Origin: Takakia lepidozioides | Taxonomy: Eukaryota > Plantae > Bryophyta | NCBI GenBank assembly: GCA_030704615.1 | Contig: CM060734.1 | Span: forward strand, 1,860,001 to 1,924,000 | DNA: 64,000 nucleotides | Direction of reading: 5' to 3' | Part shown: one piece after another, positions 1 to 64,000 of the stretch | How positions within the stretch are numbered: position 1 is the stretch's first letter | Layout of the letters: every line of letters begins with the position of its first letter | Translations under genes and position numbers: made by a program | Notes under the pieces: model-generated | Seen by the model: only the letters and a program-made list of their open reading frames with translations | Told to the model about the DNA's origin: nothing | The model's database searches: none

Positions 1-69
1 TGTTTTTGGGACTCTGCTAAAAATTCTATGGAATTTTTAGAGTGTGAGTGTGCCATGAAAGATCCACAA

Positions 70-879
70 TCCTGTTTCTAGAACCTGTTCTGGTCTATAT
101 GAGAGACAAATCTGGGGATGTACTCCTTGTATGGCTGGGGGAAATGAGGACGTAATTGAAGGGCAGGTCTCTTCTCTTAGCCTGTGCACCACAAGGGGAC
201 AAGATTTATGTTTCCCAAGGAACTCAGACTGATTTGAGTGGAGAACAGTTGGACGAGTTGATTGCATACTGGGAGTCAGGCATTAGCAGTAGACAACAAA
301 CTGCTGTAGTTGGCGTTGAGGGCCTCAATATCGCCTTGGACAGTCAGAACTCTGTTGGAGCCAGCAGTTCTGCAGCTGTAGGTGAAATACCAAAGTGGGT
401 GAAAGCTAGGCTTGGAACACAGCCAAAGACAGCCCGGGGACCAAGGTGTTCAGCCACAAGGCCGTGGTGTACTGGAGCAGAGGAGCAGGAGCTACACAAG
501 TTTGTGCAATCAGACATGTTGCAGCCGGACACGCTCTGCACAAGGCAACCACGAGCGGGGGTTCATTAGCAATGACATGTTTGTTGTGCGTGAAGGAGAT
601 GCAGTCATTCGCAATGAGGACACCCGCAACCGTCTCAAAGCTTTCGAGTTGAGAGACTATCAGACCCTACCTTTGTTTTCTTTAGTGTTCAGTGAGCGGG
701 AGATAGGGGAGTATTGCTTTGTCTCTACCTGGCAGAAAGAGGAGGAGGGTTGGTTAGAGCGAGCTACTGTAGCTTGGGACAAGGTTAGTGGCAGGTTTCT
801 GGACATAGATATACCTCCTACACCTTACCATCAAGCAGAGCGAGGCACTTTGAGAGAAGTCTGGAAGTTGATAGCATAG
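70..879 (+). pseudogene. Frameshifted unknown ORF upstream of gag (possible extra ORF of the element)
   Basis: ORFs 156-569 and 412-879 join by a frameshift near 560 into a protein-like sequence (…LDELIAYWESG…FISNDMFVVREGD…WDKVSGRFLDIDIPPTPY…). No family recognised. Confidence 0.35.
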
Positions 880-1393
880 ATCAGGATTAGATCTTGCTTG
901 GGCGGGCTTCTATTCTTCCCCTCCATCTCTGTACTATTTTCATTACCTTGTACTTGTAGTTGCCAAAGCCTCTCTTGGTGGAGGCCAGTCAGTCCGGGGT
1001 TTTGGGCTGGGATATTCTGCAGGATCAGCATTGCAGCTGGATTTTGGTGTGGGGGTGTTGTTTTGATTTCTTGTGTTTGGATCCCCCCCAACACCTGCAT
1101 GCTTGACTGTGCGCCATGTTGGTTTTGTGTGGGCGCTTGCTTTCATAGGGATTAGGCCGGATTTGATCACCGGTCAATCCTAGAGTATGCTGTCGGTGGT
1201 GAGGCTGGAGTGATGACCAGCAAGACCACCAGTGTTTCTTCTATGGTGAGGCTGGGTTGATGACCAGCCAACCATAGGAGTTCTTGGTGGATGCAGGTGC
1301 AGGTGCCCTGAGCCATTGGGATATGACCCTTAAACTGCAACAGGTGCCCACCCGTGTCACTATTAGATTAGTACTAGAGCCTTATAGTGTCAC

Positions 1394-3100
1394 GTGGAGG
1401 AGGTGCACATTGTGAGTGTCATTACGGAGTTACCCAAGGGTTTTGAGGGGAGTACGGCTACAGGCAGTAACAGTGAGAGTGGGTTCACAAGACGAGGTAT
1501 TCGGTTCAGACCACCTTCACCGCCACCCTCAATTACTGTAGAGTCAGACACAGACTCGGAGGCTTCATCAACAGGTGTGCACTTTCATTCGCCATTGTTG
1601 TGGGACGACATGGAGGAGATGTATGGAGCTACCAAGGGGCCTCGTAGGTACTCTGGAGCTGTGGGCACAATCGAGTTGGATGACTTTATCCAGGAGTTCG
1701 ACAGCTGGTGTGATTTGCAGCAGATGCGCAATCCACAGCTATTCACCCCATTCATGGCGTGGAAGGGACTGTTCCAGCATTTGGAAGGCCGCCTATGGAC
1801 GATTACCACGAGTTCAGGCGAGGACATGAAGCAGAGATTGAGGAGTGGAGGATGTATTGGTCACCTGACTACGTCTCCATTACTCGAGGCACGACGCGAC
1901 CAGTAGCTGCATCAGTACCAATAGCTCCCACTGCCAGCACTAGTAGTGGAGCAAGTAGTGCTGGTACTTCTGCAGGTGGTACCAGTTCAAAAGGTGCTAC
2001 TACTCCTCCTGCCACGACTACAACACATGTGCCTAGATTCAACCCGGTGGTGGAGTTCTTCCAGGAGTTGCGGAGGAACTACCAAGGTGTACGGACAGAG
2101 AAGCTGCGAAGTTTGCAAGACTTCCAGCGCAAACCCAGTGAGAGCCTGCGAGAGGCGTACACTCGTATGAGGCGCTTGATAAGTGTGACCCAAGGGGTTA
2201 CTGAAGCTCAGGCAATCCAGTTTTGGTATGGAATTCTGGACAAGGAGCTCAAGAGAAGGGTGCGAGATGCAACCCTGTTACAAGCAGCCCAACCCACATT
2301 AGCAGATGTGTTCTGCTGGCTGAGCGGATTGAGCTCAACATGGTGGAGGAGCGAGTTGTTACAATTGGATTTGGCAAGGACATGCCTGCACGGGGCACAG
2401 CTGTCAGCCCACAGGCACAAGGGACTGCCCAACAGCGTGGTCAGGGGGGCAAGGTTGCCCAGCCAAGTTCCATGGAGCTTACAGGGGACCTCAGGTGCAG
2501 AGGCCCGTGGCATCTTTTGCAGGCCAACAGCAACCAGGGGTGATATGTTGGACATGTGGAGGACCCCATGTCAAAAGAGATTGCCCAGAGAGTGGCAGAA
2601 GGCCGGCACAAGCACAGCCTGCACAGTTGCAGTGTGGGCATTGTGGCAAGTATGGGCATGGAGATGCCCAGTGTTATGACTTGCATCCTGAGTTGCGCCC
2701 AGGCCAGTTCCAAGGGAACAATGGTGGCCGGGGGCGAGGTGGACCAGCCCAAAGAGGACGAGGTGGTCGGGCACGAGGTGCAGGCCAAGGGCAAGCTCCA
2801 CATGGCCAAGGACGCGGAGGTCAGGGTGTTGACCAAGGCATGGCCAATCGGCTTCAGCAGCTAGAGCAGAGGCTCGCTGCCATGGCTATAGCTCAGGCGG
2901 TACCGGCTCCCAGGCGGGATGGTCCACCTCCTGCTCCTGAGGGAGGAGATATGGGAGGCATGGGATTCATGTGCGGAGCAGCACTACCACTAGAGCAGGT
3001 GGAGTCTGCTGCAGCCGTGACTCGAGGAGCAGCACGAGTTCCTGAGCCACGAGGTGCAGAGGTGGAGTTGGATCCACACGTGGGGAGGCAAGCCGTCAGG
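1394..3100 (+). pseudogene. gag: gag (capsid-like region, two CCHC-type zinc knuckles, RGG-rich tail), split by frameshifts
   Basis: LDDFIQEFDSWCD; FQRKPSESLREAYTRM (gag major-homology-like); CWTCGGPHVKRDC and CGHCGKYGHGDAQC in ORF 2495-3229. Confidence 0.85.
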
Positions 3101-3539
3101 CGAGGCTGCCTCAGTCATTCACCTTGGCGGAGACAGTGTCAACGCCATCCATGGCACCTAGTTCTCGCCCGACTGTTACCGAGGCGGAGGTTACTATGCC
3201 ATTGGGGAGAGCTACACGTGCAGCACTGACACCTGCTACCAAGGCTAGTGCAGCCGGTGTGTTATTGGGGGCAGCCACCTCTGTGTGTCAAGCCCCACTG
3301 TTTCGGCAACCATGATTGCGACGCCGGGGGTGAGACCAGCTGCAGTGTTCAGACTAGCAGCAACACTCTGTGAGAGTGGGGAGGTCACTTCATCTTCTGC
3401 GGAGTTAGTGGAAGGTGTAGTGGCAGAGGGATCCTCGGATTTGAGGGTCAAGACTGCCACGGCTGCGCCATGGCAAGCTGCAGCTGCCAGGTTGACGGAG
3501 CTGCCAGCTAGGCCAGCCATTGAGCGCGCCATGGTGACA

Positions 3540-3960
3540 CCTGGAGTTGTCTTGTTAGACAACCAGGGAGGCATTTTCACTTTGAGTGGACCGGCAGGCA
3601 AGAAGTACCGGCCACTGCGGGTCTTGTTGGACTCAGGAGCTCAGCCACTGATGTTGGGCAGAGCTGCTATTGCAGGTTTGGGCCTCATGGAGGCGGATAT
3701 GGAGCCTTGTCCTTTCCAGATACAGACATCTCTGGGAGGATCAGAGCAGGCTCGCGGCATGACACGGCATCAGTTGGCTATTAGACTGCAGCCGGATCTG
3801 TAGATGGCTCAGTGATGCGAGCCAAGGCCATTGTGACAGACGCGGTCTCTTACGATGTCCTCGTTGGTGGGGCAGTGTTATACCCATGGGCTTCACCCTG
3901 GATTTCTGGGAGGAGTCAGCATCCTACAGGCCTGGATGGCAGTCAGGGGATGGTCGCCGT
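3540..3960 (+). pseudogene. Retroviral-type aspartic protease domain
   Basis: VLLDSGAQPLMLG (D-S-G active site) in ORF 3285-3803; downstream YDVLVGG-like flap-partner motif at about 3850-3870. Confidence 0.85.
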
Positions 3961-4335
3961 GCACAGCTCCCTGTGACATTCATTGGGGGTATTGCAGCTG
4001 CCCAGCGGGGCAAGATGCCAACACTAGCCGCCTTCACAGCTGCAGTTAGTTGGCCTGGAGAGTTGCTGGAAGGCAATGCCCATGCAGAGGATGTGCCACC
4101 TCCAGCAGAGCAGGATGACATGCATGGTACGGCGGAGTTGCCTGCCATGGTTGCTCACACTCCGTTGTGGGGTACGAGCAAGGATTTGCAGCAAGCTGCT
4201 GATGGACGGGTGCAACAAGCTTGGGTAGAAGCTTTTGTACCGTCAGGAGAGGAGGAGTGCGGTGATTGCACCAGGGCCACCTCAGTTGTCGCCATTGGAC
4301 ACCACACCTCTTGTGTGGCAGCCGGATGAAGGCAT

Positions 4336-5275
4336 TGCCTTCTGGACTTGTTTGGCGGGATCAGCACCGGATTGGCTGCTGTGCTACAGGCAGGTGTGCG
4401 GTAAGGCGTTACCTGTATGTGGAGAGGGATGAGACTGCACGACGCGTCTCACTGCCATGTGCTCAGTTGGTACAGCAGTACCCTGATTGTTGGCTGCAGT
4501 TCGTGGATACCAACAAGCCTTGCCAGCAGACATTTCTTGTTGGGGGCGCAAGATTTGGAGCAGGTTGGCTCCATTGATCTGTAGTGGCAGGTTGGCCCTG
4601 CCAAGGGCATTCATCAGCCGGGCATGGCAATGGATTGCGAGACTCGAGGACGGGTCTGTTTTGGGAGATGGTGCGGATTTTGCGCTGCTTGCAGCTTCAT
4701 CAAGCTGTATCTCCAGCATACATCTTGGAGAATGTACCACTGATGGGTGATTCTCGGGCCAGGGTGATGGCCAGTGTGCATCAAGTCCGGTCGTGGCTTG
4801 GGTCAGCAGTATTGCTGGATGCAGCTGCAGTGGGGTCACGGGCTCATCGTCCACGACTATGGTGGACTAACTTGATGCCACCCGCACTGCTCAAGCGTGC
4901 ATTTGATGGGGTGCAGCGGCCAGCACACCTCACCGTGGATGGCATTTTGGACACAGGAAGGCAGTCTCAACGTGTGAGACACGATGACCGTTCGCCTTTG
5001 GCAGTGGTCCAGGGTGGGTCAACCACGAGCAGCATTACCTACACTGCTCAGCTTCCCAGGATCCCATGCTTTTCGGGATGGTGGACCTGGCCTCCTGTGG
5101 GATGCTCAGTTGCAGCAGTTAGTGGAGCCTAATGCCGACGAGCGAGAGCGGGCTATGGGGTTTTCCACTGGGACCACGGCGGTGCCTTCTCTTTCTGAGG
5201 CATCACGTCGTCAGGTGTTGGGGCAAGCAATGGATCTCAATTGCTTGACCTGGATTGTCAGCTTGGCTATGGCTG
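4336..5275 (+). pseudogene. C5 cytosine DNA methyltransferase domain (DNMT3-like) embedded in pol
   Basis: Across frameshifts: motif I LLDLFGGISTG (4339), II RRYLYVERD, III LPADI, IV AGWPCQGHS (catalytic PC), V GLFWEMVRIL, VI YILENV, VIII DAAAVGSRAHRPRLWWTNL, IX ERERAMGF, X RRQVLGQAMD. Confidence 0.93.
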
Positions 5276-5689
5276 AGCAACGTAGAGTGCGGAGTGCACT
5301 TCCCTTGACGGTCTCTCTGCCTACCGAGACGGTACAGGCAGCGAGTGGGGGCGAGCCGGTGAGGACCACGAGGTGTAGACATCCATGGCACACGTGGGAG
5401 GTGCTCGAGGTTCAGAGGGAGTTGGCAGCGAAGGCAGCTGTGATGGATGAGGTTGGGGATTCTTCTCGGGATGAGGAGGTTCTCAATGATGAGATGATGG
5501 GGCAGGATGAGGCCTTGTCATTGACTGAGCAGGAAGGGGGTACTGCTCAAGAGGTTGCAGCATAGCAACCACGGGACGCGTCCTCTACCTCTAAGCCCAC
5601 TGGACTTAAGGTTGCAGTTACGGAGGACAATTGGGAGCCTGACATTGGACCCATTGTCACCGGAGGAGAGAGACGACGTATACGGCGGT

Positions 5690-6470
5690 TCCTGAGGGCT
5701 TACAGGAATTGCTTTGCCTTCAGTTTGAAGGACTTGGGAGCACTGAAGGGTCAAGAGATCCGTATTGAGTTGGCCACTGACACGCCAATCTTTCGGAGAC
5801 CCTATAGATACAGTGACATGGAGAGGTCTTTGATTCAGATGAGGACTCAAGATCTCTGGGAGGCAGGTTTGGTGGAGCTCTCTGGTGGAGAGTATGCTTC
5901 AGCCACAGTGATGCCAGCTAAGAAGGATGTCTATGGCAATTGGACGGAGAGACGTATGTGCGGTGATTACCGGCCTGTAAATCGTCAGACCAAGTCCGAT
6001 AGGTATGCCATGCCAACACCAGAGGAGATCTTTGATGCCATTGGGCATTCCAAGGTCTTTAGCACGTTGGATTTACGATCCGGATATCACCAGTTGCCGA
6101 TCAAGGAGGCGGATAAGCAAAAGACGGCATTCTGGGGGATCAATGAGCACGGGAAGGATTGCCTATACCAGTGGCGGTTCTTACCATTTGGGCTTAAAAA
6201 CGCCCGCTGAGTTTCAAAGAGTCATGGACAGGATTCTAGCAGGGGTGGAGTTTGCTCGGTGCTACATAGATGACATCATCATCTTTAGTGCTACGGTGGA
6301 GGAGCATGAGAGACACCTTCAGGGGGTATTTGAGCGCTTGAGGACGCACGGATTGAAGTTACATCCGGGCAAGTGCAAGTTTTTCCACAACCAGATTGAG
6401 TATCTGGGTCACATGATATATCCTGGAGGATTGGGGGTACAGCAGACTAAGGTAGTCCATTGCACAGGTT
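5690..6470 (+). pseudogene. pol: Reverse transcriptase domain
   Basis: RMCGDYRPVN, FSTLDLRSGYHQ, LPFGLKNA, catalytic CYIDDII (about 6260), LHPGKCKF, IEYLGH; 1-bp frameshift near 6205. Confidence 0.97.
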
Positions 6471-6485
6471 CCACGCCCCACGGAT

Positions 6486-8500
6486 GTGAGCCGAGTTCGA
6501 GCTTTCATGGGGTTAGCAAACTATTACAGACGGTTTGTTAAGGGATTTAGTGCCATTGCAAAGGCTCTAACCAAGCTGACCAAGGTGGACCAGGAGTGGC
6601 AGTGGGAAGATGAGCAAGAACAAGCTTTTCAAGAGCTCAAGGCGAGGTTGACCTCGGCGCCCATCTTGAGACGACCTATCAGGGGGCGTCCTTTTCAGCT
6701 GCATACAGATTGGAGCATGCTGGGGCTTGGAGCGGTGCTCACACAGGTGGATGATGAGGGAAGAGAGTTCGTAGTGGCTTATGCTAGCCGCTCGAACAAT
6801 GCTGCAGAGTCTAAGTATAGCTCATATGAGGGAGAATGCTTAGCTGCAGTGTGGGCCGTGGCACACTTCAGGTGCTATCTATACGGCAATCTCTTCACCC
6901 TTGTCACGGATCACCAACCACTCAAGTGGTTGATGGAGTCAGACAAGCTTACGGGGAAGCTTGCACGGTGGGCACTCATCCTTCAAGAGTATGACTTTCA
7001 GGTGGTGCATCGACCGGGTTTGGTCAATCGAAATGCAGATGGGTTGAGTCGCAATCCATGCACGAGCCAGCAGGATGACACTGGAGCTCGGTGGCATGGT
7101 GAGACGGACGAGGAGATGGTGCCCGGATGGCATGCATCTGCATTTCTGTGTATCTTGGCAGCGGAAGGCCAGGTTGGACCTACAACAGGGATGACTGTAG
7201 ATCAAGTGTCTGAGGACCCTGAGGCCAGCAATGAGCAGGGTGGCGCCAAAGATATACATGAGGATTCAGTTGTGTTGGACTACCTCCGCAGTGGAGACAC
7301 GGCAGCCACTATGACTGCCAAGGAGAGGGATCGGATCCTACAACGAGCCAAGAGGTTCAGGTGGGAGGGGACACACCTGCTCCGAGTGTGGGAGGATGGT
7401 CGAGTGAGGATTGTGCCTCACCCAACACAGCGGGCACGGTTAGTGCGGCATGCCCATGAGGAGTTGGGGCATTTTGGGGTGCGACGCACTCATAGTCTAC
7501 TGCAGGGGCAGTATTGGTGGCGTGGTATGCACACAGAGGTGCAACAATTTGTGGCTAGGTGCATGGTGTGTGACAGGGTGCGTGCTTCATTCAACGCCCC
7601 TACTCCACAATTGCACCCTCTTCCGATCATGGGATTGGGCTACAGGTGGAGTCTTGACTTCGCAGGGCCGTTGCCACTGACCATGCGCCACAACAAGTAC
7701 GTGTTGGTGATGGTGGAGCACTTCTCCAAGTGGATTGAATTGGTTCCATTGCCTGATAAGGCTAGTGAGGGAGCTGCGTATGCATTCCTGGATTGTGTGC
7801 TTAGCCGATTCGGTGCTCCAGCTGAGGTACTCACGGACCAAGGGAGAGAGTTCTTGGGGGAGTTTCAGGCTTTGTGTGACAAGGCCTTGATAGACCACCG
7901 CACCACTTCTCGGGATCATCCTGAAGCCGATGGCTTGGCAGAGAGAGTTGTTCAGACAGTAAAGAGGGGTTTGCGCAAGTATGGCTTGCAGAAGGGACAC
8001 CTAGGAGATTGGGACCTTCAGTTACCCTGGTTAGCCATGGGCTACAGGTTCAGCAAGCAAGCATCACTTGCCTCCTTCTCACCATACTTTCTTCTCTTTG
8101 GCCGAGAGCCGGATTTGCCTACATCCATTCGCAGAGAAGCTGCTACAGTTCTTAACCTTGACGATCCGGACGTGTGGGCACGTGCATGTGAGCAGCGTGC
8201 AGAGTTGTTCAAGAGAGTCATGCCCATGGCTTTCGAGAACCTTGCCATTGCACAACACCGTGATACGTTGAGGTATGCTACCATACGTGGTGGGGGGGCT
8301 ATCGTCCTGGGGTTCGGAGATTCAACCCTGGTGACTGTCTATCTGCAGCAGACTGCTCCTACGACCCTGGATGTGACTGCAGGACGTGTTATTTTGAGGG
8401 TTCGAGAGGTCTTGCCCTCAGGCGTCTTGGTCTTGGAGGGTCGGGATGGCATAACTTGGAAGGACCATGTGCGTAATTGTGCGCCATGTCACCTTCCGAA
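6486..8500 (+). CDS. pol: RNase H and integrase of pol
   Basis: RH: LHTDWS, EGECLA, VTDH, NADGLSR. INT: HAHEELGH…CMVC zinc finger, SLDFAG, LTDQG, AERVV (DDE). Confidence 0.97.
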
Positions 8501-8552
8501 TGTCGATGGCAGGATTGACCCAAACCTGGCAGTGGTATCTGCAGGTTTGAGG

Positions 8553-8696
8553 TGCATGTTGTGTGGGTCTGCTAAGGGGCAGCCACCATGCTGGTGTGTG
8601 ATCGATGCTCTAGAGGTTGGCATATGGGATGCTTGACTCCACCTCTTGAGATGGTTCCGGATGGGGATTGGTTTATGTCCACATTGCATTGGATAG
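8553..8696 (+). pseudogene. PHD finger (C4HC3) at the integrase C-terminus
   Basis: With two 1-bp indels in homopolymers corrected: CMLCGSAKGAATMLVCDRCSRGWHMGCLTPPLEMVPDGDWLCPHCIG-stop (TAG 8694-8696). Confidence 0.9.
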
Positions 8697-8957
8697 TGGG
8701 AGTGGATACAACCATGGAAGGCTAACAAGAAACGCAAGGCCAGCTACTAGGAGACCTTGAACACACGAGGTCCTGGCTCAAGTTCACAGATTGCAAGACG
8801 GCGACTAACGATGGGGCTACTCTTGTACCCGGCCTCTTGGTCTATAGAGTTTGAGTACAATAGGGACAGTGATAGAGAGGACTTAGTACGGCTGTGGCTA
8901 TTACATCTTGTAGCTATCTGGAGGTAGAGGGACCTATCCACCAGCTAGGGGGGCGAT

Positions 8958-9543
8958 TGTGGCAGACTACTTTATTGTGCATATATGTGTGGTGTGGTTT
9001 GGACACAGCGATGTAGTTGTTGTAGCGATATGTATGCGCACGACAGCTGTCAAGTTAAATAAGCACAGTGTGAAAACAGCTAGAATAAAACTAGTTATTT
9101 GTATTTAACACTTGGATTTAGGTCAAGTGTTAAATCAGGTGTCAAGTTTAGTTTGACACCTGGTCCGTCTTATCTTCACGAGAGCGGCAGTCGCGCGGCT
9201 CATCTTTCTCGAGTTGAGCCTGCGCGACCGAGCTCCGCATCGTTTAGATTTGAGTGTGCTTATGAGGGAGTGTAGGTTGTTGTGGGGTGGAGTCCCATAG
9301 CTTGGGGTGCCCCTGGCTCGACTACTATTTCTAAGAGTGATGGTTTGGTTTTCATGTTTTGTGTCAACAGTGTGTCCATAGCTTTCTTATATTGTGGCAG
9401 ACTACTTATTTGTGCATATATGTGTGTTGTGGTTTGGACAGCGATGTAGTTGTGTAGCGATATGTATGCGCACGACAATAGCAAAAAATTCCTGCAACCA
9501 CGCGTGATCACGCGAGGTTCCTGTGTGTCTAGGCTCATCCACA
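8958..9543 (+). repeat. 3' LTR of the Gypsy element
   Basis: Follows the purine tract AGGGGGGCGA; starts TGTGG, ends CCACA (5-bp inverted termini); internal direct repeat 8958-9045 vs 9393-9477. Confidence 0.75.
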
Positions 9544-9780
9544 ATGTAAACGATATATGTACTCATTAGCAAGAAGCCAGAAACAATAAGAACATAGGAG
9601 GTAAATGAGTTAATTATTACCTTTGCAGGATGGTGTGAGAGGTCCAAATGATTCCCCTATGTCTATTTCCTCTCTCCCAGAGATATGGATAATTAGCTTT
9701 CAAATAACTTTCTTTTTTCGATGAATATCTGTGGAGTCTAGCTTCCCTTTCATCACTCATGTCCCATGTCTTTCATATCT

Positions 9781-10475
9781 TTAATGAGGCAATAACCAAA
9801 ACTCTCTCCTGTAGTATCTCTCGTATATGCTTGGATTTCTTTCAAGCTTTAATGCACCCTTGGCTATACTAGAAGGCTCCGTTACCATATAACCATATGG
9901 CAAACACGTTTGAAAAACTGTTTTTGGTGTAAGTTTGATCCACAAGATATCCTTAGGAATCCAATTCTTTACCAATACAAGCTCTTCATGCATATGAGTA
10001 AAAACATTCACTTTCCGTTCCTCCCAGCCTTCAAACTCCACTCGTTTAATGGATAGCAACGCTATCAATAAAACAGTGGTGGCAAACATCTAGCTGTCCC
10101 TTTACAGGCCATTTGATAAATCTTTATCACTCCTTTCTCTAGACCCCACTCTAGATCAGCATCATGCACTCTCTTAAGAATGTTTTCCTTGCAACCGTCT
10201 GACAATTCCAAAAACCTCTGAAAGAATTGTTTGGACAATCTTTCCTTCTCAGTTTCACAGGCAATTTGATTCACATCAAATTCCTTGATTCTCCATCCAC
10301 CATGATCCCACCAGATGCCTGTCACATCTGGTTGTTCTTGACTCAGTTCCCCAGTATGGTCGTCAAATGTTGAGCGGCTTTTACTCACCCATCCCTTAGC
10401 TATCTGAGGTGGAAACTCCAAGATAGAAGAGTTGGAAATCTCTAAGTACTCAGCCCACTCAGAACAATCAATCAT
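9781..10475 (-). pseudogene. Frameshifted unknown ORF, probably internal to a second LTR element
   Basis: ORFs 10065-10475 and 9781-10089 overlap at an A6 run; protein-like composition; next to an LTR-like segment. No family recognised. Confidence 0.3.
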
Positions 10476-10533
10476 GACCTACAGCTAGTGTATCATGGGG
10501 GTGCTTTCCTATTTCTATTCCTTCTTGCATTCA

Positions 10534-11284
10534 TGTTAGCAATTAGCTTACTGTCCATGATTAAGTATCAGATTGCTTCTGCAATCTACCATGTTCCATC
10601 TACTCAAGCATTCATTCCACAGCTTCACTCATATCTCTCTACACGGTGTGAGTATGAAATATGAATCATATTAATATCTATCATGTATCTGGCCGAAGCC
10701 ATGGTATCCCTAATCTGCTCTACAGTGCATCTCTACAGCTTGCATGTATCAAGCATCATCTCGTCGTATCTCCTCCTCTGTGTAATCTCCATCCCTGTGC
10801 TCCAAGATTGTGCTCTCCGCCGTGATACCAGAAACCATGTCCAAGCCGTGATCTCAGAAGTGACGTCCAAGAAGTGATCCCCTCCATGTCGCTACTCTGC
10901 CTATTCTACCTGCAAGCTGTTCTAACCGCCTAACTAACTAACTGTCATCCAAGACAGAACACACGTTCCCTCTGCAGATGTCGTTCCCACACAGTCGTTC
11001 CCTGCCAATGATAACCGTTCCCTGTGAACGCTGTGACGGGCTGTGTCAAACTGTGTCGGGCTGTGACTGATGTGTCACACTGTGTTAGGCTGTGTCTGAC
11101 TGTGACAGGCTGTGTCAGGCTGTGACAAGCTGTATCAGGCTGTGTCTGACTGTTGACTGTGTGAGCCTGTCTGCCACCTCTAAGGCATGTGTCTGCAAGA
11201 GTCTACTACCCGTAGGTCTGCGTAAAATTAAGGATACCCCACAGAACCCGTAAAACTGTCTAAGTCCCAGACAACCCTCTAACA
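10534..11284. repeat. LTR-like segment containing a roughly 10-bp CTGTGTCAGG-type microrepeat (11030-11170)
   Basis: Bounded by TGTTAG (10534) and CTAACA (11284); the right end abuts and truncates a DYW coding sequence. No TSD seen. Confidence 0.4.
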
Positions 11285-11560
11285 GATATGTGCCTGAGAC
11301 ACACTTTGTGTTGCGTGATATGGATCAGCAGATGTAGGAACATGCTCTTTACCACCACAGCGAAAAGCTGGCCATTGCTTTTGGGCTCATTAGCACACCC
11401 CCTGGGACCCCTATCCGCATCATTTAAAAACCCACGTGTATGTGAGGACTGCCACACTGCCACCAAGTTTATATCCAAAATTGTTACACGAGAAATTATT
11501 GCAAGGGATGCCATCTGTTTTCATCATTTCAACAATGGGGTGTTGTGAAGACTATTGGTA
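11285..11560 (+). pseudogene. DYW deaminase domain remnant (3' end of a PPR-DYW gene)
   Basis: (G)YVPETHFVL…[23 protein letters not shown]…[16 protein letters not shown]…FHHFNNG…CEDYW-stop, with a premature TAG and frameshifts. Confidence 0.93.
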
Positions 11561-11768
11561 AACTCAGGGTAATACAGCAGCCAGAAAACACTCCAGACAG
11601 CTGTTTCACCTACCAAACTAAAAAATATCTTTCCCCAGGGTATGTTACCCACCTTCTGGTAAGGCCTTAAAGTTCTCCCAAATCTGAAATGACAGTCTTA
11701 TTGTTGGACCGTCATTGTCATATAAAGTTCTCCAAGTGTGTGAAGACCATGAGCCTTGTGCTTGGGTA

Positions 11769-11893
11769 GTGATCCTGGGTTAAATCCTTCAACATGTGCC
11801 TTCACACCGTCCATTGGCCTCTCGATGGGCTGGGTTGAGCAGTAGGCTCTGCAAATTCATTGGACATTAAAGAAAATTTACCTTTATCTTTAT
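11769..11893 (+). mobile_element. 5'-truncated or diverged copy of a tRNA-derived SINE
   Basis: Aligns by eye with 22912-23032 (GTGATCcTGGGTTaAATCCTTCAACATGTGCCTTCA…GAGCAGTAGGCTCTG…TTTATCTTTTATG). Confidence 0.75.
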
Positions 11894-12959
11894 GAAATGA
11901 AATGAAATGGTGCTTTATAACGTTCGTGGAAAGCTCATAGAGCTTATGGGACAAAATGGAAAGAAAACATGAGAGGGGAAACAGAAAACCAGAGCCAGAG
12001 ATAAGAACTATTGTTCGACTAATTGTCTAAGGGTGAGTGCCTCGTGCATGTAAGCTGCCAAGCACTCTCAAAGAGGTTATTTTCTCCTCACTATAATGAA
12101 GGGCCTGATGTGTTAGAAGTAGCTTCCCGTTTTTTTTTTTTTTTTTTTTTTTTGAAAGTCTTAGGTGTCTACCTATGGTAATGCAACTTAGTCTCAGTGG
12201 CAATCTTTATGTGCTTCCAATTGATATCAGACTTGTCAAACTCTGGGGATGCCGAAGAGGAGGGACCAGCAGAATTTCGGTCCTCTTTTATTTGAAAAAT
12301 AAAAATAATATGATAGCTTCGAAAACACTCCGCCGTTCTTCTTCCGAAAAACAATGAAATACGGGGTGTATGCATGTAACACCACAATGGGGATGACCCA
12401 CCCTTTTTTGTGAAAATTGAACCTAGTTCCCAGAATTCGTCGCTAGTAGTGCGGAGCAACGCGAAGCCCTAATATACTTAGACTATTTTTGTGATACATA
12501 GATGTATCGTACGTGTGTTAATTAAGTCTGTAGTGTCTTAGAGATGTTATAACGTGGAGGTCATAGGTTCAAGTATATATTGTCTAATATATGTAGAACA
12601 ATGAACGTACTGCCACTGGACTGAACCGAAGTCAATGGTCAACAAGTTTTTGAAATTCAAATTCAAATTTTGAAGTTCAATTTTTTCCATCTAAATTCAA
12701 ATGTACCCCCGTAAACTGCGACATCCGGGGCGACCGCCGGACGATGATAATGAGGCATCGCAGATAAGGATTTTATTTATTTATTTTTTGGACATCTGGG
12801 GTCGCAAGTTGTGCCGTCGTTACCTAGCGACCCCCCTGCATCGCTAATTAGCGACGATATTCTAGCGGCGTCCGAGCGTCGCAATCTGGGGCTTCTACTC
12901 CGCCCCAAAAGGGGGCTTGAGGCGTCGCTACCCAACCCCCCCCCCCCCCCCCCTTTTCG

Positions 12960-13300
12960 AGTTATGAGCATAAACTTTAATAACTCCAAGCAGACTAGCC
13001 GAGTTGGGGGTGTTAATAAGCAAGCATTGAACCCTCCCAAGCGGCCAGGAACAAAGGAATGACTAACAAGGATTGCCGTGCCACCACAGGAGCCCTCGTA
13101 AGTGGCATTCCACCTAGAGGCTGAAGAAGGCCAAACTTGGTTGCCCAGAGAGGAAACCTTGTTGAGATTCAATTTATGTTCTTGGAAAAGAATGGTAGAC
13201 TGTGACAGGGAAAGAGATGAAAGCCAACATTGTAAACAAGAGCGTTTGGGGGTGGAGGAATCATGTCCCAAACCTCTGCCATTCCATGAGTGAATTGTGA
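12960..13300 (-). mobile_element. LINE (L1-like) ORF2 N-terminal AP-endonuclease fragment
   Basis: SWNGRGLG…ILFQEHKL…GGTAILV, the conserved N-terminal EEP motifs. ORF1-like remains may extend to about 14500 but are not identifiable. Confidence 0.75.
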
Positions 13301-15720
13301 AAATTCATGGAGGTTGAGCGTCCAGCAGGCTCAGGGGATCTCCCTGAAGTGATGGCCTGAAAGGCTGTAACTTAAACTTGGTCCGTCTATCATGAGCAGG
13401 AAGGGAAGACACCCAAATGAAAAAAGGTTGGAACAAAGAGGCCAAGGTTGAGAAAGGTTAACAAGCCCACTAGCAAGGGACCTTCACAAATATGCTCATA
13501 GCCAGAAAAAATAAACTGACTATGGTTGCGAGGAGAAAAAGTTAAGTGAAGATAAACCACTGGCAGGCCCAGAAGAACAACAAGATAAAAAGAATGGTCT
13601 CAGGGTGACCAATGTCTTCATCAGAGAGAAGGAGTGTAGGGAGACGTTTAACCCCCACACAGGAAACCAGCAGGTGGCATCGGTGTTTGGAAAGAGGAGC
13701 TGAGATGAAGAAGGGAACCAATTCAACAAAGCAATTGCCGCAGGTTGAACTGGCAGACTTCTGCAAGGATGTGTCTATCCCTATATACCCTTCATTTTGG
13801 GTCTTCATTTATGAATATTTACATGTGTAAGATTCACTTATGGGTCTTATCAATCAAGGTAAATTCAAGTTAAGATCTAAGCGGGGGAGGATTATCTGCT
13901 TCATGTAGGTACTATCTAGTGGAGGCATATCAGGATCTTACTCATTTTTGGCACCAATGGGTGCTCTCTCTCCCTTATAGGGAGGAGCCAACACAAAATT
14001 AAACAATTAAAAAAGAGGACTTAAATGAAAATGTAGTCTCTAGTGACAACTCATGTAAGAACCAGCAGAATCAAAACAAAGGAGTCAGGGATCAGAGTGA
14101 TCTGTTACTAGTCCTTCCTAGTCTGGAAGCCCTCTGTTTCGAGACCACCTTCCAGTAGGAGCAACTTCAGCTTGCAAATAGCAAGACAGCTGGAGACAAG
14201 AAGAGGCCAGATTTCTAGAGCCCTTAAGAGGCATTAATACTGGACGATAGCCACAAATGTGCAAGACCTGCAGAATGCTCAAATTGACATGAGGTTCATG
14301 ACACACCAGGCTGCCCATGAGCCATGCCCTGCAATTCCTTTCCCAGATGTGATGCACAAACACAGAAGTGAAGTGCTCCGCAGCACACCAGTAGCACAGT
14401 TGTAGGGTTTGACGCAGTTCAGGGCCAGGGCCAACTGTACACCAGGGCCAAAACTCTACCTGCACAATCTTCATCAACCACTTAACAGACAGCATTTGTC
14501 AAACTAACACTTTTCTTGGAAAGCCTTTTCAGGAGTCAGAGATGATGGAAGTGATGCATATTAGAAGCCTAGTTATCTGTCATAGTAAGTGCATGTATGA
14601 GCATGATGCCACCAAAGTAGCAACGAATTTTGAGAAGCCAGTGTGGAAATCTTGGAGAGCTCTAGTAGAAGATGAAGTGGGTGAACCACAAATAGAAGAA
14701 CAGCTTAATCTACTTCAGTAGTTCCAAATGTTGCAACAATGTGACTTCAGTGCATACCGAATACATGCACATCCATTTTACATGGCAAACACTTCTTTTA
14801 GAATTGTGTATTGATATCTGCCCCTCACACATGGCCTTGTCAATGAGCTCATCTCTCTCCACCTATTCACCCCGTGCCGAGACATATCATCTGATTTGAC
14901 ATACTCTTATGGTGGGATATAAGATAGTGGAGCTAAGTAAACCTACAGGACTGTCTGTGAAGTGGAAAATAACATCACAACATCTATTTCCAATTACAAG
15001 AGAATGACCTACCCCTAACGCGTCAATTGGGGAGAGGAGCCTGACCTCGTAGAGCGCAGAGGTGATCATTAACCTTCGTCCAAACATTAACACGACCAGC
15101 TTTAATAGGATGGAGCGAGAGGTCGGTGTCCCCACCTTTGGCTCTACCTCACACTGCAAACTAATCTACACCACTCCATAATCTCTTCTTTGATTTTTCC
15201 GGTTATGGCTCCCTCCCCTTCAAGACACCGTAGCCTGTTAGACTACATTACTCGCTGGTACAAAGCCCTGCTATTTCTCCGGGCCAGAAAAGTACTCGAC
15301 ATATTTGAAAGAAGTCAAGAGAAGATGTCCAAGACTCGAGACCTTGAGTTGGAAGTCATATTTCTGGGATTTATTCTACATCAGCTGTCAAAGACCTCAT
15401 GCTTTCCATCCGATAAAATCTATCTAAACTCAAATTGACTATATTACTTGTATGCAATGGGGTTGTAAGCCATGAACTGGCAGGACAGGATTCATGCCCG
15501 CAGAGATCATGTCCAAACCAGCTTACAAGGGCTGTTCTCATCGTGTGCTGAACCTGTAGCACCTGCACTTGAGGGAGCACTTAGAAAAATTTGCTCAATC
15601 CAATGCTGAACGCAAAGCTCTGTCACAGAAGTTGGCAAGCAGAGAAATCCACTTCATTTCACATGTGAGGATGATATGTGTGGAGTGATGTGATTGTCAA
15701 TCGCTTCATTTTGAAACAAA

Positions 15721-15975
15721 TCACCACCATCCATACCGGACTTCAATGTACTTGGCTTTGAGCCACCGGCAGCTACTCCTGACAGTGTGCTTCACTTTGG
15801 CCTCCACCGAAAATACTTTATAGGAGGCAACACGCTTCTTGCGCTTGACTTCAGGGTCGGCAGCTAAGCCCCAGGAGGACCGAGAGCTCTTGCTCTTCAT
15901 ATTGTATTCCTTGTAATGATAAGATGAATCTGAATTGCTTACAGAAAATTGATCGCTGCGACGATCCACAGCCAT
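15721..15975 (-). CDS. DUF3511-family small plant protein
   Basis: WGLAADPEVKRKKRVASYKVFSVEAKVKHTVRSSCRWLK matches the recalled family consensus DPExxRKKRVASYKxYxVEGKxKxSxRxSFRWIK. Confidence 0.88.
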   Translation of the reverse strand: MAVDRRSDQFSVSNSDSSYHYKEYNMKSKSSRSSWGLAADPEVKRKKRVASYKVFSVEAKVKHTVRSSCRWLKAKYIEVRYGWW

Positions 15976-17434
15976 CCTGAATCAAGCTCGCCTCCTCGGA
16001 AGATGCTTGAGCCGCTCTCCGGCAATGAGAAGATGAGAGAGCTGCTATTGGAGGCGAAGAGCCTCCAGCATATTTTCGGCACCTATACCAACAAGACACG
16101 TCCAAGAATCTAGTCACGAGACACCGATTTAATTGTCAGACAACAGACAGACCTGAGCCGCTCTACGCTCACCCGGAACCTCCACCGAGTCAACTCAGAG
16201 GGAGAGACAAACACACAAAATCTTGAAATCCTTTGGAAAAGAGAGTTGAAGGTCGTGCAATCTAGTGTTATGGAAGGAAGAAACAAGACTTGCCGCTCGA
16301 TCGGCAAGAAAGATAAGGCGGCTTGCAGTCAGTTGGTAAAGGAAAGAGAGAGTGGGAGACTTGCACTCGGCTAGGAAGCGACAGCGGCTAAGACGGAAAA
16401 GGCTTCCAGACGCGAGCGTAATCGCAATAGGGCAGATCACGCCTCCCGCGAGAGGGGCCGAAGAGCTGTGCGGGAGGCAGCCATAGCCAGCGACCTCGCT
16501 CGTCTCTGCAGCTTCTCAGGGGAGCCATCGTTTTGACTTGGACCCTGCTAAACCATGGTCAACCAGACTACCCTCGGTAGTTAGTCAATTAATGCGTGCT
16601 TAGTTATTTGGCCCCTAGCGCCCGTGTGCCCCTCGTAACTTATTCCCATTCATGTCACTAACATTGTTTTACCCGAATTTCCGAGGTGTGTTTTATTGTC
16701 ACAGTTTCCAACTATAATATCATTTCCGCAACACAATTGGGTCCTTGTCACTTGTTTGCTTACCATGTCACTAATGACGATGCGTCCTTTATTGCACACA
16801 CCCCTGTACAGGGAGGTTATAGGTGGCCCAATTATCCCATACCGATTGGCGCGAGTGGGGAATGATGGGGATATATTAGGAGCGGCAGGGCGCTACCCGC
16901 CAACGAAACAAAAAAGCAACAATGCGCGTGGCGAAAGTCGCAGAGCCGCGTGGGCCGATCCCCGGGCCGTGCCATCTGTTTAGAATCCTGTACAAGCCGG
17001 GCGAAGGCTCGGCTGCCTACCCATCCGACATTCGTGGCACCATTGATGAGCTGACCCGCCCCGATATTTCTGCGGGCCACTTGTCTTCGCGCTATGTGGG
17101 AATCGGTATCTCGCCCGAAGATAGCTCCGTCGTCCGGGCCTCAAATCTTGACACCCGCTTTGGAGGACGGAATGGAGATGGACGGATTCGAAAAGAAGTT
17201 CTCGCATCCAAGACATTTTTCGATGTGTTTTATACATAAAAGCGAATCTGAAGAGCCGAGGTTTACCAACCCTCCCCGTTGAACTTTATAGTTATTTATA
17301 TCCAGTCGAGAAGGTCACAACGTCGCTCGGGCCCACAAGATCGTGGGATAGTTGTTGTTGTCGCAAATAAATTAAGGTCGTAGATAGTAATATCCCCATA
17401 TCCAATGCCCGCGCAGGCTCGCAAACAAAGTAGA

Positions 17435-17918
17435 GCCTCAGAATTTTGTGTGGCCTCGTCGTAATGAGGCCGCAGGGTGCAGAGGGGACAGGGACCTGAC
17501 AGCGGGCCCGCTACATTAAAAGGATCCCTATTCCCCTCTTTCTCTTATATGTTGAAAAAACGTGGAATCGTTGGCACGGCAGAGGTTGCGGTCTGGTGGT
17601 AGGTTGATGGCGATGTGGCGATACAGGTCATGGGTTCCAGTCCTTGAACGTAGTTCCGGTGGATGGCACTTACTGATACTGCCTCCACAGAGGTGGTATG
17701 CTACTACTCTCATGCAGGTAGTTCAGCTTGGTTTTGCAACTACTACCCTTCATGTAGAAAATCCTAAAACTACCTGCATGGAGGTAGTTGTAAAATTCAT
17801 ATGCCAAAAAAATTCTAAGTCCTTGACGCATGAAGGTAGTTTGCTCCTATATTAATGAGACGGCCTGACGGTCGTCTGACCAGCCTCATAACGACGAGGC
17901 CACACAAAATTCTGAGCC
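17435..17918. mobile_element. Non-autonomous Mutator-like element (MITE)
   Basis: About 37-bp TIRs (GCCTCAGAATTTTGTGTGGCCTCGTCGTAATGAGGC and its reverse complement) and perfect 9-bp TSD CAAAGTAGA at 17426-17434 and 17919-17927. Confidence 0.9.
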
Positions 17919-20171
17919 CAAAGTAGAAAAGGTGACAGACGTGGACGTGTACACACTGGCCTGCGCGGTGTAGCAGGAGGCAGCTGCCACCCTTTGCCGC
18001 TCCTGGCGATACTCCAAGCTCTAACTGGCGTTATTCCATCACGTGGGCTTCCTCACCGAGAGAATCCCTTGCATTGGAGTGATGAGCAAAAGCAGCTGAG
18101 AGCCATGGGAAAGAGAAAGAGTCTCTGTTTCATCAAGGAGGCGGCGGTGAGCCTTTGAGCAGCCAATGTTTTTTGAAGTTGGGACATGAGAATCTAATCA
18201 GACCTGTAGGTTCGACGAAGTTTATAAGTTGGGCACCAATAATATGACTTCGGATATAAGGTCTTTTTATAATCGGAAATAAGCTTGGACTTGCTTCTGT
18301 GCGGTAGTGTAATGTGTGGTTGGCTGGAGAACTACATGATGATAAACCTAATTTCGACCCAAACTCCAACCCAAATAAAATACAGAAACAAATGCTCATA
18401 TGTATAAATTAATATGAGCATATAATTTTTTTAATTCTATCTGAAAATCTTAATATAATGTTCACCACTGATTTTATGCTCACCAAAATTCTGGTCCGCT
18501 CACCAACTCCCAACACCCCTTCACAGTCAGGAGTGAACACCCCTTCACAATCACGAGTGATGCAGTACTAGAAGCTGCTGCTCCAAGCACTTGAAGCACT
18601 CAGCACGTTGCACTTGGGCTTAGTACATCACCGCTCTTGTAGCTTTTCTATGATGCCAGTCTCCTTGAGGGTAAGCCAAGTGGTGTTTGTAGTTTGTACA
18701 CTTACTCGCCATATCGCTCATGAGAACCCCTATACTTTACTCATGACTATTTGGTTCCCAATGGTTGGTGTCTATGGTACTCCAGCACTCCATTGAAACC
18801 GTGATGTGAACTCAATTTTCCTAAGGGCCATTCTGGTGGCTATTCTTTGCACCGGGTTACATTGGAATTCCGCCTTTTCTGTTGTGAAATGGGCCGCTAC
18901 TACCCGGGTAAAGAGCTGATTGCCACTATATCTGTGAATGAATTAGTTGCCCAGTGGAGCGCTACTACTACTCTCTTGCCTAGTAGCTTCGGTCCAAAGG
19001 AAGGCTACTTCTAGAAGACTAAACTGATTTATGGCTTTGCGAGGTAGAGTGATGCTAATGCTCCATCATTGGAAGTGACATATCCAGTTCACCGGCAATG
19101 CATGAGCAAGAACAGATTTTAGCTGAATACTCTCAAACTCAAGGGCTGCTCTCCTAAGTTTGAATTACGCACAGCTTTGTTTCATGAGATAACACATAAC
19201 ACCTACACAGATGTTTGACAGTAGTGCATATCAAACAGGTTTTGCTGAGTGAATCTATTGGCATCATTCTAGCACTGATGTCATTGGTTGTTGTGGTAAA
19301 CATTCACTTGCAGCACCCATCTCATCTTGAAGTGCACCATGGCAGTACTCAAGATGATGTGTCAAAAAGTCATGCGTTTGCACTTTCCAGAGTTTGATGT
19401 ACATTACGTCCTAGTGCTCAGTTGCGAAGTAGCTGAAAAGTCATAAAAGGAAGACAAAGTGAACAGAATGTACTCATAAGACGTTGTTTGGCGTAGCCTT
19501 GTGGCCATTGACCCCGCGCCCAGTTTGAGCGGACCACAAAGGGACAGAACCTACCTCTGTCAGGGGCTGCCGTTGGTAGTAAGACTTACCTTGATACAAA
19601 AAATTGATCCGGGTTTTCCAGATATCCTCTAGAAATCCCTTCACACAAGCATCAATCTGCTGTGTGTGATTTGCCCAAAAACTAGGCCTCAGAAGGGCCT
19701 GGGCTTTTGGCTCAGCCTCGAGACAAGAGAGAACAGACGAGGCACATTTGCCTAAATGGCATGAGAGCTAGTGGGGAGGTTGTTTAGCATCAGAAATCAG
19801 CCATCCAAATCATGGCATTCAACAAGACTTTGTTTCAATCAATACCAGTTCAAAGTTACTTGCTGAATTGGGTACCCAAGGCATTGAGGCCCAAATGAAT
19901 GTCTGCCAACTACTTGGTGGTAGACGTCAACTTGTGCACTTCCCTAGCTCTCTCTTGTAGTTCTCATTTTCAGAAGCATCATTAATGCTAGAATGCTACA
20001 GAATGAAACCTCCACTGCTTGGAGTTGATAAACAATCCGATCAAATCTCCTTCTGCTGTAAATAGCTTCGCTGTTGCAAGTAGCTTCTGAAGTTTCAAAC
20101 AGCAGTCTGTCTCCGACCTAAGGAGACTGGAAACAATAGACGGTTATGAAGGGGACTTGTGCATGCATCAG

Positions 20172-22758
20172 CTAAGCGGCTGCAGTCATCCACCAAAGAC
20201 GGCATGGGCTCTTGAATATGAGTCTATAATGTAGGGGGTGGCACAAATTGAGGGAGGCCCCAATAACTGGGATCAAATTCCAACAAAGACGGTAACACTT
20301 GGTCTGCGCCTTGACGAAGGCTCACGTCTAGATTTGGGTTGGGGACCATCACAACAGGCCTGGCATTATCACAGCACCACTTGTCAGGGACAGAAGGAGA
20401 GCTCAGAAAAGAGATGGTGTTTCAGGTTCAAAAGAGGGAGTGGAGTGAGGGAGTGAGAATGTTGGGCATCAAACACAAACGAAAAAGCTGTAAGCATGAG
20501 CCCGACGTTAACTTTAACTTACATGCCAGCTGCACGAGCAGCTGCCACCCCTGTTGGAGCATCCTCAAAAACCAACACATTTGCTAATTTGAGATCTGGG
20601 TCCTGCAAAATGATAGAACCAGACAATGTGAATGACAGTTGTACCAATGTGCTTTTTGAGGTATAGTCCCTGCCAAAGCCAGCTGTGCAGTTTCTGCCCA
20701 CCACCCAGCGGCACCCAGCCAAGGTATTCTAATACAGGAATAGTCGTTACAAGAACTGGCATACGATAAAAGAGCATGAACTCAAATCCAGTATTGCTTT
20801 TGTCAATAGCTTAAGACATGTGATATTTGTGGTTGAAGTTGCACCGTCCTTCCATAGAGAGAAATAAGTCTGAGGAAACACAACACCTGTAAACAAGAAA
20901 CAAAGAACACACCTGGAACCGCTTGGCTGCAACAAGGAAAATGTCTGGTGCAGGCTTGCCCTGGGTTACTGCAGGGTCATCCCCAACAACAATGTGATGC
21001 ATTAATGCAAAGAGTGGGCCGTGCTTTGTAGTCTTGAGCTCAAAGTGTCGACGGTGTGAGCTGCAGAGGAGGGGGCAATGGTTTAGCTCTCACCGACATG
21101 CAGATAAGCTCGAGGAGCTCCACTAATCGGGGTGCAACAGAGGAGACTGCACAACAACAAGAGAATGCAAACCCAGTTGATGGGATGCCTGCTGATGGAT
21201 TCCAAACCCTTAAAAGTTCTACCTTGAATTTTTCTTCCCCCAATCTAAATGAACTTGATTAACTCATTTACAATGATGCCCCAATTGTCTGTCACACATG
21301 CAGTATAAAGTCACTCACTTACTTTTTCTCTACCCCAAAATCAGTCTCTTGTAATGCTACAAGAAAAGTGCAATCACCACCATATTTTCTTTGCAATTTC
21401 TTAATGGTGTCCGCGGATGCCAATGACATAACAAGAGAAGGTTTTAGGGTGCCATCTTCCATTCTATCGCAAGCTCTGGACTTTGCACAACCTGGTTGCA
21501 ACAGCCATGGGCACTTGATGAGCATGCAAATGCTGAATCAGCCGCTCAACTCCTGAAAGCAACAACAGAGGACATAATGAGGCATAGTAGTTCTCAAATC
21601 CCGGAATGAGAAATGTGGCTCTAAGAAGTGGCCAGCAGTCCATGTTTACTTTCCTATAAAGACTACCCAAATTTTGCTTTTGTGCCCTAGAAATAATCAA
21701 ATTGAGAATGAAACCAAGTTCTCACACTTTGCCAAGTCTAACTTGAAAAGAAGACAGCAATTCAGTAAATGGAAGTTGAATATTAAGAAGGATGAGCTGG
21801 TTGACCAGGCATGAGATCACTGTCAAGGAACATGGCCTGGAGCATTGTCTCCCGCTCCTGAATGAACTTCTCTGCTGTGAGAATGCCCTCTAGACCTGTC
21901 TCCTGAACAAGGATTTGTCCAGCCTCTAATGCTCTTTTCCCCATCATTTTGGCCTTCAAAGACCAGGTAAAGGTTTTCCCATAGTCTGCCAAGATCTTCT
22001 CCTGGACAACCGTATAGAACTTTTCAGTATCTGCATTAGCACCCACAATGTAAGAATGAACAATCGTGTAATGGTAACTATTTGATCTTTGGATTCATTC
22101 AATGACATGAACTTCCTTGATTTGCACATCACGCCCATTTTGACATCGGTTGCAACGTTTCAATTCAACGTGTCCTCGCGCCCTGGAAAATTGAAATAAG
22201 AGAACGCAATAGCATTGCCCATTTTTTTTACGAGTCGCATGCATTCCAGTAAAATACGTTGCAGAACAGGCATCGAAATCTCTTTCCTCAAAATGTTCAT
22301 AAACCGGCGAGTGGTGACAGTGATCCTCGAAATAATCTTCATAAAATTACGACTTGGGAAGTATAAATCCATTTCCTAACTGAAACGTGCTCCGATTCCC
22401 CGTGATCTTCCTTGAACAAAGCAATTATCAGCCTAACTGTAAACTCCAAGTTCCTACACTGTCAACCCACTCTTCTCAAGCCTCACAATTTATCTCTGTC
22501 AATCCATTAATGCCAACAGCCACATGCATAGCGACTACCTTAGATTACCAAATCGACATCAATTATCAAAAAAATTATTGGAATAGCATCCTCAGTACAC
22601 AGGCGCATCAAATGAAGAATGCAGCTGACCTGAATGCATCTCTGACCTACACGAGGGAATCTATGCAACACGAAGAGAGAGAGAAAACCTAAAAGAAGCC
22701 CATCCATGTCAAAGACGACATGACTGATATGGCGCGTCTGAAGTCCCACAGTCGCCAT
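20172..22758 (-). CDS. HAD-superfamily phosphatase (GS1/HDHD1, plant glycerol-3-phosphatase GPP-like), 6 exons
   Basis: Exons about 22758-22690 (VVFDMDGLLL), 22031-21806 (DTEKFY…), 21553-21492 (MAVAT), 21061-20913 (GKPAPDIF), 20604-20521 (VFEDAPTGV), 20359-20172 (VVMVPNP…WGLP), with GT-AG junctions. Confidence 0.93.
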
Positions 22759-22859
22759 GCCTCGTCCTCCAAAAGCCTAAATCTGCACCCACGCTCACAC
22801 ACTCCCCCCCTCTCTCTCTCTCACAGACTGCTTTGCTACTCCCTTGTATGTTTGCACTT

Positions 22860-23040
22860 GAGCAGGTAGCCCAGTGGTTGGGTGTTTGTGCTGTGCCTGT
22901 GCATACCCTAGGTGATCTTGGGTTCAATCCTTCAACATGTGCCTTCAGACCGTCCATTTGGGCCCTCGATGGCCTGTGTGTTGAGCAGTAGGCTCTGTAA
23001 ATTCACTGGACGTTAAGGAAACTTTATCTTTTATGTTTTA
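22860..23040 (+). mobile_element. tRNA-derived SINE
   Basis: Pol III A-box TAGCCCAGTGG (22867-22877), B-box GGTTCAATCC (22921-22930), T/A-rich simple tail; second copy at 11769. Confidence 0.75.
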
Positions 23041-23354
23041 AAGGCCCAGTAATCTGCCGTGTAAAATCTGCCAATTTTCCCAGTTTAAGAGTTTCTGGAC
23101 TGTGGTTAAAATTATCAAAGCCAACTACTTCTGGACATGTGTAAATAGATTTTTCCATCCATATTTTATAGATGAAATATGTGTATTGGATGTAGCTTAT
23201 ATTAGGGTTTGATCCAGCATGGGACTTTCTATACAAAGGTGCCAATTGGATATCACCTTTATATCAGCTGTACGGTCACTTATCAGCTCAGTTATTAGCA
23301 GAGTTAATCTGGATTATCATCCGACATACAATGTCGCATGCACCCGATATTAGA

Positions 23355-23375
23355 GCCCTAACCCTAACCCTAGCC
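23355..23375 (+). promoter_or_regulatory. Telo-box-like repeat upstream of UTP11
   Basis: CCCTAACCCTAACCCTAG about 90 bp before the ATG. Telo-boxes are typical of plant ribosome-biogenesis promoters. Confidence 0.4.
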
Positions 23376-23457
23376 CAAGCCCTTGTCTCCCTCTCTTCGC
23401 ATTCTGAATCCGTGTGGGGTGGGTTGGAGGTGCAGCGGACGCAGGAAGTTGCTCACA

Positions 23458-24129
23458 ATGTCGTCTTTACGGAATGCAGTGAAGAGGCGTGCCCACAAGG
23501 AGCGGCCGCAGCCGAGTGAGCGGAGAAGATTGGGGCTGCTCGAGAAGCACAAGGATTATGTTCTGCGTGCCAGAGATTTTCACAAGAAGGAGGAGACTAT
23601 TCGGAATCTGAAGGAGAAAGCAGCGTTCAGAAACCCTGATGAGTTTTATTACAAGATGATTAACTCTAGGACAGTTAATGGGGTGCACAGGTCCAAGAGT
23701 GATGGGAAGCAATACAGTGAGGAGGAAATGCAGTTGATGAGGACTCATGACATTGGCTACTTGCTGACTAAAGCCCAGATTGAAAGGAAGAAGGTGGATA
23801 GGCTGAAGTCTGATTATTATTCTATCAACGACCCTCCCTCCAATAAACATGTGTACTACGCTGACGAGCGGGATGAGGCAGAGAAGCTAGGATCAGAAGC
23901 ACCAGAGAGGCCCCATGGTTCGCGTCAAGTCCCGAATCTGTCCAAGGGCTTGAGAAAAGAGTTGCAAGAACGTAGTGAGAGAGCTGAGAAGCTGCGTCAG
24001 ATGGCCATGACCATGTCATTGCAGAAACAGCTCACAGGGAAGGGCAGAAAGCGTAAATCATGGTCTGACGAAGTCGGCACATGTACAGAACAGCCTGTCT
24101 ATAAATGGCGACAAGAGAGGAAGACTTAA
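23458..24129 (+). CDS. UTP11: U3 snoRNP/SSU processome protein Utp11, intronless
   Basis: MSSLRNAVKRRAHKERPQP…LLEKHKDY…FRNPDEFYYKM…KGRKRK…VYKWRQERK; true ATG at 23458. Confidence 0.96.
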   Translation: MSSLRNAVKRRAHKERPQPSERRRLGLLEKHKDYVLRARDFHKKEETIRNLKEKAAFRNPDEFYYKMINSRTVNGVHRSKSDGKQYSEEEMQLMRTHDIGYLLTKAQIERKKVDRLKSDYYSINDPPSNKHVYYADERDEAEKLGSEAPERPHGSRQVPNLSKGLRKELQERSERAEKLRQMAMTMSLQKQLTGKGRKRKSWSDEVGTCTEQPVYKWRQERKT

Positions 24130-26529
24130 TTTTGCTGAAGAAGCAGTAATTGCAGTGGCTCTCTTTGAGCCATGCTGACATTGTCCCCTTCCTCAGAGAT
24201 GTGCATGAGAGCGAGGACATGGAAGTTCCAATCATCACTAGCTACCGGTCTTCCTTCCTAAGTCTCCAAAAAGAAACAGGGCCATCAGGGTTCAGGGTAC
24301 TGGCATGCTACTGTTCAAACTGGTTGACTCCCTACATATCTTTCCCACACCCAGATCGATTATCTAGTTACAAATTGGTGCAGACTGCAGAGCCACTTGT
24401 TTCTGATAGCCTCGTAGCAGCTTGTTGTTTTATTGCACCTCTGTGTTCAAATATAGTGTCCAGAGGAGGGGTTCTAGGTTTAATTTTTCTTCGGTTTCTG
24501 TAATTCTGACTGTGTCCCTGGGTCCTTTGGGTCTCTGACAGACATAGTATCTCTATATCTCTCTCCCCGCCCAAACTGAGCATAGGGTCTATGGCCACAA
24601 GTCTAAACAACATCTTATGAGTACATCTCTCTCTCCAATACTGGAGTGAGCCCCTCACAAAGGTAGTGTCTGTTCCCTTTTGTTCCACCTAAACTGGGCA
24701 CGGGGTCTATGGCAAACTATGTCTTATGAATACATTCTCTCTCCCTCAACACACACACACACACACACAGAATGCTAATTTTCCATTCTTTTGCTTTAAG
24801 ATATGCATTGAAGCTCACCTGTAGGAGGAACTTGGCTGCGATGGATCCAGGTGAGGCTGCTTCACCTTCTTTAATTGCCGGAAATACTAAGAGCAAGAGT
24901 CTTAGGGAGTGAGGCTTTGAGCCTCTGTTTGTATGTGTTGATTTTGTACACATACTACTGCTGTTTTGCACTGGGGTTGAAGGATCTATCAGCTTGTACC
25001 TACATGTTAAGGAGTTACCATTAAGGAACATTCCAACCTGTGCTGTTGGTTCCTAAGATATGAATGTGAGGAGGCAGATCTGTTTGTGAGAAGGGCCTAC
25101 CTAGTGTGCATCTGATTGCCACTTACAACACCTGAATACAAATTTTGCAGTAAGGATTTGTAAAGGGAGGTCTGGAGGCAGATCTGGGTTGAGACATTTT
25201 GGGTGTTTGTTATTAGTTATGAAGTCACCAAGCTCACCCTCCCATCCTTGTGGTTAGGGTGAGGTTACTATGTCAATGGTTGCCAAGTAGGCACCAACAG
25301 TTCAAAGGGGTGAGTACACATAATCCTCACTCACCCTCCCTCTTAAGTAGAGTTGTGTCTTACAAATCTTCTTTTGTATCATGAGCTGTCTATTCTCTCT
25401 CACTCACGGAATGCTATAAAAAGTCTTTCTTTTGCTTTAATTTGAAGCTCACCTGTACGAGGCACTTGCAAAGTTTAAGACCTGGTTTCCTAATGTTGTT
25501 TTGGTTGTCCTGGACCCCATCTCTCGTTGTAAGTTCAAAGCTCCTGTTTCTCTCTTTCTCTGCTTGCTTCAAAGGTCAGTTAGATGACCTTATTGGACAT
25601 CATTGGGATGATGTCTATTTAGGCACTTTTTGAGAAGTGTAAGGGCCCATACTCAATGAAATGTAACTGAACTGAAGCACCTCCTTGGACTTCTTGAGAA
25701 GCCTTTGGAAAGCCAAGGTGGAGGTTATTCCATTGCAGACATGGTGACAGTAATTTCTTGGATATAAATTAATATGGAGTTAGAGTAGGCCACCAAGGAA
25801 TTCAAGCTCCACAAGTTTCAAAATGCCATGGCATGGAAGGACCACTCTGCAGGTCATAGTCCTTATGTACCTACACTGAACTTTGGAGTTCTTAGCTGGA
25901 ATAGCGCAGGGGAATAGTGCAAGATAGTGAGAGATTCAGTAAATATTGCTGTAAAGCTTTGCCCTGCACATACCCCTCCTTGCAAACTGAGCCTGCATGA
26001 AATCTGTGCATTCAGAGTCAGACAACCCATCCTTGGAGCATGCACTGCATAATGCTGATCACTCACATTCTCAACTTGTAACCACTCTCTCTAGCAATAA
26101 ATCAATTTCTCAGAAATAGGGGGCAGATTGATTGTACAGATTTCTATCAACCCATTGTCTGGCTTGCCAAGCCAAGCATTCAATAAGAATTACCTTCATG
26201 CGGGTAGTTCCGTTCATCATCAACTTGGACGATTACTAGAAGGATGGTATGTGGAAACGCCATCACACTTCCAATTAAGACGGTAGTCCCGAAGTAGCAG
26301 CCACTCTTTAGTGAAACGGCCGGACCTCCAGATGAGCTGTCTGGCGAGGAGGGTGCGAGGAGGATTGTGGGTGCGCAGGTGCAGGATGCTGCATGCAAAG
26401 CAGATGGAGGGGCTTGCAATGTGGTGGAGATAGCTCTGATTTGTGGAGTTGAAGGGGATCGGACTTGAGTCTGTCCTTCTTGGGATCCTTTCTGGTGCGG
26501 CAGCACATAGTTTTCAAAGCAAGAGAAAG

Positions 26530-29500
26530 ATGCATCCCAGGCAACGGGCAGCTGGGTTCAGATCGTCTCGTAGTCCACCTGCGCCTTCGCGGTATCAGTC
26601 AAAGGCGCGAGATTTTGAAACTTCGAGGCCCCCAGATTGGGATTTCACTCGGGTTGCTGATCCACCGGGCTATGGGACCTCGAAGTATCTCCCCATAAAC
26701 CCTAGAGAAGCTTTCGACGACCCAGGGGATCGAGTGGAGGAGAGCATGAGGAGGGAAGCACATAGGTTGGCCGCTGAATACTTTGCATCGAAAGGTCTTG
26801 CTTCAGAGAAATTGGCAACTAGAGGAGGCCGAGCCAGTGATGTGCCAGACAAATTTGCATCATATCTAGATCCGAACCCTGCCACCACTGCTCTATCCGA
26901 CCCCCGGAGGCTGGTACGTGAAGATGGAGGGGATCGTGCGACGCAGTTTCGCAGTCTGTATAGCGATCCTGATGATTTTTATCCGGAAAGCAAGTATCCG
27001 TCATATCGACAGTCCGAGAAGCATTCCTACGATGACAGTAGATATTCTAGGCCGCTTGTGCTCGAGTCTAGAAAGTTTGACAATCCGTTGGCAGGCAGGG
27101 ATGCGGCACCAAGGACACACTTTGAGAGTCTGACGAAAGACCCCACAGTCGGTCTAATGGGCAGCACGAGTATGTATGAACATTATCTGCGCACAGGGGC
27201 ACTGGGAGGTTCCTCTCGTGAGCTCCTAGGGAACGATGGAAGGGAGCCTTCCACGTACAATCTAAGCTCAGACTATGACGCATACCTCCCTCAGAAGGAA
27301 GCGAGACAACCACAAAGAGAGCGGGGGAAAAGGCCGTACGATGGTGAAAGGAAGGGCGGTGGCCATCGAAGGAATGATGGGTTTGGGGGCAAGCGAAGGA
27401 ACAGGTCTCTGGGGACCTACGACAGTGGTGACACCCACAATGAAACTGGGGTCAAGGCTGCATTTCCCGCACATCATCCAGCCTCGTATATGACAATGCT
27501 CGAAGTGGACAGTGCCAGGAGGCGTGGGGATCCTGACTACAGGCTGGAAGATTACGACTTTACTGACAGTGCTGCTGGAACCCTCTCTCACGAAGAACTT
27601 GGAAGGCATGTGGCCCAGAGCATGGGCGTGAGAAGAGAAAGGCTCCAGGAGCGAGCAGGATTTCAAGGTGGGAAGCGGACTGTTCTCAATTCTCAGTTTG
27701 TGGAGGACCTTTCTAGAGGGAAGGATGAGTTCCGGGATCGAGCGCCGGGAAGTACGGGAGGAGGTCTAGGTGGTCGGATTCCACAGACTTTGGGTTATCT
27801 TGGTGAGAGTGAGAGGGCTTTCCTCCAGTTGGACAGTGAAGGGAATTCCCGTTCTTTCAGTGGTCGAGGGGAGAGGCTTCTGGAAGGATCCCCTAGTTTT
27901 GAAGTCGAGGGTGCTCACCGAGCTCTGACAAGGTTGCGGCCTCCTCCCTCGCTTGAGGACAACAGACTTGAATCCATGAGGTTTAATTCAGACACTGGCA
28001 ATTACAGGATTGCTAGTGGGAGTTTGGTGGATAAGGACAAGCAGCTCTATCCCTCCTTTGAGAGAGACCGAGTACGAGTGGGTGAGGCAGAATCTCTTGT
28101 GCACAGCACTTTTGAGAGGTACAGCTTTGACTTAATTTTTTCTCTCCTTCCAATCTGCAGTACCCTTCGATGCGTGAAATGGATGAGAGGCTGATTGTTC
28201 TGGGGGATGAATAGTAAGGCGACTGGGCTGTGTGTGTATCTGATATTTCTGGTCTGTTTTCTAGGCCTGACACAGGTTTAATGGATCCAGTGGCAGGTAT
28301 GAAGTTGGTAAGGGAGATGTTGCTGATATATATGGGGAAGGTAGTATTGCTGAGTCAAGGCATCCATCATACAGAGACCCGCCAGGGTTCTCATTAGGGG
28401 CTCACCACCAATCAAATGCATGGAGGCAAAGAAATGGTGATGTATCAGGAATTGGTCAGCCATCTTCACTTCAGGATATTAATAGGCATGGCAACCTTCA
28501 ACATGACAACCTTGCTTCAATGAGTCAGCCAGGGTGTACTCCAGCTGCTTTCAATACTCGCCAGTCAGCCTCACATGTTCAGAGGGATCAGTTCACAGGC
28601 AAGAGACCTTCGACGTTTGATAAGCGAAGGCTAGATTTTGGAACAAGAGATCGGAAGAGGCTTTCTAATTCCCCCCGCAATACGAGGACCAGTGCCCGGG
28701 GTATGCGTCCTAGAAAGTTCAAAAAGTGGCAGAAAGGGCGTGAGTTTCCCGAAAGACCTGGGAGTGCTTCACAAGCAGAAGAACTCTTTCGCATGCATAA
28801 CCAGAGGGCTCATAAACCTTCATTTGAGCAGGAGATCCCTGAAAGCAAAGCCAGTGGCCCACATCGTATCCCCTCCCTACGTGGTCCGTCCCCAAAAGAG
28901 AGCAGTAGCAAAGATGAAGACTCTGACTGGGATGCTGGTATGGAGGTGAAACCAGCAAGTGTGCTGCAAAACAACAGCGGGCCCTCGTGGGCTGAGCCCT
29001 CACAGCAATCACACCCAGACTGGACGGCTTTCAATGGGGACAAGGCTGGGCCATCTGATTGGAATGAGAAAGGGGAAAAGCAGGATTCTGCACCACGTAC
29101 AGAAGATGAGAAAGAGCTTGATGCACTGTTGCGTGTGCAGCAGGTGGCATCTGTCAGTTCACGTCAATTTTTGAAAGAGATATCTGAGGATGATGATGAT
29201 GATGATGAGGATGGGGATGAGGATGATGTCTACAACGACGAGGATGGTGAAGTGGGCTCCTTGATGGGGGATTCACTGGCCTCAGATGATGAGGTACTGG
29301 ACCAAGATTCTGGAATGGACACCAAAGAAGAGGAGGGGAATGAGGTTGGGTCAACTGAGGTGTCTATTAAGAGCAAAGAGGAGAAGGCATACGAGTACTT
29401 TGTCAAAGTATTTGAAGAGAATGGGGATTTGCGGAAGTTGTACGAGGAGCAACGCAACTGTGGTAGCTTTGAGTGCCTTGTGTGTGTTGGTGACGGTGCT

Positions 29501-30615
29501 AGGTGAGTTCCTCCTAGTATTCAATTTGGGAATGTCTATGATGCAACTCAAATCTGTATTGCTAATATAAATTTTGCAGCATATAAATCTTGGTTTTATT
29601 AGTCATCTTATTATTGGACACTACTTTCTGTCAATCTTCCCTGGTGGTTTGCAATATACAAGATTGTTGCTGTAGCCTTGTATGATACGGGGAAGGAATA
29701 TACTTGGGTAAATTTGAAGCAGTGTTATCCCTCCATTTCCACCCAGAATTCGAGAGAACAGGGCTCTGCTACATTTATCTACAGCCTACCACATTATGTT
29801 GTTATTGGAAAGTGGCAAGGCTGTGAGAAGAGGAAAGGGTTGATGGTTGTGTTGCAGGGCTAAGAAGAAGTTTCCAGATGTAAGTGGCTTGGTGCAGCAT
29901 TCAACGAAAATCTTGAAGACCAAGAAGCTTTCTGAGCACCGTGGGTATGCACGCGCCATATGCTATGTATTGGGCTGGGACCCACTGGGCCCTCCACAGC
30001 CGGCCGCTCGTGTTGGATTGCTGGCACCCAGGGGTTGCATTCCAGTCATTGAAAACCCCCCTCTGCCTTTGGAGACACCTGCGACGAAGGTGACATCATG
30101 TGCAATCTTTCTTACTGTCTCTGCATGTTTTTGATCAGGCAGACTCGTTTCCATGTGCTCTGGCTGGTTGTGGTTGGGTCCTTCATTATTTTCTGATTTG
30201 GTTCCTGAATCGTCCAAGACACCATGAATGTCAATCCAAACCATGCGATAAATTTGACAGCTCCTGCAAATGTGAAAGAATGTGTAATTTTAGCTGAACA
30301 CTATGCAATTAAGAACAATTATTACTTTGGTAGGGAGGCCTTCATAGGCGGGCCATGAGCTTTCTCCTTGTGTGCGGTTGTTACCTGGTCTTGTTTCGGT
30401 TTTGTACGTACTGTTGTGAATGCATGACGCAGTCCATAGGTACTGCACAAACCCCTTCACAAATGAGGCCTTTTGGAACTTGGGCAGGGAAGTGGAGGAG
30501 CAAAGTGGCTAAGATCTATTCCTGGTGGGTCTTGCAGGAAGATGATACTGGAGTTGAGAGCCCAAGTGCAAAACACACAAAAGTCACCTCAGAGGCAGCC
30601 CCCGTGGCAGAGTAA
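26530..30615 (+). CDS. Large low-complexity protein with acidic tract and C-terminal CxxC…H…H zinc-finger-like domain, 4 exons
   Basis: Phase-consistent exons 26530-28118, 28276-29502, 29858-30089, 30538-30615; conserved-looking FECLVCVG…FPDVSGLVQHS…KKLSEHRGYARAICYVLGWD. Confidence 0.8.
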
Positions 30616-33600
30616 CACATGGAGGTACGTTAAGTTTTTCATGTTTGAACTGCTATGGAGGCTTCCATACTCCTACTCTCTCCCTCTTTTATGGTTGTCC
30701 TACATTCGATCATCATCGGTTAATCAGAGTTCCTATCGTTGAGCTCCCTGTGGAACTCAAATGTGGATCGATCCCTTCATTGGAGTCCTGCTTACTCTTT
30801 TCTCTCTACTGACTGCATTTCCCTTTCATTCATTTCTAGTGGGATATGCCAATATTCACGATCCTTTGAAGCAGCAGGACTTTTATTCATGTCCTTTTAG
30901 GACCCAGGTGAATCGGCCCATTTGGAACATGGTGTCTTTCTCAGACCTGCCAATTAGCAGCGCATTGGTTCACGAAATATCACGTACTTCGTCTGTGGAT
31001 GGCATACGGAACTGGGGTTATGATACTCCCTTCCAATTCTGGAATCCCTATTTGTTGAGCTATGGTTCAGCAGTTCACTTCTTAATCTCATGTTCTTTCC
31101 TCTCCTCATCGCAGCAACAAATTGGATAACCTTTTGTAGAGCCAGGAAGTGCTGAATTGGGGAAGCGCTTATGGCAGGAATGGAGACCTGTAGCATATAT
31201 CCCTGTGCTGTTGACAGGCACATAAACCCAACCCAAGCCTGGCATTGTTGCCCAGGATGCAAAGGCAAATTGCTACAGAACAACATCGGCAATGCAACCC
31301 CTGAGACTGCACATCTCTCAACCACCCGCCTCTCGTTATTACTCCTTCACCTCAGCTATTTTGTCCATTTTGAAAGCTTCTTGTCAGATCTCAAGATGTC
31401 TCGTGTTACTGCTGCAATTTGTGATCACCTTGAAAGTGGATCCCATTTTTACTGATCCATGGCGAACTTTGGAGGTATCTTAGCCTTCATGGCCTTGGCA
31501 TCTAAGTCTCTTCACGGTTTTGTACTCAAATTTACACATAATCAACTTCTCCCTTCGTATACGTCAAAACCGCCTTCTTGACACCACCTGCATTGTGGTT
31601 CTATCTTTTTTGGACTGTAAGCCTACCTCTTCCTTGCACCTTACTGCATTTAGATCACACTTGCGTGGCACCAAAGGCGTTGGGGGGATGCCTTCTCTTC
31701 AAGAGGCAGGTCAAGTGTGGGGTACATGGTTTCCGAAACATTGGATTGTTCAGTCTCAACCACATTTTTTGTAGCCTTCTAGCAGGTACCTGCCACCCTA
31801 TTAGGACGTTACCCGAGCTTTCTGAATTCTGTGCCTAGTTATGAAGGAATGTTTTCTTCGGGGAGTACTTTCTGCAATTGCACGGAGCAATGCCAGGAGA
31901 TCGCAGCTTGAAACACGTCTGGAATGAGCTGCACAAGGGAAGTGGTTTCCTTTTTGTATTTCCTTACATGTCAAGAATGATGGTATCAGTCTTGAAGTAA
32001 GAGCAACCATTGAGAACTATTCTTGGTAAAACCAACTGTCCTGGTTTTACCTTGATGAGAGGTTATGGAGAAAACCACCTCCTCCCTTCATAAGTACTCT
32101 ACATGGCAGAATTGGCAGGTTTCACGACTCTGCCCAAGTGCAACCCTAATGCCTTCTTGGAGTACTTTCCTCAGTGTGCTCACTTTCTTTCCTATGTATT
32201 ATCGGGAGTTCTCTCAAAGGCAGTAAGAGAGTTTCCTGTCTAAAAGGTTTTAGGAGATACCCCCTTCATTCTTTGTGCTTTCATATGGTGGCAGACACTT
32301 ACACGGGGACACCTTGGCTTTGCTGCTCACCGATGATCCCACACCAATACTGTATTTCAAAGGGCATGCTCAGTTTCTGAAGCTCTGCAAGTGGCACTGA
32401 TAGTGTTGGTTACACTCCTCACTACACTTTTCCCTTTCTCCCATCTGGATTTCTTATTCGACTGTTCGTTGGCGCCTTCTGAAAGACCCATAGATCGGGG
32501 TTGTATCTCACTTGCATCCCATCTCCTATTGATATAGGTTAGTGGGTCTCCTATGCAGCGCTATACCCTGAAGGCTGGAGATGTGGAGTCGGCCTCCCTG
32601 GTATGCTTGAGGGGGATATTTGTGGGGGACATACTCCAGAGGAACAGTACATCTACGCAACAGAAAGGAACAAAGCTTTCGGGTGGATATTCTGTATACG
32701 ACTGTAAGATAGCCTGTGATTACGCTAAAAATTTTAGATTCCCTCAAATTTTGATCCTTTGGCCAAAATCCAAGAGACCTGGTAACCTGGTGGCAACTTA
32801 TTGACACTGCCCTGGTGTGAACTGTTGAGCTATGAGTATCTTATTTGGGCTTAGAAAGTTACTAGCTCTCTGAAGAGCCCAAGATCTTGGTTTTCAACAA
32901 GCTTGACACTACCTGTTTGTGACTGCACTTGACTGATTTTGGCCAACATCTAGGCCAAACAATGCTGCACCAAAATGGTTGACAACAATTACCGCTTCAG
33001 TCAATTTTTCTTGTAGTTTTACTCAAGCGGAAGAATGGGATATGTACCCTGCTATGACGTGATTTTTTGTGCCACAGGAAACCTTCCGGCAGTCTTCATG
33101 GTGGAAACATGTCTTCCTTCTTTCCCAATCTTTTTCTATTGCTGTTGCAGACTTTTAGATCAAAAGGTTGCCTCCAGTGAGTACTTCAATTTGTAGCATT
33201 TGTGTCCCACGGCTGTTAGGACACACATATCTTGTTCTCAGACCCTCCAGTACCAGTGCCCAGGATCTTTCATGCCCAATGGTATTCGATTGCACGCACT
33301 CACAAAAAGGTGTTACCATCATTTGAGATCATAACCAATTGCCTATGCTTCACATTGCATACAGTTGAAACAGGAGGTTCTCCGTTGCAGAGCTTGAACA
33401 ATTAATATGGCCCATTTGGATTACCATTCTCCTAGTGATTGCAGCATCACATCCCAACTCGTCAGCTTAGGCACGTAACTGTGATATTGTGGCATGTGTG
33501 GGAGTGTCCAGCTCTCACTAAAAAACATAATTACACTGACTAGGGGTGTTAGATCCACAGCCTAAAGAAAGTGATAACAAAAAGAAGAGGAAGTTGCCTT

Positions 33601-35948
33601 TGTCTTGGTGGCTGTAGTTGCAAACAGTTCAACCTCTGATCTGAAGACAACCCTGGCACCCTAGGGCAAATAAAAGAACTCCAAGGCTTCATCGCAGCTG
33701 ATTGCATTTTGCTTCTGGGGCTCCTGCAAGCTTTGGTACCATGCCCTGCCATTTTCTCATCATGGATTGAGAAAAAGCCTGCAAAGATACTTAATAGGTT
33801 GTAAATTAAGTTTCTAACCAAGCACATAAGCTTTGCTGAACTTGCAAGTCCTGTTGTTACCTCAGCAATTTCCGAGTCTCAAATTGTGAATGGTGTTTTG
33901 TTACACCATGCAAGAATTTTGTTGAGCATAGGAAGACTCATATTTTACTAGCTGTCTTTGTGGTTTGAGAGTAGGAAGACTTGATCATGCTCTGCCAAGA
34001 ATGTTTTCCTCAGATTATCACTGGCAAAATCCAAATATGTCCCACACTGCATCGTCAAACTAGGATGCAGTTTATTGAGGATGTTAATTCAGACTGTCAG
34101 ATCAGAATGGTTCATGATGTTGATTGCTTGTATCTTTTATCAAAGATGACAAAGGGCCTGGGATTGAATAGTTAATGCCATGTTTTGAGCAAGGACAAGG
34201 TGGACCTTGCACACATGCATTAAACAAAGGCAGAATGGATGGTATCAAGTGCTACACATGTTTTAGGATGGTTGATGCCTTGTGCAATGTGTTGCAATGC
34301 AAGGTAGGTATGTTCTCATCTAGCAAATGTCTCATTTCTGTGCCAAGAGAAAATAAATGAGTGATGCACTTTGTATCTAGCATAGAGGTTCACTGTCAAG
34401 TAATTTTCAGCTGGTCCACAGACTGGAGGGCCAGTAGACTGGTCTCATCCAAAGTGATACCTTCATTATCAGCAAACACTCTGCCTTGTGTGACTACTAT
34501 CTTATTTGGATTTAACCAAACCAAGTGCTCCTTTATCTCCAAAGGTTGTGCTCCAATCATTCACTCTTAACATGATGGGACAAGATTCTGTAATTCATGG
34601 CAAGCAGGTGAGGTGCAGAGGTCGCAAAACATTCAGACTACAAGTGTGGGCATGAGAAGGGTTGGTGCCTATTATGGGCAGCGGTCTCTTACATGTCCTT
34701 GATGCCGCCATATATCTTCCTCTCTCTTTCAGGAAATCATCTTAGATTACTATTTTCCTAATCTCCAACCCCCTCACAATTGAAGCATCTAACTACAGCT
34801 CTTTATCTCAACTTGAGCAGGTCAAGGAGCTGAATGTGTACCCCCGAGAAAATTAGAAATTTCACCTTGGTTCTGAGGGATTACATTGGATGGATCCTTT
34901 GTCACAAACTCACCAGAATCCGAAAAAGCTGCCTAGCATGTTTCTTCTTGTCATGGTGCACAAACACCAGCCGCCAATCACTTGTTCACGCTGCCCCAGC
35001 AAGAGCAATAGGGGAGGCATCGAAGCAGATCACAGGACAGAGAGGGAGGCTTCAGTCCCAGTATGTAGCACCATAACAAATACTCATGAATCACCTGTCA
35101 AAAAAAAGCCTAGCTGACTGCTTTTCTTCGACAGGACGCCAGTTAACCTCTGTATCAAATTCAGGCGAATCCGACCAGTAGCACATTGTGCCCTCTCCAC
35201 TGGGCAGGCAGCTGGGAAGCCAAGATGCACTCATTTGGCACAGAGCTTCTGCATAAGAGCCCTTGAATACAAGTATTCTGGGATTTGCGATGGATTTGCG
35301 GCTCAAGTGTCTGATCCCTTCCAAAGTCTGCAAGATTTATAATCCGGCCCTTTTAGCTACAATTAGGATATTTGGATTATATTCCTAATCCACTGAATCA
35401 CTCCTAGATGTCATCCATTACAGCCAACCCAGCTCTTAAAGAAAAGATCATTGGATTATTTGGTCAACTAATGTGTGGATAACTGAGGCTTTCAAGTCCT
35501 TGGGAGAGGCTGTTTCCCTGGTTATGGTTGTTAGAGGGTGTCCATATTCCCAACAGAAGGCCCAACAGTAGCTCCTTTCAGGGGTGAAATAACACCATAA
35601 TCCGCGCTTCGGTCTTGGGACTGACTCTGCTAGTGTGAACTCTGTGAAGTCCACAGAAAATCACCCTCTTCATATTCAACGTCCTTGATGCTTTGAGAAT
35701 CCACATAAGTCCAAACCCCCAAACATGAAGCACTATGTCGTTTTCGTCTGCAACCTGTTAACAATCCTATACTAAGGTTTTAGCGACATCAATGTTGTGG
35801 TTCCATGATCATCCATGCGTAGTGATCATCGCTGTTCGCAGCATACAGAAAGTGCAGACCTGAGTATGGCCCGACTTGTTCCTTCCAACTTCGCTTAAAT
35901 ATTTATGACAAGATCAAAGGCTTTCGGAGTGTACACGTTGCATGTTTT

Positions 35949-38453
35949 TTACCAATAATCTCCACAAGAACAAACCCCATCTTGGAAATTGTGGAAGTAG
36001 TTGGCATCCCGAACCACAATTGTGCACCCAACAATCTTTGAAATGAACTTAGTTGCGGTGTGGCAATCACCACACACTCAAAGGTTCTTGATGACACGGA
36101 TAGGCGTCCCAAGGGGCATGGCGATGAGCCCATAAGCTATAGCAAGCTTCTCACTGTGGTGATAAAGGGACAATTCCTTTCGATCCTCCTCTACATCATG
36201 CAATACAATGCGTGTGTCAGGCAGGTACCCAGCCTCCTTCAGCTGCCCAGCTACTCTCTTCAGCTCAGCATGGATTTCCTCAATTTGGGGATGCAATTTG
36301 TCTTCTCCAATGAATGTATGCAGTTGGTTGTTGACCTTATTGCAGCTCTGCCCTGGCTCCGTTCTGACACCTGTCCTCCATCATTTTCCTCACCTTTGCT
36401 TTGTCATCCCACCTACCTGCTGCAGCATAGATGATGTGGGTCACACTTGAGAATGCTCTTTGCCGCACGTTCCGCTACCTCCAAATCACCATGAATTCTA
36501 GAGGCACCAAACAAAGCCCTCCACACCCCAGCATCTGCTTTGATTGGCATTCTGATAATAAAGTCCTCTGCCTCAGCCAATCGCCCTGCACGGCCAAGAA
36601 TGTCCACCATGCAGCCAAAATGCTCCACCATAGGACTGAGACCATGGTCTTGGACCATGGATTCAAAGTAGTGTTGGCCTTCTTCCACTAAGCCTGCACG
36701 GCTACCCGACGAAAGAAGAGAAGTGAAGGTGATGCCATCCGGCTTCAAGCCCTCTTGTTGCATTTGTTCAAATAGTTGGAGAGCCTCCCTACCACACCCA
36801 TGCTGGGCATATCCTGCAATCATTGCACTCCATGAGACAGCATTCCGTTCAGTCATATTGTCGAATATTTTACATGCATTCTTCATGCTCCCACATTTTG
36901 CATACATGTCTGCAAGGGCAGTCTCCAAACTAACACATTTTGCAGTGCCAGCTTTGATTATGTCAGCATGGACATCTCTGCCCTTTTCCAGGGCACCTAG
37001 GCTGGCACACACATTGAGAACGCAGAGGAATGTGACCCTGTCAGGTGTCACCCCTTCACATTGCATTTGCTCATAGAGCTTGAAAGCCTCCCTACCATGT
37101 CCATGCTGGGCATATCCTGCCATCATCACACTCCATGAGACCACATTCCGTGTAGCCATGTTGTCAAAAACTTGCTGTGCATCCTTCATGCTCCCACATT
37201 TGGCATACATGTCAGCAAGAGCAGTCTCCAAATTAACATATGACACAATTCCAGCCTTAATGATGTCGGCATGGACCTCTCTGCCCTTTTCCAGGGCCCC
37301 TAGGCTGGCACATGCATTGAGAATGCAAATGAATGTGACCCTGTCTGGGGCCACCTGTTCCTGCTGCATTTTCTGATAGAGCTCGAAGGCCTCCCTACCA
37401 TGCCCCTGCTGGGCATATCCTGCAATCATCACACTCCAAGAGTCCACATCCCGTTTAGCCATATTGTCGAACAGTTGACGTGCATCTTCCATGCTATCAC
37501 ATTTCGCATACATGTCAATAACAGCATTCTCCAACTGAACAAATGACGGAATTCCGGCTTTGATGATATCGGCATGGACTTCTTTGCCTTTCTCCAGGTC
37601 TCCTAGGCTGACACATGCATACCCTGTTAGGTGTCACCCCTTCCCGTTGCATTTGCTTATAGATCTCCAAAGCCTCCCTCCCAAACCCATGCTGAGCGTA
37701 TCCTGCGACCATCGCACTCCATGAGACCACATCACGTTCAGCCATATTGTCGAACACTTGGCGCGCTTCCTTCATGCTTCCACATTTCAAATACATGTCA
37801 ACAAGGGTATTCTCCAGAATGATATCTGGTGCAATTATGCTTTTGGCGATATCAGCATGAACCTGCTGGCCCTTTTTAAGGGCACCAAGACTTGCACATG
37901 CATTGAGAACGCAAGTGAAGGTACCCCTGTCAGGCTTCACCCCTTCCCGTTGCATTTGTTCATAGATCTCGAACTCCTCCATACCATACCCATTCTTGGC
38001 ATATCCTTCTATCATTATACTCCAGGTAAACAAAGTTCGTTCTTGAATTGTGTCAAACACCCGGCGCGCATCCACCAGGCTCCCACACTTGCCATACATG
38101 TTGATAAGTGTATTGAGTAGCAGGATGTTTGGCTTGAACCCACTTTGATTTATGTGTGTGTGCACCTGCCTTCCCTCTGCTAAATCCTTCATCTTGATGC
38201 ATTCCTTCAAGAGATAGATGTAAAAACTGGAGTCTGCCCGAATGCCTTGCTGGTTCAAATTGTGCGATCCCTCTTTGAGACGTACTGCCTTAAAAAGTGT
38301 CCTCACATACCCACAAGTTGCAGAAGCGTTCTTGTTGACTCCTCTTTCAAAATCAGTGGAGATGGTGGAGGTGTTAGAACCAGTGCAAATAGGTCCAGCA
38401 TCACACGAGTGTAGGTACCTCTGGAGAGGATAGAAACAGGGCATGGTTTGCAC
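35949..38453 (-). pseudogene. PLS-class PPR protein with E and DYW domains (C-to-U editing factor), disrupted
   Basis: Repeated P-L-S motifs (DMYAKCGS…VVSWSAMIAGYAQHG), E domain, HHSEKLA, CGDCH, CSCGDYW-stop. Deletion frameshifts near 37620 and 36430; TGA in place of Arg at 36078-36080. Confidence 0.95.
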
Positions 38454-40679
38454 AAGAGATGAGTGATGATGGGGCGGGGAGAGGGGGAGAGATTGTGGGT
38501 AGCCTAGACGAAGTTGTAGAATGCTTGAGGTGCCAGTGACCAGTCCATCTAGAAAGAGATTTGGGAATTTCTGGAGGATTTTTCTTTCCCCCGGCTGCGA
38601 CCCTCAAGCCCAACAGACCCGCGCGTTCCTAGTCTGAAGCCCCGTCTGTGAAATCAACGAAAGGTTGATTATTCCTGACACGCCCATCTAGAAAGAAGAA
38701 GGGTCTGACATCACAGCCCGCCAAAGCTGCCAGTGTTGATAATAAGAAGCCTCTGCTGCATTATACCGTTCACCCCAAGGAGCAGAAAGGGCCTGGGGGA
38801 TATGGCATCTCCCCTCTCGCTCAGAAGAGCGCTGGAGCACGCTGCCATCTCTGCGATGGGTTCGTCGAAACAAGCTGTGTCCAACCGAATAAAGCACTTC
38901 ATGAGACATGGATGTCCGACCCTTTGAGGCTTCAACTCTTCAATGGTACCGCACAAATGTGGCAAAACTTCACTGTACACGAAATCTGAGCAGCAGCTGT
39001 GGATCCCAAGATGATACCACTCAGAATTTCTGCTTCACCTTACGCAACTACCCATGTGCAGTCACTAATCAAGTAGAGAAGAAATGAACGCCCACAAACA
39101 ATCCTGTATAGGGTAGAAGCTAGAAGCCACTATTATGGCTTGACAAGTTACTTAAATAACTTTCTGTACTTTTAACCTTTGAGCTCGTATTCTACCTCAA
39201 TAGAACGCTCTTTATATAAAGGTAGATTCCTTTAGTTGAGCACTAGCTTTGATAATGTCTTAAAGGCCTTAACCACTAAAGGACGAAGCGACCCATTGGT
39301 TAGGTTTTAGAAAAGTGTCTGGTTACCACTGGGGTTAAGCCTGATTTGGGCATGTTTAGGCTCATTGGATAGGTAATCGAGTCAGCTATGAGGTGGCATT
39401 TTCCAATTCGTCATTGGGCCTGGCCCCAGCCACGTGGAACACCTAGAGTCTGCCACTCTCGTGGTTTTCAGCCCCATTTTGGGCAGCTAACCTGCCCTCC
39501 ATCCTACGCGTCAACTAGGGTTAGGTTAGGGAGAAATTCCACGCACCCCCACTTGCACAGGGTGGCGCATCTCCCAACACCCTTTATTGCGCCCCCTCCA
39601 CCCTAAAGCGCCCCCATTCGCCGTGCCTCAGAAGGCCCCCATGCCTGTGCCCTACATACCTTAGGGCTACTGGCCAAAAGTATAGGCAAACATAGGTGCA
39701 CATGGAGAAGTCATGGGCAGGGGAAAAAATCATATGAAGGGAAGCTCTGATTGGCGCGAAAATATTTTTGTGCTTACACAAACCTGCCCACTACAGTACA
39801 ACCGGAGCGATTGACAATTCAACGGTTTAGATATTTTCACCGAATTTTCTAATACGGTTTTGTGCTTGCCCTTTTGAAATTGGGAAATTTGACCCCCCCA
39901 AATGGGCCATACAAAGCAGCCCACATGAGAACATGTCAGAAAAAGCTGAAATTTTCAGAAAAGCTGTGTTTTTTACCCCATTGTAAATAGGAAATTTGTT
40001 TTTGGCCCAACTTTCAACATTATATGCAATCCTGCGGGTCGATTTGGACCAGACTTTTTGCGGTCATAGCTGGGGTAGGTAGGAACATATTACAACGGTC
40101 AATTTTACAGGGCATGGGGAACTCAAGATATAAATTATTTAGTGGGGAAGGGTCAATTTTTGGGGGTGGACCCAAAAATTGGGGTTAGTCCTTTACGAGT
40201 TACATTAGTTCCCAACAAGTGGGGTACATATACCCCTTTGGTGGAGGTGTTCCTTTTATGGCTCAAAGACAATGGAGCCCCTCATGTGGTTCATACATGC
40301 ACCAAACATGGCTATATGTTCCGGTCTACTATTTCCTTTTTCCTTGTTTTTTAAAGAGAAAGGGGACATAGGCTCTTTTAATCAAATTAAATAAATAAGA
40401 GTTCACATAAGGTGGAAAAAATAACCACCAGGGAGGCCGTGAAGGCTCACCAAGGGGGAACATCCCCGAGACCGTAGCAAACTAGCTAAACTAGGTTGAA
40501 AGAAAGGGAGATAGATGAAGTGGGGAGTGAATTGGGAAGTAGAGAAACTCTATTCCTAAGAGACCAAAGTGGAAGCCCAATGAAGGCTGGAATTCATAAG
40601 TCGAAGATGATTCCTAGTGTAAGGCCACACAATGCCTGATCGTAACAGCATATACCAAAGCACTCGTAGCTTTCCAAAG

Positions 40680-41030
40680 GTTCCACAATGTGTGGGCCCT
40701 AAGGCAAGCCCCACACAGGGCAACGACAAAGCATATGACTAGGCAACAAATTCAACAGGGAGGAAGGGGGGGGTGGGGGGGGGGGGGGGGGGGGGGGGGT
40801 GGGAAAGACTCCCAATTGGAGTAAAAGGTTAACAGAGCTCTCCAGACTTCTGTTAGAGAGTGGGCAATCAATCAAGCAATGCTCAATGGACTTTGGCTGG
40901 GCCAGGCATAGGCTGCAAGAGGTATTGTTGAGCTGAGTGGCTGTGTTGACAGGAAGAATTCTGTGGGCCAGCTTCCAAAGGAAGACCGATATTTTTGCTG
41001 CTCTCTGTTTTTCCATATGTCTTTCCAAAT
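40680..41030 (-). mobile_element. LINE (L1-like) C-terminal zf-RVT fragment
   Basis: KISVFLWKLAHRILPV…CSLCLAQPKSIEHCLIDCP, followed by an LWNLWKA-type motif near 40690. Confidence 0.85.
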
Positions 41031-42385
41031 CAGGTCCCAGTCAGCCTGTGCGAGATTTAGATGCCCTTACTTCGCTGTCCATTTAGGAAGGAAAGATCTG
41101 TCTGGCCTCAACAGCGAGTAACCCATCTTAACGGAGTATGCAAAGAATGGTGAGTTATGGTCATCCCTCCAGCTCCACTCCCCTGGGTCAAACTACAGGG
41201 CAGCCAAGGGTTAGGAAAGAAACCATGTGAAAGAAGAGTGAATGGCCCACTGCAGTTCCTGCCCATTCAGCGGGGTTGGATTGGCATTCCTCTTTGCATC
41301 CAATACCCTAATATGAAACAAAGATTGCTTATGCATGTCCATAAGCCTCTGAGCTGCAAGTTGCCCTCCAGATCCGGCATAAAAGCAATCCATGTAGCAA
41401 TGTCAATGTCTCCCTCCACAAAAAGGACCAGCAAAACCATTATTGTTGCGTTATTAGTTGCAGCCATCCATGTGGGCAGGGTCCATGAGTGACCTCCGTC
41501 AGCCAGCAAGGACTCTATGTAATCTAGAATTTATGCAAGCAGTGAGGGCCAAGCGTTGGCACAACGACGCAACCGCGTGAGCGTGTGAGCGTACGCTCAC
41601 GCCAGGTGACGTGGCGTGAGCGTGATGCCAACAGGTTGCCATGGTGTCGAATGTTGACGTGATGCCACCTCAGCATCCGCCACGTCAACAGAAACATACG
41701 GCGCCTATACCCGAGGGTCCTATGACCGTGGGATGAACTTAGGCAACATGAAACCAAAATACCATCAAGAATACCATTAAAATACCCGAAATGGGAAATA
41801 AGCCTAAAACTGTGGCATCCATTCCACAACATTCTGCAATTACAATTGTAAGTTTTACAATAACAATTACAATGAGGACAAAATAACCTCATAAGGCTCC
41901 ATAGAGGCTGACCCATGAAGACCTTGCTTCCTCCCCAAATAACAAAGAGAAGATGGATCACGGTATCAAAAAGAAGCCTGCACTACATAGCAACATAGCA
42001 GAGATACACGGTAGACCAAGATGGAAGACCATATAATAGGAAAATAGCATCCAACCAGAGGGCACATCTGCAAACACCTTCCCCCAACCATGCAGAACGC
42101 CTTATGGGACAGAGACAAAAGGTCTGAGTAGACCGAGCTTACAAGTTTAGCAGAAGATGGTAGCTAGGAGCCCATTTTGACGTCCAAAGGTGCCATGATG
42201 CATGAGTTCTAAGAACTTGCCACATAGAGCACACGCCAAATGCCAAAACAGAGCAGAAGTGATGATCAGTATATATATATATATATATATTGGTTCCCCT
42301 CCCCGCGGAGAACTGAGTGCGTCAACGCACTCAATTTCTTCATGACCATGATTTCATGATGATCATCGACGACATCGACGACCGT

Positions 42386-43414
42386 GTTGTGCGGGTCCGG
42401 ATTTTGACCCCGGGTACCCGGCGGGTTAGGATCAGCGTTTTTTTTATTGGTGATCATTTGGCCGCCTGAAAATCCCCTTGGCGAATGAAACAAAGGAAAA
42501 AGAGGTCCAAATAAGGCAATTTTCGCCAAAAACTGGGGGGTCTCAAAAGGTCGCCTGTGGACCCACGGGGGCAGCACAGATATAGCCATGGCGGGCCCCA
42601 TGCAGGATGATCTGACGGGCCAGATGAGGCGTGGGTTTAGGATTGTGGGGCCTCCTCCGTTTCCCAAGGAGATGCTCGTGCCTGTCTTGCGAGAACTATA
42701 CGCCTCATTTGTACCAATTAGCCTATGGTTTTCACATAGAAAGAGTTCCATTCGGCTTTCAACTATTTATGTACTTCACCTTCTATTGCTCATCAACATC
42801 CATTTGATTCGCAAAAAATGGCAAGGGTGGAAATACATGTAGCCTACCAATTCAAGGAAAATTACCTAGAGTGGGCCACTTGCACTACCCTACACCCAAT
42901 ATATATAGCCACTCCTACCCCTTTTCAAAATCCCTAAAAAAAACCCTGGTTAGGGTCCGGGTTACCTATCCGGATCTGGACCCGTGCCATCACCAAAAAC
43001 TCGGACCCTAACCCGGGTCAGACCCTCGTATGGACTACAGTGGATCGTTAATGTTGAAGACAAAGTTGGACGTTGAAATATCTCATTGCTCAACATTACA
43101 TGTTGTCGCGGGGAGTTTCGGAGGCTTACAACCATGCTTATACCCCACCATCGTCAGCAGAAGCTGCAAACCTTCGCCTTGAGAGTATGACTAATTACAT
43201 TGATATCCTGCAGTTTGACGCTATGGTAGACCCTATTTCTTTTGGCATACAATATTTGCATCTCTTTACAAGTACTATGAATATAGAAGTGGTGTATCTT
43301 AAAGTTCGACATCGCAGTCTTGGGCGCGATAATGGTCGATGGAGGGCAAGAGAGCCGCTCCTCATTCTAAACACGTTTTTTAATGAACCCGGAACCGGGC
43401 CCGGACCCGCCAAC
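42386..43414. mobile_element. Possible non-autonomous TIR element carrying a duplicated segment
   Basis: Imperfect inverted ends GTTGTGCGGGTCCGG / CCGGACCCGCCAAC, many ACCCG/CGGGT subterminal motifs. No TSD found. Confidence 0.4.
43000..43376 (+). repeat. Dispersed duplication, copy 1 (copy 2 at 51897-52288)
   Basis: Near-identical from CTCGGACCCT… to …CATTCTAAACACG; copy 1 lacks about 17 bp present in copy 2. Confidence 0.95.
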
Positions 43415-45059
43415 TAGGTCCAGAACCCGTTAAACTCGCTACTCGCGGGCCAGAGTTGGTATAGCCAATTGTTATAGCCATCTTCCCTAGTTCACTAGTT
43501 GACTTTCTAGAGAGTTCTACTTTCTAGATAGTTCTACTATTGTCGGTGGGTTGAAAAGCAACTCACTAGTGGGTGTGGCTGCTGCAGGAGTATACTTATA
43601 GGAACAGTAACCAAGAAGGTTGGGGCTTGGTGAGAGTGGGGCCAGGTAGGATCGCGGCTTGGGGCTCGTCTTCAAGGTGGAGCGCTTGGGACTGGTGGAG
43701 GGTGGGACCAGTTGCGTGAAGTGCTTGGGGTTGACAAAGTAGGGCTGGGAGAATTGGGATCGTCGTGCTTCTGAAGGGGACTCAATATTGCCGTGTTTCC
43801 GTATATAACCGTGTTTGTCGTGTTTGGAAGCTTTGTCGTGTTCACCTCTTCTTCCAAAATATACGCTTCCACGGTCATAGGACCCCCTCTAAACCCTGTC
43901 CCCGGTTATAGGACTTGTTTCTCCCTCCTCTAAACCTTGGGCTCACGCTTGGAGGGCAAAGCGTGAGCCGAGCTCCTGGGCTTACGCGGCTAGGCTTACA
44001 CCGTAGCTACGTCCGAGAACTGCGGAGCACGGAGCAGACCTGACATGAGTTTTTTAAAGATCCTTCACGATGGTGGGACAACCGCAATCGCAAGGTGTGG
44101 CTTTTTTTTAATGTACGATATGAAGAAGTTCGTCCATCCTGCAAATGTGGGTTCTTGGCTCCTGTTAGTACCATGATTTCGTATTATTCCTGATGTTTAC
44201 AAGGTTCTTGGGAGAGTCAGCTTGGTCTTAGCAGGCCATTGCCCGCTCAGCTGCACCGTGGTGGTTCTCACAGACCAATCTGACATTACCTAACTACAGA
44301 CACAAGCAGCACACACGAGAGGTCCTTTTGGGTTGATGCTCCGTCAAATCTTCCATGGGTCATGTCACAAGGTCGAGGGCAATGTCGTGAGGGCACCTTC
44401 TTCTTCAACCTCTTTCAGCCTGTTTGGCCCTCTCATCAGACTCAGCCCTGAGATGCATATGGAATTCTGTAAATTAGCTCGTTGGGTGGATATGTGGTAG
44501 TTTGGGGTGACTTTGACAAGTTTCTGCCGATGTGGCAGCAAGAAAGTATCCAAAAACAAATAACATAGATGAGGAGAAGCATTGGAATGAACACTTTTCC
44601 AACCCCAATGGAGACAAAAAGGTGAATGCCTGTTGGACTACAGAGAGAAGCATATGCAATTCGGAATTGGAACTACTGTAATAAGTAGGGTTGGGGTGTT
44701 TGCTGCAAGAACTTCACGCCGTCAGTGTCAGCTGCTAGCATCATGGCTGAGGATGTTATTCATGATTTGTACACAGGCAGGGATAGCATAAGGACCAGGG
44801 ATAGAGGTCCAGATGAACATCCAAGAGGGCCGGATTTCAAACACAAGATTACTTCTGATTCCCTGTAGATCAGTAGCTACAAGAAATCTGCGTGGGTAGA
44901 TGGTCAACTGGAAACAGCAGCGGCAGCAGCACAATTGATAGAACAAGGCACTGCTAATGAGGGTACATTCTTCAACACATTTCAGCCTGTTTTTCCCTGT
45001 TATCAGGGTCGGCCCTAAATTGTCATGTTGAATTCTGCAACTTGTTATTCGGCAAGTTA

Positions 45060-45810
45060 CCTCTATGTACATGAGTAGGGGCAGGGCTGGAGGCACCGGA
45101 GACCTGTGAGCAAATGATATGGAAGGGGGTGCAACTAGACAAGGTCACATTCATTTCTCTTTGCATGCATGTGTGAGCCTGGCAACCCTGGAAATGGGCA
45201 AAGAGGTCCATGGGACATCATCAAGGGTGGAACTGTACGACGTGTCATTCTGAAAAATACCCTTGTTGATATGTATGCCAAATGCGAGAACACTGGGGAT
45301 GCAAAGGGAGTGTTTACCAACTTGGCTGACTGGGTTGTGGTGTCGTAGAGCACAATGATCCCAAGATATGTACATCAGCCCAAGAAGGGGTGGAGGATTT
45401 GGAGACCTGTGCGCAAATGCACAGCAGAAGGGGGTGTTCAGCCAGACCTGGTCACATCTTTCATGGAGCGCAATGATCACAAAATATGTGTATGAGTAGG
45501 GGCAGGGCTGGAGGCTTTGGAGACCTATGAGCAAATGATATGGAAGGGGGTGCAGCTACACCAGGTCACATTCATTTCTTTTTGCATGCATGCGTCAGCT
45601 TGGCAGCCCTGGAAATGGGCAAGGAGGTCCTTGGGTCATCGTGATGGCTGGAACTGTACAACATGTCATTCTGAAAAATACCCTCGTTGACTTGTATGCT
45701 AAAGGTGGGAGCACTGTGGACGCAAAGGGAGTGTTTAACAACATGGCTGAATGGGTTGTGGTGTCGTGGAGCACAATGATCACAAGATATGTACATCAGC
45801 CCGGCAAGGA
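45060..45810 (+). pseudogene. Degenerate PLS-PPR repeats
   Basis: VILKNTLVDMYAKC…DAKGVF…VVVSWSTMI twice, with stops and frameshifts. Confidence 0.85.
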
Positions 45811-46009
45811 ATCTCTGCTTTGCTGGTAGGACTTAGAAAGTGTCAACAACCACCCATATCATTCCGCGGACCCCCTGCACTAACTGCAGCCGGGTAGGCG
45901 GTTCATCGAGCCCAACCTACACCGTGACTTACCACGACCCCTCCCCTAGCTAGTATGTCGTCACCCTGGCCGCGCGCGCCCAGGGCTCGTCACAGGTGTT
46001 CGAGTTCAG

Positions 46010-46352
46010 AGGTACTTGTTTGTGGAGAGGGATGAGACTGCACGACGCGTCTCACTGCGCCATGTTGCTCAATTGGTGCAGTAGTATCTTGATTTGTTGC
46101 CGGTGTCTGCAATTCGTGGATACCAGCAGACATTGCCTGACTCTCCAGCATATATCTTAGAGAATGTGCCACTGATGGGTGATACTCGGGCCAAGGTGAT
46201 GGCCAGTGTGCATCAAGTTCGGTCTTGGCTTGGGTCAACAGTGTTGCTGGATGCAGCTGCAGTGGGGTCACGGGCTCATCGCCCACGACTATAATGGACC
46301 AATTTGATGCCACCTGCACTCCTCAAGCTTGCATATGATGGGGTGCAACGGC
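46010..46352 (+). pseudogene. Second, internally deleted fragment of the retrotransposon DNMT domain
   Basis: Nucleotide-level match to about 4404-4526 and 4710-4920: RYLFVERDETARRVS…YQQTLP / SPAYILENVPLMGD…DAAAVGSRAHRPRL; two premature stops. Confidence 0.93.
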
Positions 46353-48113
46353 GGGGAGGCAGCAAATTATGAGAATGGGGAAACGCGCCACAGTTCAACA
46401 GTGGCGGCCCATCAATGGCAGTGACAAGGAGGGTACTGTTGGATGATAGAGGATAGAGAGAGTAGCCAGAGAGAGAGGAGGGAAGGAAGAGAATTATGGA
46501 ATGAAGCTTGATTATGTTAGTTCAGGCGTTAGATGTGGAGTGAGGGCAAGTCCATGGAGACGTCTCCGCCGTCTCACGGAGGTACTGAAAGCTGCGACAG
46601 GCTTCAGTACACCTCCAGATTGATGAGACGAGACGAGATGGTTGAGCTGGGAGGAGCTTGAAAATTGCTAAGTCCTGCAGCTCTCTCACTGCAACATGCG
46701 GAGACATCGGGGCGCTCTTTTCACCCTTTGCGTAGTCCTTTTTTTTAATCTCTATTCTATTCTAATCTCTCACTATATTCACTCATTTCTACTCACTCTA
46801 CTAAATGGTCCTATTTGTTATTGGGGCCCTGGAGGGAGCCCCCTAAATACTAACTAAGATACTTACTATATATGTATGAGTAGTGAGGTGAGCACCTCCT
46901 TATATAGCCTTGGGAGGCGGCGGAGGATTCTTCCAAAAGACCCTATAGACTTCTAAGACACCCCCACGTGTCCTACCCTACATCAACCACCCCACTATTT
47001 CTTCCATCTCACACCTTAGGCTCTACATTGTTAAAAGCTTCATGCCATGGAGCTTCTAAGGTTGTTCCAAAAACAATTTTGTTTTAACCCAAAAATTGAT
47101 TAACACTTTGGCTAAATGATTGATCATAATTAAACTCCCAATCTATGACATCTGATCGTCAATGTTACTTTGGTTGGAGCAACAATAATAATATAGTGCC
47201 TTCTAGAGTGCTGAACCAACATACCGTACCACTAGTCTAGTCTTCAGCTTCAATGGGCTTTATTGGTATTACACTTGGTAACTCTGGTAGCAGGTCCTGC
47301 ATGGCTAGACCATTGTTTCTTTGTTATTGGCTTGCTCAAACTAATGGCCACAATGAAGGCAGTCCAGCAGTAAGCTTGAATTGGTCTTTGCACAAGACTT
47401 TGAAGTTGCACTGTTTAATTAGCTCTTTGAATATTAATAAGTGTTACTTTGGGCTGAGAAGGGCCAAGAGAGTGATCAGCTGCGTCATTGGGAACTGTGA
47501 GTTGTTCCTTCCCACCTCAAGCAAGTTGGTTGTGATAGTCAATTTCAAATATTATACCTCAAAGAAGAGAAGTTAACCATCATATGAGGTGGGTTCCATT
47601 TCAGTAATCAATCTTTACTCCAAGCATCTACACTTTTAGAGACACTTTTGCAATTTTTGTTCCATTAATTCCCCCCTTGAGCCGCCTAAGCATATTGCCA
47701 TAAAGTTCATAGCATGACAAAAATATCTTGTTTCGAGTTATATTAGGAAAGAGCATGTACCTTCATGTCCACGTCAATATCATTTGAGAGGCTTTTGAGC
47801 ATTTGTTGTCCATGTTAGTAATGTGATGGAATTCTATGGCTTCGCAATTAAGCTTATTGATTATCAATCAATCGATGACTGATTGTCGAACATGGATGAA
47901 CTGATTTGTGGGGTTTATTAAATCAATGGAAAACCCAATATGCAATGGATCGTTCTACAATGAATGAGTGAAATAAACTAGACCATAGTAGGTTTATGTG
48001 TTTATTGGTGCTCGTACTCTTACCATTATCAGTGCATGGTAATATACACGCCCATGCACCATGTTAGGAAGATGGGAAAACTTACCTTGCCCTAGCTGGC
48101 AACCAAAGTGAGT

Positions 48114-48138
48114 GAGAGAGAGAGAGAGAGAGAGAGAG
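48114..48138. repeat. (GA)n microsatellite
   Basis: Seen directly. Confidence 0.9.
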
Positions 48139-48139
48139 A

Positions 48140-50100
48140 AGACTCCAGTCGAAGCCGGCGTAACTAAGAGCCACTTTGCCTTGCGGCTACTGCCCCCTTT
48201 CGGGGGTGGGCCCTATAAAAAGAAAGGTGTCCCGTGGGACACCGGGTGACCGTTGAGAGTAGATACCACTGGGGGATCTAGGGTGCGTTTGAAGTGCCAG
48301 ATTCCAATTGACGTTTGTTGGTGATAATAGCTGTGAGTGAATGGAGTGCCGTGGTATGAATTGCTTTGAAGCATTTGTGGATGGGAAGAATGGGATTTTT
48401 GAAGTTATCGTGTATGTCATTGATACCGGCGTTATGGATGCCGCCTCGGGTGCCGGCGGTGATAACGGTTAACGAACCGGTTTTCCAGCCACGCCTTCGG
48501 ATTGCAAGGATAAGCGGAGCATATTTTTTTATGTTTTGCTAAGATTGAGTCATTTGGGTAACGATCATGGCAAAATGTGAATTCGATGAAATGGATGGTG
48601 AGGTGGGAGGTAGAGTGTTAATGGGTAGGCCTTGTACAAAGGGTATGTCCGGACAAAGCCTAGCGGGGCATGAGCATGGTGATCGGGTACATATGCATGG
48701 TAGCAACCATGGTGGTACAGTGTGGTCGGGTGGCCGCCCTTGGTAGGTGCCAGCGTTCATGAGCGAGAACCATCGGGTTTCAGCACATTTTAGAAAGAGC
48801 TTCTGGAGGTGCCAGACTGCCTGGTTATGTCGCGTGATGTGAAGGCCATGTATGATTGGGTGCGTACATAGGCTGAGAAGATGTGGCCAAGTGTCACGAG
48901 CTTGGTGGGTGATAGAACATAGCGGGCAGTATGGGGATGGGAACAGATGTGGCCAAAAGATGTGTTTGCGCTGGTGGCCCATGTAATGGGCATACCGGAA
49001 TTTGAGAGTTTGTCGGATTTGTACATCAATGGTAGCTTTGATTAGCCAAAAGTGATTTGAGAGTTTATGGTGCAATACATTGGATTGAGTCCATTTTTGG
49101 ATGTGTACTTTGGTGTGGCTGATGGAGGCTGCAGCTTGTTTATTTGCTTCTCTGGTCAGAGTGGTCAGAAGGTTTCAGACTGGTCTGGGTGCAGGGGGGT
49201 CCGGAACGGGGTGTATGAACCAGAAGGGGTGGGTGTGGGCAATGTGGATAGAGTCGTTCGTGGGTTCAACTCTGGGTTGGGAGGCGCCGAGTTAAGTGAG
49301 TAGGTCTGCTTCTTCATTACCAAGAATGCCGGTGTGTGAGTGGACTTTGAGTAGATGGACTGGGTGTTTTATGGAAGTGGCCTTTGAACAATGGCGGCAA
49401 TGAGGTTGCAGTCGGGGTGATGATGATGGGAAGAAGGGCAGGAGTGGTTTCGGATAAGATATAGTGAGGTGAGGCTATCGGTGAAGATATAGTATGGGGG
49501 GGGGAAGGCGTCTAGTAGGGAAAGTGCATCATGCATGGCCATCAGTTCAGCTCTTAGAATGGTGGCAGAGCCAGGGAGCCGGAGGGCAACACCCTGACCG
49601 CTGCCGGCGTGAAAAATTCCATACCGTGCATTAGGTTTGGTGAGGGATCCATCAGTATAGTGTGAGTTGGTGGGGGGATACTTAAGGATGGTGTGCTCCT
49701 GATATATTGAGGGAATGGGGGAGGGGGTGTTGTCGATATTTCCTTTGGGGGGGGGGGGGGCGTGGCAGCGCCATGCCCCAGGCTTTGTTTGTTTTAATCC
49801 GGGAACGTGTGGTGGCTATGTGGATGTGGGAGGACCTGTATCTGGGTAATGGATGGTGGCCTTGATTTTGTGGTTTATGGTTAGCAGCTGTTCGAGCTGG
49901 TGAAAAAAGGGTGTCGGTATTGTCAGGGGAAACAAGTGCCAATAAAACCCTAGGGGTTTATCAAACGAACAATGAACGGACGGAGGTAGGATGAAGTTGG
50001 AAGGAATGAGTGGGGCAAACAATGATGAATGCGCCAAGGGCATGGGCAGATGAAGAGAATGGGGAAGATGGAAGAGTTGGGTATTACTTATGTGCTTCAT
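48140..50100 (-). mobile_element. 5'-truncated non-LTR retrotransposon: RNase H, CCHC zinc finger, restriction-like endonuclease (Dualen/RandI-like order)
   Basis: RNase H YTDGS (about 49650), RAEL, IFTDS, KVHSHTGILGNEEAD (about 49310); CPLC…HLLSLC; RHNQAV; LCPDI; IEFTFC…KHKKYAPL…GW…ITAGTRGGIH. The 3' end abuts a (TC)n tract. Confidence 0.82.
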
Positions 50101-51896
50101 TACGACAAAGGATGAATGGATTATGAACAGTCAGCATCAGAGACAGTTCATCGGTGGGGGGCAACATGCGTGATTTCACTAAGGAGGGCAAACGAGACTA
50201 CATGGATGAATGAACAGTGAAGCAGGATGAAGGTCGAGGAGATGGCAACATGCAGGGCATTGATGCAATACAGATCAGTGGCTGAGGGCCTTGAATCGAC
50301 AGGGTACATGACTAAGCAGATGCTGATAAATACGTTTTGAGCTTAAGGATAATATCAAGACCTCGTTAGTTGCCACTTGGCCATGTATTAAACACACAAG
50401 AGAGAGGTACACCCAAGGCGGGTAATGCGTTTAGTATTAGAATAATCAGTTGAGCGGTGATCAAAGTAGAGTGGCTCCAACTAAGGGGCTAACCTACTAG
50501 ATTTTGGAGGGTACAAGGCAAGTAAGCAGGAAGACAACATGGCATTGATAATTATGGGAATCATGACTATCGGAGAGTGAGTGCAGATGGTAGACTGAGA
50601 GCTGGAGAGAGAAGATGGCCGCAAGAGGGTGGTCTGCTCATGATGGACGTTGATAGCAGGAACTTAGGAAGAGATCAGAGGAGAGATTAGTGTTGTACTC
50701 CAGTGACGAGAGAATACATACGCACATTTTGGGTTCACCTTGGTCACAGGATGGCTGAGCATTGTGTTGGTTCCGATTGTTGAGATATATAGAAGGCTCG
50801 TAGTTTATCAGAGAGGGGTCCGATGTTCCCGCTGGCGACAACAAGTGGTCGTGTTAGTGAGAGAGAATAGTGAGGGTAGCGTAAGTATTCAAACAACATG
50901 CATGCTACGGGTGACGGTGCCGAGAGCGACATCGTGGACTAGCCACACGGGCGAAATGGGAAGGAAGTAAATGAGCGATCTAGGACTTGGAGAGCATAGC
51001 CAAAGGGCCATCTGGATGATGTCAATCATTTAGCACGAACAAGAACAAGAGGGCGAGTAAGCCAGATTCAGCCAGTTAGGCATAGCCTTGTAGAGGCGGA
51101 TAAGGTGATAATGGGATCATCCAAACGCTGATATGGCTGTGCATACAAAAGGGCTGACAGAGGACTGCAGGCGCCCCGGGCCGCGCCACCCCATGGGGTC
51201 ACGAAATATTGTTTGAACAACGGTCACGGGTTGATAAGAAGAGAAACGAACGAACAACAAGAGATAGCAATTAAGCAAGTTGCCAGGTCCAGTCTAGGTG
51301 TCATGATGTTTTCTTGCTTCCGCTGCGGCTCATGTAGCATCGAAGCTGGACTGATGGCTTGTCTGATCAAGAGGAAGTGCTAGATTCTATCCCGGTGGGT
51401 GTGAAACAGGGCCCCCGTCTTTGGTATCAGAGCTGCCGATCGCGGCCATTCGAGTTCAAGCCGGCGGACCAGAGGGCTGCCGATCTAGTTACACAATGGA
51501 TGCATAGTTCTAAATATACTACACATGGGCCAAACATTGGTGATTTGGTCTTACGTATAGAGAGTTTTGGTCGCATCTCAATTGCACGTTTGAATCCGCT
51601 GTCTCTTTACTGTACACCAGGGGATATAGCGATTCGTATCGTGCACACGGGTGGGGGAACCTACGCAAAAACATGGATTCTAGCCCATGATCGTAGTACT
51701 TGGGTGGATGCAGAAATAGAAGCAACAGATCATAAAAGCCATGTCTGATCAGTCCATTTCGGACAACAAGTCTGAACTTCACAATCACCCGATCGAACAT
51801 ACACTAGAAGACGTAGATCCCGAATTGGCTGTACTTCATAGACTTCCCGAACTCGGGGACCCGAAGACTCTAGCCGGTACTCACGGACCAGAGGTA

Positions 51897-52288
51897 CTCG
51901 GACCCTCACCCGGGTCAGACCCTCGTATGGACTACAGTGGATCGTTAATGTTGAAGACAAAGTTGGACGTTGAAATATCTCATTGCTCAACATTACATGT
52001 TGCCGCGGGGAGTTTCGGAGGCTTTACAACCATGCCTATACCCCACCATCACAGCAGAAGCTGCAAACCTTCTTCTTCACTCATTTGGGCCTTGAGAGTA
52101 TGACTAATTACATTGATATCCTTCAGTTTGACGCTATGGTAGACCCTATTTCTTTTGGCATACAATATTTGCATCTCGTTACAAGTACTATGAATATAGA
52201 AGTGGTGTATCTTAAAGTTCGACATCGCAGTCTTGGGCGCGATAATGGTCGATGGAGGGCAAGAGAGCCGCTCCTCATTCTAAACACG
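51897..52288 (+). repeat. Dispersed duplication, copy 2
   Basis: See 43000-43376. Confidence 0.95.
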
Positions 52289-53394
52289 AATTGCACTACT
52301 TCACTAGTGATATACATCGACTGTGGGTTGGGAACCAGGCACTCGTAGTGGTTGCAGTGACTTGGGGGCTACGGCTTGTGGTTCATACATGTGCAATATT
52401 ATTTCTACTGTCTCCGAATAACACACAACACAATCCCCATCAACCACTGATCATCCCATTGCGGATGTGATTGAGACTAGAGAACATACAGGGCATCCCA
52501 TCAAAGCATGAAAAGAAATAAACATGATGAAGAACACGTGACATTGTATTAAGACAATACCTCAAAACCGTCCCATACTTTGCACAAACTCATGAGTCCG
52601 TAACGACCATGCTTAGAACTTTAAAAAAAAAACTGTTGCATATGGAGAGAGCACCTAACTTGCTATTCTCCAGATTATACATAATGCAGCCCTAGCTTGC
52701 ATGATGTCTTCACCTCTTTCCTAGGCTAGCACAAGCTGCATTCAAAAGATATAAGAGGAAAACCTGTTCAGAATCACCCTTCCAAATATTTGGCCTCGAC
52801 ATACTTCTACATACACCCATAGCGAGCATATCAGTGTTCATTTTACTCCGAGACCACATCTGTTTTAGGCATACTGCAGGTCAACATATGAGCATATGTT
52901 ATACTCCCACATTTGGCATGCATGTTTAATGTGAAAGATAATACCCCCTTCCACCAGTCTGAAGTCCAACAAACTATGATTCAACCCTACCATTTTGCAT
53001 GATTCAGAACTTCCATACAAACCTCTACACGTAAAAAGGAGAAGTCTCCTTCAGATGACATGCTTCTTGCTACATTTTGAGAAGGAAATCACCGTCTGCA
53101 CATGATATGAGAATTAACTATATCAACCTGTTGTATCCCTGCCTGGAACTCCATAGTGTACATGGACTTAGAATTATAACCAGACTCTGCTCTCACAGCA
53201 GCTACCTGTGTTTCACCCACAGACAGTTAGACATTAAACAAAATTAGTCCACTATAAAGGGATTAGAAAACTGAAGTCAAAAGGACCATGCTTAGCAATG
53301 TTGTTAGGCCTACCTGACTATACACATCTGTCATATGGGATGACGACTTGAGCTCCAACCATGCCAAAACTTTAGAATCCATTTAGCTTTTCAC

Positions 53395-53720
53395 CCATGT
53401 CAGGCATATCCTGCAATCATTGAGTTCCATGACACCCCATCATCTCGTTAGCCATATTCTCAAAGACCCCTTTGCATCCTCAATGCTCCCATGTTTGGCA
53501 CACATTTTCATCAGTTCAAAATGACATGTGGAATGATTCCAACTTTGACGATGTCACCATGGAGCTCTTTTCCTTTTCCCACGTATGCCAAGCTTGCACA
53601 TGCATTGCAAGAGAGAGACATAAGAACTGCTGAACTGCCTCCTTCCTTCCATCTGGTACAATTCCAGCTTTGATGATGTCACCATAGACCTCTTGCCATT
53701 TTGCAGGGCTGCCAGGCCAC
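53395..53720 (-). pseudogene. Degenerate PPR fragment
   Basis: Minus strand reads …QEVYGDIIKAGIVP…AKHGSIEDAK..FENMANE..VSWNSMIAGYA-stop-HG. Confidence 0.75.
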
Positions 53721-55199
53721 ACGTTCTGAAATACCCAATCCGTACTTGACTAGGTCTTCCACACACAATCAGGTTAGTGCTCCATACAATTCTATCTTCC
53801 ATATCAACTTTATGTTTCTGTCATATTTCTTGGTTCATCTTTATTAATCACAAGAAGCTGTTGATGAATACGTGAAGATTTGGAATGGACATCGAGTTCG
53901 CACGATTAATGAAAACGGTCGATATCGTCGATCACATGTTCCTGCTCGTTTCTTTCGCGAGTATGAACGTTTGCATGGGTAAGCTCATGGTTTTCTCTTG
54001 TTTGTACTTTCATTGTTAAGCTACAATTTACATTGAAATGTTATTCTAATGTGGTGATGTGTTTAATCATGTAGATGGACCAGCCACCTTATTGATGACC
54101 CACGATTTAGGGAAGACCCCCAGCACATTGGTAACCAAGACTTGGGGCCTCGTGGGAATCAAAGGTGGCGATGTGCAGGTGGTTTGCATGACCTTCCCAC
54201 CAAAGGAGCTGAACTCATTCTTGACATGGTTCGTGTCCGTGCACAAGCTTATGAAATTGGAAAGGTTGGGAAGGATTCGATCTCTTGTTTTCATCTCCAC
54301 TACTACATGTCTCGGTATTGTGGTTTGGCAACGCATGAACATAGATATTTTGATCAATTGGACCTCATTGGTAATACCGTGTTAAGTAGGGAAGCTCTCC
54401 AACTTTTAATTACACAAGCTCTTGTATGTAATTGTGATTAAGTGAACAAGTGGGACAATCACATTCAAAGATAATTGTTTTATGTCATGTACTTTGAGGA
54501 TTTATGTTAAATAAATGTCATCTTTTCCCTTCATCATATCCATTGTCCATATTGAACCATACACCCTAAACCATTATCATCTCCCAACCATACTACTTGG
54601 GGGCAGGGCCTGGGTTGCACGATCTCTGGAGGGTTGTGAAATTGTTGGGTTTCATTGGGAAGTGCACAACGTGAGGCTCATGAGGCCACCTTTTATCTCC
54701 AACAATCTTTGTCTGCCCCACATATGAGACAATGATGACCAACTTGCCTCATTTTCAAGAACCCTCTATTCATAATCTAAGAATTTTGCATACAGTAATA
54801 AAAATCTGAATATACACTCATGGAGACACGAATATTCAACCAGGACTTATAGCTGCACCCTTGTCTCTTATATGCCATGTAGCTTGAGTTTCAAATCTGA
54901 TAACTTGTGTTCTGTTGATTGGAGTCATGGTTTCTCTACCTGCTATATAGCTTCCATAGCCACCGAGAGGTCTATCTCTCTAGGTTCTGGAACACTCCTG
55001 TAGCCTGTACAACCACAAAGTAGGATTTTTTTGCTTCCATGTAACATTTGTTTTTCTCACATAAGTGGTCAACAACCTTACACTTGGCATGATGATGATA
55101 GGTATGACAGGTATGATGATGAATGGTATCACTTGGCATGATAGGTTAGGAGTCTACTTTGAGATGCCCAAGTCAAGTTTCAACCTCTACTGAATGGAC

Positions 55200-55965
55200 G
55201 CCCTTTGCGTAGGTGTAGCGGTATAGCGCTTGATTACAACGGAACTTAGTTAGTTTTGGTAAATTAGTCTATATGCAGGTAGAGGTATTGTCATTGGGTA
55301 CTAGCCCTGTTTGGTATACTCACAGAGGTACAACGCTTGATTCCAAAGAAACTTAGTCAAAACTAGACTATATGTAGATAAGGGTATCGTTATGAGGTAG
55401 TTTCCCTGTTTGGTATACCTACAGAGGTATAGCGTTTGATTTACAAATAAATTTGATGTCAAAAACAGTGTATATTTATGTAGAGATATTGTCATGAGGT
55501 AGTAGCCCTGATTAGTATACCGACAGAGGTATAACACTTGATTGACAAAGAAACTTAGTTATATATACTAGTAGAGGTATCGTCATTAGGTTGTAGCCCT
55601 GTTTGATATATCTACAGAGGTATAGTATTTCATTTTACAAGAAAAGTTGGCCAAATTAATCTATATTTATGCAGAGGTATCGTCATGAGACAGTAGCCCT
55701 GTTTAGTATACCACCAGAGATATAGCGCCTGACTTACAAAGAAACTTGGTCAAATCAGCCTATATGCAGGTTGAGGTATCGTTATGAGGTAGTTGCCCTG
55801 TTTAGTATACCTACAGAGGTATAACGCATGATAGACAAAGAAACTCAAGATAAATCAGGTTGTATTCATGTAGAGGTATCGTTAAGAGGTAATAGTCCTG
55901 TTTGGTTTACCTACAGAGATATAGTGTCTGGAAGACAAAGAAACCTAAGATAATTCAGTCTATAT
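55200..55965. repeat. Diverged tandem minisatellite, about 100-bp unit, about 7-8 copies; partial copy at 56720-56840
   Basis: Core AGAGGTATCGTCATGAGGTAGTAGCCCTGTTTGGTATACCTACAGAGGTATAGCG…ACAAAGAAACTT recurs at about 55281, 55381, 55482, 55573, 55673, 55772, 55872. Confidence 0.9.
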
Positions 55966-58377
55966 GCCCCTGGTTGCAGCTGAAAAATGACTTCCCGCAC
56001 AGCAAAAGCTCAGACATATCTGCATAAGACCATAGGAGTGCACACATGTTACCTTACCCACTTTCTTATTGCCAGTTGTGTAATGCTATGGATGTTTCTA
56101 AACCTTAATATGGCATCGGATAAACCCTAAAACATGTGTGAGATTTCACTAGCTTTCAAAGACAACAACATGGCATGACCAATTGATCAAAGAAGATAAT
56201 CTTGAACTGTGATACTTCTCATGTTTTGATATTTACAATGTAATAATGTCTTGAAGCTTTACAGAAATCATACGGCAGGTGGGCCTCTCTCCCACCCTCT
56301 CCCCCAAGACTAAAACATATTAGAGCACTTCATACAGCGCATAAGAAAGTAAAACTAGCTAGTAAATATTTTATAGTAGAGTACTCTACTTACCATATTA
56401 AATATGCAGTATAGCAGCATTCCATTAATGGGTGCAAGAAGATAGGGGACCGCAGCTATACCTCACTGTCAAAATCCTCATCCATTGATGACGTCTGTGC
56501 AAAAGTCACCAACAGCTGGAAATGTAACAATCGACAACAAAAATGGATTCCCATCCTTGGGCCACAACCAGATGGCACCTCTCCAAAGCCAACACAAACA
56601 AAAAGGGGCCAACGACACTTGCCCCAATGTTGCCCCCGTCTCTTTTCCTTCTTTGTTGAGCTCTCTTTTCGGCCAGGACGAACTTAAAGAGACATATTCC
56701 CAATCTCCCCTCCCTTTGACCCTGATTAGTATACCAACAGAGGTATAACGCTTGATTTACAAAGAAACTTATCTATATATGCTAGTAGAGGTATCGTCAT
56801 TATGTAGTGGTGATCCTCTTTGGTATACCTATAGAGGTTGGTGCATTTGTGAGTTGAGATCCATTAAACAATGGGAATTTTTGGAATTCCCTACACGTTG
56901 TGAGGAATTGACAGGGTTTTGTCACCAATGCTCAAGTGTCACACGGTCAGCAGTCTTCCATTGTGTGCTGGCTTAATTCTTCAGTAACCTACTTGAGCTC
57001 TAAACTTCTGAAAAAAACACCCGGATTGGCTTACTTGAGGTATACAATATGGCCACTTTAGAGATACGCTATACATGTGAGCATAAATGCTTGTCATTTT
57101 TCAGAGAGCGCCGGCAGTCTGAATGAAGATACTGTAACTATGATATGTAAGAAACGATAGTGGAACAAATTGACTAGCATTCTACCTGCATGAGGCACTC
57201 CATCGCCAAACAATGTTTGGGTTTCTTAGACTGGGGGTTACATTGTGACGCACTCCTGTGGTCGCAACAAACTTCTGCTTTCTCTTTCCTTCTTTCCCCT
57301 CTCGTTGACATAGAAAATTGAGAGAGGTTATGGTATGGGAGAAGAGAGAGGGGATGCAATTGACATCATGATGAGTTGAAGGGGGGAACAGAGGGAAGTG
57401 GTAAATTCGCAGAGAAGCACAGAGATCCCCGGGAGACTTACTTTTGTAGTTGTAGCGTGAAGTGAAAGCCAGGGTGGGTAGTATGGCTGTCGATGAGTTC
57501 AGGGCGAGTTATGCTAGTGAGACACCTTCCCTGAAATGCCTTTGTTGGTGTGTGTGCGATGTCTTTGTAATTCAACAGATATGGACCAAGAATTATCACT
57601 TGGCTTCACTCGCTGAAAAGAACACGAGAGAAGTCTCCTCCTTATGCTTCCATCACCAGGAAGTGAGTTGCTGACTTCCTTGGAGTTATTGAGAAACAAT
57701 GGTATCATCGATGAAAAGATTTCGATTCAATTTTGGCTGCTGTCATTATGGCGCGATCTCCTAAACTTCTAGCGCGTGTTCCGTTTGTTCGCTTTCAATA
57801 ATGGGCTTCATGGTGGTTATCTTTTTAGCTTCTTAACAGGCTTATTAGCATATTAATGGGCTTTCCATAATGGGCTCCATTCCCCTTCTAACATCTTCAA
57901 AATAACCATAATAACGGTAATTTGGTGTGTCAAGTTGTCCCTAACACCCATCCAAAATTATGTTATGTATTTCCATCTATTTCCACCCTTTTTATTTTGC
58001 CAACTTAACCTTAGGTGAGATTTCAACCCACAATGCAGATTTGTGCTTGCTGGTCTTGCATCGAGGAGATATGATGGAGCGGCATATTGTTGGCGAGACA
58101 GATGCAATTGTAAGTCCATTGCTATGCGAACTTCAGGAATTGACAAGGTCTTGTTTTGATTATGTTCTGGATGTAATGTTTGGGACTAAGCTTCGGGGGA
58201 TCCTTGCACTTCCTCTCTTTTCTCCTGGTCTGGTTTTCCTTCTTGTACTATTTTATCCTCATCTCTGCAGTTTTCTATACCTTTATCTTCTATGTATTGA
58301 CATTTGATTGAAATTGTAGACCAGCAAACCAGGAGAGCAAGGATGGTCTCTCTCCTTTCTAATCAGCATGTGTTTGG

Positions 58378-58880
58378 CAGTAATTACGACAACTTTTTGA
58401 CCCGGGACTGCCTTGCATATTCAAAGATTAAGCTAGCATTGAAACCTATCCTTACTTCCAGCGTGAATCATTGGTGAATTTCTACCAGAAGCATGGGATA
58501 GCTGTCACTGCCCACACGCCATTGGGTGGTGGGGTTGATAACACGGAATTTGTTGGGCACCGTTTCGTGTCTTGATGACGTTGTTCTTTAGGTTTGCATC
58601 TTCCCTAAGTGCTCCCTTATGAATTATTGACTTCAGTTGTGATTCACTACTCTATGTAAGGCGTGATCTCTCGCTTCCCTCTCTCTCTCACACACACTAT
58701 AAACACACTACATGGATTGCCAAGAAAGTACAACAAGACACCGGCACAAATTGCGATGCACTGGGGCATTGAGCACAAGACAATTGTCATTCCTAAGTCA
58801 GACAAGATGGAGAGATTGCAGTAGAACCTTGATGTCTTTGACTTTGAGTTGACCGATGATGACATCAAGCCCTTGACAAA
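58378..58880 (+). pseudogene. Aldo-keto reductase (mannose-6-P reductase / sorbitol-6-P dehydrogenase-like) C-terminal fragment with an intron
   Basis: SNYD.FLTRDCLAYSKIK…IETYPYFQRESLV.FYQKHGIAVTAHTPLGG…TVSCLDD; KYNKTPAQI..HWGI…VIPKS…NLDVFDFEL; stops present. Confidence 0.85.
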
Positions 58881-59612
58881 AGCCTGCGCACCAACAACCC
58901 TGAGAAATTTTTATCAATCTCTTCTGAGGATGAGTTTGACTGGTGGGTGTTGCTTACAATCTAAATATGTTTGCATGTTTCATCTGCACCTTGAGACACT
59001 AACCAATTTCATACTGCCAAGCCCTTATAGTGCCAATATATGGCTATGTACATATACCAAACATGATACCACTGTAAGAGTATCAACGTCTAAGAGTTGA
59101 TATATTAAACTCTCTATCAAACACACAGCCCAATTGCAACATGATACCTTTGTAAGGGTATCGAAACAAGATTATTTTTGATAATTCTCGAAATGAACAT
59201 GTCATTTGTTTTCTCTGGGGTTGTGTCATGGGGGCCAAATACTAGTGCCAGGGGACTACATGATGATGCAGGGGAAGCCATTCATCAATTGTCAGGTTTG
59301 AAATTGTCTGTTTCTTTCAGAACTAGCCATATTTCTTTTGCCAGTGAATCACAGGAAGCTGAAGCACTTCTGAGTAAGCCATCTGTCTCCCAAAGGGTCC
59401 CCAAAAAAATGAGATGGAGCTAGCCCTGGCATGCACATCAAACCCATTTAGCTCACAAGCAATTTAAGGAGGTTTGCATAAACATTTGGCCAAGGTTTGA
59501 GGGCTTTGGCTCATTCCAACAACAGTATTTACCAAAGCACATAACGTGCTTGTAATAACACTCGGGCTGCATGTGGGGTTCATGGGATGCTGAATGGAAG
59601 TTGAGGAATTTC

Positions 59613-59748
59613 AAAGGCTGGAGTGGGAATCGAGAGCATGAATGTTGAGTTTTGCAATAGTGATGAGATTATGGTTGTAGTGCAACGTTGTAGTGGGTTT
59701 GTTATTGGCAGCCCAACACTTGCAGGCCACATGCCCACTCCTATGAAG
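59613..59748 (+). pseudogene. Isolated exon fragment of a flavodiiron protein (FLV) flavodoxin domain
   Basis: KAGVGIESMNVEFCNSDEIMVVVQRCSGFVIGSPTLAGHMPTPMK then a GT donor; GFxIGSPTLxGH is the recalled FLV FMN-binding motif. Confidence 0.75.
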
Positions 59749-59799
59749 GTGTGACTGGTGATCTAGTGACCAGTCACTTAGTCAAAACCAACGATAATG

Positions 59800-62127
59800 G
59801 ATTGTGATGACAATATAGGGATCCGACATGCCAGCCTTGGCATTCCTGGCAAGGGATGTGCACGACGTAATCGCAGGTGCGGGAGGGCTTTTGTGTGTGG
59901 AAGGGGGCCGACAGCCAAGGTCACAAGCAGACGAGAATGATCCACCCTATATGTGTGATTGGGGATTTTGTTTTCCTCCACAATCTATCATGGTTGTTTG
60001 CAACCCTGTAACAGAGGACTATACATTCCTCCCGCCTTTATGAAAGCATTTGGAAAGCAAGGTACACTAGCTACATCCGTTCACTTAAACCTATTTATTG
60101 GCTTAAAATAAATTTGAATTGTGGAATGGCTTGAGGGGGGAGCGCGTCGATGGGGAGGCAAATGATATATTAGTCTGTTGTGTCTCCGCACATGTGTCGC
60201 ACACATGTTCAAGCACATGCAGGCAAAAGAGGGGTTTCAACCACATCCGTTCAATGGGTGCAATAGTCGTGCATGCATTGCAGGATTTCTTTTTCGCATT
60301 GAACAAAAACCAGATGACAAGTGAACGCCTCATTGGACAATCGAACGATTTTTGATTGATCTCGTATTACACTGGGACGTATCAGAGGGTACATTGAACA
60401 CACTGGCCAAGTTTCAATTTTTGGCGGGGGAGAAGCCGTGGGATGCTGGAAGCCGCAGAACAAAATCGATACGTGCCAAAAACCCCCACCGAAAGGCAGT
60501 GCAAACCTATTTATTGGCTTAAAATAAATTTGAATTGTGGAATGGCTTGAGGGGGGAGCGCGTCGATGGGGAGGCAAATGATATATTAGTCTGTTGTGTC
60601 TCCGCACATGTGTCGCACACATGTTCAAGCACATGCAGGCAAAAGAGGGGTTTCAACCACATCCGTTCAATGGGTGCAATAGCCGTGCATGCATTGCAGG
60701 ATTTCTTTTTCGCATTGAACAAAAACCAGATGACAAGTGAACGCCTCATTGGACAATCGAACGATTTTTATTGATCTCGTATTACACTGGGACGTATCGA
60801 GAGGGTACATTGAACACACTGGCCAAGTTTCAATTTTTGGCGGGGGAGTAGCCGTGGGATGCTGGAAGCCGCAGAACAAAATCGATACGTGCCAAAAACC
60901 CCCACCGAAAGGTAGTGCAAACCTATTTATTGGCTTAAAATAAATTTGAATTGTGGAATGGCTTGAGGGGGGAGCGCGTCGATGGGGATGCAAATGATAT
61001 ATTAGTCTGTTGTGTCTCCGCACATGTGTCGCACACATGTTCAAGCACATGCAGGCAAAAGAGGGGTTTCAACCACATCCGTTCAATGGGTGCAATAGCC
61101 GTGCATGCATTGCAGGATTTCTTTTTCGCATTGAACAAAAACCAGATGACAAGTGAACGCCTCATTGGACAATCGAACGATTTTTGATTGATCTCGTATT
61201 ACACTGGGACGTATCGAGAGGGTACATTGAACACACTGGCCAAGTTTCAATTTTTGGCGGGGGAGTAGCCGTGGGATGCTGGAAGCCGCAGAACAAAATC
61301 GATACGTGCCAAAAACCCCCACCGAAAGGCAGTGCAAACCTATTTATTGGCTTAAAATAAATTTGAATTGTGGAATGGCTTGAGGGGGGAGCGCGTCGAT
61401 GGGGAGGCAAATGATATATTAGTCTGTTGTGTCTCCGCACATGTGTCGCACACATGTTCAAGCACATGCAGGCAAAAAAGGGGTTTCAACCACATCCGTT
61501 CAATGGGTGCAATAGCCGTGCATGCATTGCAGGATTTCTTTTTCGCATTGAACAAAAACCAGATGACAAGTGAACGCCTCATTGGACAATCGAACGATTT
61601 TTGATTGATCTCGTATTACACTGGGACGTATCGAGAGGGTACATTGAACACACTGGCCAAGTTTCAATTTTTGGCGGGGGAGTAGCCGTGGGATGCTGGA
61701 AGCCGCAGAACAAAGTCTCGGACAACCTCTTCATCTTTCAGATCTTGGGTTGATATGTGATTGTCTTCAGACATATTTATTTTTGGGATAGTGGACATTT
61801 CAATTCTTTCCCTCTTCTTTCCTCTTTGGTTTCATTGCTATGCATCTTGCAATGTAAGTTTGCAACTCCATACATGATCAGTTTTGGCAGGTGGCTCGCA
61901 TGGATTTGAACCGCTCATGCGACAAAGGGTACACCATCACTGTTGTGGGGTACAACAACTCTCAGGTTTTGGCACGAGACAGGCCTGATGTCTTGGAGAT
62001 GGTGGTTGCCATCTATGACTCATGTGTAGCAAGAGGGGAGTGGGTGTATTGGCATGATACTAGTGGGTTGCGAACCAATAGTTGTGGACAAAGCTCGTTG
62101 GCACTTATCGATGGTTATTTGCATTAG
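59800..62127 (+). pseudogene. F-box-associated (beta-propeller-type) gene fragment, two exons
   Basis: AGAGGLLCV…MVVCNPVTEDYTFLPPL-stop; donor at about 60062, acceptor at 61890, then YTITVVG…AIYDS…GEW. Confidence 0.6.
60087..61714. repeat. Near-perfect tandem array, 416-417-bp unit, about 3.9 copies
   Basis: Units start AAACCTATTTATTGG at 60087, 60503, 60919 and 61336; near-identical ORFs recur in the ORF track. Confidence 0.98.
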
Positions 62128-62379
62128 GTGGACTTCGCAGATGTAGAGACACTTTCCAGCCTTCAGGTCATAAGTTTTCTGGATGACAATCGATTGTTTA
62201 TTGAAGCCCCACTCCTTCTGCAAGCACCGCTCAAGGCAAAGTTCCATGTAGACGTCAGGAGATCCTTGGAGCTATACAGCCAAGCAGCAACCACCAAGGC
62301 CATTAATTTGTTGGTGCATATTCACATCATTTAGGAGTTTTTGTGTCTCTAACAAGAACCCCCTGTCTGTCATAATCAT

Positions 62380-62790
62380 ACCTTGAGAAGTTCGGCATCA
62401 ACATAATTTGTTGCTAGCTACTAGTAGTGTCTAAGTTCCTGTTCTTGGGGATCCCATAGAGCAATACACCATGTCCAGTAGATAACAAATCACAGGAAGG
62501 CATATAACCTGATCCACTGTCAGGCTTACCCAACGTTGCCAACACTGACATCAACCAATGTCAAGAAGATATCCCCTACTCTGCTAGAAAGTTCGTCCTT
62601 CATATGTACAGCAGTTTGCGAAACAGAACATTTGTGAGAGGATCATCAATTACCTCAAGTGGGTCAGTTGATGCCAACACGAAGGACGAGTGAGCTCATA
62701 ATAAGCAGTTCGATGGACTCTTGAGGCTCCATAATCTGTTCACTTAGCCCTCCAACAGCAGAGTAACTCACATTCCTTGCGTCCTCGCAT
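62380..62790 (-). pseudogene. 26S proteasome AAA-ATPase RPT4-like fragment
   Basis: [26 protein letters not shown]…LRVGI resembles RPT4 [27 protein letters not shown]; decayed Walker A exon GVLLYG…DAELLK at about 62470-62382. Confidence 0.8.
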
Positions 62791-64000
62791 GGGCCTTGAG
62801 AACTAAAGAATGTTCGAAGTACATGCTCGAGGGGATTATCAAACATGATCTGCAAGTTTCTGGTTATACCTCAATCCCACCTCAATAACTCCTCGGACCA
62901 CAGATCTCTCTAGCTACACATACTTGACTTCAGAACTAGGTCCTAAGTACCACCCAGTCAGGAATTCCCAATGAGACGTTTAAACCATAGTACGATGTCC
63001 GATGATCTGCATGCCAAATTTCCTGCCATGAGCACCAAAAAGGTGTGTAGATTCATCCGACACTACTGTAAGTACATGGAGTGCCGTCAACTTTCTTCTA
63101 TGGTAAATGACATGTGAGGTAGCGTTGGTTGTGGATGCACCAAGTGATTTTGGTCAAAGCACATCACGTGCTCCACACATGAGGAGAGTGGTACTGATCC
63201 AACACAGGCAGTCTGAAAAGCCAAGCTAAAGCAACTGCGCTCTTCAGGTGGTGCTCAGTACACCGCAGGAACCAATATTCAGCAGGTATGAATTTTTCCT
63301 GGATTAAGATTTGATAATGTCCAATAGAGTGAGGGGAGAGAGATGGTGAGTGCAGAGTTAAGCCACATTTGCTTGAAGAATGGATGCTAACAATATGCCT
63401 TTATTGCATTTAGGTGAAGTGTTCCATTGTTATTTATTAAGGGAATGGTTGGGAAGCGTTGTAGATTTTGAGATGGTCATTTTTAACTCACAGTTGTGGG
63501 TATTTTGGACTTGCAGGCAGTGGGTAGAGTGGTGGATGAGCAGCACATGGAGAGAGGTCTGCACATGGAAGATCAATGTCAAGTCCATATCAGCCCCTAT
63601 GCCCAGTTATATTGCTTCCCCTTGTGCTCAATACCTCTACATTCTTTTGTACTGGAACCAAAGACTGATTGAAAAGCACATGGACAGAGGTCTGCACAGG
63701 AAGATCACTACCAAGTCCATATTAGCCCATACGCAAGTCACCACTTGTAGCAGACCTCTAACCTGCTTCATGACTGGTGATTCCCTTGTTCCTCAGATGT
63801 GGGAATCATGCAGAACATAATTCATCAACTAAGTTCTTTAAATCTTCCTCTTTGTTGCGGGATACTCAGATTGCAAACAACACGAGCAAAATGAAAACAC
63901 GGGGCTATGAAAAGAAGTAAGCAGATCGGATGGTCGTCCAGGACCATATTCAAATTCCAAAAGCTGCAAGAAATGGAAAACAACAAAATGCAGGTCAACT

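Follow-up and report, generated by a model that had tools for sequence, protein, structure and literature searches.

A land-plant branch of Ty3/Gypsy retrotransposons carries a DNMT3-like methyltransferase ahead of a conserved, likely leaky stop codon

Why would a retrotransposon carry a cytosine methyltransferase (MTase), and which of its reading frames supplies the enzyme? These questions arise from a window of 64,000 nucleotides of Takakia lepidozioides DNA (GCA_030704615.1, contig CM060734.1, positions 1,860,001 to 1,924,000). Between positions 1610 and 8692 of its + strand, the window contains gag, protease, MTase, reverse transcriptase (RT), RNase H, integrase and PHD finger domains in this order (Table 1), with a Retrotrans_gag match in Pfam that stays below the cut-off (E 0.0023). 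The order GAG-PR-RT-RH-INT is present in the family, as in Ty3/Gypsy elements. We rejected the DIRS class, which uses a tyrosine recombinase: among the window ORFs scanned no match to such a recombinase was found, and rve and H2C2 integrase domains were found instead.

Table 1. Positions of the element's parts and of a second MTase fragment in the window
Feature	Position	Strand	Basis or remark
gag region, zinc-knuckle-like Cys/His motifs	1610..3229	+	tblastn to Marchantia P0014, residue 1 at 1610; frame changes break the copy
aspartic protease	3552..3930	+	LLDSGAQ 3624-3644; tblastn to P0014 protease; weak Pfam Asp_protease_2, E 0.024
DNMT3-like C5 cytosine methyltransferase (MTase) domain	4336..5275	+	PC, ENV intact; five frame changes
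ORF1 tail after MTase, variable	5276..5562	+	tails of ~80-170 aa in intact relatives
conserved in-frame stop TAG, then CAA CCA (CAR-YYA readthrough context)	5563..5571	+	putative readthrough
reverse transcriptase	5566..6460	+	YIDD 6263-6274; Pfam RVT_1, E 7e-9 and 2e-16; one frame change near 6200
RNase H and DDE integrase (H2C2 finger, core)	6456..8340	+	Pfam RT_RNaseH E 4e-36, Integrase_H2C2 E 3e-16, rve E 3e-14
PHD finger, integrase C-terminus	8582..8692	+	Pfam PHD E 1.3e-7; frame-shifted in the window copy
purine-rich tract directly 5' of repeat B1	8947..8955	+	putative plus-strand primer
terminal repeat B1, GACA end	8956..9045	+	
palindromic B1/A junction GACAGCTGTC	9042..9051	.	CA end, 2-bp spacer, TG start; also in L011, L019, L063
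repeat A, 3' copy	9048..9390	+	placed by analogy with L036, L057, L063
terminal repeat B2, GACA end, element 3' end	9391..9477	+	93% identical to B1 over 90 nt
second MTase fragment, same family, internally deleted, without motif IV, stops inside	45993..46352	+	79% identical to 4391-4524, 91% to 4710-4920

The window copy is dead. Frameshift-aware alignment places frame changes in the MTase near 4399, 4485, 4535, 4579 and 5010, with one more just upstream at 4334, and the MTase motifs are scattered over several frames. At several of these places other contigs of the host runs show small indel differences, so the breaks look copy-specific. In one host run, 22301 contigs map to 2 kb of the element, a figure that is not a copy number and from which we conclude that the family is very abundant in its host. 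Upstream of gag, positions 1-1600 including an ORF at 403-879 gave no match in the metagenome loci described below, the stored proteins, Pfam or Atlas (best score 0.78). Two overlapping ORFs of 137 and 158 aa at 156-879, with the element's G-rich strand bias and also without a match in the loci, Pfam and Atlas, could be part of a long 5' region or of a different element. The second MTase fragment lies isolated between a PPR fragment and other repeat-like DNA and may be a piece captured by another element.

An earlier sequence-only reading had described linearly ordered C5-MTase motifs, located between a DSG protease and a YIDD RT on the same strand, with PC and ENV intact. We could confirm this arrangement on the + strand: motif I LDLFGGISTG lies at 4342-4371, II YVERDE at 4416-4433, IV AGWPCQG at 4587-4607, VI ILENV at 4722-4736 and VIII RAHRPRLWWTN at 4839-4871, followed by ERERAMGF (5140-5163) and LGQAMD (5218-5235). 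The profile check proposed at that time, a search with PF00145, gave a Pfam match in the longest open piece (4578-5129, E 1.6e-10, above the curated cut-off). Frameshift-aware alignment to the Calypogeia protein P0003 (250/334 residues identical) contains no intron-sized gap, in agreement with the description of the domain as intronless.

The proposed resemblance to DNMT3 rather than to the permuted DRM enzymes was also borne out, in PDB sequence and fold comparisons performed with the intact relatives P0011 and L030 in place of the window copy. The top 25 PDB sequence matches of P0011 are DNMT3A, B or C (best E 9e-9), with DRM and bacterial enzymes ranking lower. An AlphaFold model of the intact L030 domain (pLDDT 96.6) has DNMT3A and DNMT3B as its best folds (DNMT3A: E 1.4e-19, TM 0.74/0.83). 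Motifs I-X are linear with PC, ENV and RxR, and SAM-binding and catalytic motifs are conserved among the relatives. The catalytic cysteine, which was not part of the search pattern, is kept in 73/73 loci covering the position; counts for ENV and RxR are biased, since loci were chosen by MTase motifs. Judged by sequence and predicted structure, the element MTase is DNMT3-like and linear, not DRM-permuted, and an identity as DRM, MET1 or CMT was rejected on motif order and PDB ranking. A domain kept for a non-catalytic role (DNA or RNA binding, particle structure) or for RNA methylation would agree with the inactivity of the related Klebsormidium domain on yeast DNA, a result that its authors call inconclusive (PMC5890265; here and below, cited articles are drawn on in part). 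The conserved SAM-binding and catalytic motifs, together with a modeled fold that is that of DNA-specific DNMT3, make such a role very improbable.

Relatives of the domain occur well beyond this copy. With window positions 4578-5003 as query, we obtained 54 matches of 45-93% identity among proteins of 250-2000 aa. The 23 named ones comprise 16 Marchantia entries (partly the same loci under different annotations), 5 from Calypogeia and 2 from Sphagnum, the named species being Marchantia polymorpha, Calypogeia fissa and Sphagnum troendelagicum. The Marchantia and Calypogeia relatives are known here from proteins or gene models, not from DNA. A metagenome scan yielded 85 loci, of which 80 were kept, and a large subfamily among them shares a cluster at the 90% level with proteins from Sphagnum jensenii and S. 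troendelagicum. RT or RNase H follows the MTase in 61/80 loci, while 11 end too soon and 8 have neither; the order gag-PR-MTase-RT-RH-INT-PHD is kept in 11/11 loci with seven detected domains. As loci were chosen by MTase motifs, copies without the domain could not appear in this set. The viral contigs that we searched contained no relative.

Three subfamilies were compared, represented by the window, L030 and 12 selected copies from the large subfamily. The MTase gave a pN of 0.25 at a pS of 0.67-0.76, with synonymous sites near saturation. The corresponding pN is higher in gag and protease (0.27-0.34) and lower in RT, RNase H and integrase (0.10-0.20), which places MTase conservation above gag or protease and below RT, RNase H and integrase. 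Within-subfamily dN/dS is ~0.67 for the MTase and 0.39-0.65 for the other domains; these values mirror decay after insertion and say little. From the sequence comparison between subfamilies we conclude that the element MTase is under purifying selection. Of the alternatives raised by the sequence-only reading, a domain free of such selection across copies does not describe this family, and a single chance insertion of a host DNMT3 gene was rejected, the MTase being common to the family and its tree matching the RT tree at the main clades. As a separate observation, decay in the Sphagnum-like copies turns mainly Gln and Arg codons into stops, as heavy cytosine methylation followed by deamination would give.

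The MTase frame of the window continues for ~95 codons past the domain and closes at TAG (5563-5565), and the RT frame opens in the same phase at 5566. The earlier placement of the MTase inside pol had to be abandoned: with a conserved stop between MTase and RT, the MTase is part of the gag-PR ORF rather than of a continuous pol. The related expectation that the domain is in frame with protease and RT holds for the phase and fails for continuity, as the stop cuts the MTase off from the RT.

We compared this junction in 65 sequences (the window and 64 of the 80 loci). The junction codon is TAG in 45, TAA in 18 and a sense codon in 2, which amounts to a stop in 63/65, and the next codon is CAA in 64/65. 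The 64 loci represent mostly one subfamily and the same insertion recurs in several metagenomes, so that the independent cases are the three subfamilies. TAG CAA CC is identical in all three, while the flanks are 27-52% alike (about 40%). A stop is found in 95% of copies at the junction, compared to at most 27% at the most decay-prone sense codons. Four runs, including 3018 host contigs, showed no variants at 5561-5571 at a 2% threshold; one contig in these runs stems from a second organism and has 23 differences nearby, none of them at 5561-5571. The stop conservation in 63/65 junctions, the lack of variants in these runs and the shared TAG CAA CC led us to reject random decay of the window copy as the source of the stop. 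U-to-C editing of the stop was set aside because it is an organellar process. One run, perhaps of RNA and possibly of DNA, contains a contig that crosses the stop without a joint; we did not count it as evidence.

Exact CAR-YYA contexts were found in 5/65 junctions, among them those of the window, L030, L077 and L078. In 58/65 junctions the stop is followed by CAA CCC, one base off CAR-YYA, and then by ATG in the large Sphagnum-like subfamily. CARYYA stops have been reported in some plant LTR elements. The literature that we searched contained no case of CAR-YYA tied to the gag/pol stop codon of an LTR retrotransposon. In tobacco mosaic virus, the UAG CAR-YYA hexamer drives readthrough (PMC2194720, PMC4132726), and the same exact hexamer is present at the four junctions named above. 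The difference is that in the present retrotransposon the hexamer would govern how much Gag-PR-MTase is made relative to RT-INT, and that the largest subfamily is one base off. For Tca2, a gag-pol stop without detectable readthrough in yeast has been described (PMC2194720). Predicted RNA folds 3' of the stop, computed without a shuffle control, had no structure in common. On the sequence context we consider the conserved stop likely to be leaky, i.e., read through.

Of 203 proteins carrying a near-complete MTase, 28 stop behind it (contig ends may account for a few of these), 12 continue into downstream RT or RNase H, 132 place the MTase ahead of the integrase, in most cases behind RT-RNase H, and 31 lack the length to be classed. 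The 28 include intact gag-PR-MTase ORFs of 1228-1437 aa, and the annotated Sphagnum protein P0480 terminates exactly at the stop. Four of the 12 joined proteins are Marchantia gene models, i.e., predictions, that skip part of the linker. These four models, which link the MTase to downstream domains, could be taken to mean that RT, RNase H and integrase derive from a message that is spliced or has its own start, or arise by re-initiation, with the MTase still a product of ORF1. Two-ORF layouts of gag-PR and RT-INT are known in plant LTR elements (PMC6317226), and the ATG of the Sphagnum-like subfamily, two codons after the stop, would permit re-initiation. We regard this route as unlikely, because the joins of the four models lie at four different places and a single in-phase stop with an invariant 3' context is found across three subfamilies. 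Further, two of the three have no ATG within 47 codons of the stop; their first ATG comes 48 or 85 codons on, inside conserved RT sequence.

Trees of the element's MTase and RT domains (midpoint-rooted, with no outgroup; the first layout represented by 28 and 22 randomly drawn members plus the named ones) agree in both main clades and in the land-plant clade (support about 1.0), and their patristic distances correlate at 0.69. The first clade has the layout RT-RH-MTase-INT-PHD and includes Scenedesmus and Monoraphidium. The second, with the MTase before the RT, includes a Closterium protein and the land-plant elements. A nested clade (0.989) comprises most of the forms that terminate behind the MTase and encloses the land-plant group (0.99) and other relatives. 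With midpoint rooting and no outgroup, the trees speak for long co-inheritance of the two domains and not for an order of events. In algal relatives MTase and RT are in one ORF, and the stop is therefore not needed for retention of the domain. Polyproteins of the order RT-RH-MTase-INT-PHD were seen in P0186 (Scenedesmus sp. PABB004), P0345 (Monoraphidium neglectum) and 130 others, the named ones being chlorophytes.

DNMT-carrying retrotransposons of dinoflagellates and charophyte algae had been mentioned by the sequence-only reading, and both are on record as SymbioDIRS-Dnmt3 and KnitGypsy-Dnmt3 (PMC5890265). KnitGypsy-Dnmt3 of Klebsormidium nitens, described by de Mendoza et al. in 2018, is the closest known element as far as the available parts of that article allow a comparison. 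It shares the Gypsy domain set, an intronless, non-permuted Dnmt3-related MTase under purifying selection and, according to the legends of Fig. 1 and Fig. 4, DIRS-type split repeats in the arrangement A-coding-B-A-B (PMC5890265). In contrast to the element described here, where a stop lies between gag-PR-MTase and RT-RH-INT-PHD, the algal DNMT is in the RT/RNase H ORF according to the paper and the authors' reply; the hosts also differ, an alga there and a land plant with very many copies here (PMC5890265). None of our matches is named as K. nitens, while the Closterium protein with the MTase before the RT falls in the same large clade. SymbioDIRS-Dnmt3 of Symbiodinium likewise combines a Dnmt3-type domain with split direct repeats, and de novo CG methylation by its enzyme was demonstrated in yeast; it differs in its tyrosine recombinase in place of a DDE integrase and its dinoflagellate host, and is described as an independent capture (PMC5890265).

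Other published groups can be compared as well. EpiLTRs/DAM-LTRs are Ty3/Gypsy-like and combine DNA methyltransferases with a chromatin-reader domain, but they carry an adenine MTase and a DNMT4-sister cytosine MTase with a chromodomain, in Cymbomonas and Euglena; the parts of that text available name 'Gypsy-DNMT3' for streptophytes only and contain neither 'land plant' nor 'moss' (bioRxiv 10.64898/2026.05.21.726589). The non-chromovirus Gypsy clades Phygy and Selgy (Neumann et al. 2019, PMC6317226) occur in non-seed plants and have target duplications of 4-5 bp, whereas MTase or PHD have 0 occurrences in the available text, on whose descriptions our comparison is based, and the NCGN targets preferred by Phygy do not fit the duplications of our element. 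The host enzymes PpDNMT3a/b have a linear DNMT3-type catalytic domain, found in non-flowering streptophytes (Yaari et al. 2019, PMC6453930). They differ by a C-terminal DUF3444, for which the element domain, located in a retroelement ORF, has no Pfam match. In the literature searched, which lay mostly outside subscription journals and included the available parts of PMC12344493, PMC6453930, PMC6317226, PMC11982613, PMC11244446 and PMC9861306, we found no description of a land-plant or chlorophyte element of this kind or of its stop. This kind of element has been known since 2018; what we describe is a branch from land plants in which DNMT3-carrying Gypsy elements encode the enzyme within ORF1, followed by a conserved and likely leaky stop.

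The ends of the element are split repeats. At the 3' end of the window copy the purine tract is followed by B, GC, A and a second B, and a 5' partner of A is absent, as no upstream match to this repeat was found within the window. The 50 nt around the purine tract are 86-88% identical in Sphagnum-like copies. The complete relatives L063 and L036 have the arrangement A-coding-B-A-B with TGTC...GACA ends and 4-bp target duplications. Five others (L025, L035, L042, L052, L075) are A-coding-B without any repeat at all, also with 4-bp target duplications; this form could have arisen when two B repeats recombined, or when a one-junction circle integrated. The duplications read AAGG, TCTC, TACA, TGTT, TGTG and CACA. 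TG...CA ends with a duplication in the 4-6 bp range of Ty3/Gypsy elements were thus found in seven loci, while the window displays the 3' end only. Two full direct LTRs flanking the coding region are not what these copies have, the ends being A...B-A-B or A...B. The form A-B-A-coding-B was not found among 41 loci with a repeat match, and inspection by eye for a tRNA primer-binding site revealed no TGG-type site after repeat A in L011, L036, L057 and L063. In L009 (6343-6455) and L016 (8602-8714), a reversed B repeat lies ~1.3 kb upstream of gag, at the expected place of A.

The internal junction GACAGCTGTC (GACA-GC-TGTC) is a palindrome that joins both element ends head to head. It has the geometry of a circle junction in the window, L011, L019 and L063, and a DDE integrase could nick it after CA on both strands, with 2-nt overhangs. 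Repeat B closes with 22 nt that contain three CGs and differ hardly at all between the window and the Sphagnum-like family. One could therefore propose that the MTase acts on the element ends and that methylation separates the internal B1/A palindrome, which has to survive, from the identical new terminal junction, which has to be cut. The internal palindrome does reproduce both ends, the B end is conserved together with its CGs, and MTases recur in split-repeat elements (SymbioDIRS-Dnmt3, KnitGypsy-Dnmt3, and adenine MTases in DIRS; PMC5890265). We consider such a function improbable, though, since integrase binding may by itself explain the conserved B end, a Gag-level supply of enzyme exceeds the need of one site, and DIRS elements without DNMT are still active in Symbiodinium (PMC5890265).

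Our best explanation, held with moderate confidence, is a decayed Ty3/Gypsy copy whose ORF1 ends in a DNMT3-like MTase ahead of a likely leaky stop, with the enzyme supplied at Gag level and likely methylating the element's own cDNA. Layout and conservation are directly observed, whereas translation, cleavage, packaging and enzyme activity are steps that we infer from the sequence. Most ribosomes would terminate after the MTase, giving Gag-PR-MTase as the main product, and a few percent would read through to a long form with RT, RNase H, integrase and PHD finger. The element's protease would then free the MTase within the particle, where it would outnumber RT and integrase. There it would methylate cytosines on new double-stranded cDNA before integration, probably in CG context by analogy with SymbioDIRS-Dnmt3. 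New copies would thus land pre-marked like host transposon DNA, and the PHD finger of the integrase would likely steer insertion by histone state.

CpG observed/expected ratios are 0.50 for the window element versus 0.48 for the host background, and 0.27 and 0.56 for L030 and L063. Extra CpG loss as a sign of self-methylation was therefore not seen in the window element relative to the host background. This background-level ratio speaks against our best explanation, as do the yeast result of the algal enzyme, the precedent of Tca2, the two junctions with a sense codon and the small number of exact CAR-YYA contexts.

Alternatively, the MTase could work in the nucleus in trans, on integrated copies or host DNA, and curb the element or shift the host methylome. 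High output ahead of the stop would leave enzyme in free form, the family reaches very high abundance in its host (the 22301 contigs of one run mentioned above), and self-limitation was raised as a possibility by the 2018 paper (PMC5890265). Copies without the domain would, however, benefit as well, in poor agreement with the fact that the domain has long been retained beside the RT, and we hold action in trans to be rather unlikely. A wider scenario can be offered only as a speculation of low probability. A green-plant Gypsy lineage would have kept a working DNMT3-type enzyme since before land plants, its position shifting between after RNase H in chlorophytes and before RT in streptophytes. 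In the bryophyte-containing branch a leaky stop would have been placed behind it, loading every particle with enzyme. Pre-methylated cDNA and integrase cutting gated at the palindromic junction would together form the element's own modification system, with integration via the circle junction.

Since 2018 the role of retrotransposon-captured methyltransferases has awaited an answer, in part owing to the experimental difficulty of the known hosts. Uninterrupted long gag-PR-MTase gene models in Marchantia polymorpha, a species with genetics and methylome data, make the question testable. From the position of the stop, directly downstream of the MTase, one would predict a demand for the enzyme in the amounts of a structural protein, which favors work on cDNA in the particle. 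Owing to their split-repeat ends, members of the family are likely missed by tools that search for paired LTRs, and copies can be miscounted as host DNMT genes.

Some other features of the window are worth recording. An intronless UTP11 ORF (23374-24129), 50-64% identical to land-plant proteins, is possibly a retrocopy; in a one-gene tree of 42 of the 120 listed matches plus the window, the latter groups (0.996) with proteins that carry no species name and lies outside the liverworts, lycophytes, ferns and seed plants that do, as would be likely for a moss or hornwort. PPR and DYW sequences, some of them broken or fragmentary, lie at 11264-11548, 36413-38603, 45064-45802 and 53395-53722. On the minus strand, 48539-49815 contains a non-LTR-like fragment in which Pfam recognizes an RNase H domain (E 3.5e-6), and ~416-bp units of 99% identity form a tandem array at 60087-61717.

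Follow-up and report, generated by a model that had tools for sequence, protein, structure and literature searches.

A conserved in-frame stop codon parts a DNMT3-like methyltransferase from an integrase-borne PHD finger in a land-plant Gypsy retrotransposon

The Gypsy retrotransposon of the window (i.e. the whole stretch of DNA analysed, 64,000 nucleotides from Takakia lepidozioides) has the domain order Gag-PR-DNMT-[in-frame UAG CARYY]-RT-RH-INT-PHD, so that a stop codon lies between a DNMT3-like methyltransferase, encoded with Gag, and a PHD finger at the C-terminus of the integrase. KnitGypsy-Dnmt3 is a Gypsy element that likewise carries a DNMT3-like domain, and the window element is a relative of it from a land plant. 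Across families of the lineage the PHD, the DNMT and the stop are conserved, with purifying selection and with split terminal repeats associated with 4-bp target-site duplications (TSDs). The pairing of PHD and DNMT is itself old, common and partly described, and what is new is the conserved stop that apportions the writer and the reader. The reading that is favoured here, with some reserve, is that the PHD on the integrase C-terminus tethers the integration complex to H3 tails and that the DNMT that ends ORF1 is made at the level of Gag, packaged, and acts on the element's own cDNA.

The element lies on the forward strand. Its gag region (1610-3300) contains two CCHC zinc knuckles (2546-2584 and 2633-2674) and several frame breaks, and matches PF03732 weakly, below the cut-off; it is followed by an aspartic protease (3490-3890, with LLDSGA at 3624-3641) and by a DNMT3-like C5 cytosine methyltransferase (4336-5295; PF00145, E = 1.6e-10), which carries several frameshifts and ends ORF1. 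The methyltransferase motifs occur in unrearranged order (I at 4345, IV (PC) at 4587, VI (ENV) at 4722, VIII (RxR) at 4842, IX at 5140 and X at 5218), and the corresponding domain of an intact relative (L001), modelled at pLDDT 94.8, finds DNMT3A/B/C as its top PDB matches both by sequence and by fold (TM 0.71); the DNMT3-like domain that the preliminary description had placed in the same element as the PHD is therefore borne out. ORF2 encodes the reverse transcriptase (5617-6540, with YIDD at 6263-6274 and breaks near 6202 and 6455), the RNase H (6603-7007) and the integrase (7407-8489), the latter consisting of an HHCC domain (7455-7574), a DDE core (7650-7955) and a beta-rich C-terminal domain reaching to 8489, in which two further breaks (8292 and ~8336), absent from the preliminary description, precede the PHD. 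The integrase of an intact relative, at a mean pLDDT of 82.9, matches the foamy-virus and Ty3 integrases. Domain searches of the element returned no chromodomain, integrase C-terminus included, no aRH domain and no match to a tyrosine recombinase, rve and HHCC domains being found instead, unlike in DIRS/Ngaro elements; no relatives were found in IMG/VR.

The PHD finger (8553-8696) follows the beta-rich C-terminal domain of the integrase, and is recognized in three pieces, which precede the ORF2 stop, from the PF00628 match of its middle piece, the pattern of its ligands and the contigs of other copies. In a six-frame translation of 8553-8687, all eight zinc ligands appear in C4HC3 order with canonical spacing and the core Trp: CMLC (8553-8564) in frame 3; CDRC (8597-8608), the H..C within GWHMGC (8615-8632) and the PPL..VP.G.W stretch, which runs to 8674, in frame 2; and CPHC (8676-8687) again in frame 3, before the stop at 8694-8696. 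Two frame breaks, at ~8573-8575 in A/G runs and at 8672-8675 in a T run, thus split a full C4HC3 PHD at the integrase C-terminus, and in both its integrity and its position the finger is as the preliminary description had proposed. The profile check suggested there gave 31.1 bits (E = 2.4e-7) for the unbroken middle piece alone, the Pfam gathering cut-off for PF00628 being 24 bits. Each of the two break sites shows a length difference in contigs of other family copies in all four public runs (from at most three samples), and these breaks as well as those at 8292 and ~8336 show it in 15-37 contigs each in runs X1 and X2. The finger of an intact relative is modelled at pLDDT 86-91. A chance motif is ruled out, as the core pattern has a single match in the 64-kb window and none in 60 shuffles of it, and so is a host PHD gene lying beside the element, given that intact relatives encode integrase and PHD in one continuous frame.

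Beyond this copy, PF00628 was recognized in 94 of 120 integrase homologs among the matches listed (460 found); the other 26 of those listed are mostly truncated, and five of them (P0078, P0085, P0095, P0108 and P0119) group in a clade, with Closterium sequences among its members, that has lost the PHD and so offers a natural control for insertion bias. Named sequences of the lineage are known from Haematococcus, Tetrabaena, Chromochloris, Klebsormidium, Closterium, Coleochaete, Calypogeia, Riccia and Marchantia. A second set consisted of the best 80 of 101 metagenome loci, fetched by RNase H patterns, plus the window; the loci fall into 18 families, one of which accounts for 48 of the 73 that were clustered. 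Within this set, the PHD is present in all 37 sequences that show the RNase H marker and extend far enough downstream (L079, outside this count, has lost it), and the DNMT in 32 of the 37 with enough upstream DNA, the five exceptions being truncated or interrupted near the RT. Comparison of L001 and L002, which represent intact subfamilies, gives dN/dS values of 0.05 for the PHD, 0.11 for the DNMT and 0.03 for the integrase, and both PHD and DNMT are under purifying selection across families; the values inside the big decayed family (0.26-1.08) are little informative, and several between-family values are saturated.

Two arrangements of the methyltransferase are found. Besides that of the window, nine sequences (P0089, P0094, P0098, P0099, P0104, P0109, P0112, P0114 and P0120) have the layout RT-RH-DNMT-INT-PHD in one ORF, and this group includes sequences from Haematococcus, Tetrabaena and Chromochloris, i.e. 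it is chlorophyte-associated. In quick trees of integrase and of DNMT alike, the two layouts form separate groups at moderate support (86-91), and in the DNMT tree, where unnamed rows were labelled by default, the split by DNMT position requires one change (support 91). A complete PR-RT-RH-INT-PHD ORF that has no DNMT is also known (P0100), and the PHD, therefore, does not need the writer. In Marchantia polymorpha, many gene models that bear the annotation DNA methyltransferase, CCHC or PHD protein correspond to pieces of this element (P0185-P0188, P0192, P0198-P0200, P0208 and P0057), and bryophyte 'DNMT' and 'PHD' gene models can, in general, be fragments of it.

At the junction between ORF1 (Gag-PR-DNMT) and ORF2 (RT-RH-INT-PHD) an in-frame UAG is followed by CAACCA, a CARYYA-type context (5563-5571), and is predicted to be a readthrough site. 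In 31 of 40 sequences that retain both the end of the DNMT and the RT, belonging to five families, TAG or TAA followed by CARYY stands just before the RT, the strict CARYYA being present in seven of the 40; the remaining nine junctions show UGA-CGG (two), UAG-GGG (one), a double UAG (one), no stop (one) or are broken (four), and the UGA-CGG and UAG-GGG junctions occur in distant families. These contexts, CARYYA, UGA-CGG and UAG-GGG, are those of the type I, II and III readthrough sites of plant viruses, respectively (PMC2754532). After stops produced by decay, CARYY is found in 8 of 710 cases, and a decay mutation as the source of the UAG at 5563 is ruled out by its conservation across families. 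L001 has open frames of 1369 and 1047 codons with a single UAG-CAGTTA between them, and the Marchantia and Calypogeia DNMT proteins terminate at the junction as ORF1 of the window does; more generally, land-plant DNMT proteins end 93-99 residues past motif X, and proteins spanning RT to PHD start just after. Some relatives of algal type (L020, P0025, P0028, P0036 and P0043) lack a stop. The stop at 5563 is, thus, likely to be a programmed readthrough site. The DNMT is in frame with the RT but behind the conserved stop, and the two domains can therefore share a chain at most in the readthrough product, so that the 'one polyprotein' uniting DNMT and PHD, as previously put forward, is not supported.

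A long-range RNA stem is predicted from folding energy 3' of the stop (5574-5680, with arms at about 5574-5594 and 5655-5680). In the element under study it reaches -22.6 kcal/mol, and none of 743 other folding windows is as good, the arms having been chosen after the folds were seen; with arms likewise chosen post hoc, the stem is the best of ~740 windows in 5 of 15 sequences, and it is absent in L065. Pairing is found in two unrelated versions of the sequence, with -20 to -25 kcal/mol for their own arms and -6 to -9 kcal/mol for crossed arms. The z-scores are modest (-0.5 to -3.3, against a background mean of -0.4 to -1.0), and RNAalifold, applied to 15 junctions, recovered a short inner hairpin only and not the long stem.

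As for the ligand of the PHD, the solved fingers closest to it belong to CHD4, PHF12, PHF21A, ATXR5, KDM5A/B PHD1, DPF2/3, KAT6A, BAZ2 and UHRF1. Most of them bind unmodified H3. In 80 fingers of the lineage an Asp follows Cys3 in 76, and the P.G.W loop retains its P in 72 and its G in 68; we take the P.G.W to form the A1 pocket and the Asp after Cys3 to be the acidic residue of the R2 pocket in these fingers. In PHD fingers that read K4me0, an acidic residue ahead of Cys1 usually binds the unmethylated K4. At position -2 from Cys1 the eight commonest residues of the 80 fingers are never acidic; at position -3, D stands in 35 of them and G in 21, and the window has G (SAGLRC), the acid being absent there and in the clade to which the window belongs. 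The aromatic cage, the K4me3-reading feature of PHD fingers, has been described together with the A1/R2 pocket features (PMC12713335), and the cage-Trp site of the 80 fingers is occupied by G (73), A (5) or P (2), an aromatic residue appearing in one misread column class only. With the A1 and R2 pockets kept and the K4me3 cage absent, the PHD is likely to be a reader of the H3 tail that disfavours K4me3, and its targeting to H3K4me0 is plausible. The subtype assigned in the preliminary description, one said there to bind unmethylated H3K4 often, is supported in so far as the CHD4, PHF21A, ATXR5, KDM5A/B PHD1, DPF and UHRF1 fingers are the closest and the cage is lacking.

The 3' end of the element consists of a polypurine tract (PPT, 8943-8955), repeat B1 (8956-9045), repeat A2 (9048-9390), whose 5' partner A1 is absent from the window, and repeat B2 (9391-9477), which is 93% identical to B1 and forms the 3' end of the element (..GACA). 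At the palindromic B/A junction (9042-9052) CA, two bases and TG make up the likely attachment site of the integrase; this CA-nn-TG is found in 18 of 37 loci and in 5 of 112 control stretches. The complete arrangement A1..B1-A2-B2 is seen in L018, L076 and L078, the window retaining PPT-B1-A2-B2 (8943-9477), and relatives measure 9.2-9.3 kb. Matching 4-bp TSDs flank L076/L078, L056 and L015, and three of the four bases match in L018. Behind 9477 there are 44 loose contig ends in run X2, with an agreement of 0.36. Upstream of gag, where A1 would be expected, two overlapping open frames (156-879) may represent an extra ORF or another insertion; the ORF at 403-876 had no Pfam match and no counterpart in the 80 loci, and its Atlas matches were all below 0.9.

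These features can be assembled into a mechanism in which translation would mostly end at the UAG, releasing Gag-PR-DNMT, and a few percent of ribosomes would pass it, aided by the 3' stem, to give RT and integrase-PHD. The protease would likely free the domains, so that reader and writer would share a particle but, for the most part, no chain. The DNMT, packaged in many copies, would be placed to methylate the new cDNA, and the PHD would likely bind the N-terminus of H3 through the A1 and R2 pockets, with K4me3 disfavoured, which would direct insertion away from active promoters. Integration would likely proceed through the CA-nn-TG junction inside the terminal repeat.

How ORF2 is expressed bears on whether reader and writer ever meet in one chain. 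Were it translated after reinitiation or splicing, or from an internal promoter, DNMT and PHD would never be joined, and the largest family, with CAACCC after the stop (a single mismatch to the consensus) and an AUG at codon 3 past it, is in keeping with such a route, as is the Tca2 junction, for which no readthrough in yeast and a weak promoter were found (PMC2194720). Against it stand a single in-frame stop in a readthrough-type context in five families, a frame that is continuous across the junction, and the lack of an early AUG in the window or in L001, where the first AUG past the stop lies 85 codons into the RT and 117 codons on, respectively; expression of ORF2 by these other means is considered improbable. 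Quite unlikely, too, is a coupling of the type of the ADD domain, in which the PHD, joined to or docked on the DNMT, would direct the enzyme to H3K4me0 chromatin where the element inserts, much as in the ADD-DNMT3 logic that the preliminary description had invoked. The two domains are kept together under purifying selection across families, the readthrough product would contain both, and in the chlorophyte-associated group (eight proteins and P0094) the DNMT stands between RNase H and integrase with the PHD in the same ORF. Yet in the group of the window DNMT and PHD are set apart by the stop, ~1,100 residues and three enzymes, P0100 retains the PHD without a DNMT, no ADD family match was obtained in the element or in the relatives scanned, and ADD is described for animal DNMT3 only in the source consulted (PMC12344493). 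Since the DNMT would be made at the level of Gag, and would be joined to the PHD in nothing but the minor product, the ADD analogy is weakened.

Reading of the H3 tail by the PHD and a functional state of the window copy can be questioned as well. The finger may bind a non-histone partner (e.g. Gag, a host factor or the unusual terminal junction) and serve in assembly or in integration of the permuted ends, as the missing acid for K4 ahead of Cys1, the co-occurrence of PHD and split repeats across loci and the example of ASXL, in which a C4HC3 motif need not bind histones (PMC12713335), would allow; against this rather unlikely alternative, the A1 and R2 pocket residues are kept in more than 85% of the 80 fingers, and the nearest solved fingers belong to chromatin proteins. 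That the copy is a true broken relic, whose PHD mattered only in its ancestors, deserves somewhat more weight, though it is still judged doubtful. With respect to intact relatives there are 14-16 breaks in ORF1 and 6 in ORF2, i.e. 20-22 in 7.1 kb, A1 is absent from the window, and no contig among those listed spans the stretch. Premature stops, on the other hand, are absent, whereas among the ORF2 sequences of 20 loci breaks outnumber stops in none, and 15 decayed loci have 3-44 stops; furthermore, the integrase branch of the copy is short (0.031), a 90-92% identical protein reads through the DNMT break near 5010, and a host PPR gene is likewise split over two frames. Owing to the lack of premature stops, the short integrase branch and the protein that spans one break, the frame breaks are probably assembly errors in a young copy, the conclusions on the DNMT breaks and on the 5' end resting on relatives rather than reads. 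About 15,000 contigs per run align to 1.7 kb of the element, a depth that is not a copy number, and the family, therefore, has many diverged copies.

Elsewhere in the window, an internally deleted DNMT fragment (45986-46352) shares 79-91% identity with 4391-4524 and 4710-4920 and stands by itself, with no other part of the element. The PPR gene (36413-38603, reverse strand) is split near 37600, and PPR-like pieces are found near 45064-45802 and 53392-53722. A single-exon host UTP11 gene (23461-24129), long low-complexity host ORFs of 584 and 411 codons with no Pfam match (26440-29506), and tandem repeats at 60087-61717 and 55256-55954, with units of 416-417 and ~100 bases, are also present. 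In a tree of UTP11 the host branches first in a clade distinct from liverworts, vascular and seed plants (support 100/99), which is probably that of the mosses. Degenerate ORFs at 48539-49815 (reverse strand) resemble, by eye, a LINE end with RNase H-like and cysteine-rich stretches; the one that was scanned gave no Pfam match.

When DNMT-bearing retrotransposons were reported in 2018, the enzyme had no known role. The position of the stop now indicates both its amount and its place, i.e. in bulk and with Gag, and thereby argues for cDNA or RNA in the particle as its substrate, and not for PHD-guided writing on chromatin. Liverworts and mosses are among the hosts of the lineage, and they include Marchantia polymorpha, for which histone maps, methylomes and genetics are available, so that PHD-guided insertion and self-methylation can be tested. 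A broader picture, which is tentative and may well not hold in full, is that of a green-plant-wide lineage whose permuted ends are mostly missed by LTR finders, in which a leaky stop would yield a capsid-level DNMT3 that methylates cDNA in the particle, integration would take place through CA-nn-TG and the PHD would pick the sites; in the chlorophyte branch the DNMT directly ahead of the integrase-PHD would make a true writer-reader chain.

Among known systems, the closest is the Gypsy-DNMT3 element described from Klebsormidium by de Mendoza et al. 2018 (PMC5890265) and since named for streptophytes (bioRxiv 10.64898/2026.05.21.726589). KnitGypsy-Dnmt3 shares with the element of the window the Gypsy order, a DNMT3-like domain that is unrearranged and stands after the protease and before the RT, and, according to the legend of Fig. 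4c, a DIRS-type repeat layout (PMC5890265), and the Klebsormidium sequences P0043, P0007 and P0053 are homologs of the window element. In contrast to its open Pol ORF, the DNMT here ends ORF1 at a conserved stop, and the host is a land plant, whereas charophytes are the only hosts named in the text of PMC5890265. Methylation of cDNA was already proposed by these authors; in yeast, their Klebsormidium enzyme produced no methylation, which they regard as inconclusive (PMC5890265). The text and supplements of PMC5890265 make no mention of a PHD. In the open literature no paper was found that brings together PHD, DNMT3 and a readthrough stop for this lineage, and none that reports the lineage in land plants, although subscription papers, figures and preprint supplements could hold some such report.

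PHD fingers in retrotransposons have been called widespread (PMC6673714). In the green lineage, Gypsy-7a_cRei and REM1 of Chlamydomonas reinhardtii are Gypsy elements with a PHD, proposed to curb harmful insertions, and a PHD-bearing Chlamydomonas Gypsy inserts between genes 2.6x more often than expected (PMC9940879); they differ in having ordinary LTRs and, as far as the text consulted goes, no mention of a DNMT, and the legend places their PHD before INT (PMC9940879). Chromoviruses, too, bear a chromatin-reader fold on the integrase C-terminus, but a chromodomain where the window element has a PHD, and a TSD of mostly 5 bp rather than 4 bp (PMC6317226). The EpiLTRs also combine a chromatin reader with a methylation module, namely a DNMT4-sister enzyme, DAM and a chromodomain instead of PHD and DNMT3 (bioRxiv 10.64898/2026.05.21.726589), and CopiaMBD is a retrotransposon with an MBD, not with PHD and DNMT3 (PMC6673714). 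The earlier statement that integrase-PHD fusions are described for Selgy found no counterpart in the REXdb paper, whose main text and supplements contain neither 'PHD' nor 'homeodomain' and list no extra domain for Selgy (PMC6317226). Selgy elements have a 4-bp TSD as well, but measure 4.4-6.7 kb and are organized as GAG:o:PROT-RT-RH-INT (PMC6317226), whereas the relatives studied here are 9.2-9.3 kb long, with a stop after the DNMT and with both PHD and DNMT; membership in Selgy is rejected on these structural features (size, layout and extra domains).

With regard to the junction, the TMV-type UAG-CAR-YYA site (PMC2754532) has the same six-base context as the window, where readthrough is predicted from the sequence, and the extended stem-loops of alphaviruses are similar to the stem predicted here, ~12 bases past the stop (PMC13517186). 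A stop between protease and RT is, furthermore, the commonest layout of Retand elements (49%) and is found in 14% of Ogre elements, both of the Tat group (REXdb Additional file 5, PMC6317226). The window family differs from Retand and Ogre in the lack of an aRH, in the 4-bp instead of 5-bp TSD and in the split repeats, and, in contrast to their GAG-PROT:s:RT-RH-INT organization, it has the whole DNMT on the Gag side of the stop.
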